Shown: positions 1 to 37,002 of the stretch, in pieces | How the letters are laid out: the number at the start of each line of letters is the position of its first letter | Position numbering within the stretch: position 1 is the stretch's first letter | DNA from: a virus | Taxonomy: Duplodnaviria; Heunggongvirae; Uroviricota; Caudoviricetes | Virus record (IMG/VR): IMGVR_UViG_2565956731_000001 | Reading direction: 5' to 3' (one strand) | Length of the DNA: 37,002 nucleotides | Notes under the pieces: generated by a model | Told to the model about the DNA's origin: nothing | Seen by the model: the letters and a program-made list of their open reading frames with translations, nothing else | Database searches by the model: none | Translations under genes and position numbers: made by a program

Positions 1-1053
1 TTACGGGGTAATGCCAACCGCTGCCGCCACTTTGTCGCCACTTGGCAGCGTTGCCAGAGGATTGAAACGGAGCGCCGTTTCCAGATGATCCGGTGCCAGA
101 TGTGCGTAACGCATAGTCATTTTTATATCGTGGTGTCCGAGAATTTTTTGTAAGGCCAGAATGTTTCCACCCGACATCATGAAGTGCGCCGCAAACGTAT
201 GGCGCAGAACGTGTGTGAGTTGACCGCGAGGGAGCACGATAGACGTTTTTTCCATCACGGATAAAAATTGAAAATAGCAGTCTGTGAAGAAATTGAACCC
301 ATCAAGCGCCATGATCTCTTCGTAAAGCTCTTTACTGATAGGGATGCTTCTGTTTTTCTTCCCCTTCGTTCTTACAAAGGTAATTCGGTATTTGGTCACC
401 TGTGAACGAGTAAGATTTACGGCTTCTCGCCAGCGTGCGCCTGTGCTTAAGCATATCTTAACTACCAGTGCCAGAATTGGGTCCTGACGTTTGCAATCAG
501 CCAGTAATTCAACAATCTGCTCATGGGTAAGCCATGCCATCTCTTTTTCTGCGATGGTGAATTTTCGCATGTTCTCCAGTGGGTTCGGATACGACCATTC
601 GCCCAGGCGGGATAGTTCGCTAAAAACACTACTTAGATAGCTTTGCTCCAGGTTAATGGTGACCGGGCTTGCTCCTTTCTTCCATTTCTCGCTGAAGTAG
701 ATCTCACCTGTCAGGCGTTTATCTCGATAGTGGGCAAACATTTTAGAGGTTAGATCAGTTGCAAGGGGATTGCCCAGAGCGTCAACCATCAGCAGCAATT
801 TGTCATAGACATGCTGCCCAGCAGTCAGTGATTTACCATGTAGTTTGAACCATAGCTCAACCACGTCTTTCAGTGTTCGACGATCCACTGATTCACCTAG
901 CCAGGGCTTTGCTTCGGTTTCTTCCATCGTGTGACGCTCAAAAGCCAGTGCTTCGCCTTTGGTGGCGAATTGTTTACGCACACGACGCCCACTACGTCCG
1001 GCGGGGTAACATTCGCAAAGCCATTTTCCTGTGGTGAGTTTTCGTACAGCCAT
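1..1053 (-). CDS. int: Tyrosine integrase (P2/186 Int family)
   Basis: Translation aligns by eye with P2 Int from MAVRKL onward (LSTGARW, HVLRHTFA, MRYAH motifs); ATG at 1051-1053 preceded by GGAGGG; the ORF track's upstream extension to 1131 is unlikely. Confidence 0.9.
   Translation of the reverse strand: MAVRKLTTGKWLCECYPAGRSGRRVRKQFATKGEALAFERHTMEETEAKPWLGESVDRRTLKDVVELWFKLHGKSLTAGQHVYDKLLLMVDALGNPLATDLTSKMFAHYRDKRLTGEIYFSEKWKKGASPVTINLEQSYLSSVFSELSRLGEWSYPNPLENMRKFTIAEKEMAWLTHEQIVELLADCKRQDPILALVVKICLSTGARWREAVNLTRSQVTKYRITFVRTKGKKNRSIPISKELYEEIMALDGFNFFTDCYFQFLSVMEKTSIVLPRGQLTHVLRHTFAAHFMMSGGNILALQKILGHHDIKMTMRYAHLAPDHLETALRFNPLATLPSGDKVAAAVGITP
19..41. repeat. Left copy of 22-bp direct repeat CGCTGCCGCCA(C/T)TTTGTCGCCA (candidate att-related sequence), inside the int 3' end
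   Basis: 21/22 identity with 34148-34169, same orientation. Confidence 0.4.
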
Positions 1054-1241
1054 AAAAAATGCCCTCCAATAGAGAGCATTTTTACTGTATGTATAACCAG
1101 TGTCAATGTATGAAATCCTGCGACCATACATCTCACTGAAGCCATAATGAAGTAGGCTATTCTTTTTGCTATGTGATCATGTAACTTTTGCGGTTAACCT
1201 GTGGCTCATTTTTATTTTAGGCGCAGATATAAAAGCAAAAG

Positions 1242-1433
1242 TTATCGTGAGTTTTTAGTACAGATTTTTTTGGATTTACTAATAGTTCCATCATTGCAAA
1301 CGAATTTGCCATCAGAGGTACAGTGAGAAACACCTCCCTTTTTCCCTGAGCAGGGATAATTTCTAGCATAGGTAGCTAGTGGGTTTAATAACAAAGAACA
1401 TGACAAAACCACAAAAAATACCTTACCAAGCAT
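1242..1433 (-). CDS. Small secreted Cys-rich protein (signal peptide plus ~40-aa mature part), cargo/moron gene
   Basis: 63-aa ORF with hydrophobic N-terminal signal sequence and 5 Cys; strong RBS GGGAGGA 4 nt before ATG; starts 15 bp after cI stop; AT-rich by eye. Confidence 0.55.
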
Positions 1434-1448
1434 AATTTCCTCCCGGTA

Positions 1449-2018
1449 CTATTTAACATACTTGACTGTTAAACTTATAATTTTACCAATTATTTCAATG
1501 TCTTCTATCTTACATTCAAAGGCTCTGTTTCCACCCTCGACGAAGATTCTTCCACCGGGTAAACGAGTAATGTCACGGATCGTTATTTCGCCATCAATAC
1601 TTATTACCCATTTACCATCACGTATATCATCAAATTCCTTATCACAAATAAATTCAGAATTATTATCTGTGATTACAAAAAGATTCTTGAATGCCGACGG
1701 TAGAAATTCTCTATCGAAAATATAAAAACCGTCTTCACACAAGGCCCCATCAGATAATACATATTTAGCAACTTCCATAGTATTTGTATTACCTGAAGTT
1801 TGCTTTGAACCATGCCCGGTTGTGAGCCAATTAAGCGAGGTGCCTGTTTCAAGGGCGCACTGGATTACCCATTCTGCTGGGAATGAGTCACGCATGTAGC
1901 GTGTGGCGAGTGTACTTTTAGAGATTCCTAAATGATCGCACAACGCCTGTCGAGTCTTGAATCCATAAGCTTCTACCATGCGCTCTATGGCGCCTCGTCC
2001 GCCTTTCTCCAAATTCAT
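1449..2018 (-). CDS. cI: 186-type CI immunity repressor
   Basis: About 190 aa with N-terminal HTH region and C-terminal domain resembling 186 CI; position between int and apl; ATG at 2016-2018 with GGAG 5 nt upstream (alternative GTG at 2022-2024). Confidence 0.8.
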   Translation of the reverse strand: MNLEKGGRGAIERMVEAYGFKTRQALCDHLGISKSTLATRYMRDSFPAEWVIQCALETGTSLNWLTTGHGSKQTSGNTNTMEVAKYVLSDGALCEDGFYIFDREFLPSAFKNLFVITDNNSEFICDKEFDDIRDGKWVISIDGEITIRDITRLPGGRIFVEGGNRAFECKIEDIEIIGKIISLTVKYVK

Positions 2019-2028
2019 GGTCACTCCA

Positions 2029-2083
2029 AGTGAACTTTTATCTTGACGATTTCACCGTGCGATCGTATGTTTATGGTGTTCAC
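2029..2083 (+). promoter_or_regulatory. Lytic/lysogenic switch region: candidate rightward promoter (TTGACG 2043-2048, 17 bp, TATGTT 2066-2071) flanked by inverted repeat GTGAAC(2030-2035)/GTTCAC(2078-2083)
   Basis: Sigma70-like hexamers with 17-bp spacing in the cI-apl intergenic region; flanking inverted repeat is consistent with a repressor operator. Confidence 0.45.
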
Positions 2084-2143
2084 AAAATACAAACGATCCG
2101 TATTCGTCCTGATTAATCATCATTAAACGAGGAATGTTGCATC

Positions 2144-2365
2144 ATGAGACCTAACATTTCAATCACTCTTACCACGCCTCATGTGACTATTGAACGCTAT
2201 AGCGAGCTGACAGGGCTATCCATCGATACCATCAATGACATGTTGGCTGATGGACGCCTTATCCGTCACCGTCTGCGCAAAGATAAAAAACGCGAAAAAG
2301 TGATGATCAACATAGCAGCAATGACCGTTGATGCGCTTTCAGAATGCAATCTAAACCTTAATTAG
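2144..2365 (+). CDS. apl: Apl/Cox-like excisionase and lytic-promoter regulator
   Basis: 73-aa basic protein, first gene of the rightward operon opposite cI, as in 186. Confidence 0.65.
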
Positions 2366-2397
2366 TTCGATTCTGAAATACATCAGAGGCATTGACC

Positions 2398-2907
2398 ATG
2401 TTTGATTACCAAGTTTCCAAACATCCACATTTTGATGAAGCCTGTCGTGCATTTGCACTGCGCCACAATCTGGTGCAACTGGCAGAACGTGCAGGCATGA
2501 ATGTGCAGATTCTGCGGAACAAGCTGAACCCAGCTCAGCCTCATTTATTAACCGCACCAGAAATCTGGCTGCTTACCGATCTGACTGAAGATTCAACGCT
2601 GGTAGATGGTTTTCTGGCACAGATTCATTGTCTGCCATGTGTACCGATTAATGAGGTGGCAAAAGAGAAACTGCCACATTACGTCATGAGTGCAACCGCA
2701 GAGATCGGGCGTGTTGCTGCAGGTGCGGTGTCTGGCGATGTAAAAACCTGTGCCGGTCGTCGTGATGCTATCAGCAGCATTAACTCTGTAACACGACTGA
2801 TGGCGCTGGCGGCTGTTTCATTGCAGGCCCGTTTACAGGCTAATCCTGCGATGGCGAGTGCAGTTGATACCGTGACTGGCCTCGGTGCTTCATTTGGTTT
2901 GCTGTGA
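2398..2907 (+). CDS. cII: CII-like lysogeny establishment transcription activator
   Basis: About 169 aa, same length and position as 186 CII; ATG 2398 (the track's TTG at 2392 is less likely). Confidence 0.6.
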
Positions 2908-2914
2908 GGTGCTT

Positions 2915-3115
2915 ATGCTGACGAAAGAACCATCATTTGCATCGCTGCTGGTTAAACAAAGCCCGGCAATGCATTACGGTCACGGCTGGATCATGGGGGA
3001 GGATGGTAAACGCTGGCATCCGTGCCGTTCACAAGATGAATTGCTGGCAGAACTATCTACGAAAAAACGGGGGAACAAATGGCTATTGAAGGCACTGCGG
3101 CGACTGTTCCATTAA
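2915..3115 (+). CDS. Small early-operon protein (possibly Fil-like)
   Basis: ATG 2915 preceded by AGGTG; position after cII as in 186; no recognisable motif. Confidence 0.4.
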   Translation: MLTKEPSFASLLVKQSPAMHYGHGWIMGEDGKRWHPCRSQDELLAELSTKKRGNKWLLKALRRLFH

Positions 3116-3420
3116 GCCCCGGTGAACGCCTGAATGGACTTAATCACATTGCGGAGTTAAGGGCGAAAATTTTTGGCCTGAATATTGAGTCAGAGCTTGA
3201 GCGGTTTATTAAAGATATGCGTGATTCACGGGATATTAATAGCGAACAAAATAAACGGGCACTGGCTGCCATATTCTTTATGGCAAAAATTCCAGCTGAA
3301 CGTCATAGCATCAGCATTAATGAGCTGACCACTGACGAAAAGCGGGAGTTGATTAAAGCAATGAATCATTTTCGTGCAGTGGTGAGCTTATTTCCCAGAC
3401 GGCTAACCATGCCGAATTAA
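3079..3420 (+). CDS. Hypothetical early-operon protein (possibly Dhr-like)
   Basis: 113-aa ORF, ATG after GGGGGA, overlaps the 3' end of the previous gene. Confidence 0.45.
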   Translation: MAIEGTAATVPLSPGERLNGLNHIAELRAKIFGLNIESELERFIKDMRDSRDINSEQNKRALAAIFFMAKIPAERHSISINELTTDEKRELIKAMNHFRAVVSLFPRRLTMPN

Positions 3421-3487
3421 CCAACTAATGAAATTAATGGCGTAAACCCGCCGGGCATCCCTTTATCTAAATTCAGGAGAATTGATT

Positions 3488-3709
3488 ATGCGTAATATTG
3501 AAACCCTCTCGACCAAAACCGGACCGGATGACGCAGGGCTTAATATTTTACTGACAGAGGCTCGTCTGGAAGAACGCCGGGCAAGGGCTGAAGCAATGGC
3601 AGCTCGCCTTGATAGCCTGGCGTGTCATATCACATCCCGCCAGCTAACCCACGTCGAAGCGGCAGAACTGCTTCGTGTGACTGCTGAAGCAATCCAGAAC
3701 GAAGCGTAG
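3488..3709 (+). CDS. Small phage protein (P2 orf80-like)
   Basis: ATG 3488 with AGGAG 8 nt upstream; conserved position in P2-like early operons. Confidence 0.5.
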   Translation: MRNIETLSTKTGPDDAGLNILLTEARLEERRARAEAMAARLDSLACHITSRQLTHVEAAELLRVTAEAIQNEA

Positions 3710-3720
3710 GAGATCCACTA

Positions 3721-3948
3721 ATGGCTGATGCAATGGATCTCGTACAGCAGCGCGTTGAAGAAGAACGCCAACGCCATATCCGTGCTGCCCGTGCCAAAAC
3801 GCCGGGCGTGTCCCGCGTGCTTTGCATTGATTGTGAAGCGCCAATTCCGCCAGCACGCCGCCGTGCCATTCCGGGTGTGCAGCTTTGCATTACCTGCCAG
3901 GAAATCGCAGAGCTGAAAGGCAAACATTACAACGGAGGTGCTGTATGA
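3721..3948 (+). CDS. TraR/DksA-type zinc-finger protein (P2 orf82-like)
   Basis: CxxC...CxxC pairs (CIDC, CITC) in a 75-aa protein; AGGAG RBS. Confidence 0.6.
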   Translation: MADAMDLVQQRVEEERQRHIRAARAKTPGVSRVLCIDCEAPIPPARRRAIPGVQLCITCQEIAELKGKHYNGGAV

Positions 3949-4802
3949 GCACCATCCTGAAATGGGCGGGAAATAAAACTGCCATAATGTCCGAACTGAA
4001 AAAACATCTTCCTGCTGGCCCGCGACTGGTTGAACCTTTCGCGGGTTCCTGTGCTGTGATGATGGAGACGGATTATCCCAGCTATCTGGTTGCGGATATT
4101 AATCCTGATTTAATCAACCTCTATAAAAAGGTTGCCGCTGATTGTGAATCGTTTATATCTCGCGCCAGAGTTTTATTTGAGATCGCAAACAGGGAGGTGG
4201 CTTATTACAACATAAGGCAGGAGTTTAATTACTCAACTGAAATTACTGATTTCATGAAAGCGGTATATTTCCTGTATCTCAATCGTCACGGTTACCGTGG
4301 TTTATGTCGCTATAACAAGAGCGGGCATTTCAACATTCCCTACGGTAATTATAAAAATCCGTATTTCCCTGAAAAAGAAATTCGCGCATTTGCAGAAAAG
4401 GCCCAGCGAGCAACGTTTATCTGCGCCAGCTTTGATGAAACGCTGGCGATGTTGAAGGCGGGGGATGTGGTGTATTGCGATCCGCCGTATGACGGTACGT
4501 TTTCCGGCTATCACACTGACGGCTTCACTGAAGATGACCAGTATCACCTAGCATCTGTTCTTGAACATCGGTCATCAGAAGGACATCCGGTCATTGTTTC
4601 TAACAGTGACACATCCCTGATCCGTTCGCTGTATCGCAATTTTACTCACCACTACATCAAGGCAAAACGGAGCATCGGTGTGGCAGCTGGCGAGGGTAAA
4701 TCAGCAACAGAAATCATTGCTGTTTCCGGGCCGCGCTGCTGGGTGGGATTTGATTATTCGCGTGGCGTGGATAGTTCTGCCGTGTACGGAGTACGTGCAT
4801 GA
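3945..4802 (+). CDS. DNA N6-adenine methyltransferase (Dam-like)
   Basis: DPPY catalytic motif and N-terminal AdoMet-binding region (LKWAGNK...EPFAGS); ATG 3945 with GGAGG RBS. Confidence 0.8.
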
Positions 4803-7213
4803 GTCATGCCGATATGAACAACTGCTGCGGCTTTAACGAAGCTGCCGCATCGTTCTCATGGAACAGCTCGAAAAAGGCCATTAACCCTTATCTGGACCCG
4901 GTGGAAGTTGCGCCGGTTTCTACGCTTTCAAACCTGATCACTCTGTACGCTGCCGATAACGAGCAGGAACAGCTGCGCCGTGAGGCGCTGAGTGATCAGG
5001 TCTGGGAGCGTTATTTCTTTAATGAATCCCGTGATCCTGTCCAGCGCGAAATGGAACAGGATAAGCTCATTAGTCGGGCAAAGCTGGCGCATGAGCAGCA
5101 GCGTTTTAATCCGGATATGGTCATTCTGGCGGACGTCAACGCCCAGCCTTCCCATATCAGCAAGCCGCTGATGCAACGTATTGAATACTTCAGCAGCCTG
5201 GGCAGGCCAAAGGCTTATTCCCGCTATTTACGTGAGACGATTAAGCCATGTCTGGAACGACTGGAGCATGTACGCGACAGTCAGCTATCTGCATCTTTTC
5301 GCTTTATGGCAAGCCATGAAGGGCTGGACGGCCTGCTGATCCTGCCTGAAATGAGTCAGGATCAGGTGAAACGCCTGTCCACCCTGGTAGCTGCGCATAT
5401 GAGTATGTGCCTTGATGCCGCTTGTGGCGATTTGTATGCCACCGATGACGTTAAGCCAGAAGAAATCCGCAATACATGGGAAAGGGTGGCAGCGGAAACC
5501 CTGCGTCTGGATGTCATCCCGCCTGCGTTTGAGCAACTCCGTCGGAAAAGAAACCGCCGTAAACCCGTGCCCTATGAACTCATTCCGGGTTCGCTGGCGC
5601 GTATGTTGTGCGCCGACTGGTGGTATCGGAAATTATGGAAGATGCGTTGCGAATGGCGGGAAGAGCAGTTGCGTGCTGTCTGCCTTGTCAGCAAAAAAGC
5701 ATCTCCCTATGTCAGCTATGAAGCCGTGTTGCATAAACGTGAGCAGCGCCGTAAGTCGCTGGAGTTTTTCCGTTCTCATGAACTGGTGAACGAAGACGGC
5801 GACACGCTAGACATGGAGGATGTGGTAAACGCCAGCAGCAGCAACCCTGCGCATCGCCGCAATGAGATGATGGCCTGTGTTAAAGGTCTGGAGCTTATCG
5901 CGGAAATGCGCGGTGACTGCGCCGTTTTCTACACCATCACCTGTCCGTCACGTTTCCATTCCACGCTAAATAACGGCAGGCCCAACCCGACCTGGACAAA
6001 TGCGACGGTAAGACAAAGCAGCGATTATCTGGTCGGTATGTTTGCTGCATTTCGTAAGGCGATGCACAAAGCCGGGTTGCGCTGGTATGGCGTGCGGGTG
6101 GCTGAGCCGCATCACGACGGCACAGTTCACTGGCACCTGTTGTGTTTCATGCGCAAAAAAGACCGCCGCGCCATTACAGCATTGTTGCGTAAGTTTGCTA
6201 TCCGTGAAGACCGCGAGGAGCTGGGCAATAACACGGGGCCGCGCTTTAAGTCTGAGCTGATTAACCCGCGCAAAGGAACGCCGACAAGCTACATAGCGAA
6301 ATACATCAGTAAGAACATTGATGGGCGTGGTCTGGCTGGCGAGATCAGCAAGGAAACGGGTAAATCTCTGCGTGATAACGCTGAATACGTGAATGCCTGG
6401 GCGTCTTTGCATCGTGTTCAGCAATTCCGCTTCTTTGGCATTCCGGGGCGTCAGGCTTACCGTGAACTGCGATTGCTGGCTGGTCAGGCGGCAAGGCAAA
6501 AGGGGGACAAAAAAGCAGGTGCGCCGGTACTGGATAACCCGCGCCTTGATGCCATCCTGGCTGCTGCTGATGCTGGTTGTTTTGCCACCTACATCATGAA
6601 GCAGGGCGGCGTACTGGTTCCCCGTAAATATCACCTCATCAGAACCGCTTATGAAATCAACGAAGAGCCGACCGCCTATGGCGATCACGGCATTCGTATT
6701 TATGGCATCTGGTCACCCATTGCAGAGGGCAAGATCTGCACTCATGCAGTGAAGTGGAAAATGGTTCGTAAAGCCGTTGACGTTCAGGAGGCGGCAGCCG
6801 ACCAGGGCGCTTGCGCCCCTTGGACTCGTGGCAATAACTGTCCCCTTGCTGAAAATTTGAACCAACAAGGGAAAGACAAATCAGCTGATGGGGATATCAG
6901 AACGGACATTACCCGCATGGATGACAAGGAGTTGCACGAATACCTGCACAGTATGAGCAAAAAAGAGCGCCGGGAACTGGCTGCAAGGTTACGCCTGGTG
7001 AAACCGAAACGGCGTAAAGACTACAAACAGCGAATTACAGACCATCAGCGACAGCAGCTCGTCTATGAACTGAAGTCCAGAGGATTTGATGGCAGCGAGA
7101 AAGAGGTCTATTTACTCCTTCGTGGCGGCAGTATTCCGTCAGGAGCAGGCCTGCGTATCTTCTATCGGAACCAGCGTTTGCAGGAAGATGATAAGTGGCG
7201 GAACCTGTATTAA
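4799..7213 (+). CDS. A: Replication initiation endonuclease gpA (rolling-circle initiator)
   Basis: 804 aa; conserved YIAKYISK active-site tyrosine region; position after the early operon. Confidence 0.9.
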
Positions 7214-7305
7214 TTACGCGGGTTAACAATTCGTGCTCTTAATAATACCAGGCATTTCAGGCTGATGAACGTAAAAAAACGTTTTACATCAGTAAGATTA
7301 TTATA

Positions 7306-7325
7306 TACTGTAAATATAAACAGTG
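7306..7325 (+). promoter_or_regulatory. LexA box (SOS operator) TACTGTAAATATAAACAGTG
   Basis: Matches the CTGT-N8-ACAG consensus (CTGT 7308-7311, ACAG 7320-7323) with AT-rich spacer; about 40 bp upstream of the 7366 ORF. Confidence 0.7.
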
Positions 7326-7365
7326 GTTATGTATACAGTATTGCTTTGGTGTCATAGGAGGAAAG

Positions 7366-7554
7366 ATGCAGGACTATTTTTTGGAGTCTTTGAAGCTCCA
7401 GCGCATTGATTTTTTTCTTAAGCTTGTAGCGGCTAGTGAGTGTAGTGATGAAGAGAAGGGGCTGGCTCTGCAGTGGGTATCTGAATTGACTGATGAACTC
7501 ATGGCAAAAATCAGAACCCACGAATACAACCGCTCAATGGATGTCATCAGTTGA
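7366..7554 (+). CDS. Small SOS-controlled protein (possible N-terminal part of a Tum-like antirepressor)
   Basis: ATG 7366 with AGGAGG RBS immediately downstream of the LexA box. Confidence 0.5.
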   Translation: MQDYFLESLKLQRIDFFLKLVAASECSDEEKGLALQWVSELTDELMAKIRTHEYNRSMDVIS

Positions 7555-7564
7555 GGTGACTTTT

Positions 7565-7798
7565 ATGCGCATTGAAATAATGATCGATAAAGAGCAGAAG
7601 ATTAGCCAGTCTACCCTGGACGCCCTTGAATCCGAGCTTTACCGCAATCTGCGCCCCCTGTATCCCAAAACGGTAATTCGCATTCGCAAAGGTAGCTCTA
7701 ACGGTGTGGAACTAACCGGACTGCAACTGGACGAAGAAAGAAAACAAGTGATGAAAATTATGCAGAAGGTGTGGGAAGACGACAGCTGGCTGCATTAA
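7565..7798 (+). CDS. DinI-family protein (Tum-like antirepressor domain / SOS modulator)
   Basis: Translation MRIEIMIDK...KVWEDDSWLH aligns by eye with E. coli DinI (MRIEV...QETWESADDWF); ATG 7565 after GAGGTGA. Confidence 0.65.
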   Translation: MRIEIMIDKEQKISQSTLDALESELYRNLRPLYPKTVIRIRKGSSNGVELTGLQLDEERKQVMKIMQKVWEDDSWLH

Positions 7799-7930
7799 GA
7801 AACGTTGCTGGCGTCTGAACTTGCTTCTGGCGTCAGCAAGGTTGAACAACGAGCCCTTGCGAGGCGTTAGCTCTGTAGTGCATGTCTATGCCGCATGAGA
7901 TCGCATGATCGTTTGAGGATCGTTTTTGCT

Positions 7931-7958
7931 AAGGCCCGCCAGAACTGGCGGGCTTTTG
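7931..7958 (+). terminator. Rho-independent terminator of the SOS module
   Basis: GC stem GCCCGCC(7934-7940)/GGCGGGC(7947-7953) followed by TTTT. Confidence 0.6.
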
Positions 7959-8002
7959 CGTAGATCATGCAGGTGCATGAAAACCACTACATAAAGCGGG
8001 CA

Positions 8003-8021
8003 GGCGTGGCGGGGATACGAG
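8003..8021. other. Candidate cos site (19-nt cohesive-end sequence)
   Basis: GGCGTGGCGGGGATACGAG followed by CGCGCGCTGA resembles the P2 left end GGCGAGGCGGGGAAAGCAC TGCGCGCTGA as recalled from memory; lies between the A-side genes and Q as in P2. Confidence 0.45.
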
Positions 8022-8212
8022 CGCGCGCTGAAAAGGTTTAGCTAAATTTTTGTCGATAGGTGGTTTTAGTTGTTATACAAAAGTGTCACTGGTTTTGTTT
8101 TGAGCATTTGTGGTGCTAAAAATATTTTTTTTGGTTCAAAATTACCTTAAAAAGGTTTTTTTGGTGTATGATTGTTTGAAAAGTGGTTCGGTTTTGCCAT
8201 AAGGGTGGTTAG

Positions 8213-9295
8213 ATGATAAACGTTACAAACGAAATGCTCATTGATGTTGTCAGTGATGCTCTTACCGGGAAGAGGGAAAGTCTCCTCATGCGGTTGCGGA
8301 TTATGGCAAAAAAACTAAAAAAAGAATCTCCTGAATTAGCGGGTAAATTAGAAGATTTACTTATTAATACAGGTGGCGCAATTGCAGTCGAAAGGGCTAA
8401 TCCAGTTGTTCCTAAAATAACACCTGTTGATGCGGATACAAGACAAAAGCTGCTAGTTGAAACATATCCTGTGGTCATTGATGTTGAACCTGTTTGGCCA
8501 ACAAAAACTGATGTTCAACTGAATCGATTTGTGGCTGAGTGGGAAATGAAAGAACGCCTTTATAAAGAAGGGTTGCATCCGTCCAAATCTCTTCTTATGG
8601 GAGGACCACCCGGTGTGGGGAAGACTTTGGCTGCAAAGTGGCTCGCTTTTAAACTCGATATGCCATTGTTAACATTAGATCTCGCAAGTGTAATGAGTAG
8701 CTACTTGGGGAAAACGGGTAATAATATTAAGGCAGTCCTCAATTATGCTTCGTCATTCCCTTGTGTACTGCTTCTTGACGAATTTGATGCGATTGCTAAA
8801 AAAAGGGATGATGCAACAGATGTTGGAGAACTAAAAAGATTAGTTACAGTATTATTGCAAGCAATTGATGAATGGCCAAATACGTCTGTTCTTATAGCAG
8901 CAACTAACCATGCGGAGCTGCTTGATCCTGCTGCATGGAGAAGATTCGATCGAGTTATTGATTTTGAATATCCAACACAAGACCTAATGAGAAGATATCT
9001 CTGTTCTAAAAATATTGGAGATAGCTTATCGTACTATATTGCTACAAAACTCGAAAAAGTTTCATATGCAGTTCTTGAGAGAGCTATAAATCAAGCTAAA
9101 AGAAATGCCATTATAGAAGATATTCCTTTAAGTTCAGCTTTAATTGATGAGTTGTTAGATGGCGTGTCACTTGATGATGTTATAAAAAACATGTCAAACA
9201 ACAATGTATCACAAAGAAAAATCGCTTTAGATTTGGGGATTTCAAGGTCACAAGTACGTAAGGTTTTGACGGTTGAGGATGAAGACAATGAATGA
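8213..9295 (+). CDS. AAA+ ATPase (classic AAA clade), cargo gene
   Basis: Walker A GGPPGVGKT, Walker B LLLDEFD, sensor/Arg region ATNH...RRFD; AT-rich by eye; RBS AAGGGTGG before ATG. Confidence 0.85.
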   Translation: MINVTNEMLIDVVSDALTGKRESLLMRLRIMAKKLKKESPELAGKLEDLLINTGGAIAVERANPVVPKITPVDADTRQKLLVETYPVVIDVEPVWPTKTDVQLNRFVAEWEMKERLYKEGLHPSKSLLMGGPPGVGKTLAAKWLAFKLDMPLLTLDLASVMSSYLGKTGNNIKAVLNYASSFPCVLLLDEFDAIAKKRDDATDVGELKRLVTVLLQAIDEWPNTSVLIAATNHAELLDPAAWRRFDRVIDFEYPTQDLMRRYLCSKNIGDSLSYYIATKLEKVSYAVLERAINQAKRNAIIEDIPLSSALIDELLDGVSLDDVIKNMSNNNVSQRKIALDLGISRSQVRKVLTVEDEDNE

Positions 9296-11480
9296 TAAAA
9301 ATATGCTTCTTGGCTATGGTGAAACACTAACTAACCCTGTTAAACTTAACAGAGGTGGAGGTGAAAAGAATAAACCTTACTCTTATTCAGAAAATAAACC
9401 AGTGATATCTGCTCAACTGGAAGAGTTGATTGAGGAAATTAATACCCTTCCATTGTTAGCAATGCCTGAAGGTAAGGCTGTAGCAAAATTTGTTTTGCAT
9501 CCGGCATTCTTAGCAAAAAGTTATTTTCCAGTAAGTCTTTTTGAGCGATTTTCCCTAGAAAGCATAGGCAGTAAGGCTGTAAAAGTAAAACCTAGAAAAG
9601 ATATTAAAAAAAGAGGGCGAAAAGAGGAATACACTACAGCGTGTATTTATGTTTCTGGCAAAAAAGAAAGTTTTCAATCATTCTTAGACTCTGTAAATCA
9701 AGATACCCTAACGAAAGGGCAGCAAAATGATTTTGTCACCTTAGAAAATATTTCAATACTGGAAGTTTCAGATAAAGTAAAAACGATTAATAGCAATGAA
9801 GTTATGAGTATTGAGGTCGCCTTACATACTCCTGATACAATTTCCTCTATTGTCGATAGTTTTGAAGTTTTTGCTTCGCAAAATGGTGCTGTTATAGATA
9901 AGGCAAGAAGTATAAAGGTTAAGGGGCTAACCTTTATGCCTATTAAGGCTAGTAAAGATGTAGCTTTAAAAGTTGCAGAGTTTTCATTTCTCAGGACTTT
10001 GAGAGAACTTCCTGAATTAAGGCTAAGTGAGCCTGTTATATCACGTTCTGTGATTCAAACATCTAACCTTAGTTTACCATCTGAAGGAGCGGTAAACCCA
10101 CACATAAAGGTTGCCATATTCGATGGTGGATTGGGGATCGATGATTTCAATCCTTGGGTAACAGAGTACACTTTCAACGGTAATGCTAGTACTAATGCAA
10201 AACTTCTTTCTCATGGACAGGATGTCACCTCTACTGTGTTATTTGGTGTTCTTGGCTCTGAAACGGAAAAATTAAGTGTTCCTTATTGTAATATTGACCA
10301 TTATCGTGTACTGGATTCTAATGTTAATAACTCAGATGTCGATCTTTTTGACGTTCTGATCCGTATTAAAAGTGTATTAGAACAAAAAAAATATGATTAT
10401 ATCAATCTGAGCTTAGGACCTAGATTACCTGTTGATGACGATGACGTGCATGTGTGGACCTCAACTCTTGAGGAGATACTTGCATCAGGAGAAACACTTT
10501 GTACTGTCGCGGTTGGAAATGATGGTCAGCTGCCTGCCAAGTTAAATCGAATTCAACCACCTGCTGATTTAGTTAATGGTCTGTCAGTAGGTGCAGCAAC
10601 CTCTTTATCTGATAGTTGGGAAAGATGTTCTTACAGTTGTATTGGTCCTGGACGAAGCCCTGGCTTTGTGAAGCCTGATGGAGTTGCATTTGGAGGACAT
10701 TCTGATGAGCCATTCCAGGTATACAGCCCTATGGTTAATGGTCTTGCCCGCACTGCGGGGACTAGCTTTTCAGCTCCATTAGTCCTGAGGCAAGCAATCG
10801 CGTTAAGTGCTTCTCTAAATTACAACATTACACCACTTACGGCTAAAGCTCTGCTTATACATCATGCGGAGAGCAATAATATCAATCGTGCTGAAGTTGG
10901 TTGGGGACGATTTCCTCATGATCTTAGTGAAGTAATATTTTGTGATGATGATGAAGTTAAAGTTATATATCAAGGTACTTTAAAACCATCACAACACATG
11001 CGAGCACCTATTCCGTTTCCAGATGTACCTATGCGTGGATGTGTAAATTTAAGAGCGACATTCTGCTTTTCCAGTCCTGTAGATGCGGAACATCCTTTGA
11101 ATTATACAAGAAGCGGTCTAGAAGTAACCATGAGAAAAGGTGTTTCAGATAGTTCCGGGTTAACGTTTCCTCTTTTTAATCTAAAAAATGTTTATGCAGA
11201 TGAAAATGAGCAACGTGTTGATGCACATAAATGGGAGACTACGTTAAGAAGTGAACACAAATTTAAACCGAATGAGCTGACAAACCCATGCTTTGATATT
11301 ATCTACTATGGTAGAGACTGTGGTATGCCTATTGATGTTGACGAGTTAGAAGAACTACCATATGTTCTTGTCGTGACTTTATCTGCTGAAGAAATGCCGG
11401 ATTTATATAACCTAATTAGGCAGAAATATCAAACCTTACAGCCTATCCAAGTTCAACAGCAAATTATGTTACGTACTTAA
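9288..11480 (+). CDS. Subtilisin-like serine peptidase (S8 family) with N-terminal domain of unknown function, cargo gene
   Basis: Catalytic triad motifs in D-H-S order: VAIFDGGLG, SHGQDVTST, GTSFSAPLV; start overlaps the ATPase stop by 8 bp (alternative ATG 9279). Confidence 0.8.
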   Translation: MNDKNMLLGYGETLTNPVKLNRGGGEKNKPYSYSENKPVISAQLEELIEEINTLPLLAMPEGKAVAKFVLHPAFLAKSYFPVSLFERFSLESIGSKAVKVKPRKDIKKRGRKEEYTTACIYVSGKKESFQSFLDSVNQDTLTKGQQNDFVTLENISILEVSDKVKTINSNEVMSIEVALHTPDTISSIVDSFEVFASQNGAVIDKARSIKVKGLTFMPIKASKDVALKVAEFSFLRTLRELPELRLSEPVISRSVIQTSNLSLPSEGAVNPHIKVAIFDGGLGIDDFNPWVTEYTFNGNASTNAKLLSHGQDVTSTVLFGVLGSETEKLSVPYCNIDHYRVLDSNVNNSDVDLFDVLIRIKSVLEQKKYDYINLSLGPRLPVDDDDVHVWTSTLEEILASGETLCTVAVGNDGQLPAKLNRIQPPADLVNGLSVGAATSLSDSWERCSYSCIGPGRSPGFVKPDGVAFGGHSDEPFQVYSPMVNGLARTAGTSFSAPLVLRQAIALSASLNYNITPLTAKALLIHHAESNNINRAEVGWGRFPHDLSEVIFCDDDEVKVIYQGTLKPSQHMRAPIPFPDVPMRGCVNLRATFCFSSPVDAEHPLNYTRSGLEVTMRKGVSDSSGLTFPLFNLKNVYADENEQRVDAHKWETTLRSEHKFKPNELTNPCFDIIYYGRDCGMPIDVDELEELPYVLVVTLSAEEMPDLYNLIRQKYQTLQPIQVQQQIMLRT

Positions 11481-11487
11481 CAATGTG

Positions 11488-11510
11488 GAGGGGTTCCCCC
11501 TCCTTTATTA
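11488..11510. terminator. Bidirectional terminator between the cargo operon and Q
   Basis: GGAGGGG-TTC-CCCCTCC hairpin followed by TTTATT; flanked by convergent genes. Confidence 0.6.
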
Positions 11511-11518
11511 AGCTTTAT

Positions 11519-12568
11519 CTATGTTGATTGTGGGTCATCGTTTATTAAGTTATATTTTTCAAAATGGATAATATTAATTCCTAACCATTCATTAAATTCC
11601 TGTAATCGTTTTTGTAAAGGCATTAATTCATTTCGAACAAACACTCGACTCGCCTTCTCTACATCTCCAAATCCTCCAACATTACTTGGCATAATCCCCA
11701 TCATTTGCGGCGGCACACGGTGTGCCGCCATCATGTCGTCTCGGCTCACGTTCTTGATGTTCAGAAATTCATCCTTCGCTGCGACTTCTGACAGCGGGAT
11801 GATCTGAAGCCCGTCCTTTTTGCCGTTAGGCGAGTACATAAACAGGTTGCGGAAGTTGCCTGGACCTTTGGCGCTTTTCATCGCGTTGCGGAGGTTGTTC
11901 ACATCTTCCTGGTTCTGCGCGGCGTCGGTCATATACATGATGAAGCCAGCATGACTGCCGTTAATGTAATACTTTCGACGGAACAGCGTGGCGGACTCAT
12001 TGAGCAGGGCGGACGGAATGGCAGAAAGATAGCCGGGCAAGCCGTAGATCTCCTGGTTAATGTCCGGTTCCATCAGATGAAAAATGCTGCCTTTCGTGAA
12101 CTGATATGGCTGGGTTGTCATACCGTATTGCACAAACCAGTAGGTATCCAGGTCTAACCCGCGTCGGGTGTATTTTGCCAGCGCAGGCTCAAGGGCGATA
12201 ACTTCACCGAAGCGGTTCGTGCGTTTCTCCAGGTAGGCGTTACCAAAAACCAGATAGTCCTGCACAAAACGCGAAAAAGCCTGCTGGCTGAGCAGCGGGT
12301 GAGGGATGTAGGTGCTGGTCAAAATGTTGCATTTCACCGCAATCGGTGAGCTGTGATGCACGGCGGCGCGGAAGGTTCGTGCCAGTCCGTCAAAGCTGAC
12401 GGGCGGCTCATACCAGCGATCCATCTGTACGCATTCCACATAGTCCAGCAGTTCGCGGCGGTCCAGAACAGGAACGGGATCACCGAAGCTGAATGCTTCG
12501 GCTGAAGTCTGGCTTTTATGCTGGTTCTGGTTCGTCGACGCAGCGCGGTTCTTCTTACTCTTTCCCAT
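11519..12568 (-). CDS. Q: Portal protein gpQ
   Basis: About 349 aa, P2 Q-like length and position; first gene after cos, transcribed toward it; ATG 12566-12568 with GGAG upstream. Confidence 0.85.
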   Translation of the reverse strand: MGKSKKNRAASTNQNQHKSQTSAEAFSFGDPVPVLDRRELLDYVECVQMDRWYEPPVSFDGLARTFRAAVHHSSPIAVKCNILTSTYIPHPLLSQQAFSRFVQDYLVFGNAYLEKRTNRFGEVIALEPALAKYTRRGLDLDTYWFVQYGMTTQPYQFTKGSIFHLMEPDINQEIYGLPGYLSAIPSALLNESATLFRRKYYINGSHAGFIMYMTDAAQNQEDVNNLRNAMKSAKGPGNFRNLFMYSPNGKKDGLQIIPLSEVAAKDEFLNIKNVSRDDMMAAHRVPPQMMGIMPSNVGGFGDVEKASRVFVRNELMPLQKRLQEFNEWLGINIIHFEKYNLINDDPQST

Positions 12569-14334
12569 CAAAAAATCTCCACAATATTGCTGGCATTGGC
12601 GGACTCGCCCTGCAGCGGTTCGTTAAACAGTGCGTGCATTGTTGCCCAGGCCAGATCGGCATGGCTGGCTTCTTCGCTGCGGCTGGCTTCATAGGTCGGG
12701 CGGTTGCCGCTGGCGGTGGTGGCGCGACGGATTGCCATGAATGACTGCGCAATGTCGGTGTGTCCGGCGTCAAATTCCAGGCGGCGGTGACTGATAATGT
12801 CGTAGGCCTTGAGTACCAGGGCGTTTTTAACGTTGGGGTTGTAGACAAACTCCCGGACGGCAGGAAAAAACGCTTTCACGTTCTCGTAAACCCCGTGACC
12901 GACGCCGGTCGAGTCGATGCCGATATAGGTCACGTTATACTGTTCGGTCAGTTTTTTGATGGCGTCAGCCTGGGCGCGGAAGTCCATTCCGCGCCACTGG
13001 TGACGCTCAAGAATGCGGAACTTACCGCCCGGCACGGCTGGCGGTGCCACCACCACGCATCCGGCGCTGTCGCCGTTCTGCGTACCTTTTGCCGGGTCAT
13101 AACCGATCCACACTTCGCGCCAGCCAAACGGGCGCAGGGCCAGTGCATGAAAGTCGGTCCAGACTTCCCAACTGTCCACCATGCACGCCTGCAGCTCGCT
13201 GAGCGGGAACACGGACGCGAGATCGTCCACGAACTCACACATCAGCAGGTTCTGGTATTCGTCCGGGCTGTATTCCATGCGCAACTGGTCAAGGTCGAAC
13301 AGGTTACAGCCGCCGCGCACCGCATCTTCTACGGTGACTATCTGGCGGTATTGCCCGTCTGCGCACAGCAGGCCGGGGGCCAGATTGCTGTGGGACAGGT
13401 CGATGTCCACCTTGTCGGCTTTGTTGCGTCCACGGTTGAACAGCGCACCGGACCAGAACGGATAAGCACTGTGGGTCAGGCTGGATGGCGTGGAAAAATA
13501 GGTTTGTCGCCATTTTTTGTGAATAGCCATACCGGAAGCCACTTTGCGCAGCTCCTGGAATTTCGGTATCCAGAAATATTCATCCAGATACAGGTTGCCG
13601 TGGTAACTCTGGGCAGTGCGGGCATTGGTGCCGAGGAAATACAGTGTGGCCCCGTTGGGAAGCACCATCGGATCGCCTTTCAGCTCCACTTCCACTTCTT
13701 TGGCGAAGTCGATGATGTACTGCTTAAAGACGTGCGCCTGTGCCTTACTGGCAGAAAGGAAAATCTGGTTACGTCCGGTTAGCAGGGCGTCAATCAGGGC
13801 TTCACGGGCAAAATAGAAGGTCGCGCCGATCTGGCGTGACTTCAGCAGGTTGCGGATGCGGTTGGTTTTTCCGGCTTCCCACCAGTGACGCTGGTAGTTG
13901 AACATGGAGGAATGGAAGATTTCTTCCAGCTTCTCAATCTGTTCATCGGTGAAAACATTCTTTTCAGGCTGACGGCGCGGGCCTTTGTTGCGGTTGGCGA
14001 CGTTAGGGTTTAAGTCGGCTTCGTTGCCGCCATTGTTAAACTTGCCGATCCGCGCGTGGCGCTCAGACTGGCGCGCCAGCAGGTCAATCTCTTTGAAATC
14101 TTTCCCTTCTTTGTGCTCCTTCATAATGAGCTGGCAGTAGCGTGCGGCAGTGGTGAGCTGCATCTGATCCAGCGGCCCATAGTCACCCCACTTGTCGCGT
14201 TTTTTCCAGCTGTGAACGGTTGCAACTTTCTCGCCCAGCATTTCAGCAATGCGGGCTACGCGGTATCCCTGAAAGTACAGCAGCATGGCCTGCCGACGGG
14301 GATCGAGATCTGCGGGTGTCAGTGTGGTGTTCAT
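12568..14334 (-). CDS. P: Terminase large subunit (ATPase) gpP
   Basis: 588 aa, P2 P-like; in operon with Q. Confidence 0.9.
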   Translation of the reverse strand: MNTTLTPADLDPRRQAMLLYFQGYRVARIAEMLGEKVATVHSWKKRDKWGDYGPLDQMQLTTAARYCQLIMKEHKEGKDFKEIDLLARQSERHARIGKFNNGGNEADLNPNVANRNKGPRRQPEKNVFTDEQIEKLEEIFHSSMFNYQRHWWEAGKTNRIRNLLKSRQIGATFYFAREALIDALLTGRNQIFLSASKAQAHVFKQYIIDFAKEVEVELKGDPMVLPNGATLYFLGTNARTAQSYHGNLYLDEYFWIPKFQELRKVASGMAIHKKWRQTYFSTPSSLTHSAYPFWSGALFNRGRNKADKVDIDLSHSNLAPGLLCADGQYRQIVTVEDAVRGGCNLFDLDQLRMEYSPDEYQNLLMCEFVDDLASVFPLSELQACMVDSWEVWTDFHALALRPFGWREVWIGYDPAKGTQNGDSAGCVVVAPPAVPGGKFRILERHQWRGMDFRAQADAIKKLTEQYNVTYIGIDSTGVGHGVYENVKAFFPAVREFVYNPNVKNALVLKAYDIISHRRLEFDAGHTDIAQSFMAIRRATTASGNRPTYEASRSEEASHADLAWATMHALFNEPLQGESANASNIVEIF

Positions 14335-14380
14335 GGCATAAACCTACAGCCTTGAATGACGGCTTTCCCCGCCTGCGGTT

Positions 14381-14398
14381 TGTGTGGTTGTCGGTACA
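14381..14398. promoter_or_regulatory. Ogr-type late promoter activator site (TGT-N12-ACA) in the divergent P/O promoter region
   Basis: TGTGTGGTTGTCGGTACA between divergent P and O starts; matches the P2 late-promoter dyad. Confidence 0.5.
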
Positions 14399-14476
14399 AA
14401 TACCGCGCATTGTTTCACTGCCCCCACCACCGCAACCATAAGGCTCCAGTAAGTTTTTTCTAACGGAGCACGGCTC

Positions 14477-15310
14477 ATGACAGTGAAAGCAAAGCGTTTT
14501 CGCATCGGGGTGGAAGGTGCCACCACCGACGGACGCGAAATCCAGCGTGAATGGCTGGAACAGATGGCAGCCAGCTACAACCCGGCGGTGTATACCGCGC
14601 TGATTAACCTTGAGCACATCAAGTCTTATCTGCCGGACAGCACCTTTAACCGCTACGGCAAGGTGACGGCGCTGTTTGCTGAAGAAATCACGGAAGGTCC
14701 GCTGGCAGGCAAGATGGCGCTGTATGCCGACGTTGAGCCAACGGAGTCCCTGGTGGAACTGGTGAAAAAAGGCCAGAAATTATTCACCTCTATGGAAGTC
14801 AGCCCGAAGTTCGCTGATACGGGCAAAGCCTACCTGGTCGGCCTGGCTGCCACTGATGACCCTGCCAGTCTGGGTACGGAAATGCTGACATTCAGCGCCA
14901 GTGCAGCCCATAACCCACTGGCAAACCGCAAGCAGAATCCTGCCAATCTCTTTACCGCTGCAGAGGAAACGGTGATCGAACTGGAAGAAATCCAGGATGA
15001 CAAACCGTCCCTGTTTGCCCGTGTCACGGCGCTGTTTACAAAAAAAGAGCAGTCCGACGATGCCCGGTTTTCTGATGTGCATAAGGCCGTGGAACTGGTC
15101 GCCACTGAGCAGCAAAACCTGAGTGTGCGCACCGAAAAATCCCTTTCTGAGCAGGAAGAACGTCTGTCTGAGCTGGAGACAGTTCTGCAGGCACAACAGG
15201 CCGCCTTTAACGAACTGGTGGACAAGCTGAGCCATGAAGACAGCCGCCAGGACTACCGCCAGCGTGCAACGGGCGGTAACGCCCCCGCTGACACTCTGAC
15301 CAATTGCTGA
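14477..15310 (+). CDS. O: Capsid scaffolding protein gpO
   Basis: 277 aa, P2 O-like position and size. Confidence 0.85.
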   Translation: MTVKAKRFRIGVEGATTDGREIQREWLEQMAASYNPAVYTALINLEHIKSYLPDSTFNRYGKVTALFAEEITEGPLAGKMALYADVEPTESLVELVKKGQKLFTSMEVSPKFADTGKAYLVGLAATDDPASLGTEMLTFSASAAHNPLANRKQNPANLFTAAEETVIELEEIQDDKPSLFARVTALFTKKEQSDDARFSDVHKAVELVATEQQNLSVRTEKSLSEQEERLSELETVLQAQQAAFNELVDKLSHEDSRQDYRQRATGGNAPADTLTNC

Positions 15311-15326
15311 TGGAGCACAAAACCTG

Positions 15327-16385
15327 ATGAAGAAGAATACCCGCTTTGCTTTTAACGCTTACCTGCAGCAGCTGGCGCGTCTGAACGGTGTGGCAGTTGA
15401 AGAACTGTCCAGCAAGTTCACCGTGGAGCCGTCTGTACAGCAGACGCTGGAAGACCAGATCCAGCAGTCCGCCGCTTTCCTGACGCTGATTAACGTCACG
15501 CCAGTGACTGAGCAGTCCGGTCAGCTGCTGGGGCTGGGTGTTGGCAGCACCATTGCCGGAACCACTGACACCACCGCGAAAGAGCGTGAACCTGTCGATC
15601 CGACGCTGATGGTCGATGTGGAATACAAATGCGAACAGACCAACTTTGACACAGTGCTGACCTACGCGAAGCTGGACCTGTGGGCGAAGTTTCAGGATTT
15701 CCAGGTGCGTATCCGTAACGCCATCGTGAAACGTCAGGCACTGGACCGCATCATGATCGGCTTTAACGGCGTGAAGCGTGCGAAAACCTCCAACCGCAGC
15801 GAAAACCCGCTGCTGCAGGATGTGAACAAAGGCTGGTTGCAGAAAATCCGTGAGGATGCACCGGATCACGTCATGGGCAGCACCACCACGGGCGGTGAAA
15901 CCACACCGGGTGCGGTGAAAGTCGGGAAAGGTGGCGAATATGCCAACCTGGACGCCGTGGTGATGGATGCCGTTAACGAGCTTATCGACGTGGTCTATCA
16001 GGACGATGACGATCTGGTTGTGATTTGCGGTCGTGAACTGCTGTCTGACAAGTATTTCCCGCTGGTCAACAAAGAGCAGGAAAACAGTGAAAAACTGGCT
16101 GCCGATATGATCATCAGTCAGAAACGCATGGGTGGCCTGCAGGCCGTGCGTGCGCCGTTCTTCCCGCCGAATGCGCTGCTGATCACCCGTCTGGATAACC
16201 TGTCCATCTACTGGCAGGAAGACACCCGCCGTCGTTCGGTTATCGACAACCCAAAACGTGACCGGATTGAAAATTTTGAATCCGTTAACGAAGCCTATGT
16301 GGTTGAGGACTACCGCTGCGCTGCACTGGTGGAAAACATCCAGATTGGCGACTTCAGCGCAGCCGCAGCAGAAGCCGGAGCGTAA
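15327..16385 (+). CDS. N: Major capsid protein gpN
   Basis: 352 aa, P2 N-like. Confidence 0.9.
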   Translation: MKKNTRFAFNAYLQQLARLNGVAVEELSSKFTVEPSVQQTLEDQIQQSAAFLTLINVTPVTEQSGQLLGLGVGSTIAGTTDTTAKEREPVDPTLMVDVEYKCEQTNFDTVLTYAKLDLWAKFQDFQVRIRNAIVKRQALDRIMIGFNGVKRAKTSNRSENPLLQDVNKGWLQKIREDAPDHVMGSTTTGGETTPGAVKVGKGGEYANLDAVVMDAVNELIDVVYQDDDDLVVICGRELLSDKYFPLVNKEQENSEKLAADMIISQKRMGGLQAVRAPFFPPNALLITRLDNLSIYWQEDTRRRSVIDNPKRDRIENFESVNEAYVVEDYRCAALVENIQIGDFSAAAAEAGA

Positions 16386-16388
16386 TCC

Positions 16389-17039
16389 ATGAGCCTGAGT
16401 CCCGCACGGCAGCATCGCCTGCGCGTTCAGGCTGAACAGGCCGCCCGCGAGGGCGGCAGTGTTCGCCACGCGTCGGGCTATGACCTGATGCTGCTGCAAC
16501 TGGCGGAAGACCGCCGTCGTCTCAAGGGCGTTCAGTCCACGGTCAAAAAAGCGGAAATCAAAGTGGAGCTGCTGCCGAAGTACGCCGCCTGGGCGGAGGG
16601 TGTCCTGGCTGCCGGAGGCGCTCAACAGGATGACGTGCTGATGTACGTGATGCTGTGGCGCATTGATGCCGGAGATTATGCCGGGGCGCTGGAGATCGGG
16701 CGTCATGCCCTGCGTCATGGCTGGGTGATGCCGCTGGGTAATCGCAACGTGCAGACCGTGCTGGCAGAGGAAATGGCAGACGCCGCACAGAGCGCAATGC
16801 TTGCCGCCACCGGCTTTGATGTCGATCTGTTGCTGCAGACGCTGGAGCTGACAGACGGTCTGGATATGCCGGACCAGTCACGGGCGCGTCTGCATAAAGC
16901 GATTGGCGCGGTCCTGAGTGAAAGCAATCCGGCTTCCGCCCTTAATCATCTCAACCATGCGTTACAGCTCGATCCCCGCTGTGGCGTGAAAAAAGACAAA
17001 CAGCAGCTGGAGCGCAGACTGCGCAATGACAGCTGCTGA
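16389..17039 (+). CDS. M: Terminase small/endonuclease subunit gpM
   Basis: 216 aa following N as in P2. Confidence 0.8.
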   Translation: MSLSPARQHRLRVQAEQAAREGGSVRHASGYDLMLLQLAEDRRRLKGVQSTVKKAEIKVELLPKYAAWAEGVLAAGGAQQDDVLMYVMLWRIDAGDYAGALEIGRHALRHGWVMPLGNRNVQTVLAEEMADAAQSAMLAATGFDVDLLLQTLELTDGLDMPDQSRARLHKAIGAVLSESNPASALNHLNHALQLDPRCGVKKDKQQLERRLRNDSC

Positions 17040-17134
17040 CAGAACGTGCCCCCGCGCACGGGCGGCACGGGGTGGCGAAAGGCACTGCTACATCAAAACC
17101 CCGTCCACCGCCCTCTATTTCAGGAGAAAGCAGC

Positions 17135-17599
17135 ATGAAGTTTGTTGCGCCAGAACAGGCACCGGAACAGGCGGAAATCATCAGAAATACGCCGTTCTGG
17201 CCTGATGTGGACCTGTCGGAGTTTCGCAGTGTCATGCGCACTGACGGCACGGTGACGCAGCCGCGTTTAAAGCAGGTTGCGCTGTCGGCAATTTCGGAGG
17301 TCAACGCAGAGCTGTATGAGTTTCGCAGACGCCAGCAGATGCTGGGATATTCCTCGCTGGCAGAGGTTCCGGCTGAACAGCTGGACGGCAAAAGTGAGCG
17401 CATTCATCACTATTTCAACGCGGTTTACTGCTGGGCACGCGCCATGCTCAACGAGCGTTATCAGGACTATGACGCCACGGCATCCGGTGTGAAGCGGGGC
17501 GAGGAACTGGCGGAAGCAAGCGGTGATTTGTGGCGTGATGCCCGCTGGGCCATCAGCCGGGTGCAGGATGCGCCGCACTGCACAGTGGAGCTTATCTGA
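17135..17599 (+). CDS. L: Head completion/stabilisation protein gpL
   Basis: ATG 17135 after CAGGAGAAAG; P2 L-like size and position. Confidence 0.8.
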   Translation: MKFVAPEQAPEQAEIIRNTPFWPDVDLSEFRSVMRTDGTVTQPRLKQVALSAISEVNAELYEFRRRQQMLGYSSLAEVPAEQLDGKSERIHHYFNAVYCWARAMLNERYQDYDATASGVKRGEELAEASGDLWRDARWAISRVQDAPHCTVELI

Positions 17600-17802
17600 T
17601 GAAAGTGCGTGCGTATCAGTATGACACGGTGGACGCGCTTTGCTGGCGTCATTACGGGCGCACGCAGGGTGTCACGGAGCAGGTACTGAAGGCAAATCCG
17701 GGGCTTGCCGAATTTGGCCCTTTTTTACCTCACGGGCTGCAGGTGGAGCTGCCGGACATTCCGACCACCACCACCGTGCAGACCGTCCAGCTATGGGACT
17801 GA
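17599..17802 (+). CDS. X: Tail protein gpX
   Basis: 67 aa, exactly P2 X length; start overlaps L stop. Confidence 0.8.
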   Translation: MKVRAYQYDTVDALCWRHYGRTQGVTEQVLKANPGLAEFGPFLPHGLQVELPDIPTTTTVQTVQLWD

Positions 17803-17805
17803 ATT

Positions 17806-18021
17806 ATGACGCTTGAGCGAATCAGCGCCTTTATCACGTATTGCATCGCCGTTGTGCTGGCCTGGCTGGGCGATTTGTCCATCAAGGATGCCTCAACGCT
17901 GGGTGGCCTGATGATTGGTGTGCTGATGCTGGCTATCAACTGGTACTACAAACACAAAGCCTACCAGCTTCTGCGCGACGGGCAGATCTCGCGGGAGGAC
18001 TATGAATCCATCAATCGTTAA
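17806..18021 (+). CDS. Holin
   Basis: 71-aa protein with two hydrophobic helices and charged C-terminus, immediately upstream of the endolysin. Confidence 0.7.
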   Translation: MTLERISAFITYCIAVVLAWLGDLSIKDASTLGGLMIGVLMLAINWYYKHKAYQLLRDGQISREDYESINR

Positions 18022-18514
18022 ACGCTGCCTTGTCGGGGCCGTGCTGGCTATTGCTGCAACGCTGCCGGGGTTTCAGCAACTTCACACCTCCGTGGAGGGG
18101 CTGAAACTGATTGCCGATTACGAAGGCTGTCGTCTGCAGCCGTATCAGTGCAGCGCGGGTGTCTGGACCGACGGCATTGGTAATACGTCGGGCGTCATTC
18201 CCGGCAAAACTATTACGGAACGACAGGCAGCAGAAGGGCTGATCTCCAACGTGCTGCGTGTGGAGCGGGCGCTGGAAAGGTGTGTGAAGCAACAGCCGCC
18301 GCAGAAGGTGTATGACGCTACGGTGTCGTTTGCCTTCAACGTGGGGACGGGCAATGCCTGCAGTTCCACGTTGGTTAAATTGCTCAACCAGCGGCGCTGG
18401 GCGGATGCGTGCCGACAGTTGCCGCGCTGGGTGTATGTAAAAGGTGTGTTTAATCAGGGGCTGGATAACCGCCGTGCGCGGGAGATGGCCTGGTGTTTAC
18501 AGGGAGCAAACTGA
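18002..18514 (+). CDS. K: Endolysin (lysozyme), probable SAR-type
   Basis: E-8aa-D-5aa-T catalytic motif (DYEGCRLQPYQCSAGVWTDGIGNT); hydrophobic N-terminus. Confidence 0.85.
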   Translation: MNPSIVKRCLVGAVLAIAATLPGFQQLHTSVEGLKLIADYEGCRLQPYQCSAGVWTDGIGNTSGVIPGKTITERQAAEGLISNVLRVERALERCVKQQPPQKVYDATVSFAFNVGTGNACSSTLVKLLNQRRWADACRQLPRWVYVKGVFNQGLDNRRAREMAWCLQGAN

Positions 18515-18515
18515 A

Positions 18516-18893
18516 ATGAAAAAGAAATTAATCAGCGGACTGTTTCTGATGTTATGGATGGCGCTGTTAATCGCAGCAATGGTGTATCCGCAGGGGATTT
18601 TTCCGGTACTGGCAGCGTCCGGCGTTTGGGTAGCCTGTTTGCTGACATGGGCGGTAATTCCGGTAGCACTGGCTGCGTTAATTAAGAATGGCCCGCTCTG
18701 GCAGGAGTTAAGGGCATCTTTGCTGAAGACAATTACCCGAAAAGAAAACGTATTTATCAGTTGGGTGATGCGATTGCTGATTGTCGTAAGTCTCGCCTGG
18801 ACGGGGTGGGCTATTACCCTGGTCTTTTATCTGCTGACCGTTATTGCCTTCTGGATCACCCGTAATCAGATGGCGCAACAGGTAGCAGCATGA
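18516..18893 (+). CDS. LysA-like membrane protein (lysis timing / antiholin-like)
   Basis: 125 aa with about 4 TM helices; ATG 18516 after AGGGAGC; position as P2 lysA. Confidence 0.6.
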   Translation: MKKKLISGLFLMLWMALLIAAMVYPQGIFPVLAASGVWVACLLTWAVIPVALAALIKNGPLWQELRASLLKTITRKENVFISWVMRLLIVVSLAWTGWAITLVFYLLTVIAFWITRNQMAQQVAA

Positions 18894-19318
18894 ACCGGTT
18901 GCTGCTGGTTGTGCTGGCGTTATTACTGGCGGCGCTGGGCTGGCAGACGTGGCGGCTGGCTGATGCCAGCCAGACCATTAGCACGCAGGCAGACGAGCTG
19001 CAGAGCAAAAGTCAGGCACTGGCAAAGAGCAACAGCCAGCTTATTAGCCTGTCCATTCTGACTGAAACCAATAACCGGGAGCAGGCGCGGCTCTATGCCG
19101 AAGCAGAACAGACCAGCGCGCTGCTGAGACAACGACAACACCGGATCGAGGAACTGAAACGTGAGAACGAGGATTTACGCCGCTGGGCTGATACTCCTTT
19201 GCCTGCTGACATTATCCGGCTGCGGGAACGTTCGGCACTCACCGGAGGTGCAGCTTATCGTCAGTGGTTGTCCGCGAGTGACACCGTGTCGGCTGGATCA
19301 GGCAGCGCCGCGCACTAA
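18890..19318 (+). CDS. lysB: LysB, Rz-like inner-membrane spanin
   Basis: N-terminal TM helix then coiled-coil Q/E/R-rich region; position after lysA. Confidence 0.75.
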   Translation: MNRLLLVVLALLLAALGWQTWRLADASQTISTQADELQSKSQALAKSNSQLISLSILTETNNREQARLYAEAEQTSALLRQRQHRIEELKRENEDLRRWADTPLPADIIRLRERSALTGGAAYRQWLSASDTVSAGSGSAAH

Positions 19319-19451
19319 CGGTGATCTGAACGCGTTGTTGGATGAAACGGAGGCCGCCTGGGCGGTCTGTGCAGACAAAGTGGACATGATTATTGCGTGT
19401 CAGGAGCGAAACAGTGAACAAACCACAATCCCTGCGCCACGCCCTCAATAA
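19161..19451 (+). CDS. lysC: LysC, Rz1-like outer-membrane lipoprotein spanin
   Basis: Starts inside lysB in another frame (GTG after GAGGA), lipobox LTLSGC, Pro-rich C-terminus. Confidence 0.65.
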   Translation: MRTRIYAAGLILLCLLTLSGCGNVRHSPEVQLIVSGCPRVTPCRLDQAAPRTNGDLNALLDETEAAWAVCADKVDMIIACQERNSEQTTIPAPRPQ

Positions 19452-19845
19452 AGCTGTGCCTTATGTCCGCAATAACCCGGACAAACTGCATCTGTTTGTG
19501 GATAACGGTTCGCTGGTTGCCACGGGGGCCAGCTCCATGTCATGGGAGTACCGTTACACCCTGAACGCGGTGATTGAGGATTTCAGCGGCGACCAGAATC
19601 TGCTGATGGCCCCGGTTTTGCTGTGGCTGAGGGATAACCAGCCCGATGCAATCAATAACCCGGTGTTACGGGAAAAGTTATTCACCTTTGAGGTGGATAT
19701 TTTGCGCAACGATGTCTGTGATATCAGCCTTAACCTGCAACTGACGGAACGTGTGCTGGTCAGCACTGACGGCACTGTGTCCAGCGTTGAAGCTGTAGCG
19801 GAACCCGATGAACCTGAAGAAATGTGGACGGTGAAACGAGGCTGA
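19414..19845 (+). CDS. R: Tail completion protein gpR
   Basis: Aligns by eye with P2 R (FVDNGS..., TERV...); GTG 19414 after CAGGAGCG (the track's TTG at 19393 is less likely). Confidence 0.75.
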   Translation: MNKPQSLRHALNKAVPYVRNNPDKLHLFVDNGSLVATGASSMSWEYRYTLNAVIEDFSGDQNLLMAPVLLWLRDNQPDAINNPVLREKLFTFEVDILRNDVCDISLNLQLTERVLVSTDGTVSSVEAVAEPDEPEEMWTVKRG

Positions 19846-19855
19846 ACTGCAGAAG

Positions 19856-20290
19856 GTGGACGACTGGCTGAGTGCTTTGCTGGCGAATCTGGAACCAGCC
19901 GCAAGAAGCCGAATGATGCGCCAGCTGGCGCAGGAACTGCGCCGGACACAGCAGCAGAATATCAGGATGCAGCGCAATCCAGATGGCAGCAGTTATGAAC
20001 CGCGCAGGGTAACAGCACGCAGCAAGAAGGGGCGCATCAAACGTCAGATGTTTGCAAAGCTGCGCACCACCAAATACCTGAAAACCGCCGCCAGCGCCGA
20101 CTCTGCCAGCGTGCAGTTTGAAGGTAAGGTGCAGCGCATTGCGCGGGTTCACCATTACGGCCTGCGTGATCGCGTCAGTCGCAAAGGACCGGAGATCCGT
20201 TACGCAGAGCGCAAATTGTTGGGTTTCAGTTCAGTTTCAATAAACGTAGTCCATGATATTATATATTCGTGGATATCCAATTTAGATTGA
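19856..20290 (+). CDS. S: Tail completion protein gpS
   Basis: 144 aa in P2 S position; last ~20 codons lie in AT-rich sequence at the cargo junction. Confidence 0.75.
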   Translation: MDDWLSALLANLEPAARSRMMRQLAQELRRTQQQNIRMQRNPDGSSYEPRRVTARSKKGRIKRQMFAKLRTTKYLKTAASADSASVQFEGKVQRIARVHHYGLRDRVSRKGPEIRYAERKLLGFSSVSINVVHDIIYSWISNLD

Positions 20291-20297
20291 AAGTTTG

Positions 20298-20327
20298 AAA
20301 TGGCAGATGCTCTGCCATTTTTTTATT
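20298..20327. terminator. Bidirectional Rho-independent terminator between S and the cargo gene
   Basis: AATGGCAGA-TGC-TCTGCCATT hairpin with flanking A-run and T-run. Confidence 0.6.
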
Positions 20328-21079
20328 TAGATACTGAGATTTTTTTTACATAATAGTATAAATTCACAGTACATGTTATAGATTTTAGTCGCACATCCGT
20401 TAGCTTTTTTTATGGTTTCTATCTTTTCAGGGGGGAGGCTCAATAAGGCAATCTCTCTGTCGCTGAGCATTGAAATAAACTCGCTGCTGCCTAAATACCC
20501 GGAGTTGCAGGCTAAAAAATAATTAAAGTTAGTTAACTCTTTGTGTAGTTCGTTAGATTTTATTTCTATTTCATTATCATGAAAATGATGTATGGCCTTT
20601 CCCCATTCATGGCAGTATGTTGTCATGTCTTTAAGGTTTGAGTCATGAAATCTATTGCCAAAGTCATGGCTTTTTAGAAAGTCTATTGAGTTTGAATCTG
20701 GTGGTAATAATTTTATAAACTCTTTATATAGATTAATGTCAGAGTTCCTTTGTCTTTCTTTCTTTTCTCTGTTTTCTTTAATTTTAATACTGTCAAAGAA
20801 CCATTCTGGCACTTTACTTAATAAGTTATAGGTTAACCCCAAAGCAATTAGAGTGATGGCTACCATCGTGCTTGGATTACCATTATCTATTTTTATTATA
20901 TCAATATCTGCATTGAATTTTTTATTATATATATCAATTATAAAATTAAGTGCCATGAGATAATATGGAATTGGTAGCGCAATTATGCTTAGCCCAGTTA
21001 TAACTAAAGCCCAAGTTATTTTATTACTAAACTCAGGAAATATTACATTGATTATTTTTTTAACAATATACTTTTTCAT
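20327..21079 (-). CDS. Membrane protein of unknown function, cargo at the S/V (P2 orf30-equivalent) locus
   Basis: 250 aa, very AT-rich by eye; two N-terminal TM helices; K/E/N/D-rich C-terminal soluble domain; antisense to flanking late genes. Confidence 0.7.
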   Translation of the reverse strand: MKKYIVKKIINVIFPEFSNKITWALVITGLSIIALPIPYYLMALNFIIDIYNKKFNADIDIIKIDNGNPSTMVAITLIALGLTYNLLSKVPEWFFDSIKIKENREKKERQRNSDINLYKEFIKLLPPDSNSIDFLKSHDFGNRFHDSNLKDMTTYCHEWGKAIHHFHDNEIEIKSNELHKELTNFNYFLACNSGYLGSSEFISMLSDREIALLSLPPEKIETIKKANGCATKIYNMYCEFILLCKKNLSI

Positions 21080-21107
21080 TACTTAACTCCCTGAAAAATA
21101 TCCTAAT

Positions 21108-21125
21108 TGTGCCATGATTCATACA
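21108..21125. promoter_or_regulatory. Ogr-type late promoter dyad (TGT-N12-ACA) upstream of V
   Basis: TGTGCCATGATTCATACA about 50 bp upstream of the V start. Confidence 0.5.
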
Positions 21126-21171
21126 TTTTTATCTACTGGTTGATAATGTGTGGGGGATTTATGTTAGTGAC

Positions 21172-21750
21172 ATGAACGCACAGCTAACTGAAATCATGCG
21201 CCTTATCACCAACCTGATCCGCACAGGGGTTGTCACCGAAGTAGACAGGGAAAACTGGCTTTGCCGGGTGAAAACGGGCGACCTTGAAACCAACTGGATT
21301 AACTGGTTGACGCTGCGTGCCGGGAATGCCCGCACATGGTGGCGACCATCGGAAGGTGAGCAGGTGGTGCTGCTGAGTCTGGGCGGCAATCTGGAAACTG
21401 CCTTTGCGCTGCCCGCTGTCTATTCGAATCAGTTCGCACCACCGTCGACGTCGGCAGACGCCTGCGTGACAGAACATCCTGACGGTGGCTGGTTTGAATA
21501 CGAACCCGCCACCGGGCGCTGGTATGTCAGGGGCATCAAATCAATGGTCATTGAGGCCGCTGACAACATCACCATGAAAACCAGTGAGTTTGTACTGGAG
21601 GCTGACCGCACGCGCATTAACAGCGAAGTGGTGATCAATGGTGGCGTTACCCAGGGCGGCGGAGCGATGAGTTCTAACGGGATCGTGGTTGATGCGCATC
21701 AGCATACTGGCGTCCTGAAAGGCGGCGACACCACCGGAGGCCCGGTATGA
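21172..21750 (+). CDS. V: Baseplate spike/assembly protein gpV
   Basis: Aligns by eye with P2 V from MNAQLTE (IRTG..VTEVD, WWRPSEGEQV); ATG 21172. Confidence 0.85.
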   Translation: MNAQLTEIMRLITNLIRTGVVTEVDRENWLCRVKTGDLETNWINWLTLRAGNARTWWRPSEGEQVVLLSLGGNLETAFALPAVYSNQFAPPSTSADACVTEHPDGGWFEYEPATGRWYVRGIKSMVIEAADNITMKTSEFVLEADRTRINSEVVINGGVTQGGGAMSSNGIVVDAHQHTGVLKGGDTTGGPV

Positions 21751-22106
21751 CGCTTTATATCGGGATGAACAATACCAGCGGTAAAGCCATTACTGATATT
21801 GACCATCTGCGCCAGTCGGTGCGGGACATTTTGCTGACGCCGCAGGGTAGCCGCATTGCCCGTCGGGAATATGGTTCCCTGCTGTCGGCACTGATAGACC
21901 AGCCACAAAATCCGGCGTTACGCCTGCAGGTCATGTCGGCAGTGTATGTGGCGCTGAGTCGCTGGGAGCCACGGCTGACGCTGGATTCCATCACCATCAA
22001 CAGCCATTTTGACGGTTCAATGGTGGTGGAGCTGAGTGGGCGGCGTAATAACGGTGTGCCTGTTTCCCTTTCCGTATCAACAGGAGCAGAGAATGGCCGT
22101 GATTGA
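21747..22106 (+). CDS. W: Baseplate protein gpW (gp25-like)
   Basis: 119 aa, P2 W-like; overlaps V stop. Confidence 0.85.
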   Translation: MTLYIGMNNTSGKAITDIDHLRQSVRDILLTPQGSRIARREYGSLLSALIDQPQNPALRLQVMSAVYVALSRWEPRLTLDSITINSHFDGSMVVELSGRRNNGVPVSLSVSTGAENGRD

Positions 22107-23001
22107 CCTTTCGCAGTTACCTGCGCCGCAGATTGTGGATGTGCCGGACTTTGAGACGCTGCTTGCCGAACGCAAGGCCGAATTTGTTGCGCTTCATCCG
22201 AAAGATGAGCAGGAAGCAGTGATCCGCACGCTGGAACTGGAATCTGAACCCGTCACCAAATTGTTGCAGGAGAACGCTTACCGTGAGTTGCTTCTGCGCC
22301 AGCGTATTAACGAAGCCGCGCAGGCTGTGATGGTGGCTTACGCGATGGGCGGCGATCTTGACCAGCTCGCAGCCAACTACAACGTGAAACGCCTGACGGT
22401 GACGCCTGCTGATAATGACGCTGTGCCGCCCGTTGCAGCTGTGATGGAAAGCGATGAAGCGTTACGCCTGCGTGTGCCTGCAGCCTTTGAGGGGCTTTCA
22501 GTTGCGGGACCAACTGCCGCTTATGAATTTCATGCCCGAAGCGCCGACGGTCGGGTGGCGGATGCCAGTGCAAACAGTCCGGCGCCTGCAGAGGTAGTGC
22601 TGACGGTCCTGAGTCGTGAAGGCGACGGAACAGCAGAAAAAGACCTGCTGGATGTGGTGGAGAAAGCACTGAACAGTGAGAACGTCCGCCCGGTGGCTGA
22701 CCGTCTGACGGTTCGCAGCGCAGAAATCATCCCGTACCGTGTGGAAGCCACCATTTTTCTTTATCCGGGACCGGAAGCAGAGCCGGTAATGGCAGCGGCA
22801 AAAGTCAGCCTGCAGAGGTACATCGCCAGTCAGACGCGGCTCGGTCGGGATATTCGCCGTAGTGCTATTTTTGCCGCGCTGCATGTTGAGGGTGTTCAAC
22901 GTGTGGAACTGGCTTCTCCGCTGGCGGATGTGGTTCTGAACAAAACGCAGGCGGCATCATGTACGCAGTGGAGCGTGACCAACGGAGGAACGGATGAATA
23001 G
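22093..23001 (+). CDS. J: Baseplate protein gpJ
   Basis: 302 aa from ATG 22093 (RBS CAGGAGCAG), exactly P2 J length. Confidence 0.85.
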   Translation: MAVIDLSQLPAPQIVDVPDFETLLAERKAEFVALHPKDEQEAVIRTLELESEPVTKLLQENAYRELLLRQRINEAAQAVMVAYAMGGDLDQLAANYNVKRLTVTPADNDAVPPVAAVMESDEALRLRVPAAFEGLSVAGPTAAYEFHARSADGRVADASANSPAPAEVVLTVLSREGDGTAEKDLLDVVEKALNSENVRPVADRLTVRSAEIIPYRVEATIFLYPGPEAEPVMAAAKVSLQRYIASQTRLGRDIRRSAIFAALHVEGVQRVELASPLADVVLNKTQAASCTQWSVTNGGTDE

Positions 23002-23599
23002 TCTGCTGCCACCGGGTTCAACTTCACTGGAGCGCCGACTGGCGCAGACCTGTAGCGGGATTTCTGATCTGCAGGTGCCGCTGTGTGACTTGTGGAATCC
23101 AACGACCTGTCCGATCAGTTTCCTGCCTTATCTCGCCTGGGCGTTCTCTGTGGATCGCTGGGACGAGGGCTGGACGGAAAGCGTCAAACGACAGGTGGTG
23201 AAGGATGCTTTTTATATTCATCAGCATAAAGGAACCACCAGTGCCGTGCGGCGGGTGGTGGAGCCGTTCGGCTTCCTGATCCGCATTATTGAGTGGTGGC
23301 AGACCGGAGAGGCACCGGGCACGTTTCGTCTGGATATCGGCGTGCAGGACCAGGGCATCACTGAAGATACCTATCTGGAACTTGAGCGACTGATAAGCGA
23401 TGCCAAACCATGTAGCCGTCACATGATCGGCATGTCCATCAACCTGCAGACCAGCGGCCCGCATTGGGTGGGAGCCGCCAGCTATCTTGGCGAAGAAATC
23501 ACGATCTATCCGTATATCAACGAAACAATTATTTCCGGCGGCACCGCGCATGAAGGCGGGGCGGTCCATGTTATTGACACAATGAGAGTGAATCCATGA
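22994..23599 (+). CDS. I: Baseplate protein gpI
   Basis: 201 aa in P2 I position. Confidence 0.8.
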
Positions 23600-25017
23600 G
23601 CACAAAATTTTATACCCTGCTGACGGATATTGGCGCGGCGAAACTTGCCTGCGCCGCCGCGCTCGGTGTGCCGCTAAAAATTACCCATATGGCGGTGGGC
23701 GATGGCGGCGGAGTATTGCCGACGCCGGACGCAAAGCAGACTGCACTGGTAAATGAGAAACGCCGGGCTGCTCTGAATATGCTCTATATCGACCCGCAGA
23801 ACAGCAGCCAGATTATTGCTGAACAGGTGATCCCTGAAAACGAGGGCGGTTGGTGGATACGTGAAGTGGGCCTGTTTGATGAGTCAGGGGCATTGATTGC
23901 CGTGGGGAACTGCCCGGAAAGCTATAAACCGCAACTGGCTGAAGGCAGCGGGCGCACCCAGACCGTGCGCATGGTGCTGATTACCAGCAGCACGGACAAT
24001 ATCACCCTGAAAATCGACCCTGCTGTAGTGCTGGCAACCCGCAAGTATGTGGATGACAAGGCACTGGAGCTGAAGGTGTACGCGGATGATCAGATGGCAA
24101 AACATCTTGCCGCACCGGACCCGCATTCACAGTATGCACCCAAAGAAAGTCCGACGTTTACCGGGACACCCAAAGCGCCAACGCCAGCAGCAGGGAATAA
24201 CACTACGCAGATTGCGACCACCGAGTTTGTTCAGGCGGCTCTGACGGCTCTTATTAATGGTGCGCCAGCCACGCTGGACACGCTGAAAGAAATAGCCGCA
24301 GCCATTAACAATGATCCGAAATTCAGTACCACCATTAACAATGCGCTGGCACTGAAAGCGCCGCTGTCGAGTCCGGCACTCACCGGAACGCCAACCGCAC
24401 CTACTGCGGCACAGTCGGTCAACAATACACAAATTGCCACCACGGCATTTGTGAAATCGGCGATTGCGGCAATGGTGGGTTCTGCACCTGGGGCACTGGA
24501 TACACTGAACGAACTGGCGGCGGCGCTGGGGAATGACCCGAACTTTGCCACGACAATGCTTAATGCACTGGCAGGTAAACAACCGCTGGACAATACGCTG
24601 ACTAATTTGAGTGGAAAGGATGTAACTGGTCTTCTCACATACCTTGGTTTGGGAGAAGCGGCAAAACGGAATGTAGGAACAGGGGAAAATCAGATACCGG
24701 ACATGACCTCTTTTGCCAGTGGTGATGGATGGATGAAATTACCCAACGGGAAAATCCTGCAATATGGTCGTGGTGCGATTACGCCGACATTATCGACGCA
24801 AACAATGAGAATTACATTCAGCATCCCTTTTCCTAAAGAAGTGGACTGCGCCATGCTTACCCATTCTGGTGATGGTGGTGCGCCTTTAGGCGCTGGACGG
24901 GGATTCGTGATGACTGCAGAAGGTCCAACACTAACCGGTTTTAATTCCGCTTACAGAACTGCATCAACCAGCTCCACAGTATCGATGAATTACAGTTGGT
25001 GGGCTGTTGGTGAGTAA
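23596..25017 (+). CDS. H: Tail fibre protein gpH (C-terminal part encoded inside the invertible segment, current orientation)
   Basis: Conserved P2 H-like N-terminus; repeated collar motifs (TQIATTEFV / TQIATTAFV); crossover repeat inside the gene at 24644-24677. Confidence 0.85.
24644..24677. repeat. Left inverted repeat (recombination site) of the tail-fibre invertible segment
   Basis: 34-bp sequence TTGGTTTGGGAGAAGCGGCAAAACGGAATGTAGG present in perfect inverse orientation at 26191-26224. Confidence 0.8.
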
Positions 25018-25028
25018 TTTTATTCAGG

Positions 25029-25481
25029 GTGATTTATATGAACGAATATGTTTATAGCGCAAGGCATAATGCTTTTTTCCCTGTGGATATGATTGATAAA
25101 TATAAATCAGAGGGATGGGATTTATCAGACGCAAAGGAAGTAAATCAAAATATTATCAGTGAGTTTATGGCTGAACCGCCACAAGGAAAAATCCGTATTG
25201 CCGGAGATGATGGGCTGCCTGCGTGGGCAGATATTCCTCCACCCACGCATGAAGAGCTTATTGAAATTACTGAATCAGAAAAACAGCTACTAATTAACCA
25301 GGCTAACGAATACATGAACAGTAAGCAATGGCCTGGCAAAGCAGCTATTGGTCGTCTGAAAGGTGAGGAACTGGCGCAATATAATTTGTGGCTGGATTAC
25401 CTGGACGCACTGGAACTGGTGGATACCTCCAGTGCTCCAGATATTGAATGGCCTACACCTCCGGTAACTCAGGCCAGCTAA
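25029..25481 (+). CDS. Tail fibre assembly chaperone (Tfa, expressed orientation)
   Basis: 150 aa immediately after H; N-terminus MIYMNEY... typical of Tfa/gpG. Confidence 0.75.
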   Translation: MIYMNEYVYSARHNAFFPVDMIDKYKSEGWDLSDAKEVNQNIISEFMAEPPQGKIRIAGDDGLPAWADIPPPTHEELIEITESEKQLLINQANEYMNSKQWPGKAAIGRLKGEELAQYNLWLDYLDALELVDTSSAPDIEWPTPPVTQAS

Positions 25482-25848
25482 TCTCAGGAGCCGTCGAAGT
25501 GTCGACGGCTTTTACTTCTTTTTTGTAGTCCATCCAGGCAGATAGTTTTTCTTTATCTGTACTGCTGATATCACCAAGCATTAATTCCACCCGCCAGTCA
25601 GCTGTGACATTATCGGCATGAGCAAGTAACTGCATTCGCTGATTTTCAGCACGTGCGACATAATCAATCGCCGGAGATTTCAGTACCGGTAAACCATTTT
25701 CATCTGACGTGATTAATTTACCCCCTTCCTGCTGTCCGGCAATTAATTCATTGTATAAGTCTGTACTTATCTCAACAATGTCAGCAGGCATGTCGCTGTT
25801 TATACCATCAAAGAAAAAACCATTAGTCGATTTTGAGAAATAAATCAT
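25453..25848 (-). CDS. Alternative tail fibre assembly chaperone (silent orientation)
   Basis: Minus-strand ORF with Tfa-like N-terminus MIYFSKSTNGFF; convergent with and overlapping the expressed tfa. Confidence 0.65.
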   Translation of the reverse strand: MIYFSKSTNGFFFDGINSDMPADIVEISTDLYNELIAGQQEGGKLITSDENGLPVLKSPAIDYVARAENQRMQLLAHADNVTADWRVELMLGDISSTDKEKLSAWMDYKKEVKAVDTSTAPEISWPELPEV

Positions 25849-25856
25849 AGATATAC

Positions 25857-26190
25857 CTATACACCGATTGCTACCCAAAAACAGGACCTTTCATATTTGA
25901 CAATTTCTCCCTGAGATATACCGCCAACAATTATATAGAACTGTGATTTGCTGATATCAGAACAGTTCGCTATGCCCATTGCAGATATACCAGCCACCGA
26001 CGTTGTATGTGGCACAGCCAACAGCGCAAGTGAACGATTTGGGAATGTTACCGGGTAAGTCACCGTATAGTTTGATGCTCCACTGACAATACCCCACTGA
26101 ATAATCAGACCTGAAGGAAGTTTTTGAAAACCCGTTGATGAAAGTGAACTGGCAAACGCCGCCATATCCGGAATTTGGTTTTGCCCGTTA
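25857..26190 (-). CDS. Alternative tail-fibre C-terminal coding segment (silent cassette, no own start)
   Basis: Minus-strand frame begins with [19 protein letters not shown] matching the H crossover region, then diverges. Confidence 0.65.
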
Positions 26191-26224
26191 CCTACATTCC
26201 GTTTTGCCGCTTCTCCCAAACCAA
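26191..26224. repeat. Right inverted repeat of the invertible segment
   Basis: Perfect reverse complement of 24644-24677. Confidence 0.8.
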
Positions 26225-26291
26225 CGTTTATGAAAATGCAGAGATAATGGCTAACTGGCATCATCCCCGGTTTTTATTCAGGGGGATGATC

Positions 26292-26858
26292 ATGCTTATT
26301 GGCTATGTACGCGTGTCAACAAATGACCAGAACACCGATTTGCAACGTAATGCACTGAACTGCGCGGGATGTGAGCGGATTTTTGAGGACAAAATCAGTG
26401 GCACAAAGTCCGACAGACCAGGGCTGAAAAAACTGCTCAGGACACTAACGGCAGGAGACACTCTGGTTGTCTGGAAGCTGGACAGGTTGGGGCGCAGTAT
26501 GCGGCATCTTGTTACGCTGATAGAAGAGTTGCGCCAGCGTGGTGTGAATTTCCGAAGCCTGACTGACAGTATTGATACCAGTACCCCAATGGGCCGTTTC
26601 TTTTTTCATGTCATGGGTGCCCTGGCTGAAATGGAACGCGAACTGATAGTTGAACGTACCAGGGCGGGGCTGGCTGCAGCTCGTGCTAAAGGCAGAGTAG
26701 GTGGACGCCGTCCTAAGTTGACCACCGAACAGTGGGCACAGATTGGACGTTTACTCGAGGCCGGAGAATCAAGACAGCGTATTGCACTGATTTTTGATGT
26801 GGGTGTTTCCACAATTTATAGAAAATTTCCGGCAAATAAGAGCAATGAATCCCCCTGA
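26292..26858 (+). CDS. Serine-recombinase DNA invertase (Pin/Gin/Hin/Cin family)
   Basis: N-terminus MLIGYVRVSTNDQ with catalytic Ser; C-terminal HTH; aligns by eye with e14 Pin; ATG 26292 after AGGGGGATG; directly adjacent to the invertible segment. Confidence 0.9.
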   Translation: MLIGYVRVSTNDQNTDLQRNALNCAGCERIFEDKISGTKSDRPGLKKLLRTLTAGDTLVVWKLDRLGRSMRHLVTLIEELRQRGVNFRSLTDSIDTSTPMGRFFFHVMGALAEMERELIVERTRAGLAAARAKGRVGGRRPKLTTEQWAQIGRLLEAGESRQRIALIFDVGVSTIYRKFPANKSNESP

Positions 26859-26906
26859 ATCAGCATTATTTTGATTATCCCTGCAAGTAGACAAATACCG
26901 CCATTT

Positions 26907-26924
26907 TGTATGAATAACGGTACA
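26907..26924. promoter_or_regulatory. Ogr-type late promoter dyad (TGT-N12-ACA) upstream of FI
   Basis: TGTATGAATAACGGTACA about 75 bp upstream of FI. Confidence 0.5.
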
Positions 26925-27000
26925 ACTGCGCTTAGCTGTTTGTCAGGCACAATCACTTCAACATAGGGCGAAGCCTAATCCAATCAGGAGGTTCGCCACT

Positions 27001-28173
27001 ATGGCTCAGGATTACCACCACGGGGTGCGCGTTGTTGAAGTCAACGAAGGCACCCGATCCATTACCACGGTGAGCACCGCCATCGTGGGTATGGTCTGCA
27101 CGGGCGATGATGCCGATGCAAAAATGTTTCCTCTTAATAAACCCGTGCTGATCACTGATGTGCTGACTGCCAGCGGTAAAGCGGGTGAGTCCGGTACTCT
27201 GGCCCGTTCGCTGGATGCCATCGCTGACCAGGCAAAACCCGTGACCGTTGTTGTGCGTGTGCCGCAGGGTGAAACGGAAGAAGAAACCACGACCAATATC
27301 ATCGGCGCAGTGACTGCTGAAGGTAAAAAAACAGGCATGAAAGCCCTGTTATCTGCCCAGTCACAGCTCGGCGTTAAACCGCGCATTCTCGGCGTGCCAG
27401 GCCACGACACCAAGGCGGTAGCTACTGAGTTGCTGAGCGTGGCGCAAAGCCTGCGTGGGTTTGCTTACCTGTCAGCGTATGGCTGCAAGACAGTGCAGGA
27501 GGCGATCACTTACCGCGAAAACTTCAGTCAGCGCGAAGGGATGCTGATCTGGCCTGACTTTACTGGATGGGACACGGTGCTGAATGCCGAAGCAACGGCA
27601 TATGCCACCGCCCGTGCGCTCGGTCTGCGTGCCAAAATTGATGAGCAGACTGGGTGGCACAAAAGCCTGTCCAACGTGGGCGTGAACGGTGTCACCGGAA
27701 TTTCTGCAGATGTGTTCTGGGATCTGCAGGACCCGGCAACCGATGCAGGTCTGCTGAACCAGAACGACGTCACCACGCTTGTGCGTAAAGACGGTTTCCG
27801 CTTCTGGGGTTCCCGCTGCCTGAGTGATGACCCGCTCTTTGCCTTCGAAAACTACACCCGCACGGCGCAGGTGCTGACGGACACAATGGCAGAAGCGCAC
27901 ATGTGGGCGGTGGACAAACCGCTGAACCCGTCGCTGGCGCGCGACATTATCGAGGGCATCCGCGCCAAAATGCGCAGCCTGGTCAGTCAGGGGTATCTCA
28001 TTGGTGGTGATTGCTGGCTGGACGAGTCGGTGAACGACAAAGACACGCTGAAAGCCGGAAAACTCACCATCGACTACGACTACACGCCAGTGCCGCCACT
28101 TGAAAACTTGATGTTGCGTCAGCGCATCACCGATCAGTACCTGGTGAATTTCGCCACCCAGGTCAGCGCGTAA
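27001..28173 (+). CDS. FI: Contractile tail sheath protein gpFI
   Basis: 390 aa, P2 FI-like; strong RBS CAGGAGG. Confidence 0.9.
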
Positions 28174-28182
28174 GGGGACAAC

Positions 28183-28698
28183 ATGGCTTTACCACGCAAA
28201 TTAAAACACCTGAACCTGTTTAACGACGGGAACAACTGGCAGGGGATCGTTGAGTCGCTGACGCTGCCGAAATTCACCCGCAAATATGAGAAGTATCGCG
28301 GCGGCGGAATGCCGGGGGCAGTGGATGTGGATCTGGGGCTTGATGACAGTGCGCTGGACACAGAATTTTCCATTGGTGGTACTGAACTGCTGCTGTTTAA
28401 GCAGATGGGCAAAGCCACGGTGGATGGCATCCAGTTGCGCTTTACCGGCTCTATCCAGCGTGACGATACCGGGGAAGTGCAGGCCGTGGAGCTTGTGGTG
28501 CGTGGACGTCACAAAGAAGTGGATTCCGGTGAGTGGAAGACGGGCGAAAGCAACACCACCAAAGTGACCAGTACCAACAGCTACGCGAAGCTGACCATCA
28601 ATGGTGAGGTGCTCTATGAAGTGGACCTTATCAACATGGTGGAAATTGTGGACGGTGTGGACCTGATGGAAGCGCACCGCAACGCCCTCGGCCTCTGA
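28183..28698 (+). CDS. FII: Tail tube protein gpFII
   Basis: 171 aa, P2 FII-like. Confidence 0.9.
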   Translation: MALPRKLKHLNLFNDGNNWQGIVESLTLPKFTRKYEKYRGGGMPGAVDVDLGLDDSALDTEFSIGGTELLLFKQMGKATVDGIQLRFTGSIQRDDTGEVQAVELVVRGRHKEVDSGEWKTGESNTTKVTSTNSYAKLTINGEVLYEVDLINMVEIVDGVDLMEAHRNALGL

Positions 28699-28752
28699 TG
28701 TATCTGAACGGCGCGGGATTCCGCGCCAGAACCCAATTTACAGGACAACAAA

Positions 28753-29055
28753 ATGAGCGATAAGCAGACTGAAAAGACCATTCAACTGGATACCCCTATC
28801 AAGCGCGGTAAAACAGAAATTACCGAAATTGTGCTGCGTAAACCGCAGTCCGGTGCGCTGCGCGGTACACGCCTGCAGGCCATTATGGATATGGATGTGA
28901 ACGCGATGATGACCGTGATCCCCCGCATTTCCAGTCCGGCACTGACTGCACAGGAAATCGCAGAGATGGACCCGGCAGATCTCACAGCCATGTCGGTTGA
29001 GGTTGTCACTTTTTTGTTGAAGAAGTCGGTGCTTGCCGGTTTACCGACAGCCTGA
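28753..29055 (+). CDS. E: Tail assembly chaperone gpE
   Basis: 100 aa between tube and tape measure. Confidence 0.8.
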   Translation: MSDKQTEKTIQLDTPIKRGKTEITEIVLRKPQSGALRGTRLQAIMDMDVNAMMTVIPRISSPALTAQEIAEMDPADLTAMSVEVVTFLLKKSVLAGLPTA

Positions 29056-29189
29056 CGGTTGACGATCTGGTGGCAGATATCGCCACCATCTTTCACTGGC
29101 CGCCATCCGTTACTGACGTTATGCCGCTGACCGAAGTGCTGGAATGGCGGTATAAAGCGATTCAGAGAAGCGGGGCCAACGATGAGTGA
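28753..29189 (+). CDS. gpE+E' frameshift-extended tail chaperone (-1 programmed frameshift at T_TTT_TTG, 29010-29016)
   Basis: Slippery heptamer TTTTTTG in the E frame; the -1 frame stays open to TGA at 29187-29189, overlapping the T start, as in P2. Confidence 0.6.
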
Positions 29190-32100
29190 TAATAACCTGC
29201 GCCTGCAGGTCATTCTTAATGCGGTTGACAAACTCACCCGCCCATTCCGTGCTGCACAGGCCAGTTCGAAAGAGCTGGCTGGCGCAATCAGAAACTCCCG
29301 TGACGCATTAAAGCAACTCAATCAGGCGGGTAACAGCCTGGAAAAATTTCGCAAGCTGCAGGCCGATAACAAGAAGTTAGGCGACAGGCTGAACTATGCC
29401 AGACAGAAGGCTAATTTGCTTAGCTCTGAGCTGGAGGCGATGGAACAACCATCACAAAGGCATCTTGTGGCTTTAGGTCGGCAAACGCTGGCAGTCCAAC
29501 GCCTGGAAGAACAACAAAAATATTTGCAGAAGCAAACGGCGCTTGTGCGTGCAGAACTGTACCGGGCGGGAATTTCTGCGAAAGATGATGCGGGAGCAAC
29601 TGCCCGTTTAGCCCGTGAAACATCACGTTATAACCAGGAACTTTCGAAACAAGAGGCGCGGCTGAAGCGACTGGGGGAAGCTCAGCGCAGGATGAATGCG
29701 GCGCGTGCCAGTTATGCCCGTTCGCTGGAGGTGCGTGATCGTATTGCAGGTGCCGGAGCCACCACCACGGCTGCAGGGCTGGCAATGGGCGCACCAGTGA
29801 TGGCGGCAGTAAAAAGCTATACCAGCATGGAAGATGCCATGAAAGGTGTGGCAAAGCAGGTCAATGGTCTGCGTGACGATAATGGCAACCGCACCGCGCG
29901 TTTTTACGAAATGCAGGATGCCATCAAGGCTGCCAGCGAACAGTTGCCGATGGAAAACGGTGCTGTGGACTTTGCTGCACTGGTTGAAGGTGGTGCGCGT
30001 ATGAACGTCGCAAACCCTGACGACAGCTGGGAAGACCAGAAACGTGACCTGCTGGCCTTCGCCAGTACGGCGGCAAAGGCGGCAACAGCCTTTGAGCTGC
30101 CAGCGGATGAACTGTCAGAAAGTCTGGGGAAAATCGCCCAGCTCTACAAAATACCTACCCGCAATATTGAACAGCTCGGCGATGCGCTGAACTATCTGGA
30201 TGATAACGCCATGTCGAAAGGGGCGGACATCATTGATGTGATGCAACGTCTGGGCGGTGTGGCTGACCGTCTGGATTATCGTAAAGCGGCGGCACTGGGT
30301 TCCACCTTTCTGACACTGGGCGCTGCGCCGGAGGTTGCAGCCAGTGCAGCAAACGCGATGGTGCGTGAATTGTCCATTGCCACCATGCAAAGCAAGAGTT
30401 TCTTTGAAGGGATGAATCTGCTGAAACTCAATCCTGAATTGATTGAAAAGCAAATGACGAAGGATGCGATGGGAACCATCCAGCGCGTGCTGGAGAAGGT
30501 GAACGCACTGCCGCAGGACAAGCGTCTGTCTGCCATGACCATGTTGTTTGGTAAAGAGTTTGGCGATGATGCGGCGAAACTGGCAAACAACCTGCCGGAA
30601 CTGCAGCGCCAGTTAAAGCTGACAGCGGGCAATGATGCGCTCGGTTCCATGCAGAAAGAATCCGACATCAACAAGGACTCACTTTCTGCTCAGTGGTTGC
30701 TGGTCAAAACCGGAGCGCAGAACACCTTCAGCAGCCTGGGCGAAACGCTGCGCCAGCCGCTGATGGATATTCTGTACACGGTGAAAAGCGTCACGGGGGC
30801 GTTGCGTCGCTGGGTGGAAGCTAACCCGGAACTGACGGGCACACTGATGAAAGCGGCGGCTGTTGTGGCTGCGGTTACCGTGGGCCTCGGCACCTTAGCG
30901 GTGGTGTTAGCTGCAGTGCTGGGGCCGCTGGCAGTCATCCGTCTGGGGTTCTCTGTGCTGGGTATCAAAACGTTACCTTCCGTTACGGCAGCAGTAACTC
31001 GAACCAGCAGCGCGTTGTCCTGGCTGGCTGGCGCACCACTGGCACTGCTGCGACGCGGGCTTGCTTCATCGGGCAACGCCGCAGGTTTACTTACTGCGCC
31101 GTTGTCGTCTTTGCGCCGCACGGCATCACTGACGGGAAATGTCCTGAAAACTGTAGCAGGTGCGCCGGTTGCACTTTTGCGGTCTGGATTATCCGGTTTA
31201 CGTGCTGTTGCTGTGATGTTTATGAATCCTCTGGCGGTACTGCGCGGTGGACTGGCCGCCGCAGGCACGGTGCTGCGAGTACTGGCATCTGGTCCACTGG
31301 CGATGCTGCGCGTTGCCCTGTATGCCGTATCTGGTCTGTTAGGTGCTCTGCTCAGTCCGATAGCTCTTGTGGTTACTGCACTGGCGGGCGTGGCGCTGGT
31401 TGTCTGGAAATACTGGCAACCCATCACCGCATTTCTTGGTGGCGTGGTGGAAGGATTCAAAGCTGCGGCAGGTCCCGTCAGTGCAGCATTCGAACCGCTT
31501 AAGCCCGTGTTCCAGTGGATTGGCGACAAAGTACAGGCGTTGTGGGGCTGGTTTACTGATCTGCTGACGCCCGTTAAGTCGACCTCTGCCGAACTGCAGA
31601 GTGCAGCGGCAATGGGGCGGCGATTCGGGGAGGCACTGGCGGAAGGGCTGAATATGGTCATGCATCCGCTGGACTCCCTGAAATCCGGCGTTTCCTGGTT
31701 GCTGGAGAAACTCGGCGTTGTCAGTAAAGAGGCCGCAAAGGCGAAACTACCGGAAAGTGTGACGCGTCAGCAACCTGCGACGGTGAATACAGACGGTAAA
31801 GTGATGATGCCATCGGGTGGTTTTCCGTCATGGGGATATGGCTTTGCGGGGATGTATGACAGCGGCGGCTATATCCCGCGCGGGCAGTTTGGCATCGTCG
31901 GTGAAAACGGGCCGGAAATTGTTAACGGCCCGGCAAATGTGACCAGCCGGAGAAATACAGCTGCACTGGCTGCCGTTGTTGCCGGAATGATGGGCGTTGC
32001 TGCCGCGCCAGCAGAGCTTCCACCGTTGCACCCTTTGGCACTTCCCGCGAAAGGTGGAGAAGCAATTGTGAGTCGCGCAGCCACTGTGCCGCCTGTTTAC

Positions 32101-32259
32101 AGGATTGAGGCACCGACGCAGATCATCATCCAGACGCAGCCAGGACAAAGTGCGCAGGATATTGCGCGGGAGGTGGCCCGCCAGCTTGATGAACGTGAAC
32201 GCAGGCTGAAGGCAAAAGCCAGGAGTAACTACAGCGATCAGGGGGGATACGACGCATGA
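29182..32259 (+). CDS. T: Tail tape measure protein gpT
   Basis: 1025 aa, coiled-coil N-terminus, hydrophobic central region, position after E/E'. Confidence 0.9.
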   Translation: MSDNNLRLQVILNAVDKLTRPFRAAQASSKELAGAIRNSRDALKQLNQAGNSLEKFRKLQADNKKLGDRLNYARQKANLLSSELEAMEQPSQRHLVALGRQTLAVQRLEEQQKYLQKQTALVRAELYRAGISAKDDAGATARLARETSRYNQELSKQEARLKRLGEAQRRMNAARASYARSLEVRDRIAGAGATTTAAGLAMGAPVMAAVKSYTSMEDAMKGVAKQVNGLRDDNGNRTARFYEMQDAIKAASEQLPMENGAVDFAALVEGGARMNVANPDDSWEDQKRDLLAFASTAAKAATAFELPADELSESLGKIAQLYKIPTRNIEQLGDALNYLDDNAMSKGADIIDVMQRLGGVADRLDYRKAAALGSTFLTLGAAPEVAASAANAMVRELSIATMQSKSFFEGMNLLKLNPELIEKQMTKDAMGTIQRVLEKVNALPQDKRLSAMTMLFGKEFGDDAAKLANNLPELQRQLKLTAGNDALGSMQKESDINKDSLSAQWLLVKTGAQNTFSSLGETLRQPLMDILYTVKSVTGALRRWVEANPELTGTLMKAAAVVAAVTVGLGTLAVVLAAVLGPLAVIRLGFSVLGIKTLPSVTAAVTRTSSALSWLAGAPLALLRRGLASSGNAAGLLTAPLSSLRRTASLTGNVLKTVAGAPVALLRSGLSGLRAVAVMFMNPLAVLRGGLAAAGTVLRVLASGPLAMLRVALYAVSGLLGALLSPIALVVTALAGVALVVWKYWQPITAFLGGVVEGFKAAAGPVSAAFEPLKPVFQWIGDKVQALWGWFTDLLTPVKSTSAELQSAAAMGRRFGEALAEGLNMVMHPLDSLKSGVSWLLEKLGVVSKEAAKAKLPESVTRQQPATVNTDGKVMMPSGGFPSWGYGFAGMYDSGGYIPRGQFGIVGENGPEIVNGPANVTSRRNTAALAAVVAGMMGVAAAPAELPPLHPLALPAKGGEAIVSRAATVPPVYRIEAPTQIIIQTQPGQSAQDIAREVARQLDERERRLKAKARSNYSDQGGYDA

Positions 32260-32741
32260 TGATGGTGCTGGGATTGTACGTGTTTATGCTGCGCACCGTG
32301 CCGTATCAGGAGCTGCAGTATCAACGCAGCTGGCGACATGCGGCAAACAGCCGGGTAAACCGACGCCCGTCAACGCAGTTTCTGGGACCGGACAACGACA
32401 TGCTGACGCTTTCTGGTGTTCTTATGCCGGAGGTAACGGGCGGCAGGCTGTCGTTGCTGGCTCTGGAGCAGATGGCAGAACAGGGAAAAGCATGGCCCCT
32501 GATTGAAGGCAGCGGCACGATTTACGGCATGTATGTGATTGAGGGACTGAATCAGACTAAAACGGAGTTTTTCCGCGACGGTATGCCGCGCCGGATTGAG
32601 TTCACCCTGTCGCTCAAACGGGTGGATGAATCCCTGTCCGATATGTTCGGTGATCTCAGTACGCAACTGAATAATCTGCAGGACACGGCAACATCTGCCT
32701 TAAGTGATATCAGTAAAACGGTGGGAGGGCTGCTGTCGTGA
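32256..32741 (+). CDS. U: Tail protein gpU
   Basis: 161 aa, P2 U-like. Confidence 0.85.
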   Translation: MMMVLGLYVFMLRTVPYQELQYQRSWRHAANSRVNRRPSTQFLGPDNDMLTLSGVLMPEVTGGRLSLLALEQMAEQGKAWPLIEGSGTIYGMYVIEGLNQTKTEFFRDGMPRRIEFTLSLKRVDESLSDMFGDLSTQLNNLQDTATSALSDISKTVGGLLS

Positions 32742-33838
32742 ATTTCAGCTCTGAACTGCTTAACAAAGGCAACAAAACTCCCGCATTCAGCATCAGTATT
32801 GAGGGCAGGGATATCACTACTGTGCTGGATAACCGTCTGATGAGTCTGACGTTGACGGACAATCGGGGCTTTGACGCGGACCAGCTTGATCTGGAGCTGG
32901 ACGACGCCGACGGAAAAATCGTGCTGCCGCGCCGTGGTGCGGTCATTACGCTGGCGCTGGGCTGGAAGGGGCAGCCGCTTTTCCCGAAAGGGACATTCAC
33001 GGTGGACGAGATTGAACACACTGGCGCACCGGACCGCCTGACTATCCGGGCGCGAAGTGCTGATTTTCGGGAAACGCTGAATACCCGCCGTGAAAAATCG
33101 TGGCATAAGACCACCGTCGGGGAAGTGGTGAAGGAAATAGCCGCGCGGCACAAGCTGAAGATGGCACTGGGTAAAGACCTGTCGGATAAGCCCGTGGAGC
33201 ATATAGACCAGACTAATGAGAGTGACGGCAGTTTTCTGATGCGGCTGGCGCGACAGTACGGTGCCATCGCGTCGGTGAAAAATGGCAATCTGTTATTCAT
33301 CCGGCAGGGGCAGGGCAAAAGCGCCACTGGTAAACCTCTGCCAGTGATCACTATCACACGCAAGGACGGCGACAGTCACCGATTTACCCTGGCAGATCGC
33401 GGAGCCTACACGGGCGTAATTGCCAGCTGGTTGCATACCCGCGAACCAGCGAAGAAAGAAAGCACCATGGTGAAGCGTAAGCGCAGAACTAAGAAGCAGA
33501 AGAAAGAGCCAGAAGCGAAGCAGGGCGATTACCTGGTGGGTACGGATGAAAACGTGCTGGTACTTAATCGCACTTATGCCAACCGGAGCAACGCCGAACG
33601 AGCGGCGAAAATGCAGTGGGAACGCCTGCAACGCGGCGTTGCGTCATTTTCGCTACAACTGGCAGAAGGGCGGGCAGATCTCTACACGGAAATGCCTGTG
33701 AAGGTCAGTGGTTTTAAACAGCCGATAGATGATGCGGAATGGACCATTACGACTCTGACGCATACCGTCAGCCCGGATAACGGTTTTACGACCAGTCTGG
33801 AGCTTGAAGTGAGGATTGATGATTTCGAAATGGAATAA
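32738..33838 (+). CDS. D: Tail protein gpD (late gene D)
   Basis: 366 aa, P2 D-like; GTG start after GGGAGGG. Confidence 0.85.
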   Translation: MNFSSELLNKGNKTPAFSISIEGRDITTVLDNRLMSLTLTDNRGFDADQLDLELDDADGKIVLPRRGAVITLALGWKGQPLFPKGTFTVDEIEHTGAPDRLTIRARSADFRETLNTRREKSWHKTTVGEVVKEIAARHKLKMALGKDLSDKPVEHIDQTNESDGSFLMRLARQYGAIASVKNGNLLFIRQGQGKSATGKPLPVITITRKDGDSHRFTLADRGAYTGVIASWLHTREPAKKESTMVKRKRRTKKQKKEPEAKQGDYLVGTDENVLVLNRTYANRSNAERAAKMQWERLQRGVASFSLQLAEGRADLYTEMPVKVSGFKQPIDDAEWTITTLTHTVSPDNGFTTSLELEVRIDDFEME

Positions 33839-33928
33839 TTCTTCGCAATGGAGAACTTTTAAGTTTGCAAAATGGAATAATGCGGTATCATTATTGTGAA
33901 TTTAGCAAAAATGGGGAGAACTCGAAAA

Positions 33929-34147
33929 ATGATGATTTGCCCACTGTGTGGAAGTGCCGCCCATACTCGCAGCAGTTTTCAGGTATCTTCATTGACCAAA
34001 GAGCGTTACAACCAGTGCCAGAACATTAACTGCAGCCATACTTTTGTTACCCATGAAACTTTTGTTCGTTCGATTGCAACGCCAAAAGAGTCAAATCCGG
34101 TTCAGCCGCATCCAATGAAATCAGGACAGGTGGCGCTCTCTCTTTGA
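33929..34147 (+). CDS. ogr: Ogr/Delta-type zinc-finger late transcription activator (186 B-like)
   Basis: 72 aa from ATG 33929; CPLCG...CQNINCSHTF zinc-binding motifs align by eye with P2 Ogr. Confidence 0.85.
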   Translation: MMICPLCGSAAHTRSSFQVSSLTKERYNQCQNINCSHTFVTHETFVRSIATPKESNPVQPHPMKSGQVALSL

Positions 34148-34170
34148 CGCTGCCGCCATTTTGTCGCCAT
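34148..34170. repeat. Right copy of 22-bp direct repeat (candidate attR core) immediately after ogr stop
   Basis: 21/22 identity with 19-40; marks the transition to host sequence. Confidence 0.4.
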
Positions 34171-34382
34171 CGTTAAAAAACAGTGCTTCTAACATCATGA
34201 TTTTAAACAGCTTAAATTTCAGGCAACAAAAAACCCATCAACCTTGAACCGAAATGGCGGGGTTGATGGGCTCCACAAAATGGGGACATCAAAGAAAAGC
34301 AGTGGCACTAATTAAGACTGATGCCCTGCGGAAAAGTTCTGCGGTTGTGCAAAAAAATTTCATTTTCAGGGCAACTTCAGTT

Positions 34383-36068
34383 TTATCCTAATCCTGGCCA
34401 TACCATGACGATGATTGTCCCTGCCAGCGTCAGCAGGACGTTGGCGATTGCATAGGTGCCCGCATAGCCCAGCGCCGGGATGTTACTGCGAGCTGTATCA
34501 CTGATGATCTCCATTGCCGGCGCGCAGGTGCGTGCGCCCATCATTGCGCCGAACAACAGTGCGCGGTTCATTCGCAATACATAAGCACCGAACAAGAAAC
34601 AGATAACCACTGGCACAAGACTGACAATCAATCCGGCAATCAACATCTGACCGCCAATCGCGCCCAGGCCGTTATTAATACCGCTACCGGCGCTCAGACC
34701 AACGCCTGCCATAAACACCATTAAGCCGAACTCTTTCACCATGCTTAATGCACCCTGCGGAATGTAACCGAAGGTCGGGTGGTTAGCGCGCATAAATCCC
34801 AGCATAATTCCGGCGAATAACAACCCGGCAGCGTTCCCCATGCCGAAACTGAATGTGCTGAACTGGAAGGTGATCATCCCGATCATCAGCCCAATAACAA
34901 AGAAGGCGCAGAATGCCAGCAAGTCAGTGACCTGGCTGTGAATCGAGATAAAGCCGATGCGATCGGCGATGGTTTTTACGCGACGGGCATCGCCGCTGAC
35001 TTGTAAAACGTCACCTTTGTTAAGCACGACGTTGTCATCTATCGGCATCTCAATCTGGCTACGAATGACGCGGTTAAGGAAGCAACCGTGATCGGTCAAC
35101 TTCAGTTGTGCGAGACGTTTGCCCACGGCGTTATGGTTTTTAACGACCACTTCTTCAGTGACGATACGCATGTCGAGAAGGTCACGATCGAAAACTTCTT
35201 TGCCGTTACGGAAGCTGGGATCGAGTCGTGCGTGGGCGTCGGGATAGCCTACCAACGCTATTTCATCGCCCATTTGTAGCACAGCATCACCGTCTGGATT
35301 CGCCAGAATCCCGTTACGTCGAATACGTTCAATGTAGCAGCCAGTTTGTCGATAAATACCCAGTTCACGCAGATTTTTGCCGTCGGTCCAGGCCACCAGC
35401 TCCGGGCCGACGCGGTAGGCGCGGATCACCGGTAAATAAACCTTACGGTTGGCATCAGTGTCCAGGCCACGTTCGCGGGCGATTTGCTGGGCGCTGGTCT
35501 GTAAGTCCTGATGCTGCAATTTCGGCAAGTAACGCGCACCAACAATCAAACTCACCAGACCGATTAAATAGGTTAAGGCATACCCGAGGCTCAGATTATC
35601 CAGTGCCAGTGAGAGCTGCCTGCTTTCCATGCCGGAATGACGCAGTGTATCGCCAGCACCGACCAGAACCGGTGTCGACGTCATAGAGCCAGCTAACATA
35701 CCGGCCGTCAGGCCAATATCCCAGCCAAACAGCTTACCTAACCCTAAGGCGATCACCAGCGCACTGCCAACCATCACCAGTGCTAACATTAGGTAATTTT
35801 TCCCATCGCGAAAAAAAATGGAAAAAAAGTTCGGTCCGGCTTCGACCCCGACGCAGAAAATAAACAGCATAAAGCCAAGATTAAGCGCGTCGGTGTTAAT
35901 GCTGAAATGTTGTTGGCCTAATAACAGCGATACGACTAAAACGCCAATGGAATTACCCAGTTGGATCGAACCAAGTCGTAATTTCCCGAGACATAGCCCA
36001 AGCGCGAGGACCACAAATAATAACAGAATGTAATTCCCATTTAACAATTCGGCGACGTTTATATTCAC
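34383..36068 (-). CDS. ybjL: Putative transport protein YbjL (YidE/YbjL family)
   Basis: 561 aa; translation recognised as E. coli YbjL ([16 protein letters not shown]...); GTG start. Confidence 0.9.
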
Positions 36069-36337
36069 GGAGGCTAACTTCTTGTTTACTAGTAAGCTGT
36101 TGAAAGAAATGGTAATTTACGATAATGTTTTTTACCAGAATTCAGGGCGCAGATTCATTCAGCGCACCTAAACGATAGTAAAGTAACAATATATTTTACT
36201 AGTGTAATCACATTAGGTATCAACGGCTATATGAATTGCGTTGGCCTATATTAGCATGGAATGCGAAGCGGCTTTATCTTACTGAACGCCACACTGGCGA
36301 AAAATGTGTTCGATAGACGCAGTGTCAGGAGGAACGA

Positions 36338-36715
36338 GTGAAACATAAACAACGTTGGGCGGGGGCAATCTGCTGTTTTGTCCTCTTCATTGTGGTGTGT
36401 CTTTTTCTGGCGACGCACATGAAAGGCGCTTTTCGGGCTGCCGGGCATCCTGAAATCGGTTTGCTATTTTTCATTCTTCCTGGTGCAGTTGCCAGCTTCT
36501 TTTCACATCGTAGAGAAGTCCTGAAACCTCTGTTTGGCGCAATGCTGGCGGCACCCTGTTCGATGCTCATTATGCGGCTGTTTTTTTCACCGACGCGCTC
36601 ATTCTGGCAAGAGCTGGCATGGTTATTAAGTGCGGTGTTCTGGTGTGCGCTGGGGGCATTGTGTTTCTTATTTATCAGTAGTTTGTTTAAACCACAGCAC
36701 AGAAAAAATCAATAA
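36338..36715 (+). CDS. ybjM: Inner membrane protein YbjM
   Basis: 125 aa hydrophobic protein, GTG start after AGGAGG; conserved ybjL-ybjM-grxA synteny. Confidence 0.85.
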   Translation: MKHKQRWAGAICCFVLFIVVCLFLATHMKGAFRAAGHPEIGLLFFILPGAVASFFSHRREVLKPLFGAMLAAPCSMLIMRLFFSPTRSFWQELAWLLSAVFWCALGALCFLFISSLFKPQHRKNQ

Positions 36716-36736
36716 AGCCCTCAACGCGAGGGCTTG
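36714..36736. terminator. Bidirectional terminator between ybjM and grxA
   Basis: AGCCCTC-AACGC-GAGGGCT hairpin between convergent genes. Confidence 0.6.
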
Positions 36737-36744
36737 TCAGACGA

Positions 36745-37002
36745 TCAGGCGTCCAGATTCTCTTTCACCCATGCAGCAAAATCGGTATAGCCGCCGATAT
36801 GTTGCTGATCGACAAAAATCTGCGGCACGGTTTCTACGGGTTTACCTGCCTTTTGTTGTAGATCTTCTTTAGTGATCCCTTCCGCACGAATATCTACATA
36901 CTGATACTGGAAATCATCGCGCTCATTGCTCAATTTCTCGGCCAGATCTTTTGCACGCACACAGTAAGGGCAACCCGGACGACCAAAAATAACGGTTTGC
37001 AT
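36745..37002 (-). CDS. grxA: Glutaredoxin 1
   Basis: 85 aa with CPYC active site; matches E. coli GrxA (MQTVIFGRPGCPYCVRAKDLAEKL...). Confidence 0.95.
   Translation of the reverse strand: MQTVIFGRPGCPYCVRAKDLAEKLSNERDDFQYQYVDIRAEGITKEDLQQKAGKPVETVPQIFVDQQHIGGYTDFAAWVKENLDA

Follow-up and report, generated by a model that had tools for sequence, protein, structure and literature searches.

A YdcA-family gene directly downstream of the CI repressor gene in a 186-like prophage: a likely envelope-acting exclusion or fitness factor

The window analyzed here, a stretch of 37,002 nucleotides from a virus of the Caudoviricetes (IMG/VR record IMGVR_UViG_2565956731_000001), carries a YdcA-family gene that immediately follows cI within the lysogeny operon belonging to a 186-like prophage. 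Analysis of its sequence, genomic contexts, and likeness to described systems indicates that the product most likely acts at the envelope, as an exclusion or a fitness factor. The composite explanation developed below, which joins the identity of the gene, the localization of its product, its operon membership, and a periplasmic binding or exclusion activity, stands in our estimate at about even confidence, the bulk of which belongs to identity, localization, and operon membership; the exclusion function by itself is put forward tentatively, at clearly less than even confidence.

The ydcA-like gene and its product

The coding sequence comprises 63 codons and a TAA stop (1242–1244), occupies positions 1242–1433 of the minus strand, and is delimited by the list of open reading frames (ORFs), HMM matches, RefSeq annotation, and dN values far below dS. 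It is separated from the TAG stop codon of cI (1449–1451) by a 15-nt spacer (1434–1448, minus strand), which according to direct reading of the sequence is TACCGGGAGGAAATT, followed by ATG, and which contains the Shine–Dalgarno sequence GGGAGG (1439–1444) 5 nt from this start codon. A preliminary description, made from the DNA letters, had reported an ATG-started ORF of 63 amino acids at this place, preceded by a 15-bp gap and a near-consensus ribosome-binding site, and all these features are confirmed. The promoter and terminator scan detected no promoter-like or terminator-like sites on the minus strand between cI and the ORF, and a search of the region 900–2300 against Rfam returned nothing credible. 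The GC content is 0.31–0.37 across approximately 1100–1800, compared to 0.45–0.55 in the surroundings; thus, the AT-rich patch noted earlier between cI and int does exist, but it extends beyond this interval into the 3′ half of cI.

The ORF is a genuine protein-coding gene, as follows from its HMM and PHROG scores, its annotated cluster, its presence in E. coli genomes, and the purifying selection acting on it. The search of small-protein families suggested in the preliminary description yielded matches to three models: the ORF scores 114.6 bits against NCBIfam NF007463 (curated cut-off, 93) and matches PHROG 6000 with E = 3e-34, and PF27300 (YdcA) is precomputed for the identical protein P0001; no significant match was found in the local copy of Pfam, whose model set excludes PF27300. 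The equivalent coding sequence is labeled in RefSeq as “YdcA family protein” or “hypothetical protein,” and the cluster headed by the identical sequence has 355 members and occurs in at least 1,000 contigs. The segment 1054–1448 is found at 93–100% identity in approximately 590 of 5,426 complete genomes of E. coli, the (DE3) laboratory strain Nico21(DE3), whose region is 96.9% identical, being among the carriers, and an annotated coding sequence lies under the match in all 36 full-length matches listed for these genomes.

Substitutions were counted by the Nei–Gojobori method in the 32-codon mature core. Comparison with the UMNK88 allele (93% identical) yields eight synonymous and zero non-synonymous differences in the mature core, and comparison with the prophage alleles from a second E. 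coli lineage, Klebsiella, Hafnia, Yersinia, and Enterobacter yields pS of 0.75–0.96 and pN of 0.02–0.06, synonymous sites being saturated between the prophage alleles. The mature core is under strong purifying selection. The signal peptides of the same alleles are almost unrelated, whereas the mature domain is nearly identical; such a combination of a variable leader and a fixed core is the pattern expected of a cleaved leader followed by a constrained secreted domain.

The leader corresponds to residues 1–23 (1365–1433, minus strand), with the predicted signal peptidase I cut after TYA, the extent being set by the alignment and the cut position by its Sec-like layout: a short charged start (MLGK), a 12-residue hydrophobic core, and TYA before the predicted cut. 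In the alignment of 25 homologs, the signal peptides diverge freely but are always hydrophobic, and alanine at position −1 is invariant, in good agreement with the clear signal peptide reported earlier. The N-terminus does not resemble that of a lipoprotein, as Cys12 (in VLSC) follows a stretch of only 11 residues and most homologs lack it. The mature peptide (residues 24–63, 40 amino acids; 1245–1364, minus strand) is defined by alignments A1 and A3, by purifying selection, and by the AlphaFold2 (AF2) model, in which pLDDT is 80–88 over the mature core. It contains nine Lys or Arg residues versus two Asp residues. The preliminary description had assigned five cysteines to a mature part of about 40 residues; the length holds, but the mature part contains four cysteines, Cys28, Cys38, Cys46, and Cys58, all of them invariant among homologs, and the fifth one, Cys12, is a non-conserved residue of the signal peptide. 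The protein from the window matches every invariant column of A1 and A3, including the core P-C-S...GG...C...F-x-C...G..S-x-S...C with its four cysteines. Judging by these features, the product would be exported via the Sec pathway and cleaved after TYA, and its oxidation in the periplasm would yield a 40-residue, strongly cationic mini-domain with two disulfides.

The YdcA family comprises 451 representative clusters at E ≤ 1e-3 in the exhaustive profile search, mostly of 55–110 amino acids, and is covered by models PF27300, NF007462, NF007463, NF007464, and PHROG 6000. The architecture of its E. coli K-12 member, in which a Sec signal peptide precedes a roughly 35-residue core with four cysteines (PCSGxKGG..HC...F.CNDGS.S.SKK.C), is shared by the protein from the window, which is 57% identical to K-12 YdcA (b1419, 57 amino acids) and retains the whole motif. 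As the K-12 protein is described in the literature as a small, signal-peptide-bearing, predicted periplasmic protein, the family membership bears out the earlier reading of the ORF as a secreted cysteine-rich protein. However, the score against the K-12 equivalog model NF007462 is 68.5 bits, below the cut-off of 118, and the protein therefore belongs to a paralogous subfamily; by this measure, the prophage gene is a paralog of K-12 ydcA, not its ortholog. The settings differ as well, since ydcA of K-12 is a solitary gene flanked by rydC and hokB, and the gene from the window is prophage-borne and linked to cI. In the literature, the chromosomal paralog is tied to stress physiology and not to phage exclusion, an observation that speaks against exclusion. 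Two names were set aside: “Conjugal transfer protein,” given in UniRef to the identical cluster, was treated as annotation noise, having no support in the loci examined, and the genes called ydcA in Bacillus and in the gonococcal genetic island were judged unrelated, sharing the name alone.

The lysogeny operon and the contexts of ydcA homologs

The gene immediately upstream, in the same orientation, encodes a 186-type CI repressor (1449–2024, minus strand; Pfam Phage_CI_repr, E = 2.8e-33, and Phage_CI_C, E = 2.7e-27), 33% identical to CI of phage 186, and the plus strand carries an ORF in the apl/cox position as well as a gene for CII (CP76). At its downstream end, the lysogenic operon closes with a gene for a tyrosine integrase (1–1053, minus strand; Pfam Int_N and Phage_integrase); the window begins with its stop codon, and the RefSeq integrase at the equivalent place has 350 amino acids. 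The lysogenic operon of phage 186 is transcribed as cI-int-orf69 from pL/pE, and the ydcA-like gene, as stated earlier, lies inside the equivalent of this operon, 15 nt past cI and with its own ribosome-binding site. The earlier statement that 186 and P2 have no gene here was also correct: cI and int of 186 overlap, and the respective gap in P2 (115 bp) is gene-free. From this layout, together with the precedents of 186 and K139 (see below), we infer that, in the lysogen, the ydcA-like gene shares with cI a transcript that starts at the lysogenic promoter; its position suggests that the product is probably made constitutively in lysogens.

Between the ydcA-like gene and int, RNA folding and the promoter scan delineate a structured non-coding spacer (1084–1241, minus strand) that extends from the ydcA-like stop codon to the int-proximal hairpin. 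It contains a long hairpin right after the stop codon and a second hairpin, the fold of 1040–1245 having z = −4.8, and at its int end the scan predicts a promoter-like site (−35 TTGACA, 1106–1101; −10 AAAAAT, 1083–1078). It is followed by a 13-bp hairpin with a U-run (1054–1083, minus strand; RNA fold, allele comparison), which ends at the int start codon and holds the int Shine–Dalgarno sequence GGAGGG inside its 3′ arm; such a hairpin could act as a terminator or as a translational occluder of int. No covariation was detected for the hairpins upstream of int, because the alleles are too similar, the region being conserved in the five alleles compared. The 60 nt at 1054–1113 travel with int in prophages without the ydcA module (as partial matches), and approximately 1114–1448 is missing from the matches that share just the int-proximal sequence; therefore, the latter segment appears to be a part of the cI-ydcA module, with the module boundary apparently near position 1113.

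This arrangement recurs in enterobacteria. The order cI, ydcA, optional cargo, int is observed in prophages of E. coli (two alleles), Klebsiella, Hafnia, Yersinia, and Enterobacter, and in every enterobacterial locus looked up, including that of the E. coli allele P0013, the YdcA-family gene comes first after a 186-type cI, in the same orientation and within a 186-like prophage. The cI and int alleles differ widely among these loci, whereas the mature YdcA core does not. Outside enterobacteria, the Haemophilus phages HP2 and S2 have an unannotated homolog of 59 amino acids directly after cI; in 16 HP2-like IMG/VR contigs, the start of the homolog lies within 3 nt of the end of the upstream CI-type ORF or overlaps it, which suggests translational coupling.

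The IMG/VR scan with alignment A1 retained 80 loci, all of them copies with 98–100% identity, and so says nothing on more distant contexts, whereas an IMG/VR scan using the HP2 protein as query was informative. The Moraxellaceae gene precedes one for a homologous membrane-anchored protein of 212–319 amino acids, a pairing seen in chromosomal copies as well as in Mcat phages and on mobilizable plasmids of 3.9–5.4 kb. The neighbors of the gene in Acinetobacter siphoviruses are an HTH gene on one side and a DUF4236 gene on the other, and those in Mu-like contigs are rdgC and gemA. None of the partner genes from Moraxellaceae, siphoviruses, or Mu-like phages is present within the window. The notion of a universal partner was rejected, as the membrane-anchored one is conserved in Moraxellaceae only, and HP2 orf1(S), DUF4236, and the KAP NTPase gene described below are unrelated to it and to one another. 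The contexts in siphoviruses, Mu-like phages, and small plasmids are thus quite different from that in the lysogeny operon, an observation that speaks against exclusion. A match in the record “Pseudomonas phage Y12” was set aside, the record being unverified and unannotated and its ORFs looking like host chromosome.

In the E. coli Sx181-0-1 prophage, whose immunity region is 90% identical, a CI-like gene and a KAP NTPase gene replace ydcA. The gene had earlier been called a lysogenic-conversion moron. It is indeed accessory, being missing in 186, P2, and Sx181-0-1, but it is not sporadic, as it follows cI in at least five enterobacterial genera and in HP2. As for lysogenic conversion, this role of the gene is a hypothesis, which is considered next.

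Candidate functions at the envelope

The closest known analog by position comes from Vibrio phage K139, whose record shows the order PL-cI-orf2-glo-int, with Glo annotated as “periplasmic protein; involved in phage exclusion.” Glo has been cited as the one soluble periplasmic superinfection-exclusion protein (PMC3952083). Like Glo, the protein from the window is encoded between cI and int in the lysogenic operon of a P2-family phage and possesses a signal peptide but lacks a membrane anchor. Moreover, four Yersinia-type contigs (L154, L156, L158, and L160) contain a homolog of K139 orf2, ydcA, and int in that order (in L156, the orf2 homolog, with 30% identity and E = 4e-41, is preceded by a cI of 203 amino acids), and hence ydcA occupies the slot of glo. 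The proteins themselves differ, Glo having 137 amino acids versus 63 and being unrelated in sequence beyond the signal peptide; comparison of Glo and YdcA detected no homology (hhalign probability 3.9%, with the signal peptide alone aligned), and thus the analogy is one of position and predicted compartment.

The slot itself is linked to defense. The interval between cI and int has been described as a defense hotspot in K139-like phages (Rousset et al., 2022; PMC9122126), and, as with the cI–int cargo of P2-family prophages (PMC9122126; PMC13586616), the ydcA-like gene occupies the variable site between repressor and integrase. Unlike hotspot cargo, the same gene recurs here beside divergent cI and int alleles across genera. 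No PADLOC model matches the ORF at E ≤ 0.01; the KAP NTPase encoded beside ydcA in sister prophages matches the PADLOC candidate system PDC-S20 (E = 1e-171).

Domain architectures hint at the biochemical activity. Among the best 149 family representatives, the only enzymatic domains fused to YdcA belong to three unrelated secreted nuclease folds, SNase (P0108), Endonuclease_NS (P0144, P0172, and P0190), and PLD/Nuc (P0160), the fusion proteins carrying an N-terminal signal peptide and the YdcA domain. In contig L131, a gene for a secreted SNase lies 25 nt upstream of ydcA, and the next gene in HP2 encodes a signal-peptide-bearing protein with an OB-fold “tRNA_anti-like” domain. There also exist tandem forms with two and three YdcA domains. 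Taken together with the cationic charge of the mature peptide, these fusions, neighbors, and tandem copies suggest a small binding module. They further suggest that its ligand is conserved and polymeric or polyanionic, that is, nucleic acid or a component proximal to the outer membrane or peptidoglycan.

The nearest candidate structural relative is Dis2 (Lpg0823; lobes in PDB entry 7MUD) from Legionella, which is the best PDB profile match (E = 1.7e-4, and a weak E = 0.0077 if the signal peptide is removed) and also the top Foldseek match against PDB, itself weak (38% identity over 37 columns). Both lobes of Dis2 share with YdcA the motif C-S-K-x-GG-I-x-x-C...VCN(D/N)G..S, and both proteins are disulfide-stabilized and periplasmic, in the case of the phage protein by prediction. 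Dis2, which is dispensable in Legionella, consists of two lobes with five disulfides and serves as a subunit of the type IVB secretion system, where it sits on DotK, DotC, and DotD beneath the outer membrane, whereas the protein from the window has a single lobe with four cysteines and two predicted disulfides and belongs to a prophage lysogeny module. Weaker PDB profile matches to plant proteinase inhibitors and LDL-receptor class A repeats (E = 0.01–5) were judged to reflect shared cysteine spacing, not homology. No known DNA-binding fold was detected in the searches.

Taking all this into account, we propose the following mechanism. In the lysogen, the lysogenic promoter would transcribe cI together with the ydcA-like gene, whose own strong ribosome-binding site would drive translation. 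The product would be exported via Sec and cleaved after TYA, with the two disulfides forming in the periplasm, and the resulting mini-domain may bind, on the periplasmic face of the envelope, a ligand that is conserved and polymeric or polyanionic, candidates being incoming DNA and an outer-membrane or peptidoglycan-proximal component. It may then act similarly to Glo, as a soluble protein of the periplasm whose constitutive synthesis accompanies that of the repressor and which hinders the entry of foreign DNA or superinfecting phages.

The main rival to exclusion is a fitness role, that is, true lysogenic conversion by a factor that stabilizes or modifies the envelope under acid, organic-acid, or stationary-phase stress; we regard it as possible but rather doubtful. 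It draws on the similarity to K-12 YdcA described above, both in overall identity and in the fully shared motif. Deletion of ydcA in E. coli W makes cells sensitive to 3-hydroxypropionate, and ydcA expression has been reported as acid-induced via YdcI (PMC7642389). The rydC–ydcA spacer is on a published list of constitutive promoters of the stationary-phase sigma factor, and Dis2 is an accessory subunit proximal to the outer membrane and not a DNA-handling protein. However, as K-12 already has a chromosomal ydcA, a second copy with this degree of identity would add little unless dosage or timing matters. A fitness role also sits uneasily with the gene accompanying defense cargo in a defense hotspot, and it leaves the nuclease fusions unexplained.

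A more novel reading is that the YdcA domain is a hitherto unrecognized periplasmic mini-fold that binds nucleic acids or targets nucleases, a free copy of which temperate phages would produce along with their repressor so as to capture or block foreign DNA in the periplasm; we consider it unlikely, if worth stating. The DNA of tailed phages and conjugative elements is not normally exposed in the periplasm, and hence a DNA-binding mode of exclusion needs an extra assumption.

A related and quite improbable alternative is that the protein is a periplasmic DNA-binding or nuclease-associated module that interferes with DNA uptake, be it for natural transformation or for nutrition, and so shields the prophage from recombinational replacement. 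Haemophilus, Moraxella, and Acinetobacter are naturally competent genera, and many phages carrying the gene have naturally competent host genera; E. coli ordinarily shows no natural transformability, yet it carries the gene very commonly. Periplasmic nucleases of mobile elements are known to block transformation (PMC12378983), a precedent that counts for this reading along with the SNase, Endonuclease_NS, and PLD/Nuc fusions, the secreted SNase encoded next to ydcA in L131, the OB-fold neighbor in HP2, and the highly positive mature peptide. On the other hand, the protein from the window has neither a nuclease domain nor a nuclease neighbor, the searches detected no known DNA-binding fold in it, and in the fusions the small domain could equally serve to anchor the enzyme to the envelope.

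Still far less probable is a secreted cationic antimicrobial, a bacteriocin-like peptide released on lysis or in vesicles and paired with a membrane immunity partner. The peptide is small, cationic, and, by prediction, disulfide-stabilized, and in Moraxellaceae the membrane-anchored protein of 212–319 amino acids always follows it, a layout resembling colicin and bacteriocin cassettes. This partner, however, is absent from all enterobacterial loci examined, the region 1054–1241 of the window being non-coding, and the K-12 copy stands alone on the chromosome with no immunity gene annotated there. Furthermore, Sec export alone ends in the periplasm, and the core is near-identical across genera, whereas toxin–immunity pairs tend to diversify.

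Finally, a spurious ORF in an AT-rich spacer, conserved owing to an RNA or DNA element that regulates int, is excluded, since, although short ORFs arise readily in AT-rich DNA and the adjacent spacer is strongly structured, the score exceeds the curated HMM cut-off, no Rfam match was found, substitutions are codon-wise with saturated synonymous sites and low pN, the mature domain is kept despite free divergence of the signal peptide, and the family has its 451 clusters across Proteobacteria.

Implications for the YdcA family

The sequence, the family, and this kind of arrangement are already on record, and the gene is already annotated and common. What we did not find in the literature searched are the tight linkage of ydcA to cI across genera, its equivalence to the glo slot, and the nuclease fusions. 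These three features make experimentally approachable a gene that is present in about one in nine complete E. coli genomes.

If the gene merely provides a fitness moron, it is an ordinary one. If it encodes an exclusion factor, the latter would be among the smallest such factors known and would give the first functional handle on the YdcA family, with its 451 clusters, and on the lobes of Dis2. If, moreover, the domain is indeed a nucleic-acid-binding mini-fold, it would represent a novel exclusion mechanism, a soluble one, directed against superinfection, transformation, or conjugation, and would suggest a function for both YdcA of E. coli and Dis2 of Legionella.

Hairpin and promoter-like sites upstream of int

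A 13-bp hairpin is located on the minus strand at 1054–1083, directly 5′ of the int start codon (ATG at 1053). Its arms and loop read AAAAAUGCUCUC-UAUUG-GAGGGCAUUUUUU, a U-run follows 3′ of the hairpin, and the Shine–Dalgarno sequence of int, GGAGGG, falls within the 3′ arm. The hairpin could serve as the terminator of the cI-ydcA transcript, or it could mask the int ribosome-binding site in RNA that reads through it; the two roles could also be combined. The entire spacer 1040–1245 has an RNA fold z of -4.8 and is kept in five alleles; no covariation in it was found among these five.

A promoter-like site, TTGACA-17 nt-AAAAAT (10 out of 12 positions match), was identified on the minus strand at 1078–1106. 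Its -10 element and the 5′ arm of the int hairpin share sequence. RNA initiated here would lack this arm, and the int ribosome-binding site would be left unpaired and exposed. The 60-nt segment 1054–1113 co-occurs with int in prophages having other immunity regions. One more near-consensus site, the sigma-70-like TTAACA-17 nt-TATAAT (11 out of 12 positions match), lies on the plus strand at 1453–1481, that is, at the cI/ydcA junction, and is directed antisense into cI; it may be a chance product of AT-rich DNA.

Variation of ydcA and the cI-int slot in related prophages

Between prophage ydcA alleles, the proportion of synonymous differences is 0.85–1.0, above the approximately 0.75 expected at full saturation, which suggests, from sequence comparison, that the prophage lineages systematically differ in ydcA codon choice while the peptide is unchanged. 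Two E. coli entries that were submitted as plasmids and measure about 55 kb, NZ_CP148400.1 and NZ_CP148585.1, also carry a ydcA-like gene with 98% protein identity; they could represent a 186-like phage that is episomal or was mis-binned.

The cI-int slot of sister prophages also carries genes for KAP P-loop NTPases (L004/L019, 5198–6529 and 4198–5529; E. coli Sx181-0-1, 25–1542). These match PDC-S20, a candidate defence system in PADLOC, at E = 1e-171 and 7e-78, and are more distantly similar to PifA. In Sx181-0-1, the gene next after the true cI (1568–2491) codes for a 307-aa “CI-like” protein; given its two matches to the N-terminal HTH region of cI (residues 23–93 and 122–302), this protein is apparently a paralogue of CI with tandem HTH regions.

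The YdcA family in phages, fusions and cassettes

Complete YdcA-family ORFs, comprising a signal peptide and the core, are present without annotation in the deposited records of Haemophilus phage HP2 (NC_003315, 2944–3126) and Acinetobacter phage Ab11510-phi (about 3423–3599). In HP2 and S2, cI is directly followed by the YdcA-family ORF and then by orf1(S), whose product combines a signal peptide with an OB-fold domain of the tRNA_anti-like type.

In fusion proteins, the YdcA domain is N-terminal to nuclease domains, namely, SNase (P0108), Endonuclease_NS (P0144, P0172, P0190), and PLD/Nuc (P0160), and in one viral contig (L131) a secreted SNase gene (2006–2683) lies 25 nt upstream of ydcA. 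The Burkholderiales and Pseudomonas versions have an extra C-terminal PBCV_basic_adap-like Cys domain.

In Moraxellaceae, ydcA forms a two-gene cassette (L008/L009, 5001–5884; L012, 3438–4264; L014, 728–1697; L015, 1281–2440) with a gene for a membrane-anchored protein of 212–319 aa. The partners are homologous to one another, with no Pfam match. M. bovoculi has the cassette on its chromosome, Mcat phages carry it, and it is also present on 3.9–5.4-kb plasmids; its layout resembles that of toxin/immunity or exclusion pairs.

Follow-up and report, generated by a model that had tools for sequence, protein, structure and literature searches.

The question raised by this locus is whether two small ORFs, lying behind a LexA box in a prophage genome and ending in a DinI-like gene, form an antirepressor system for prophage induction as the tum gene does in phage 186, and whether they are two genuine genes or one broken gene. 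In the window, by which the whole analysed stretch of 37,002 nucleotides is meant, the module very probably represents the SOS prophage-induction operon of a Fels-2-like prophage of the P2/186 family, in the split tumA-tumB form. This split module is already known from phages PSP3 and Fels-2, and its presence here is real but ordinary.

The 37-kb window was found to hold a Fels-2-type prophage belonging to the P2/186 family. The tumA-tumB module is located directly downstream of replication gene A, and the gene order matches that of 186, PSP3 and Fels-2. A megablast search with positions 7200-8000 gave matches in 56 phage records, including Fels-2 at approximately 97% identity. Of 5426 complete E. 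coli genomes, 1125 contain the module, and the split form of tum is spread over several genera. The features on which the analysis is based are the following.

1-1053/1131, minus strand: int
1449-2024, minus strand: cI, a 186-type immunity repressor and the presumed target of TumA, assigned by Pfam domains and similarity to 186 CI
between cI and gene A: an apl-like ORF and cII, then DUF5347, DUF2732, zinc-finger and Dam methylase genes
4799-7213: replication gene A (gpA), assigned by Pfam Phage_GPA
7283-7288, plus strand: putative -35 of the tum promoter, the hexamer TTTACA, read from the sequence
7304-7311, plus strand: putative -10, either TATACT or TACTGT, which LexA box 1 overlaps, proposed by analogy to 186 p95
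7306-7325, plus strand: LexA box 1, TACTGTAAATATAAACAGTG, a perfect CTGT-N8-ACAG, from a consensus scan and a weight matrix
7321-7340, plus strand: LexA box 2, CAGTGGTTATGTATACAGTA, weaker and predicted, from the weight matrix and conservation
7356-7361, plus strand: ribosome binding site (RBS) of tumA, AGGAGG, read from the sequence, with a 4-nt spacer to the ATG
7366-7554, plus strand: tumA, a predicted antirepressor gene of 62 codons, by homology to the N-terminal half of 186 Tum; start ATG at 7366, stop TGA at 7552-7554
7553-7559, plus strand: RBS of tumB, GAGGTGA, overlapping the tumA stop codon, read from the sequence
7565-7798, plus strand: tumB, encoding a 77-aa DinI-family protein (Pfam DinI), the counterpart of the C-terminal half of Tum
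7801-7843, plus strand: stable hairpin just past tumB, without a U tract (-23.5 kcal/mol, z -4.3)
about 7931-7962, plus strand: intrinsic terminator with an 11-pair G+C-rich stem, a GAAC loop and UUUU (-23.4 kcal/mol, z -4.2)

An earlier note on this DNA had described a near-consensus LexA operator about 40 bp upstream of a 62-aa ORF with a strong RBS, followed 10 bp further in a different frame by a 77-aa DinI-family ORF, at a position equivalent to that of 186 tum. These elements were all recovered: the module comes right after gene A, the place of p95-tum in 186, and box 1 lies 40 nt upstream of the tumA ATG. With up to three mismatches to the 20-nt LexA consensus, box 1 was the sole match in the 37 kb, compared with none in 100 shuffles. 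It was also the best 20-mer of the window (23.6 bits) with a LexA weight matrix, a rough tool built from E. coli SOS sites, and it is kept in all six Fels-2-clade relatives examined (loci L001 and L006-L010). More generally, in 12 out of 12 homologous loci examined, from several genera of Peduoviridae, a LexA box precedes tumA or tum by 18-48 nt.

With the same rough matrix, box 2 was the third-best 20-mer of the window (15.4 bits), and it is present at an identical offset in six of the six Fels-2-clade loci. The 16-nt cores of the two boxes (7308-7323 and 7323-7338) share one base. In box 2 the CTG motif has a G at the place of its nearly invariant C, and on its own this box may therefore bind LexA poorly. 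By its architecture the operator is a double overlapping SOS box of the colicin type, whereas only a single LexA box was present in 186, PSP3, a Yersinia phage and the ESSI-2-type phages among the loci compared. For Fels-2, a double SOS box is not mentioned in the literature that could be searched.

For the promoter, 186 p95 served as the model, in which the annotated -10 coincides with the leading six bases of the LexA site. In the window TTTACA is placed 17 nt upstream of TACTGT (7306-7311), comparable to TTCACA-18 nt-TACTGT in p95. A strict consensus scan for sigma-70 promoters gave no match at tum.

By blastn, the operator matched 226 plasmid records, among which small mobilisable plasmids were numerous. 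Two plasmids were inspected, and in these the match fell in the promoter region of a colicin N gene and of a pesticin gene, respectively. Over 42-49 nt, window positions 7300-7348 shared 86-90% identity with these promoters, and the matching stretch takes in GTGG, the non-consensus left half of box 2. Convergence may explain the resemblance: with an overlap of one nucleotide, box 2 can only have a left half that starts with G. The layout of two overlapping boxes is the same, but the controlled genes are unrelated, bacteriocins on the plasmids and an antirepressor here. The double SOS boxes of colicin genes bind two LexA dimers and prevent untimely expression, with zero basal expression and expression in only a small subpopulation (PMC2994835). 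By this analogy the operator of the window would also accommodate two LexA dimers, and the tum promoter of the Fels-2 type would be more tightly repressed than 186 p95.

TumA is 98% identical to STM2728 of Fels-2 and 98-100% identical among the Fels-2-type relatives compared. Pairwise BLASTP gave no alignment with 186 Tum and no similarity to PSP3 TumA. A relationship to 186 Tum emerged when alignments were compared. One alignment held 28 diverse relatives of ORF1, collected by exhaustive phmmer searching, and the other 20 proteins related to residues 1-70 of 186 Tum; hhalign matched the two with a probability of 96.4% (E 1.1e-9), residues 1-45 pairing with residues 1-45. Full-length 186 Tum also matches PHROG 698, the PHROG to which TumA belongs (E 2.4e-5), and PHROG 8554 is matched by both proteins. 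ORF1 is thus classified, from its sequence profile, as a TumA-type protein and a homologue of the antirepressor half of Tum, the link existing at the profile level only.

The AlphaFold2 model of TumA is a two-helix hairpin (pLDDT 88). A search of the PDB with the ORF1 family profile yielded no sequence relative among solved structures, and ORF1 is matched by no Pfam, NCBIfam or PADLOC model. PHROG 698 is labelled 'unknown function', and RefSeq lists the protein as 'hypothetical protein', next to stray names such as 'levan regulatory protein'. Two minus-strand ORFs over tumA (7327-7521 and 7374-7547) were dismissed, as the codon-level constraint fits the plus-strand frames.

TumB starts with the ATG at 7565, 10 nt past the tumA stop codon. 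A weak hairpin at 7537-7566 (-9.4 kcal/mol, z -2.3) partly covers its RBS. The protein matches Pfam DinI (PF06183) over profile positions 1-63 of 63 with 81.3 bits (cut-off 24.2, E 6.6e-23) and aligns with E. coli DinI (PDB 1GHH), a member of the same fold family, over its full length. It is 100% identical to STM2726.1 of Fels-2, 78% to TumB of PSP3 and 41-42% to 186 Tum over its C-terminal half (about aa 71-146). At its start, TumB lines up with the GTG that is annotated in 186 as the internal initiation codon of a truncated, DinI-like form of Tum. Against the NCBIfam DinI equivalog NF007893, TumB reached 42.7 bits, which fails the cut-off of 111; being far under this value, it is considered a phage paralogue and not an orthologue of chromosomal dinI.

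The earlier note had left two possibilities for the arrangement, a true two-gene module or a frameshifted tum, of which only the former was retained. A single fused Tum of about 146 aa was not found in the window, which instead encodes two ORFs in different frames separated by a stop codon and 10 nt, and the module is therefore placed in the tumA-tumB variant of PSP3 and Fels-2 and not in the 186 form. As an alternative, the pair could be a tum gene that recently suffered a frameshift or nonsense mutation, a decaying pseudogene of which one or neither half is functional; this fits with 186 having both halves in one polypeptide of 146 aa, similar to the combined 139 aa here. The comparative data refute it. 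Relative to homologues, dN/dS was 0.06-0.08 for tumA and 0.06-0.10 for tumB, at a dS of about 0.9-1.4. The distance between the tumA stop and the tumB start is 10, 11 or 12 nt among relatives and the relative frame is +1, +2 or 0 depending on the phage, while both ORFs stay intact. Because both ORFs are under purifying selection and gap and frame vary, the split is regarded, on these sequence comparisons, as a genuine two-gene arrangement. In addition each ORF has its own RBS, the distribution given above, over about one in five complete E. coli genomes and over several genera, argues against a recent accident, and 186 itself starts a DinI-like product internally at the position that corresponds to the tumB start. 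The check for a fused ORF in related phages, which the earlier note had proposed, pointed in the same direction: 66 representatives of the TumA family were found in 1.84 billion proteins, nearly all of them free-standing with about 55-75 aa, and none was fused to DinI. Likewise, the proteins most closely related to the N-terminal half of 186 Tum are mostly free-standing 'Tum proteins' of 63-90 aa. Decay of a single gene is thus regarded as extremely improbable. A reading in which the operon is mainly a host-directed modulator of the SOS response, with the DinI-like protein as payload and ORF1 as an unrelated small protein or a translational leader, finds some ground in the Gifsy prophages, where LexA-controlled DinI homologues can be deleted without effect on induction (PMC3121763), and in the lack of Pfam, NCBIfam and PADLOC matches and of a PHROG function for ORF1. 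It is nevertheless very improbable in view of the profile-level homology of ORF1 to the N-terminal half of Tum, a constraint on ORF1 as strong as that on tumB, the ESSI-2-type phages, in which tumA and its LexA box occur without any DinI gene, and the report that the PSP3 counterpart is an antirepressor (PMC3121763).

The genuine tumA-tumB pair was compared with the systems that have been described. The STM2728/STM2726.1 operon of Fels-2 in Salmonella Typhimurium LT2 is essentially the same element, with about 97% DNA identity from the promoter through both genes; the double LexA box and the position after gene A are common to both. In the Fels-2 record, STM2728 is 'hypothetical' and STM2726.1 is assigned to the DinI family as 'similar to TumB of PsP3'. 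Fels-2 differs from the window in the orf97 homologue STM2726 that follows its tumB, in its CI, which is only 41% identical, and in the cargo past the terminator, where the window carries the IetA/IetS (IetAS) defence system. In Salmonella TA100, which carries Fels-2, STM2727 of the Fels-2 STM2726-2728 operon was induced 5.5-, 11.1- and 14.8-fold by rising doses of the mutagen MX, and it was among the significantly responding genes of the LexA regulon (PMC2225428). For this near-identical module, Fels-2 is also cited as the cause of the lethality of lexA null mutations (Bunny et al. 2002, as cited in PMC3121763).

PSP3 shares the design of a small antirepressor gene, a few bases and a DinI-like gene of 77 codons, with a LexA box and a location after gene A. 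Its TumA is only about 14-22% identical and falls in PHROG 1993 instead of 698, it has a single LexA box, and its CI is a protein of 286 aa with a duplicated N-terminal domain. In GenBank, PSP3 tumA is described as 'similar to 5' end 186 tum; UV induction of prophage' and tumB as 'similar to dinI and 3' end of 186 tum'. According to Lemire et al. 2011 (PMC3121763), who refer to Bunny et al. 2002 and to a personal communication of G. E. Christie, tum is split by a stop codon in Fels-2 and PSP3 and the upstream gene of PSP3 is the antirepressor, a role which in that paper rests on the personal communication.

In 186, SOS derepression of p95 leads to production of Tum, which sequesters CI (PMC7708051). 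The binding of Tum to CI is reversible, blocks operator binding and is needed for induction by UV and mitomycin (Shearwin 1998, as cited in PMC7708051). The window resembles 186 in a promoter after gene A that is predicted to be LexA-repressed, with the LexA site over the putative -10, in a 186-type CI, and in the correspondence of the two halves of Tum, the N-terminal one to TumA and the DinI-like C-terminal one to TumB. It differs from 186 p95-tum, where a single polypeptide with additional internal starts is made, the LexA box is single and orf97 follows.

The CI of the window contains the Pfam domains Phage_CI_repr and Phage_CI_C, with Peptidase_S24 under its cut-off, and is 33% identical to 186 CI over 175 aligned residues. 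By these domain assignments the repressor is a CI of the 186 type and not a self-cleaving repressor of the lambda/LexA type. The interpretation of the module as a Tum-like antirepressor system, already offered in the earlier note, is supported in this sequence comparison by its position, the LexA box, the homology of TumA and TumB to the halves of Tum and the type of CI. We infer that TumA acts on the CI of the window itself, cognate recognition being assumed.

An alternative concerns this pairing. The operon could be SOS-induced while TumA is not active on its own CI following a swap of the immunity region, leaving a prophage that is not SOS-inducible and a module that is either functionless for induction here or acts only in trans on co-resident prophages of the Fels-2 type. 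TumA is 98-100% conserved, while the CI of the window is 41% identical to that of Fels-2 and at most 56% to any CI in 50,697 phage records; moreover, some Tum-bearing Salmonella prophages, BTP5 among them, express tum and give no detectable phage (PMC7067206), and crosstalk by trans-acting antirepressors is seen among the Gifsy prophages (PMC3121763). Such a mismatch is nonetheless unlikely. A TumA that is 100% identical occurs in the window and in phages vB_EcoM-813R9, Kp4860-7, Kp4845-2 and Cartapus, and the CI proteins of these five are 65-83% identical in the N-terminal domain and 28-48% in the C-terminal domain, compared with 37-49% for the N-terminal domains of CI from 186 and PSP3, two phages with other types of TumA. 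Conservation of the CI N-terminal domain among phages with the same TumA would fit a conserved contact surface for TumA. The occurrence of one identical TumA with many CI variants in numerous intact-looking genomes would also be unexpected if the majority of the pairings did not work. In a comparison of 11 phages, the identity of TumA followed that of the CI N-terminal domain (Spearman rho 0.77) more than that of the C-terminal domain (rho 0.32), the pairs being non-independent. This does no more than suggest a contact between TumA and the N-terminal DNA-binding domain of CI, and the correlation could reflect nothing more than slower evolution of that domain or mosaic recombination.

For a prophage induction operon acting on its own CI, the following course of events is proposed. 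In the lysogen, LexA would occupy the double operator at 7306-7340, over the -10 and the presumed start region, and keep the operon tightly off. Upon DNA damage, active RecA would promote self-cleavage of LexA and the operon would be transcribed. The two-helix TumA of 62 aa would then bind the 186-type CI, probably at its N-terminal DNA-binding domain, and block its binding to DNA, leaving CI uncleaved. Derepression of the early lytic promoter would lead to excision and lytic growth, and TumB, the DinI paralogue with its own start codon, may bind RecA filaments and tune the SOS signal. The elements, the homologies, the purifying selection and the conservation of the LexA box were computed here; the damage induction of Fels-2, the sequestration of CI by Tum and the antirepressor role of PSP3 tumA are taken from the literature on homologous modules and would apply by analogy.

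Downstream of tumB, the strong terminator that the earlier note had placed after the second ORF holds in part: a stable hairpin does follow the stop codon, but it lacks the U residues, and the canonical intrinsic terminator is situated about 135 nt beyond the tumB stop, outside the 7306-7798 region described in that note. It was revealed by folding and not picked up by a strict consensus scan. The hairpin at 7801-7843 occupies the position of t95a in 186 and is possibly a partial terminator or an RNA-stability element. Up to 7870 the sequence is also conserved in SEN8, SopEPhi and ST437-OXA245phi4.1. The window lacks orf97, and 83 nt (7797-7879) stand in place of the STM2726 block of Fels-2. 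Homology to Fels-2 resumes at 7880-8028, terminator included, a segment that in Fels-2 is found downstream of the orf97 homologue.

The module would decide when a very common class of enterobacterial prophages, present in about one fifth of complete E. coli genomes, leaves lysogeny. Such prophages carry defence systems, IetAS in this case, and virulence cargo in relatives such as SopE-phi. The practical value lies in annotation, as the profile evidence and the literature on PSP3 and Fels-2 identify TumA, for which Pfam, NCBIfam and PADLOC have no model, as a probable antirepressor. The double SOS box and the combination of one TumA with many CIs would be modest extensions of the model of SOS induction and cross-induction; neither has been described for the Fels-2 clade in the searchable literature. 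Taken jointly, a colicin-type double box and an invariant TumA that recognises the N-terminal surface of many heteroimmune CIs form a tentative proposal, which we consider possible and somewhat doubtful. If true, the double box implies unusually tight repression with induction restricted to a subpopulation, and possibly a regulatory cassette common to Col plasmids and P2-like prophages, and TumA would serve as a 'master key' through which different Fels-2-like prophages of a polylysogen are induced together.

These two points are minor leads, as is a possible LexA-controlled int promoter. With the weight matrix, another strong LexA box was detected at 1083-1102, upstream of int; both this box and box 2 of the tum operator (7321-7340) had been overlooked in the earlier note. 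If the int promoter (1078-1106) is indeed repressed by LexA, the prophage would possess an SOS regulon of two promoters.

A second strong LexA box was located in the window, upstream of the integrase gene int, and a small open reading frame was found between int and the immunity repressor gene cI.

1083-1102, plus-strand sequence TACTGTATGTATAACCAGTG: LexA box, 23.3 bits
1242-1433, minus strand: 63-aa ORF between cI and int, N-terminus signal-peptide-like

On the minus strand, the LexA box occupies the spacer between the hexamers of a promoter close to consensus (TTGACA-16/17 nt-TAAAAT, 1078-1106), just downstream of which follow, on the same strand, a GGAGG ribosome-binding site and the probable start of int (ATG at 1053, MAVRKL...). 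Based on this placement of the box within the promoter, just upstream of the ribosome-binding site and start codon, int seems to be transcribed from a LexA-repressed promoter of its own, distinct from cI. The region was found in 963 of the 5426 complete E. coli genomes and also in Klebsiella phage 4LV2017. In Fels-2, Cartapus, MLG42, SopEPhi and 186, by contrast, cI directly adjoins int, leaving no space for a promoter of this kind.

The 63-aa ORF gave matches to PHROG 6000 and to NCBIfam PRK10040, two families of unknown function, and looks like a moron inserted at the cI-int junction. This junction is also occupied in phage 813R9, but by another cargo gene. The repressor itself varies among the relatives: in PSP3 CI (286 aa, cI at 119-979 of the locus compared), the N-terminal HTH domain is present in two tandem copies, and in Klebsiella phage Kp4860-7 an in-frame upstream extension encodes a second segment resembling the N-terminal domain.

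The tum locus of the window consists of tumA (predicted antirepressor) and tumB (DinI family). The locus of Escherichia phage 500465-1 (799-1431) has 98% DNA identity to the window, yet its TumA protein is only 90% identical, with a dN/dS of 0.41. Stop codons lie within the expected tumB frame and the annotated DinI gene is longer (1114-1431). The low TumA identity, the interrupted frame and the longer DinI gene together suggest indels or sequencing errors in this record. In ESSI2_ev040 and Cronobacter phage ESSI-2, gene A is followed by a LexA box and a homologue of tumA with 41-49% identity, but neither phage has a DinI-like gene. The ESSI-2 homologue is without any annotation in its record.

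At the tumA-tumB junction a weak hairpin was predicted.

7537-7566, plus strand: hairpin, -9.4 kcal/mol, z -2.3

Within it lie the stop codon of tumA and a portion of the ribosome-binding site of tumB, and translation of tumB could be coupled to that of tumA through this structure. Its conservation is doubtful, judging from the intergenic sequence, which varies between the relatives.

Directly 3' of the tum terminator, the prophage carries the IetA and IetS anti-phage defence system as cargo.

8213-9295, plus strand: IetA, AAA ATPase (E 6.7e-84)
9273-11480, plus strand: IetS, S8 serine protease (E 4.9e-48)

This position is a variable slot with other genes in the relatives; phage 500465-1 has a gene for a TIR-domain protein here instead.

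No tRNA gene was present across the window. A full-length sRNA gene was identified that is probably a landmark of the flanking host DNA or of the attachment region, at the prophage's far end.

34225-34303, minus strand: RybB sRNA gene (Rfam RF00110, 105 bits)

Follow-up and report, generated by a model that had tools for sequence, protein, structure and literature searches.

A probable IetAS cassette next to cos in the gpA-gpQ hotspot of a P2/186-like prophage

Described IetAS systems

The iet genes were named on the Agrobacterium plasmid pTiC58 as a toxin-antitoxin pair (Yamamoto et al. 2009, J Bacteriol, as summarized in PMC5006074 and PMC13069673), and according to the same summaries pTiC58 IetAS was found as a stability and incompatibility determinant. 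In the plasmid sequence, retrieved by accession, ietAS occupies positions 97873-101373. A related pair, SgiA/SgiT (S026/S025), combines an AAA antitoxin with a subtilase toxin on Salmonella genomic island 1 (SGI1), an integrative mobile element; both roles were shown by experiment, and SgiAT promotes island maintenance (PMC5006074). An anti-phage ietAS was described by Gao et al. (2020, Science), and its protease active site was reported as required, in the account of that work given in PMC13069673. An abortive-infection phenotype and a phage-gene trigger have been shown for the Bacillus cereus IetAS only (Stokar-Avihail et al., bioRxiv 10.1101/2022.08.27.505566). In the ietHAS system (Liu-DS4; NAR 2026, PMC13069673), the protease is needed for defence and mutation of ietA is not tolerated. 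Work on relatives also reports that cloning of an ietA mutant failed. In E. coli, IetAS is mostly prophage-borne, and the system from ECOR52 gave limited protection when alone. Finally, Rousset et al. (2022, Cell Host Microbe, PMC9122126, Tables S5A/S5B) labelled an AAA plus S8 pair "ietAS" at the gpA-gpQ hotspot, where it is the seventh commonest system, with 400 occurrences. Our literature search found neither a dedicated paper on the mechanism of IetAS, the biochemical mechanism of the family being unpublished, nor an experiment on the allele or clade described below.

Family assignment of the ATPase-peptidase pair

The window analysed here is the whole 37,002-nucleotide stretch of IMG/VR virus record IMGVR_UViG_2565956731_000001, in which an earlier note, made from the sequence alone, had singled out two genes at 8213-11480 as a candidate anti-phage system. 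As that note had described, the genes are consecutive, co-directional and translationally coupled: ietA (8213-9295, + strand) encodes a 360-aa AAA+ ATPase of the classical clade, and ietS (9288-11480, + strand) encodes a 730-aa S8 subtilase predicted to be cytoplasmic. The ATG of ietS overlaps the stop of ietA by 8 bp, with a GAGGA sequence 9 nt upstream of the ietS start, and translation from a TTG at 9273 would extend IetS to 735 aa. The RefSeq annotation of E. coli 600468 contains the identical two genes (WP_001513123 and WP_001513122) with the ATG start for ietS and the same overlap. At 38% GC, open frames of 360 or 730 codons would arise by chance with probabilities of only about 2e-11 or 2e-22.

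Very likely, in our view, this pair is an intact IetAS cassette that a P2/186-like prophage carries as accessory cargo in its gpA-gpQ hotspot, close to cos. The PADLOC IetA profile PDLC02196 matched IetA with an E value of 6.7e-84, aligning residues 7-355 with positions 5-371 of its 374, and the IetS profile PDLC02197 matched IetS with an E value of 4.9e-48 (residues 25-617); three more IetA profiles and five more IetS profiles matched the respective proteins, some of the latter extending to residue 717. Pfam placed the two proteins in AAA (E 5e-30) and Peptidase_S8 (E 3e-17). The resemblance to IetA/IetS that the earlier note had pointed out is thus borne out by profile search, while the name it gave to the system, "Ietswaart", returned only an unrelated author surname in our literature search, iet deriving from pTiC58. 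The gene order is that of IetAS (PADLOC ietAS, DefenseFinder Gao_Iet), with the AAA gene upstream of and adjacent to the S8 gene, and the ATPase motifs and the Asp/His/Ser triad are intact. Among NCBIfam models, the top matches were IteA (E 2e-73) and IteS (E 4e-35), at 247.7 bits against a cut-off of 510 for IteA_antiphage and 121.3 against 900 for IteS_antiphage. Scores below these equivalog cut-offs indicate, at the level of sequence profiles, a subfamily different from the one modelled, rather than exclusion from the broad IetAS family, and they explain why RefSeq gives only the generic product names 'AAA family ATPase' and 'S8 family peptidase'. The TRIP13/Cap6 ATPase associated with CBASS was considered separately and rejected, as matches to TRIP13 profiles were weak (E 3e-12) and far below those to IetA; no HORMA or cyclase gene was found between cos and Q. 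Searches of PDB sequences retrieved no solved IetA or IetS structure.

Among the described systems, the pair has in common with the ietAS of Rousset et al. (2022) the hotspot, the gene order, the overlap, and the combination of an AAA protein bearing a helix-turn-helix (HTH) tail with an S8 protein of about 730 aa. The representative pair of that study, the common allele, is only 47% identical in IetA and 37% identical over the first 399 aa of IetS; a further difference is that our cassette is located between cos and Q. In pTiC58, an AAA ATPase gene is likewise followed directly by an S8 peptidase gene, and both pairs match the PADLOC IetA/IetS profiles. The two IetA proteins share 40% identity over the AAA core (162 aa, E 4e-43), although pTiC58 IetA (328 aa) is without the HTH tail. 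By BLASTP, IetS had no significant match to pTiC58 IetS (E 0.04), and the two are linked only via shared PADLOC IetS profiles, with pTiC58 IetS (836 aa) matching best a different profile from that preferred by our IetS. A tblastn search of plasmids with IetS did not retrieve pTiC58; the two IetS proteins are too divergent for BLAST. Toxin-antitoxin or abortive-infection behaviour of the present pair is therefore extrapolated across deep divergence. The pTiC58 pair resides on a plasmid, the present one in a prophage, and the characterisation of the former concerned stability rather than defence. SgiA and SgiT, at 50% and 36% identity to the pTiC58 proteins, are closer to that pair and reside on a genomic island, not in a prophage hotspot. 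The anti-phage ietAS of Gao et al. (as far as that report was accessible) and its B. cereus homologue have the same two-gene ATPase plus S8 architecture, but the cut-offs discussed above separate our pair from the subfamily of the NCBIfam models. The ietHAS system shares the IetA and IetS modules but requires a third gene, ietH, for an SNF2-type helicase, and no such gene lies between cos and Q here.

Position, distribution and cargo status

The left landmark of the hotspot is the gpA-type replication endonuclease gene (4799-7213, + strand), an 804-aa ORF annotated 'replication endonuclease' in near-identical prophages, and the right landmark is the portal gene (11519-12568, − strand), the homologue of P2 Q and 186 W, annotated 'phage portal protein'. 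Within this interval, a 62-aa hypothetical ORF (7366-7554) precedes a dinI-family gene (7565-7798, + strand), both being conserved backbone. The cos sequence, of the 186 type, was placed at 8003-8021 (GGCGTGGCGGGGATACGAG) by reading the sequence and aligning it with the annotated cos sites of phages 186 and P2, in which the GCGCGC just after it is also conserved; the literal P2 cos 19-mer had no match with up to 3 mismatches allowed. The cassette extends over 8029-11510, and the insertion between cos and the portal gene claimed at the outset agrees with these positions, but the corresponding gap in P2 measures 167 bp (bases 20-186) and not the roughly 100 bp then quoted. The claim that terminators flank the operon held on one side: a GC-rich hairpin followed by TTTATT lies after ietS (11487-11503, + strand; consensus scan, fold of -13.5 kcal/mol), while the upstream structure is a terminator for dinI, beyond cos as seen from the cassette. 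The latter, a terminator-like hairpin with TTTT 3' of dinI (7934-7957, + strand; strong hairpin at 7934-7953), was read by eye, folds at -23.4 kcal/mol (z -4.9), and was not reported by the consensus terminator scan.

The locus had been called a known variable region of P2-like phages, and it is indeed the published gpA-gpQ defence hotspot, with WP_001513123 and WP_001513122 themselves entered for it in Table S5A (PMC9122126). The novelty implied earlier is accordingly lost, since the system type, the hotspot and these protein accessions are already known. What the cassette illustrates is that cargo in 186-like phages can occupy the portal side of cos.

Of 5426 complete E. coli genomes, 11 contained this allele and 1366 the left flanking backbone, and backbone matches break at about 8028-8037. 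The cassette recurs at 99.9% identity in prophages that differ in integrase and attachment site; a 69%-identical copy follows cos in a Serratia P2-like prophage, and a Yersinia integrative element with an integrase and a Prim-Pol gene carries 79%-identical DNA from 8128 to exactly 11480. Phage vB_EcoM-813R9 has a different gene in the same cos-Q slot. None of 50,697 phage records matched the cassette by megablast, and the protein-level phage search yielded only relatives of 30-40% identity (Enterobacter phage phiT5282H, a Pseudomonas Pf phage and Paenibacillus phages). The GC content of the pair is 38.2%, against 51.8% for the remaining window and 55.8% for the head genes, confirming the AT-richness remarked on earlier; the cassette is cargo whose composition is foreign to the backbone.

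These data bear on whether the pair might serve phage morphogenesis, for instance as a prohead protease, or be a housekeeping ATPase-protease of the host, for instance a machine like Clp, Lon or FtsH. AAA+ ATPases of the IetA clade do partner proteases in proteasomes and FtsH, but the genes are absent from P2, from 186 and from more than 1000 related prophages sharing the backbone, a GPO scaffold/protease gene is already present in the prophage, the protease of the pair is a subtilase and not a ClpP, Lon, HslV or FtsH metalloprotease domain, and the foreign composition also argues against it. We regard this explanation as refuted by the distribution and extremely improbable, in line with the earlier view that the operon serves no morphogenetic function. 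FtsH, ClpX and HslU models scored far below their cut-offs.

The cargo has an AT-rich leader (8029-8212, + strand), delimited by homology breakpoints: homology to other P2/186-like phages ends at about 8028, and homology to the Yersinia copy begins at 8128-8139. A candidate -10 element, TATGAT, lies at 8167-8172 and a Shine-Dalgarno sequence, GGTGG, at 8204-8208; a three-way alignment shows TGGTGTAyrAT and GGTGG preserved in copies with 69-79% DNA identity. A sigma-70 scan of the + strand upstream of ietA reported no promoter site, and the promoter in this leader is inferred only. When the leader was searched for repeats, a 9-nt sequence in two copies and a weak palindrome were all that appeared, and thus no convincing operator. 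The lack of a detected consensus promoter, together with an ietA nonsense mutation in one of the 11 E. coli copies and the limited activity of a related E. coli IetAS on its own, could be taken to mean that the cassette has no present function in this host and is carried as a silent or decaying passenger. We find this very unlikely, given that both frames are intact here and in 10 of 11 genomes (99.7-99.9% identity), that every catalytic residue is conserved, and that the -10-like element and the Shine-Dalgarno sequence persist in the diverged copies.

Another possibility is that the main role of the pair is addiction, stabilising the prophage or the hotspot cargo through post-segregational killing, with defence at most a side effect. 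The discovery of the family as a stability and incompatibility determinant on pTiC58, as far as the available summaries describe it, the maintenance of SGI1 by SgiAT (PMC5006074) and the carriage of the cassette by several integrative elements are consistent with such a role. However, the slot has been published as a hotspot for defence genes, and protection against phage is on record for IetAS homologues; furthermore, a prophage that is integrated is inherited with the chromosome, and addiction would pay only in the rare event of excision. As the main function we consider addiction rather unlikely, although the two roles are not mutually exclusive.

Predicted proteins and working model

In IetA, Walker A (G131PPGVGKT, with K137), Walker B (V185LLLDE, with D189/E190), sensor-1 N232 and the R243-R244 pair (RRFD) are invariant in an alignment of 32-33 sequences, as is G166 of the pore loop Y164-L165-G166, in agreement with the intact Walker A/B and arginine-finger motifs listed before. 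That list had left out the C-terminal HTH (about 320-358). The AlphaFold model (pLDDT 80) shows an AAA fold in which an N-terminal three-helix bundle and a disordered linker carrying a conserved PVDxDTRQ motif are followed by the AAA core, the lid and the HTH; the nearest folds are p97 D2, proteasomal Rpt/PAN and FtsH. IetA is predicted to be a classical AAA+ unfoldase of the hexamer type, its pore loop being intact.

In IetS, D279, H309, N411 and S493 follow the subtilase order and are invariant in 36 homologues, so that the complete triad noted at first stands; about 190 aa follow the S8 domain, fewer than the estimated 230. The predicted structure, a subtilase fold (pLDDT 83, pTM 0.86), suggests a subtilisin-propeptide-like domain in the N-terminal region, a catalytic domain and a C-terminal beta-jelly-roll domain, with fold matches to ProN-Tk-SP, KP-43, the prodomain chains of PCSK9 and Alp1, and GOLD-like jelly rolls. 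IetS would thus be a cytoplasmic enzyme built like a pro-protease. A secreted subtilase was considered and rejected, as neither a signal peptide nor a membrane segment was found.

The preferred reading, drawn by analogy, is that IetS is likely a protease toxin restrained by active IetA and freed by a phage cue. In this model the two genes are expressed from a single transcript with translational coupling, as shown by the overlap, the internal Shine-Dalgarno and the single downstream terminator, and the HTH tail of IetA probably autoregulates the operon. Judging from relatives only (pTiC58 IetAS, SGI1 SgiAT and ietHAS), active IetA would keep IetS harmless; this published work casts IetA as an antitoxin restraining the protease, in place of the target-sensing or target-unfolding ATPase proposed earlier. 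During infection, a phage protein or its effect may upset the control of IetS, and the released protease would cleave cellular or phage proteins, so that growth would stop before phage release, that is, abortive infection. The prophage would gain by excluding competing phages, and toxin-antitoxin logic could also penalise its loss.

A well-delimited example could serve work on the biochemical mechanism and substrates of IetAS. The locus is useful material in this respect: it offers an intact, compact IetAS with defined cassette borders, natural variants are at hand (the ietA nonsense allele and the copies in a second prophage backbone and in the Yersinia integrative element), and the predicted pro-protease-like IetS and unfoldase-type IetA with its HTH tail point to concrete mutants.

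A different arrangement can also be conceived, in which the clade with HTH-bearing IetA and pro-subtilase-like IetS is not a classical toxin-antitoxin system. IetS would then be a zymogen that inhibits itself, and the IetA unfoldase would act on its propeptide-like domain only once a phage cue has arrived, possibly via the conserved, disordered PVDxDTRQ motif, making IetA an activator or gatekeeper and not a constitutive antitoxin. We hold this to be distinctly unlikely; were it true, a defence family with an unpublished mode of action would gain its first mechanistic handle.

One natural allele touches both arrangements. E. coli EC102 carries a stop at Arg247 of ietA together with an intact ietS, and the strain is viable. 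This fits poorly with an indispensable antitoxin, unless the loss of translational coupling silences ietS, and it would be consistent with IetS being a zymogen activated by IetA.

Reading frames and family assignment of the ietA-ietS pair

The ORF scan of the window located ietA at 8213-9295 (+), encoding a 360-aa protein, followed by an ietS frame that ends at 11480 and whose ATG at 9288 overlaps the ietA stop by 8 bp. In RefSeq, E. coli 600468 carries the same two genes with the same overlap, annotated as 'AAA family ATPase' (WP_001513123.1) and 'S8 family peptidase' (WP_001513122.1), which confirms the two coupled genes described in the earlier note. Such open frames would arise by chance at 38% GC with probabilities of about 2e-11 (ietA) and 2e-22 (ietS), and both reading frames are real. 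The pair is AT-rich, as had been stated, with a GC content of 38.2% versus 55.8% in the adjacent head genes and 51.8% over the remainder of the window. Pfam matches were obtained to AAA for IetA (E 5e-30) and to Peptidase_S8 for IetS (E 3e-17). The intact Walker motifs and complete Asp/His/Ser triad claimed previously were located in the proteins: IetA bears Walker A (G131PPGVGKT), Walker B (VLLLDE, D189/E190), sensor-1 N232, and an R243-R244 pair, while D279, H309, oxyanion N411, and S493 of IetS were invariant in 36/36 homologues with identities down to 42%. IetA also contains a pore loop of the aromatic-hydrophobic-Gly type (Y164-L165-G166), in which G166 is invariant, L165 invariant or nearly so, and position 164 occupied by Y, F, or L in alignments of 32-33 homologues. 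On sequence grounds, the pair is organized as one translationally coupled operon; its two products, an ATPase and a protease, are both predicted to be competent and cytoplasmic.

The resemblance to IetA/IetS suggested in the earlier note was borne out by profile searches. The PADLOC IetA profile matched the ATPase over its full length (E 6.7e-84), and the IetS profile matched the protease (E 4.9e-48), as did five more IetS profiles. The best NCBIfam matches were IteA_antiphage (E 2e-73) and IteS_antiphage (E 4e-35), with scores far below the equivalog cut-offs (247.7 vs. 510 bits and 121.3 vs. 900 bits, respectively), and PHROGs contained full-length families with no assigned function for both proteins. 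The name 'Ietswaart' proposed for the system was wrong; in the literature searched, it occurs solely as the surname of authors of unrelated papers, and ietA/ietS were named on the Agrobacterium plasmid pTiC58, where, as Yamamoto 2009 is summarized in PMC5006074 and PMC13069673, the subtilase acts as the toxin and the AAA ATPase as the antitoxin. The pTiC58 pair was situated at 97873-101373 on the fetched plasmid. Over the AAA core, its IetA shares 40% identity with ours (E 4e-43), and it has no counterpart of the C-terminal helix-turn-helix tail present in our protein. The two IetS proteins both match PADLOC IetS profiles, whereas their pairwise similarity was not significant (E 0.04), so the protease partner is highly divergent among the systems grouped under the name IetAS. 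Assignment of the pair to IetAS is based on its ATPase, on the arrangement of the two genes, and on the profile-level similarity of the subtilase.

Genomic context and mobility of the cassette

The window corresponds to a P2/186-like prophage whose left part carries, in this order, genes for an integrase, the CI repressor, CII, and a Dam methylase, followed by the replication endonuclease gpA (4799-7213), a 62-aa ORF, dinI (7565-7798), and the ietA-ietS pair. The portal gene Q and then the terminase gene P follow on the opposite strand, with head, lysis, and tail genes beyond. The methylase (3885-4802, +), just upstream of gpA, is a Dam-type orphan DNA adenine methylase (PADLOC oMTase, E 3e-111), ordinary in 186-like phages. 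The cos site, GGCGTGGCGGGGATACGAG (8003-8021), can be aligned to the cohesive ends annotated in phages 186 and P2, and the GCGCGC directly 3' of it is also conserved. The distance from cos to the end of the portal gene is 167-176 bp in P2 and 186 versus approximately 3.5 kb in the window; the pair was thus correctly placed between cos and Q. Of the terminators said to flank the operon, the downstream one stands, since consensus scanning and folding identified a GC-rich hairpin followed by TTTATT on the + strand, 7 bp past the ietS stop. The upstream one does not: a strong hairpin at 7934-7953 (-23.4 kcal/mol), probably the one taken for it, lies after dinI on the far side of cos. ietS and the portal gene are 38 bp apart (11481-11518). 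This gap contains one hairpin with a T-run after it on the + strand only, and no obvious counterpart there of tQ/tW, the intrinsic terminators annotated after Q/W in P2 and 186, was found.

Of 5426 complete E. coli genomes, 1366 contained the 8.2 kb lying left of the pair, with backbone matches ending at 8027-8037, a few bases past cos. Comparison with phage records revealed the identical break at 8028; phage vB_EcoM-813R9, for example, is identical to the window until that position and then bears an unrelated gene ahead of the portal gene. The pair itself occurred in 11 of the 5426 genomes (99.7-99.9% identity), and this sparse distribution indicates that it is not a constant feature of P2-like phages at this site, a constancy that would have spoken against the anti-phage proposal. 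A morphogenetic or housekeeping role is ruled out by this distribution together with the prophage's own GPO scaffold/protease gene.

The cassette is shared by prophages differing in integrase, immunity region, and attachment site: the prophage adjoins ssrA in strain 600468 and rybB/ybjL in E. coli EC102 and in the window. The ssrA-adjoining prophage of 600468, with its nearly identical cassette, lies beside an anti-phage dCTP deaminase gene. At the right end of the prophage in the window, the RybB sRNA (34225-34303, -; Rfam 105 bits) comes just past ogr and before ybjL and ybjM, which places the prophage between rcdA and rybB. A Yersinia pseudotuberculosis copy, 79% identical, spans window 8128-8139 to exactly 11480. 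It was found in three sequences (L010, L011, and L012; 4852-8193 of L010), in a non-P2 integrative element that encodes an integrase as well as a Prim-Pol/PriCT_2/DUF927 primase and may be a P4-like satellite, suggesting movement of the cassette between hotspots of the P2 and satellite types. A Serratia copy, 69% identical, is likewise preceded by a gpA gene and a cos-like stretch. On this basis, the mobile unit corresponds to roughly 8130-11480.

Upstream of ietA, the window, Yersinia, and Serratia copies have in common a GGTGG ribosome-binding site and the element TGGTGTAyrAT, which includes a -10-like TATGAT at 8167-8172. The consensus promoter scan upstream of ietA found none, and the putative promoter at this TATGAT is proposed from the three-copy conservation. 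That the pair is merely a decaying passenger is unlikely, as both frames are intact, the catalytic residues invariant, and the expression signals conserved.

Rousset et al. 2022 (PMC9122126) defined the interval between gpA and Q by cos as a hotspot for defence genes in P2-like phages of E. coli, and a 2026 survey again named it the main P2 defence hotspot. Table S5B of the former annotates the combination 'Peptidase_S8 | AAA', numbered system 7 and counted 400 times, as 'ietAS (Gao et al, 2020)'. Table S5A includes WP_001513123 and WP_001513122 and thereby records the locus studied here. The representative pair tabulated for ietAS is another allele, collinear throughout (IetA 47% identical to ours, IetS 37% over the first 399 residues). 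The analysis confirms the observation and supports its interpretation, while the system, the hotspot, and the specific allele are already on record and not new. The remaining value lies in a well-delimited example for mechanistic work, from an IetAS clade for which no experiments turned up in our literature search.

Predicted IetA structure and proposed mechanism

PDB sequence searches found no solved structure of IetA or IetS. The IetA model (pLDDT 80) comprises a three-helix bundle (6-57), a disordered linker (54-75), the AAA core and lid, and a C-terminal helix-turn-helix (approximately 320-358). The linker is variable and of low confidence except for its end, the conserved P71-V-D-x-D75-T-R77-Q-x-L80 (window 8423-8452), in which P71, D75, R77, and L80 are invariant across 32 homologues; through this motif, IetA might contact IetS or offer it a pseudo-substrate. 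In both sequence and fold, IetA comes closest to p97/Cdc48 D2, the proteasomal Rpt/PAN ATPases, and FtsH, each of them a substrate-threading unfoldase.

According to the account in PMC5006074, IetS-type subtilases are toxic and neutralized by IetA-type ATPases in pTiC58 and in SgiAT of SGI1. For ietHAS (PMC13069673), the protease was needed for defence and a mutated ietA was not clonable, from which the authors infer that active IetA is the antitoxin. A Bacillus cereus IetAS shows the behaviour of an abortive-infection system and becomes toxic once the SPbeta gene yosG is expressed (bioRxiv 10.1101/2022.08.27.505566). E. coli IetAS is largely prophage-borne, and the cloned ECOR52 copy alone gave limited protection and showed synergy with Zorya II. 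[quoted passage not shown] We infer a scheme in which IetA would spend ATP holding a pro-protease-like IetS inactive, its helix-turn-helix tail would autoregulate the operon, and infection would break this control, allowing IetS proteolysis to arrest the cell. An addiction module for the prophage is also plausible and compatible with defence.

The EC102 allele (NZ_CP196706) calls for caution with this scheme and offers a natural test of IetA as an indispensable antitoxin. Its ietA has one difference from the window, CGA to TGA (Arg247 to stop, equivalent to window 8951-8953), which ends the protein downstream of its RRFD motif; the intact ietS does not differ from that of the window. Either ietS falls silent once translational coupling is lost, or IetS at its native level lacks constitutive toxicity; the viability of EC102 may be explained by the former.

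Other candidate variable loci in the prophage

A 250-aa ORF of approximately 30% GC (20327-21079, -; within 20213-21171) is inserted between the S-like virion-morphogenesis gene and the baseplate gene V, a position equivalent to the P2 orf30 variable locus. It had no Pfam, PADLOC, or PHROGs match, and 20 of 5426 E. coli genomes carry it in this position, labelled 'hypothetical protein'. The two closest prophages with IetAS lack the ORF, which may represent a second cargo gene. Finally, the region 25029-26858 looks like an invertible tail-fibre segment, with tail-fibre assembly genes in opposite orientation (25029-25481, +, and 25453-25878, -) adjoining a resolvase-type DNA invertase gene (26175-26858; Resolvase, E 5e-53) that is a pseudogene in EC102.

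Follow-up and report, generated by a model that had tools for sequence, protein, structure and literature searches.

The interval between the tail genes S and V of a P2-like prophage harbours an AT-rich gene, antisense to the late operons, for a predicted two-helix membrane protein whose C-terminal domain recurs in other proteins behind TIR, HNH and Schlafen-type modules. We interpret this gene (hereafter the cargo gene) as an accessory moron, most likely coding for an anti-phage defence protein that acts on its own in the way of abortive infection, with a membrane effector joined to a cytoplasmic sensor, and we assign to this reading a probability of roughly 45%. The protein family and its putative sensor domain are undescribed in all the libraries searched, while the kind to which they would belong, i.e. 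hotspot cargo of effector-sensor build, is familiar.

The window, that is the whole stretch of 37,002 nucleotides analysed, is a complete P2-like prophage, whose genes include an integrase, a CI-type repressor, A, Q-P, O-N-M-L, the lysis genes, R, S, V, W, J, I, H, tail genes and D. IetAS is also present in it, at the classical A/Q hotspot. The cargo gene is an ORF of 753 bp (20327..21079, minus strand; ATG start, 250 aa) located between gpS and gpV, and the ORF list, together with Pfam searches on the flanking genes, agreed in coordinates, strand and length with the original prediction of an antisense ORF within the R-S-V-W-J block. The striking AT-richness that had been reported for it was also evident. 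The GC content is 0.25–0.36 over positions 20200–21150 and 0.54–0.60 in the flanks (about 57% in the late-gene block), and the ORF itself has a GC of 0.304 and a GC3 of 0.307, compared with a GC3 of 0.59–0.63 for R, S, V and W. At 30% GC, an open frame of 250 codons is expected by chance with a probability of roughly 1e-9, as calculated by arithmetic from the base composition. A Shine-Dalgarno motif GGAG (21087..21090, minus strand) can be read from the sequence 7 nt 5' of the cargo ATG, and AAGG/GGAG-like motifs are present at the equivalent position in other cargo alleles. The DNA is 99.7% identical to the E. coli NC101 gene for WP_000833215.1, a protein annotated as 'hypothetical protein' and of which no mention was found in a literature search.

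On the S side, the neighbouring genes, both on the plus strand, are those for the tail completion protein gpR (19393..19845; Pfam P2_Phage_GpR, 1.2e-45) and for gpS (19856..20290; tail completion/virion morphogenesis; Pfam Phage_tail_S, 8.1e-39). On the V side is the baseplate spike gene for gpV (21172..21750, plus strand; Pfam Phage_base_V and Apex), and gpW was likewise identified by Pfam. For gpS, comparison with relatives locates the canonical GTG start at 19838, a codon that reads GAG in the window, and the coordinates given here therefore begin at GTG 19856. Alignment with annotated V genes showed that the true start of V is ATG 21172, and not GTG 21148 of the ORF list.

The gpS proteins of the cassettes compared are near-identical up to ...LLG, while their last ~21 residues are specific to the cargo, the empty allele included. 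In the window, divergence from the empty-site and the other alleles delimits an AT-rich gpS 3' end of about 26 codons (20213..20290, plus strand; GC 0.29), which still falls inside the Phage_tail_S model. The original prediction had placed the last ~20 codons of gpS in the AT-rich insert, and had suggested that the insertion replaced the native 3' end of S. The placement and the changed end both held, with divergence starting from about 20213. However, all the cassettes differ there, so that the changed end represents the left border of every cassette, including the empty one, rather than a scar peculiar to this insertion. The segment 20213..20290 is therefore the left border of an exchangeable S-V cassette. 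The exchangeable unit begins within the 3' part of S and stops shortly before the V ATG, and every cassette brings its own copy of the V promoter.

Immediately downstream of S, a terminator scan detected an intrinsic terminator (20297..20328, plus strand), composed of a hairpin (20297–20321) and a T-run, which closes the R-S (O operon) transcript; P2 has its O-operon terminator annotated at the equivalent position. The plus-strand hairpin folds at -14.5 kcal/mol (z = -3.7). Its minus-strand form, located 5 nt past the cargo stop codon, folds at -14.4 kcal/mol without a U-tract, and so the earlier description of this element as a bidirectional terminator is correct for the hairpin, which forms on both strands, but not for the U-tract, which is missing on the minus strand.

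The 92-nt region upstream of the cargo gene (21080..21171), whose length is maintained at about 92–93 nt across alleles, is a divergent control region that contains the V late promoter and, necessarily, the promoter of the cargo gene. Pattern matching revealed in it an Ogr/delta-type activator dyad of the form TGT-N12-ACA, TGTgccatgattcatACA (21108..21125, plus strand), which is assigned to the V late promoter. Its centre lies at -55.5 from the V ATG at 21172, and a -10-like TATGTT is present at 21160–21165. The activator site annotated in P2 has the same spacing, with its centre at -55.5 relative to a V transcription start that falls on the V start codon. Of the eight cassette types compared, seven have the TGT-N12-ACA pattern at -55.5 (in one case at -56.5); the activator site of P2 itself, being imperfect, falls outside the N12 pattern. 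Taken alone, the pattern is not rarer than chance in the window (8 occurrences found and 9.7 expected), and the significance of the dyad comes from its fixed position across the compared cassette types, not from its rarity. The Ogr-type dyad of the V promoter, with a position as in P2, indeed bounds the cargo gene on this side, as had been claimed.

The distance between the cargo ATG and the activator dyad is only 28 nt. Considering also the 92-nt spacer to V, any promoter of the cargo gene must overlap the V late promoter. The sole candidate sigma-70 promoter that can be read from the sequence on the minus strand (-35 TAGATA at 21135–21130; TGn-CACAAT at 21114–21106; 18-nt spacer) is weak, matching the consensus at 8 of 12 positions and scoring under the scan threshold. 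The conserved TGGCACAAT beside the dyad was considered as evidence for the cargo -10 element, but this argument is weakened by the presence of the ACAA(T) flank in sense-oriented and empty cassettes as well. Judging from this comparison of sequences, the conservation of the candidate promoter is explained in part by the activator site itself. Binding of Ogr or another activator to the dyad might switch the antisense cargo gene off during the late phase of the prophage itself.

The S-V interval is polymorphic in E. coli, as emerged from a survey of 42 sampled E. coli matches spanning the whole 5.5-kb query. It had the length of an empty site in 32 of them, and the alternative cargo included a pair of AAA ATPase and DUF4435 genes (the domain pair of PARIS, and hence PARIS-like), a gene for a TIR protein in sense orientation, GmrSD and DUF6216, all of which were verified to lie in the interval. 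FRG, PcfJ and DUF262 genes, listed under other matches, are candidate occupants. The interval is a hotspot of presence/absence and of replacement, in which the remaining occupants are genes of defence type. As is typical of a moron cassette, the site is polymorphic between conserved core genes. Among the accompanying signals, the atypical composition, a terminator-like hairpin and a Shine-Dalgarno motif are present, while the promoter is a weak consensus match only.

This agrees with the non-essential moron position that the original prediction had proposed, as orf30 is one of three foreign-gene regions in P2-like phages (PMC3091744) and P2 Orf30 is annotated as non-essential. An uncharacterised ORF is present at the orf30-equivalent position in phage R18C (PMC6823313). 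Recent papers on the hotspots (Rousset 2022, PMC9122126; Vassallo 2022, PMC9519451; the NAR 2026 survey, PMC13586616), in their searched passages, centre on the A/Q and Z/fun sites or assign the S-V site to the group 'within the tail genes / downstream of GpL'; the same passages do not treat the S-V site or the cargo family.

In each of the 18 P2-like loci recovered (14 IMG/VR contigs, the Pseudescherichia and Buttiauxella reference genomes, a prophage from a metagenome and another E. coli prophage), the cargo gene was found in antisense orientation in the S-V interval. These loci include backbones whose gpS is only 39–60% identical to that of the window. The family is rare in complete E. coli genomes, 20 of 5,426 having this allele group and 15 of 5,426 having other alleles; among the carriers are E. 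coli NC101 (WP_000833215.1) and NGF-1. The frame is intact in the window and in 15 near-identical genomes. In the nearest genome copy, that of strain 1105, 1 nt is deleted at codon 23/24, and one other genome has an IS1 in the S-V interval. Across alleles that are 43–76% identical, the length of the protein is 250–254 aa, and the pairwise dN/dS is 0.11–0.26. The cargo gene is therefore a real gene under purifying selection.

The base composition is equally constant. Every allele has a GC content of 30–36% inside backbones of 53–61%, and synonymous divergence (dS) between alleles is saturated. Low GC in all the alleles despite such divergence points to a stable, maintained trait of the cargo gene and not to a recent arrival, and the interpretation of AT-richness as a sign of recent insertion was consequently rejected.

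Relatives were sought by an exhaustive profile search among 1.84 billion representatives, which retrieved 465 family representatives at E <= 1e-3, 80 of them at E <= 1e-10. A word-indexed search returned three clusters only, at 100, 76 and 50% identity. Full-length relatives of about 250 aa, 25–32% identical to the cargo protein, occur in Vibrio, Aeromonas, Photobacterium, Shewanella, Xenorhabdus and Proteus, and further ones in Pseudomonas, Methylomonas, Salmonella and Enterobacter. They are all named 'hypothetical protein', and none has a Pfam tag. The cargo protein had no significant match in Pfam, NCBIfam, PHROGs, PADLOC or PDB. The HMMs of PADLOC-DB v2.0.0 (2023) gave as their sole match a DRT model (E 0.037 over 45 residues), and the full-length relatives P0006, P0010 and P0055 had no PADLOC match. 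The absence of any recognizable motif, remarked upon in the original prediction, thus extends to curated families and solved structures; yet the protein has 465 relatives.

A model of the cargo protein was obtained with AlphaFold from a 144-sequence alignment (mean pLDDT 90.3, pTM 0.73); the model from a 3-sequence alignment was unusable (pLDDT 43). In the former, a short amphipathic N-terminal helix is followed by helices 20–34, 39–55 and 71–124. The hydrophobic segment 20–55 is kinked at P36/P38, and the 54-residue helix 71–124 represents the second transmembrane helix running on into a charged stalk. Hydropathy, charge and AlphaFold locate the membrane hairpin (20816..21019, minus strand) with TM1 at residues ~21–50 and TM2 at ~71–88, joined by a short, neutral loop of about 15–20 residues. 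The hairpin is preceded by the conserved motif FPEFSNKxTW, and N19, K20, W23 and G29 are conserved. Clusters of K/R residues before TM1 and after TM2, together with the neutral loop, predict an N-in/C-in topology. The two kinds of prediction, from hydropathy and charge on one side and from AlphaFold on the other, agree on the architecture anticipated for the protein, namely two N-terminal transmembrane helices and a charged cytoplasmic domain.

The remainder of the protein is a C-terminal, all-helical domain of about 145 aa (residues 105–250; 20330..20767, minus strand), defined from the AlphaFold model and the conservation table and hereafter called the C-domain. Structure prediction of this domain, which had been proposed as a check, gave a compact helical fold with a small beta element over residues 130–248 at a pLDDT of about 98. 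Its most conserved residues are D114 (97%), N227 (86%), H138 (78%), D139 (74%) and E172 (74%); W159 and F166 are also conserved, and only D114 and F166 exceed 90%. Conservation is otherwise mostly that of the hydrophobic core, with the consensus D..LF..F...LPS......FL..HDFG.SF ... W..AE..F.D..LE ... LN..A. The HDFG motif suggested an HD-phosphohydrolase, and this was rejected because H138 and D139 are only about 75% conserved, the H...HD...D pattern is missing and there were no matches to HD-domain folds. The lack of a strict catalytic constellation fits a binding or regulatory domain.

An HMM built on residues 105–250 matched, from end to end, proteins with different N-termini. The C-domain was found behind TIR_2 (P0092 and P0148), behind a CAP12/Pycsar-type TIR (P0079, P0108, P0117 and P0143), behind Schlafen/AlbA_2 (P0104), behind HNH (P0147) and behind many unrelated segments with one or two transmembrane helices. 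The N-termini of 140 representatives comprised 63 with one, 36 with two and 1 with three transmembrane helices, the rest being soluble and at least 80 aa long (20) or short (20). Because some of these fusions are soluble and have no transmembrane segment, the C-domain probably works in the cytoplasm. Conversely, P0132 and P0140 carry the 2TM module (FPDFxNKxTW...G; 43% identical over ~110 aa) in front of an unrelated C-terminal domain. Both the C-domain and the 2TM module therefore recur with alternative partners, as expected of effector-sensor proteins. A constant domain combined with interchangeable membrane, NADase-type and nuclease-type modules characterizes effector-sensor immune proteins; on account of this domain shuffling, we propose that the constant C-domain senses or regulates, and that the 2TM module is the effector.

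More distant members are found in other contexts. One is located at the ogr-CI/int cargo site of a P2-like element, adjoining an HNH_2 gene; another adjoins a type I R-M system and an IS element; a third is part of an Aeromonas islet with CAP12-TIR, FRG and DUF4747 genes; and a fourth is found in a small integrase/Arc element. In addition, a protein consisting of the C-domain only adjoins a Gabija-like OLD-TOPRIM ATPase, a UvrD helicase and an integrase. Some chromosomal relatives are in ordinary neighbourhoods, by an ABC transporter or by SPL/glucosaminidase genes. No partner gene was conserved across the contexts inspected, and this lack of a conserved neighbour suggests that the gene works alone. 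The proposal of a single-gene defence or exclusion factor is supported, at the level of sequence, by this independence and by the sharing of the C-domain with TIR, CAP12-TIR, Schlafen/AlbA_2 and HNH proteins.

The closest parallel in position is P2 Orf30 (NP_046770.1, 261 aa), with which the cargo protein shares the slot, the antisense orientation and a similar size, both genes being located between the O-operon terminator and the activator site of PV. However, the likeness is positional only. Orf30 is without a Pfam family, and an hhalign comparison of the 144-sequence family profile with Orf30 gave a probability of 0.15% (E 0.39); moreover, a tblastn search of the cargo protein against 50,697 phage records, P2 included, produced no match. 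The designation of the cargo gene as a P2 orf30-equivalent is therefore appropriate for its position and for the order of S, terminator, antisense gene, activator site and V, but not for homology.

The cargo of the P2 hotspots (old/tin at A-Q, and Z/fun) likewise consists of short, AT-rich, swappable cassettes between core genes, and the alternative S-V alleles contain validated defence types (PARIS-like, TIR, GmrSD). The hotspot cargo in the papers cited above (PMC9122126, PMC9519451, PMC13586616), as far as their searched passages extend, is at other sites, and the cargo protein matches no system described there.

In a different context, Pycsar PycTM, the 2TM effectors of CBASS and the TM-CARF proteins of type III CRISPR systems are membrane effectors fused to a sensor domain. 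The cargo protein has in common with them an N-terminal transmembrane module, a C-terminal cytoplasmic domain and an alternation of effectors of the TM, TIR and HNH type. In contrast to them, it is found alone, without a signal generator nearby, and its C-domain is modelled as a new all-helical fold. Membrane proteins are also used for superinfection exclusion by phages and prophages, T4 Imm, P22 SieA and HK97 gp15 being examples. HK97 gp15 is cited as such in PMC10884400. The cargo protein is likewise predicted to be a small inner-membrane protein of a prophage moron; unlike in those proteins, its conserved, portable part is cytoplasmic and common to fusions with enzymatic effectors.

The latter difference bears on the possibility that the cargo protein acts by superinfection exclusion, i.e. 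that it stops incoming phages at the inner membrane by interfering with DNA injection or with receptor function while the cell survives. A small predicted inner-membrane protein of a prophage moron, antisense to the late genes and hence plausibly expressed in the lysogen, would suit this role, and about 100 of the 140 family representatives are membrane-anchored. Against it, the conserved cytoplasmic C-domain is also present on soluble TIR, HNH and Schlafen proteins acting inside the cell, the periplasmic loop has only ~20 residues, and the protein has no match among PHROG families, those of exclusion proteins included. The fusions of the C-domain to cytoplasmic enzymes favour abortive-infection-type defence over exclusion, which we regard as unlikely. 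Equally improbable, in our opinion, is a role in lysogenic conversion or phage housekeeping (e.g. envelope, lysis timing or tail assembly) with no part in defence. The occupation of the same slot in all the 18 P2-like loci, very divergent backbones included, and the vicinity of lysis and tail genes would speak for such a role. It is opposed by the empty slot of most sampled E. coli matches, the orientation antisense to the late operons, the non-essential status of Orf30 in the same slot of P2, and the relatives found outside phages in R-M, Gabija-like and TIR neighbourhoods. The interpretation of the gene as a defence gene has points against it as well: the promoter is weak, PADLOC gave no match and some relatives are in ordinary neighbourhoods; the maintenance of the gene at the S-V site across backbones with 39–60% identical gpS could instead mean a role in P2-like phage biology.

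If the cargo protein were instead the orphan effector of a signalling pathway, with a C-domain that binds a small-molecule second messenger produced by other components, as in CBASS, Pycsar or Thoeris systems, and a TM module that kills the cell in response, its set of partners (TM, TIR, CAP12/Pycsar-type TIR and HNH) would be easily accounted for, as these are effector modules of CBASS and Pycsar. However, no cyclase or other signal-producing gene was adjacent in the contexts inspected, no SAVED, cNMP-binding, STING or CARF model of Pfam or PADLOC matched the C-domain, and the all-helical C-domain predicted by the model is unlike those alpha/beta sensors, which makes this alternative quite improbable. 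The least credible of all is a passenger gene, decaying or silent, that has no function at present in the window prophage. The 1-nt deletion of the strain 1105 copy, the IS1 in the interval of another genome and the weak consensus match of the promoter would be in line with decay, but the intact frame here and in the near-identical genomes, the low dN/dS and the constant length of the protein across divergent alleles contradict it.

If the cargo protein is an abortive-infection-type defence protein, the mechanism that we infer would be as follows. Expression of the protein in the lysogen would be driven by a dedicated promoter, located in the 92-nt region common with the V late promoter. The N-terminal two-helix hairpin would insert in the inner membrane with both termini in the cytoplasm, and the C-terminal helical domain, held on the long stalk helix, would serve as the sensor or regulator. 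Upon infection by another phage, the C-domain would detect a phage product or a phage-induced change and, once triggered, would release or oligomerize the membrane module. The latter would then damage the integrity of the membrane, so that the infected cell would die or stall before progeny release, and the other cells of the population might be protected.

It is also possible, although we would not lean towards it, that the C-domain is an undescribed phage-sensing module with interchangeable effectors and, at the same time, that the S-V interval is a fourth, uncharacterised defence hotspot. If this is true, the proteins that combine the C-domain with 2TM, 1TM, TIR, CAP12-type TIR, HNH and Schlafen modules would constitute a new and widespread family of single-protein sensors, spanning the Gammaproteobacteria and beyond, and the S-V cassettes would swap as units that comprise the last ~21 codons of gpS and a private Ogr-dependent V promoter. 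Should the cargo protein indeed defend its host, the known repertoire of bacterial immunity would gain a new sensor domain, and the natural swaps of the effector (membrane, TIR, HNH, Schlafen) would help to find what the C-domain senses. The S-V (orf30) slot would then be a working defence hotspot of P2-like prophages, beside the much-studied old/tin and Z/fun.

The borders of the S-V interval, the variable slot between gpS and gpV that corresponds to the orf30 site of P2, were examined by comparing positions 20213-20290 and 21080-21171 of the window with the equivalent regions of seven loci from other genomes and contigs (L003, L004 and L014-L018). The last ~21 residues of gpS, past the conserved ...LLG, were found to be private to each type of cassette, including the empty one. 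In addition, most cassette types carry their own V promoter, with the TGT-N12-ACA dyad (the Ogr/delta-type activator site) centred at -55.5 from the ATG of V. These cassette-specific gpS ends and V promoters place the recombination borders within the S gene and just upstream of V.

In the E. coli prophages at loci L014-L017, the S-V interval is occupied by other cargo, namely an AAA ATPase with DUF4435 (the domain pair of PARIS), a TIR protein in sense orientation, GmrSD and a DUF6216 protein, the last of which is also present in BL21. In the passages searched, the recent papers on P2 hotspots do not set this interval apart as a defence hotspot of its own.

It should be noted that the start codon of gpS, which is GTG in all the relatives, is replaced by GAG at positions 19838-19840 of the window. 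The substitution responsible, a T-to-A change at 19839, is silent in the gpR frame that overlaps there, and the next in-frame start of gpS is a GTG at 19856, six codons downstream of 19838. The GAG may affect translation of gpS, or may be a sequence error.

The closest genomic copy of the cargo gene, the antisense gene for a 250-aa protein in this interval, was found in E. coli strain 1105 (NZ_CP023388.1, locus L041). There, a GGG run at codon 23/24 is short by 1 nt, and RefSeq annotates a shortened protein of 228 aa; the deletion represents a frameshift or else an error of assembly. In E. coli STIN_95 (NZ_CP054965.1), an IS1 family transposase is annotated within the matched region, which holds the cargo gene, and breaks the match in two. 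Among the P2-like loci, L034, an IMG/VR contig of 42.7 kb, diverged most, with 28% identity for the cargo protein and 39% for gpS. Because ~4 kb separates the cargo gene from gpW at L034, and a search for gpV gave no match there, this backbone carries additional or differing content in this slot.

Elsewhere in the prophage, the classical A/Q (old-tin) hotspot is occupied by the known defence pair IetAS (8213-11480, + strand), which falls within an AT-rich stretch at ~7200-12000. The pair consists of IetA (8213-9295, +; PADLOC 6.7e-84, Pfam AAA) and IetS (9273-11480, +; PADLOC 4.9e-48, Pfam Peptidase_S8). The H/G and Z/fun position (25029-26858) holds G (25029-25481) and, beside it, a second tail-fibre assembly gene (25453-25878, -), followed by an alternative tail-fibre C-terminus (25857-26264, -) adjoining a DNA invertase (26175-26858, +; Resolvase and HTH_7), and looks like an invertible host-range segment. 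Near the window end, an Asp-Al_Ex/TrkA_C permease gene (34383-36068, -) presumably belongs to the host chromosome past the prophage end.

In two metagenomic contigs, L007 (6001-6798) and L008 (1303-2100), a member of the cargo family (40% identity) was also observed at another P2-type cargo site, with ogr on one side and the CI/integrase genes on the other. An HNH_2 gene comes after the family member in both, at 380 nt in L007 and beyond a 52-aa ORF in L008. Two further proteins from the family searches, P0132 and P0140, carry the N-terminal module of two transmembrane helices (43% identity across ~110 aa to P0008, from the same searches), followed by a different, unannotated C-terminal domain. 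This joining of the module to another C-terminal domain shows that the membrane module is itself portable.

Follow-up and report, generated by a model that had tools for sequence, protein, structure and literature searches.

Invertible tail-fibre segments are a well-described kind of switch: they are common, they are annotated in public records, and they belong to a kind that has been shown experimentally to flip. In phage Mu, the 3-kb G segment and its invertase Gin are arranged in the order Sc-Sv-U / U'-Sv'-gin. Phage P1 has a counterpart in its C segment with the invertase Cin. The P segment of the Escherichia coli element e14, with the invertase PinE, consists of a fibre gene, a Tfa gene, a reversed second Tfa gene (Tfa') and a reversed fibre C-terminus, and the invertase gene lies outside the segment. 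Among P2-like phages and prophages, Fels-2 Fin is another invertible tail-fibre module. For e14, flipping of the repeat TTGGTTTGGGAGAAGG by PinE, PinQ and PinR is reported, as is a receptor-blocking defence through the P segment that involves PinQ and StfE2 (PMC12529663). Inversion in the P2-like prophages of EPEC (E2348/69) has been demonstrated by sequencing and, at a locus with four variants, also by PCR (PMC4272514). According to a 2024 preprint, the Z/fun hotspot of P2-like phages often contains a DNA invertase together with inverted genes beside it.

The locus described here lies in a stretch of viral DNA of 37,002 nucleotides (IMG/VR record IMGVR_UViG_2565956731_000001), which is referred to as the window. 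It is very probably a two-state host-range switch of the G-segment type, carried by a P2-like (Peduoviridae) E. coli prophage, where it occupies the Z/fun slot. The features on which this reading is based are collected in Table 1.

Table 1. Features of the invertible tail-fibre module and its flanks (positions in the window).
Feature	Position	Strand	Basis or remark
Tail-fibre gene H, present form, 473 aa	23596-25017	+	ORF; Pfam; PHROG tail-fibre families
H constant part	23596-24643	+	codons 1-349
Left 26-bp crossover site	24632-24657	+	TTCTCACATACC-TT-GGTTTGGGAGAA; core dinucleotide 24644-24645
Left arm of perfect 34-bp repeat	24644-24677	.	core dinucleotide, inner half-site and 20 nt of shared coding sequence
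H expressed variable C-terminus (tip 1)	24646-25017	+	
Tfa, tail-fibre assembly chaperone for the expressed tip, 147 aa	25038-25481	+	PF02413 Caudo_TAP, E = 2e-31; phrog_188
Tfa', alternative chaperone, 131 aa, silent in the present orientation	25453-25848	-	PF02413 Caudo_TAP, E = 2e-24
Terminator-like hairpin with T-run, just past the Tfa stop, inside the Tfa' coding sequence	25486-25513	+	
Silent alternative H C-terminus (tip 2)	25857-26224	-	Gp53-like_C; in-silico inversion; variable part 25857-26222
Right arm of perfect 34-bp repeat	26191-26224	.	
Right 26-bp crossover site	26211-26236	+	TTCTCCCAAACC-AA-CGTTTATGAAAA; core dinucleotide 26223-26224
Serine DNA invertase, Pin/Gin/Cin/Hin subfamily, 188 aa	26292-26858	+	outside the invertible segment
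TGT-N12-ACA element	26907-26924	+	94 nt upstream of the FI start codon (27001); read from sequence

The segment is bounded by a perfect inverted repeat of 34 bp, the left arm (TTGGTTTGGGAGAAGCGGCAAAACGGAATGTAGG) being the exact reverse complement of the right arm, and extension by one base fails on either side. By arithmetic, the number of such repeats expected in a random 37-kb sequence is about 2e-12, and this one is the sole perfect inverted repeat of at least 20 nt in the window. A preliminary description of the locus had reported perfect 34-bp repeats at these positions and a segment of about 1.5 kb between them; on recounting, the repeat was found to be perfect and of full length, with 1513 bp between the arms and 1581 bp when the arms are included. 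The start that it gave for the module, 24644, is correct as the boundary of the repeat but cuts off the left outer half-site of the crossover site, which begins at 24632. Beyond the perfect repeat, an imperfect similarity extends over 89 nt at 82% identity (24632-24720 against 26148-26236).

Both crossover sites are imperfect palindromes that reach 12 bp outside the perfect repeat (24632-24643 and 26225-26236), and they stand in inverted orientation with the same 2-bp core, TT/AA. The left site matches the layout of gix as taken from the Mu record (TTATCCAAAACC-TC-GGTTTACAGGAA), and two sites of this layout are present in the window. Mu and the module described here thus share sites of 26 bp with the layout TTxTCxxAxACC-NN-GGTTTxxGAxAA, and the Mu repeat is also 34 bp long; in Mu, however, the perfect repeat takes in both half-sites, while the two sites of the present module have unlike outer half-sites. 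The right site agrees at 26 of 26 positions with the e14 site adjoining pinE in E. coli K-12, and the e14 repeat corresponds to the first 15 nt of the repeat found here. No third crossover site within 8 mismatches of either site, and no additional inner half-site, was found in the window. A multi-state, shufflon-like system, such as the EPEC locus in which three repeats give four states, was rejected on this ground, and the presence of two sites only therefore implies two states only.

The N-terminus of H carries the Phage_tail_fib domain (PF12571, residues 1-150, E = 2e-64) and its C-terminus the Gp53-like_C domain (PF21882, residues 381-472, E = 2e-11), which is also found in the silent tip (E = 2e-15). 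When the segment was inverted in silico, the constant part of H became fused in frame to the minus-strand C-terminus, yielding a protein of 471 aa that has residues 1-361 in common with the present form (349 residues of the constant part and 12 encoded by the repeat). This result agrees with the proposal, made in the preliminary description, that the crossover lies inside H and that the minus strand carries an alternative C-terminus. A local alignment of the two tips gave 61% identity over 59 residues, located mostly in their shared start. Matches of the tips to solved structures were weak, and included a 'putative tail fiber protein' (4MTM, E = 7e-5, tip 2) and the short tail fibre gp92 (E = 0.02-0.03, both tips); a search of NCBIfam with the fibre and chaperone proteins returned no match. 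The silent-tip ORF, which has its own ATG at 26264, and the Tfa' ORF are both uninterrupted, and the silent tip is 98% identical to the corresponding ORF of the Escherichia phage Cartapus. In two relatives with H in this orientation (Combat13F7 and F637), PGAP labels the gene a pseudogene, but the Combat13F7 ORF translates intact into 473 aa and the label is an annotation artefact.

Each tip has its own set of close relatives among other phages, and for both tips those at 96% identity or above come from E. coli and Citrobacter phages only. A backbone that is common to Klebsiella phages had prompted the idea of a host range crossing genera, with E. coli on one side and Klebsiella on the other. 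It was not supported, because the one Klebsiella module read, that of phage KP12, lists different cassette genes, because the homology to Klebsiella-phage backbones ends at about 24657, and because the close tip matches have the limited distribution just given.

After each variable tip lies its own Tfa chaperone, so that the module is made up of two convergent cassettes, one on each strand, as had been described from the outset, and both chaperones are of the Caudo_TAP family. The two Tfa genes overlap at their 3' ends by 29 nt and their products are 27% identical; Tfa' is 100% identical to the Cartapus tail-fibre assembly protein gp21. The hairpin that follows the Tfa stop codon has a predicted fold of -18 kcal/mol (z = -2.8) and is a putative terminator, comparable to the terminator of the P2 V operon after gene G. 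A search for a minus-strand terminator after Tfa' found none.

The invertase gene begins with an ATG 68 nt beyond the last base of the right repeat, the distance originally given, and its assignment as a Pin-like serine invertase holds: the gene is intact, and its product is 86% identical to PinE of e14, 75% to Mu Gin and 99% to the invertase of Cartapus. The protein is full length and consists of a Resolvase domain (PF00239, residues 3-135, E = 3e-53) and an HTH_7 domain (PF02796, residues 138-181, E = 1e-15), and it matches the Gin structure 3UJ3 with E = 1e-92, as against 3e-34 for gamma-delta resolvase; with NCBIfam, it scored under the cut-off of every equivalog model. The catalytic Ser9 and the DRLGRS motif were read directly from the sequence, and the stretches MLIGYVRVS(9)TNDQ and KLDRLGRS align column for column with Gin, including the D-R-x-x-R motif (the serine is S9 in Gin and S10 in Hin). 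In Hin, the residues Q151, R154 and L155 and the basic residues 47, 48 and 51, which are uniquely conserved in Fis/enhancer-dependent invertases, are contacts to Fis and the enhancer (PMC3798978). Their equivalents in the window invertase are Q150, R153, L154, K46, K47 and R50, the one-residue offset being taken from an alignment with the Hin DNA-binding domain, and suggest that the enzyme is Fis-dependent. A recombinational enhancer acting in cis, with two Fis sites, would be expected in the 5' part of the invertase gene. Fis-like 15-mers of the form G-N13-C occur at gene positions 97 and 131 here, at 97 and 131 in pinE, and at 94 and 129 in gin, but so degenerate a motif carries no weight as evidence for an enhancer.

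The order of genes is that of the e14 P segment, in which the convergent Tfa genes also overlap by 29 nt. The two systems differ in their surroundings, e14 being a defective lambdoid element with stfE annotated as a pseudogene, whereas the module described here is part of an apparently complete P2-like backbone. Against the e14 StfP C-terminus, the tips are 34-50% identical over 58-105 aligned residues, and StfE gave no meaningful match; Tfa is 55% identical to e14 TfaP, and the other three chaperone pairings reach 35-36%. With the Mu G segment, the module shares both its logic and its order, but is shorter at 1.58 kb against 3 kb. The preliminary description regarded the tail-fibre region as a mosaic with cassettes of the Mu/P1/e14 type, a view that stands for the architecture, the invertase and the e14/Mu-type crossover site, but not for the tips, which are Gp53-like_C and bear a weak likeness to Mu S/S' (25-45% over 22-68 aligned residues). 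In phage Cartapus, the same module is found at the same position, with DNA 97% identical over 82% of the region and genes annotated as tail fibre, tail fibre assembly and 'Mu Gin invertase homolog'; it differs by having another left half-cassette, with breaks in homology at 24724 and 25278. Klebsiella phage KP12 and K56-43-un have cassettes other than those found here.

The segment had been predicted to be invertible, and among public E. coli genomes near-identical modules are indeed found in either orientation, with one pair coming from a single strain. Single-piece matches over the full length, at 93.7-98.8% identity, have the orientation of the window in eight E. coli genomes and the flipped orientation in five. 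Two records of strain Combat13F7, the chromosome and a circular one of 45 kb, agree throughout 8702 bp apart from a block of 1582 bp, which is an exact reverse complement and has a perfect repeat of only 19 bp at its ends. The isolates F637 and F1267 display the same pattern, with an exact reverse-complement block in an otherwise identical 8695 bp. These exact-inversion pairs are 94-98% identical to the module described here, and relatives found in both orientations have invertases identical at 182-183 of 185 residues. The window itself, as a single assembled sequence, displays one orientation.

In the mechanism proposed here, the invertase, a small serine recombinase of the Fis-dependent type, would bind the two inverted 26-bp sites as dimers, cut at the shared core dinucleotide and rotate the 1.58-kb segment. 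As the segment now lies, the late transcript of the V operon would encode H with its constant part and tip 1, together with Tfa; inversion would attach the constant part, still in frame, to tip 2, with Tfa' coming next. A population of lysogens may thereby release two kinds of virion that carry different receptor-binding tips. It is probably this particular invertase that catalyses the reaction, the segment presumably flips in this particular strain, and the two tips are predicted to differ in host range. H and the minus-strand 'gp53-like' ORF are best recorded as alternative versions of a single tail-fibre gene, both tips are to be considered when the host range of the prophage is predicted, and structural-variant calls at the locus should be expected to reflect phase variation and not misassembly. 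Beyond correct annotation, the locus has little significance.

A module with the anatomy of a switch could be a relic that no longer flips in this strain, either with the invertase unexpressed or with the enhancer lost, in which case the minus-strand cassette would be a silent remnant. The single orientation of the window is compatible with such a relic, a search ahead of the invertase gene gave no sigma-70-like promoter, and the enhancer scan yielded degenerate Fis-like 15-mers only. Nonetheless, the invertase ORF is unbroken and shares 99% identity with its counterpart in an isolated phage, the two crossover sites are intact and agree in their core dinucleotides, the silent ORFs are free of interruptions, and relatives with invertases of the near-identity given above are found in both orientations, once within a single strain. 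Resident Pin enzymes could moreover flip the segment in trans, a possibility that arises because the site matches that of e14. A frozen module is consequently considered very unlikely. It is harder still to credit inversion to RecA-dependent homologous recombination between the 34-bp repeats, with the neighbouring recombinase gene being incidental. A perfect repeat of 34 bp is close to the minimum length for RecA action, which would suit this explanation, yet the Combat13F7 block is exactly inverted with its perfect repeat of 19 bp, and the first bases of the repeat described here are exactly the core dinucleotide of a 26-bp site identical to that of e14. That e14 site is flipped by Pin enzymes in experiments (PMC12529663). 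The invertase gene also adjoins the segment in each of the five relatives for which the annotation was consulted (Cartapus, Combat13F7, F637/F1267, K56-43-un and Klebsiella phage KP12), although their cassettes differ, and the other matches likewise have recombinase genes listed with them, all of which makes the RecA route extremely improbable.

A different objection concerns the purpose of the inversion and not its cause, in that its main selected role may lie in the lysogen, where it would alter the fibre fragment or chimera that is made and block receptors against other phages. The e14 P segment, for which a defence of this sort is reported (PMC12529663), has a crossover site identical to the site described here, and the silent tip is contained in an ORF with an ATG of its own. 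The ATG-extended ORF across the right site is, however, largely dictated by the sequence of the site (IFINVGLGE, also present in e14 and Cartapus), and expression of the silent copy is putative only. H is an essential virion gene under the late operon, and the prophage looks complete, with 96% identity to isolated phages over most of its length. A principal role in the lysogen is thus very unlikely, and a switch of virion host range remains the preferred reading.

Because the e14 P segment has an identical crossover site, and because the Pin enzymes are interchangeable, the invertase of this prophage might flip e14-type segments elsewhere in the chromosome, and resident PinE, PinQ or PinR might flip the segment described here. 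This idea is put forward tentatively and is more doubtful than not. If true, cross-flipping would link several prophages in their tail-fibre states, and it could toggle a receptor-blocking defence of the StfE2 type in the lysogen.

With regard to the backbone, the late genes follow the P2 order V-W-J-I-H-G...FI-FII-E-T-U-D-ogr, and a GPA replication protein (PF05840), CI repressor domains and an integrase are also encoded; Ogr and D are annotated in a strain that is 99.9% identical to the window over 33800-37002. Over 76% of its first 25 kb, the window shares 96% identity with isolates of the Peduoviridae type. The genes and this similarity are in line with the earlier assignment to a P2-like prophage, which is apparently complete. 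The accompanying statement that P2 itself lacks the module is likewise correct, since at this position reference P2 has H-G-terminator-fun(Z)-pF-FI, that is, fun(Z) in place of the module and no invertase. Homology to related phages and prophages breaks on the left at about 80 nt or less inside the left site (24643-24724) and on the right at the right site (26210, mapped in K56-43-un). The module illustrates the exchange of receptor-binding cassettes among P2-like phages, with breakpoints that fall at the left site or a little way inside it, at the right site and within Tfa. Downstream of the invertase gene lies the TGT-N12-ACA element, which has the activator motif of P2 late promoters. Its position matches that of the annotated P2 pF activator site, which lies 97 nt before the P2 FI ATG; it is likely to be the Ogr-activator site of pF, a late promoter of the P2 type, and shows where the inserted module ends on its downstream side.

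An exact inverted repeat of 34 nt, as claimed in the preliminary description, was found again on recount: positions 24644-24677 are the reverse complement of 26191-26224, extension by even one base is impossible, and among perfect inverted repeats of at least 20 nt it is the only one in the 37,002-bp window. The chance expectation for such a repeat in random sequence of this length is about 2e-12 (N²/2 × 4⁻³⁴). Imperfect similarity runs on into the segment, giving 89-nt arms at 82% (24632-24720 and 26148-26236). The first base of the perfect repeat is the start of the central dinucleotide of a 26-bp Gin/Hin/Cin/Pin-type crossover site, and the real sites therefore extend 12 bp past the repeat on each side; the repeat had thus been rightly taken as a recombination element, with its outer limits set too narrowly. 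The remainder of the repeat, beyond the half-site, is coding sequence common to both fibre tips. The site beside pinE of e14 in E. coli K-12 is identical to the right site at 26/26 positions, and the e14 repeat TTGGTTTGGGAGAAGG, inverted experimentally by PinE, PinQ and PinR (PMC12529663), is identical to the opening 15 nt of the window's repeat. No third crossover site is present in the window, and the system is therefore a two-state one.

Features of the predicted invertible module and of other loci in the window
Feature	Position	Strand	Remarks
IetA, AAA ATPase	8213-9295	+	PADLOC E = 7e-84
IetS, subtilase	9273-11480	+	E = 5e-48
DinI-like protein gene	7493-7798	+	PF06183, E = 1e-22; 3' of replication gene A
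H	23596-25017	+	473 aa; P2-type tail-collar fibre N-terminal domain and Gp53-like C-terminal domain (tip 1)
Left crossover site	24632-24657		TTCTCACATACC-TT-GGTTTGGGAGAA
Tfa	25038-25481	+	Caudo_TAP chaperone, directly after H
Tfa'	25453-25848	-	second chaperone
Terminator-like hairpin	25486-25513		3' of Tfa
Tip 2	25857-26224	-	second Gp53-like C-terminus, without its own N-terminal fibre part
Right crossover site, inward reading	26236-26211		TTTTCATAAACG-TT-GGTTTGGGAGAA
Invertase	26292-26858		188 aa; resolvase/HTH_7 protein
TGT-N12-ACA element	26907-26924		94 nt 5' of FI start
Mu gix, for comparison	from Mu record		TTATCCAAAACC-TC-GGTTTACAGGAA

Each strand of the segment carries a fibre C-terminus and a chaperone, as had been proposed. 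Inversion of 24644-26224 in silico fuses H codons 1-349 in frame with the minus-strand C-terminus to give a 471-aa protein, so that inversion would exchange the tip together with its own chaperone. Both variable parts begin with the same 12 residues, which are encoded by the repeat, and diverge thereafter; Tfa and Tfa' are only 27% identical. Genes are arranged as in the G segment of Mu and the P segment of e14. A small correction to the suggested Mu/P1/e14-type mosaic is that the two tips are of a Gp53-like kind, not Mu-like.

The invertase start codon lies 68 nt beyond the right repeat, and the predicted Pin-like assignment is borne out by 86% identity to PinE, with 75% to Mu Gin; the enzyme of the isolated phage Cartapus is 99% identical. 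Between Mu and e14, it is e14 that has the closest enzyme and site. The protein matches Gin crystal structures at E = 1e-92, compared with 3e-34 for gamma-delta resolvase, and has Ser9 and the DRLGRS motif. Residues uniquely conserved in Fis/enhancer-dependent invertases (Q151, R154, L155 and basic residues at 47, 48 and 51 of Hin; McLean et al., PMC3798978) have counterparts in Q150, R153, L154, K46, K47 and R50. Fis-like 15-mers, a motif too loose to serve as evidence of an enhancer, occur at positions 97 and 131 of the invertase gene, and at the same or nearby positions in pinE (97, 131) and gin (94, 129).

The window itself holds a single orientation. A 2.7-kb query in this orientation gave full-length single-piece matches in 8 complete E. 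coli genomes, and the query flipped in silico gave such matches in 5 other records (93.7-98.8% identity). In strain Combat13F7, the chromosomal prophage and a circular record of 45 kb belonging to the same assembly are identical over 8,702 bp barring a 1,582-bp block, which is an exact reverse complement between the two (the accessions compared being NZ_CP019246.1, L002, and NZ_CP019245.1, L003/L006); the perfect repeat there is just 19 bp and begins at the same TT core. Isolates F637 and F1267, 97.6% identical to the window, have the same flipped-block pattern over 8,695 bp and the same 34-bp repeat. Between these relatives and the window, the invertase differs at 2-3 of 185 positions. Two O157:H7 isolates, AC-3 and AC-5, match at equal coordinates (17502-19724) in opposite query orientations. 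As comparisons of deposited sequences, the Combat13F7 and F637/F1267 pairs are decisive for the existence of both orientations among relatives, and constitute strong indirect evidence that the module is active. The proposed fibre-switch mechanism is very probably correct.

The circular Combat13F7 'plasmid' record duplicates at least 8.7 kb of the chromosomal P2-like prophage with the fibre segment flipped, and probably represents a phage genome, excised or replicating, that was caught in the assembly. In two relatives with the window's orientation, H has been split by PGAP into an incomplete pseudogene and a 'gp53-like' CDS of its own (L002 2397-3818; L004, isolate F637, 2392-3813). The Combat13F7 copy translates intact (473 aa), which identifies the pseudogene call as an annotation artefact of a phase-variable gene.

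Homology to relatives breaks at the crossover sites, with Klebsiella and E. coli phage matches stopping at 24643-24658. In strain K56-43-un this prophage likewise sits at the ybjL site, with other cassettes, homology being lost at 24705 and regained at 26210. Of the two half-cassettes, Cartapus has only the right one in common with the window (Tfa' 100%, tip 2 98%), with break points at 24724 and 25278. The sets of close relatives are separate for each tip: pro483, ECO95 and Citrobacter phage Omnitron for tip 1, Cartapus and vB_EcoM-613R3 for tip 2. Because Cartapus homology resumes at 25278, within Tfa, the conserved WPxxP-coding Tfa end may be a joint for half-cassette exchange.

The convergent 3' ends of Tfa and Tfa' overlap by exactly 29 nt (25453-25481), unlike U and U' of Mu, which do not overlap. 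An overlap of the same length recurs elsewhere despite differing cassettes: in Cartapus (L001 3310-3338), Combat13F7 (L002 4255-4283), e14 (L010 1518-1546), K56-43-un (L011 3875-3903) and Klebsiella phage KP12 (L014 3127-3155). A 16-nt direct repeat, TTTTATTCAGGG(T/G)GAT, 15/16 identical, includes the ribosome-binding site just 5' of the Tfa and invertase start codons (25018-25033 and 26272-26287); with an estimated 0.2 such pairs expected by chance in the 5.5-kb region, it may reflect chance or a recombination scar.

The prophage is P2-like in its integrase, CI repressor and GPA replication protein, and in its late genes, from portal and terminase through the lysis genes and V-W-J-I-H-G to FI-FII-E-T-U-D-ogr; isolated phages of E. 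coli and Klebsiella match 76% of its first 25 kb at about 96% identity. Judged by sequence, the window is E. coli chromosome, the host flank (ybjL, ybjM, grxA) being 99.9% identical to several E. coli strains. On its right side the prophage (D, followed by ogr) adjoins this flank at 33800-37002, a junction also found, at 99.9% identity, in several strains such as K56-43-un (L011). The integrase ORF ends at window 1-3, and the left attachment site therefore lies outside the window.

That P2 itself lacks the module holds: reference P2 reads H-G-terminator-fun(Z)-pF-FI without an invertase, whereas in the window the Z/fun slot is filled by the second cassette and the invertase. Inversion has been detected in two P2-like prophages of EPEC E2348/69, with two and four variants and PCR confirmation for the latter (Goldberg et al. 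2014, PMC4272514), and according to a 2024 preprint the Z/fun hotspot of P2-like phages frequently contains a DNA invertase together with inverted genes next to it. These genes are also annotated for Cartapus, one of them as 'Mu phage Gin invertase homolog', and among 5,426 complete E. coli genomes 2,765 match part of the query. Modules of this type are therefore nothing new, and the one in the window is an ordinary example. It is conceivable, though rather unlikely, that the site identical to that of e14 allows cross-talk with e14-type segments, perhaps affecting the recently described PinQ/StfE2 anti-T2 defence (PMC12529663).

Elsewhere in the window, the plus strand carries IetAS (8213-11480), a defence system of two genes directed against phages or plasmids; it occupies the P2 hotspot that separates the portal gene from the gene A/DinI-like region. 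An AT-rich island (20327-21079, minus strand; 30-33% GC vs 55-58% in the backbone) lies between P2-like S and V, the position of P2 orf30. Its 250-aa product, with apparent N-terminal membrane helices, has no match in Pfam, PHROGs or PADLOC, and tblastn against 50,697 phage records likewise gave none; among 5.8 billion proteins only three clusters match, at 100%, 76% and 50% identity, and the 50% match comes from a Caudoviricetes MAG. The gene is an orphan moron that may encode a new defence or exclusion function.
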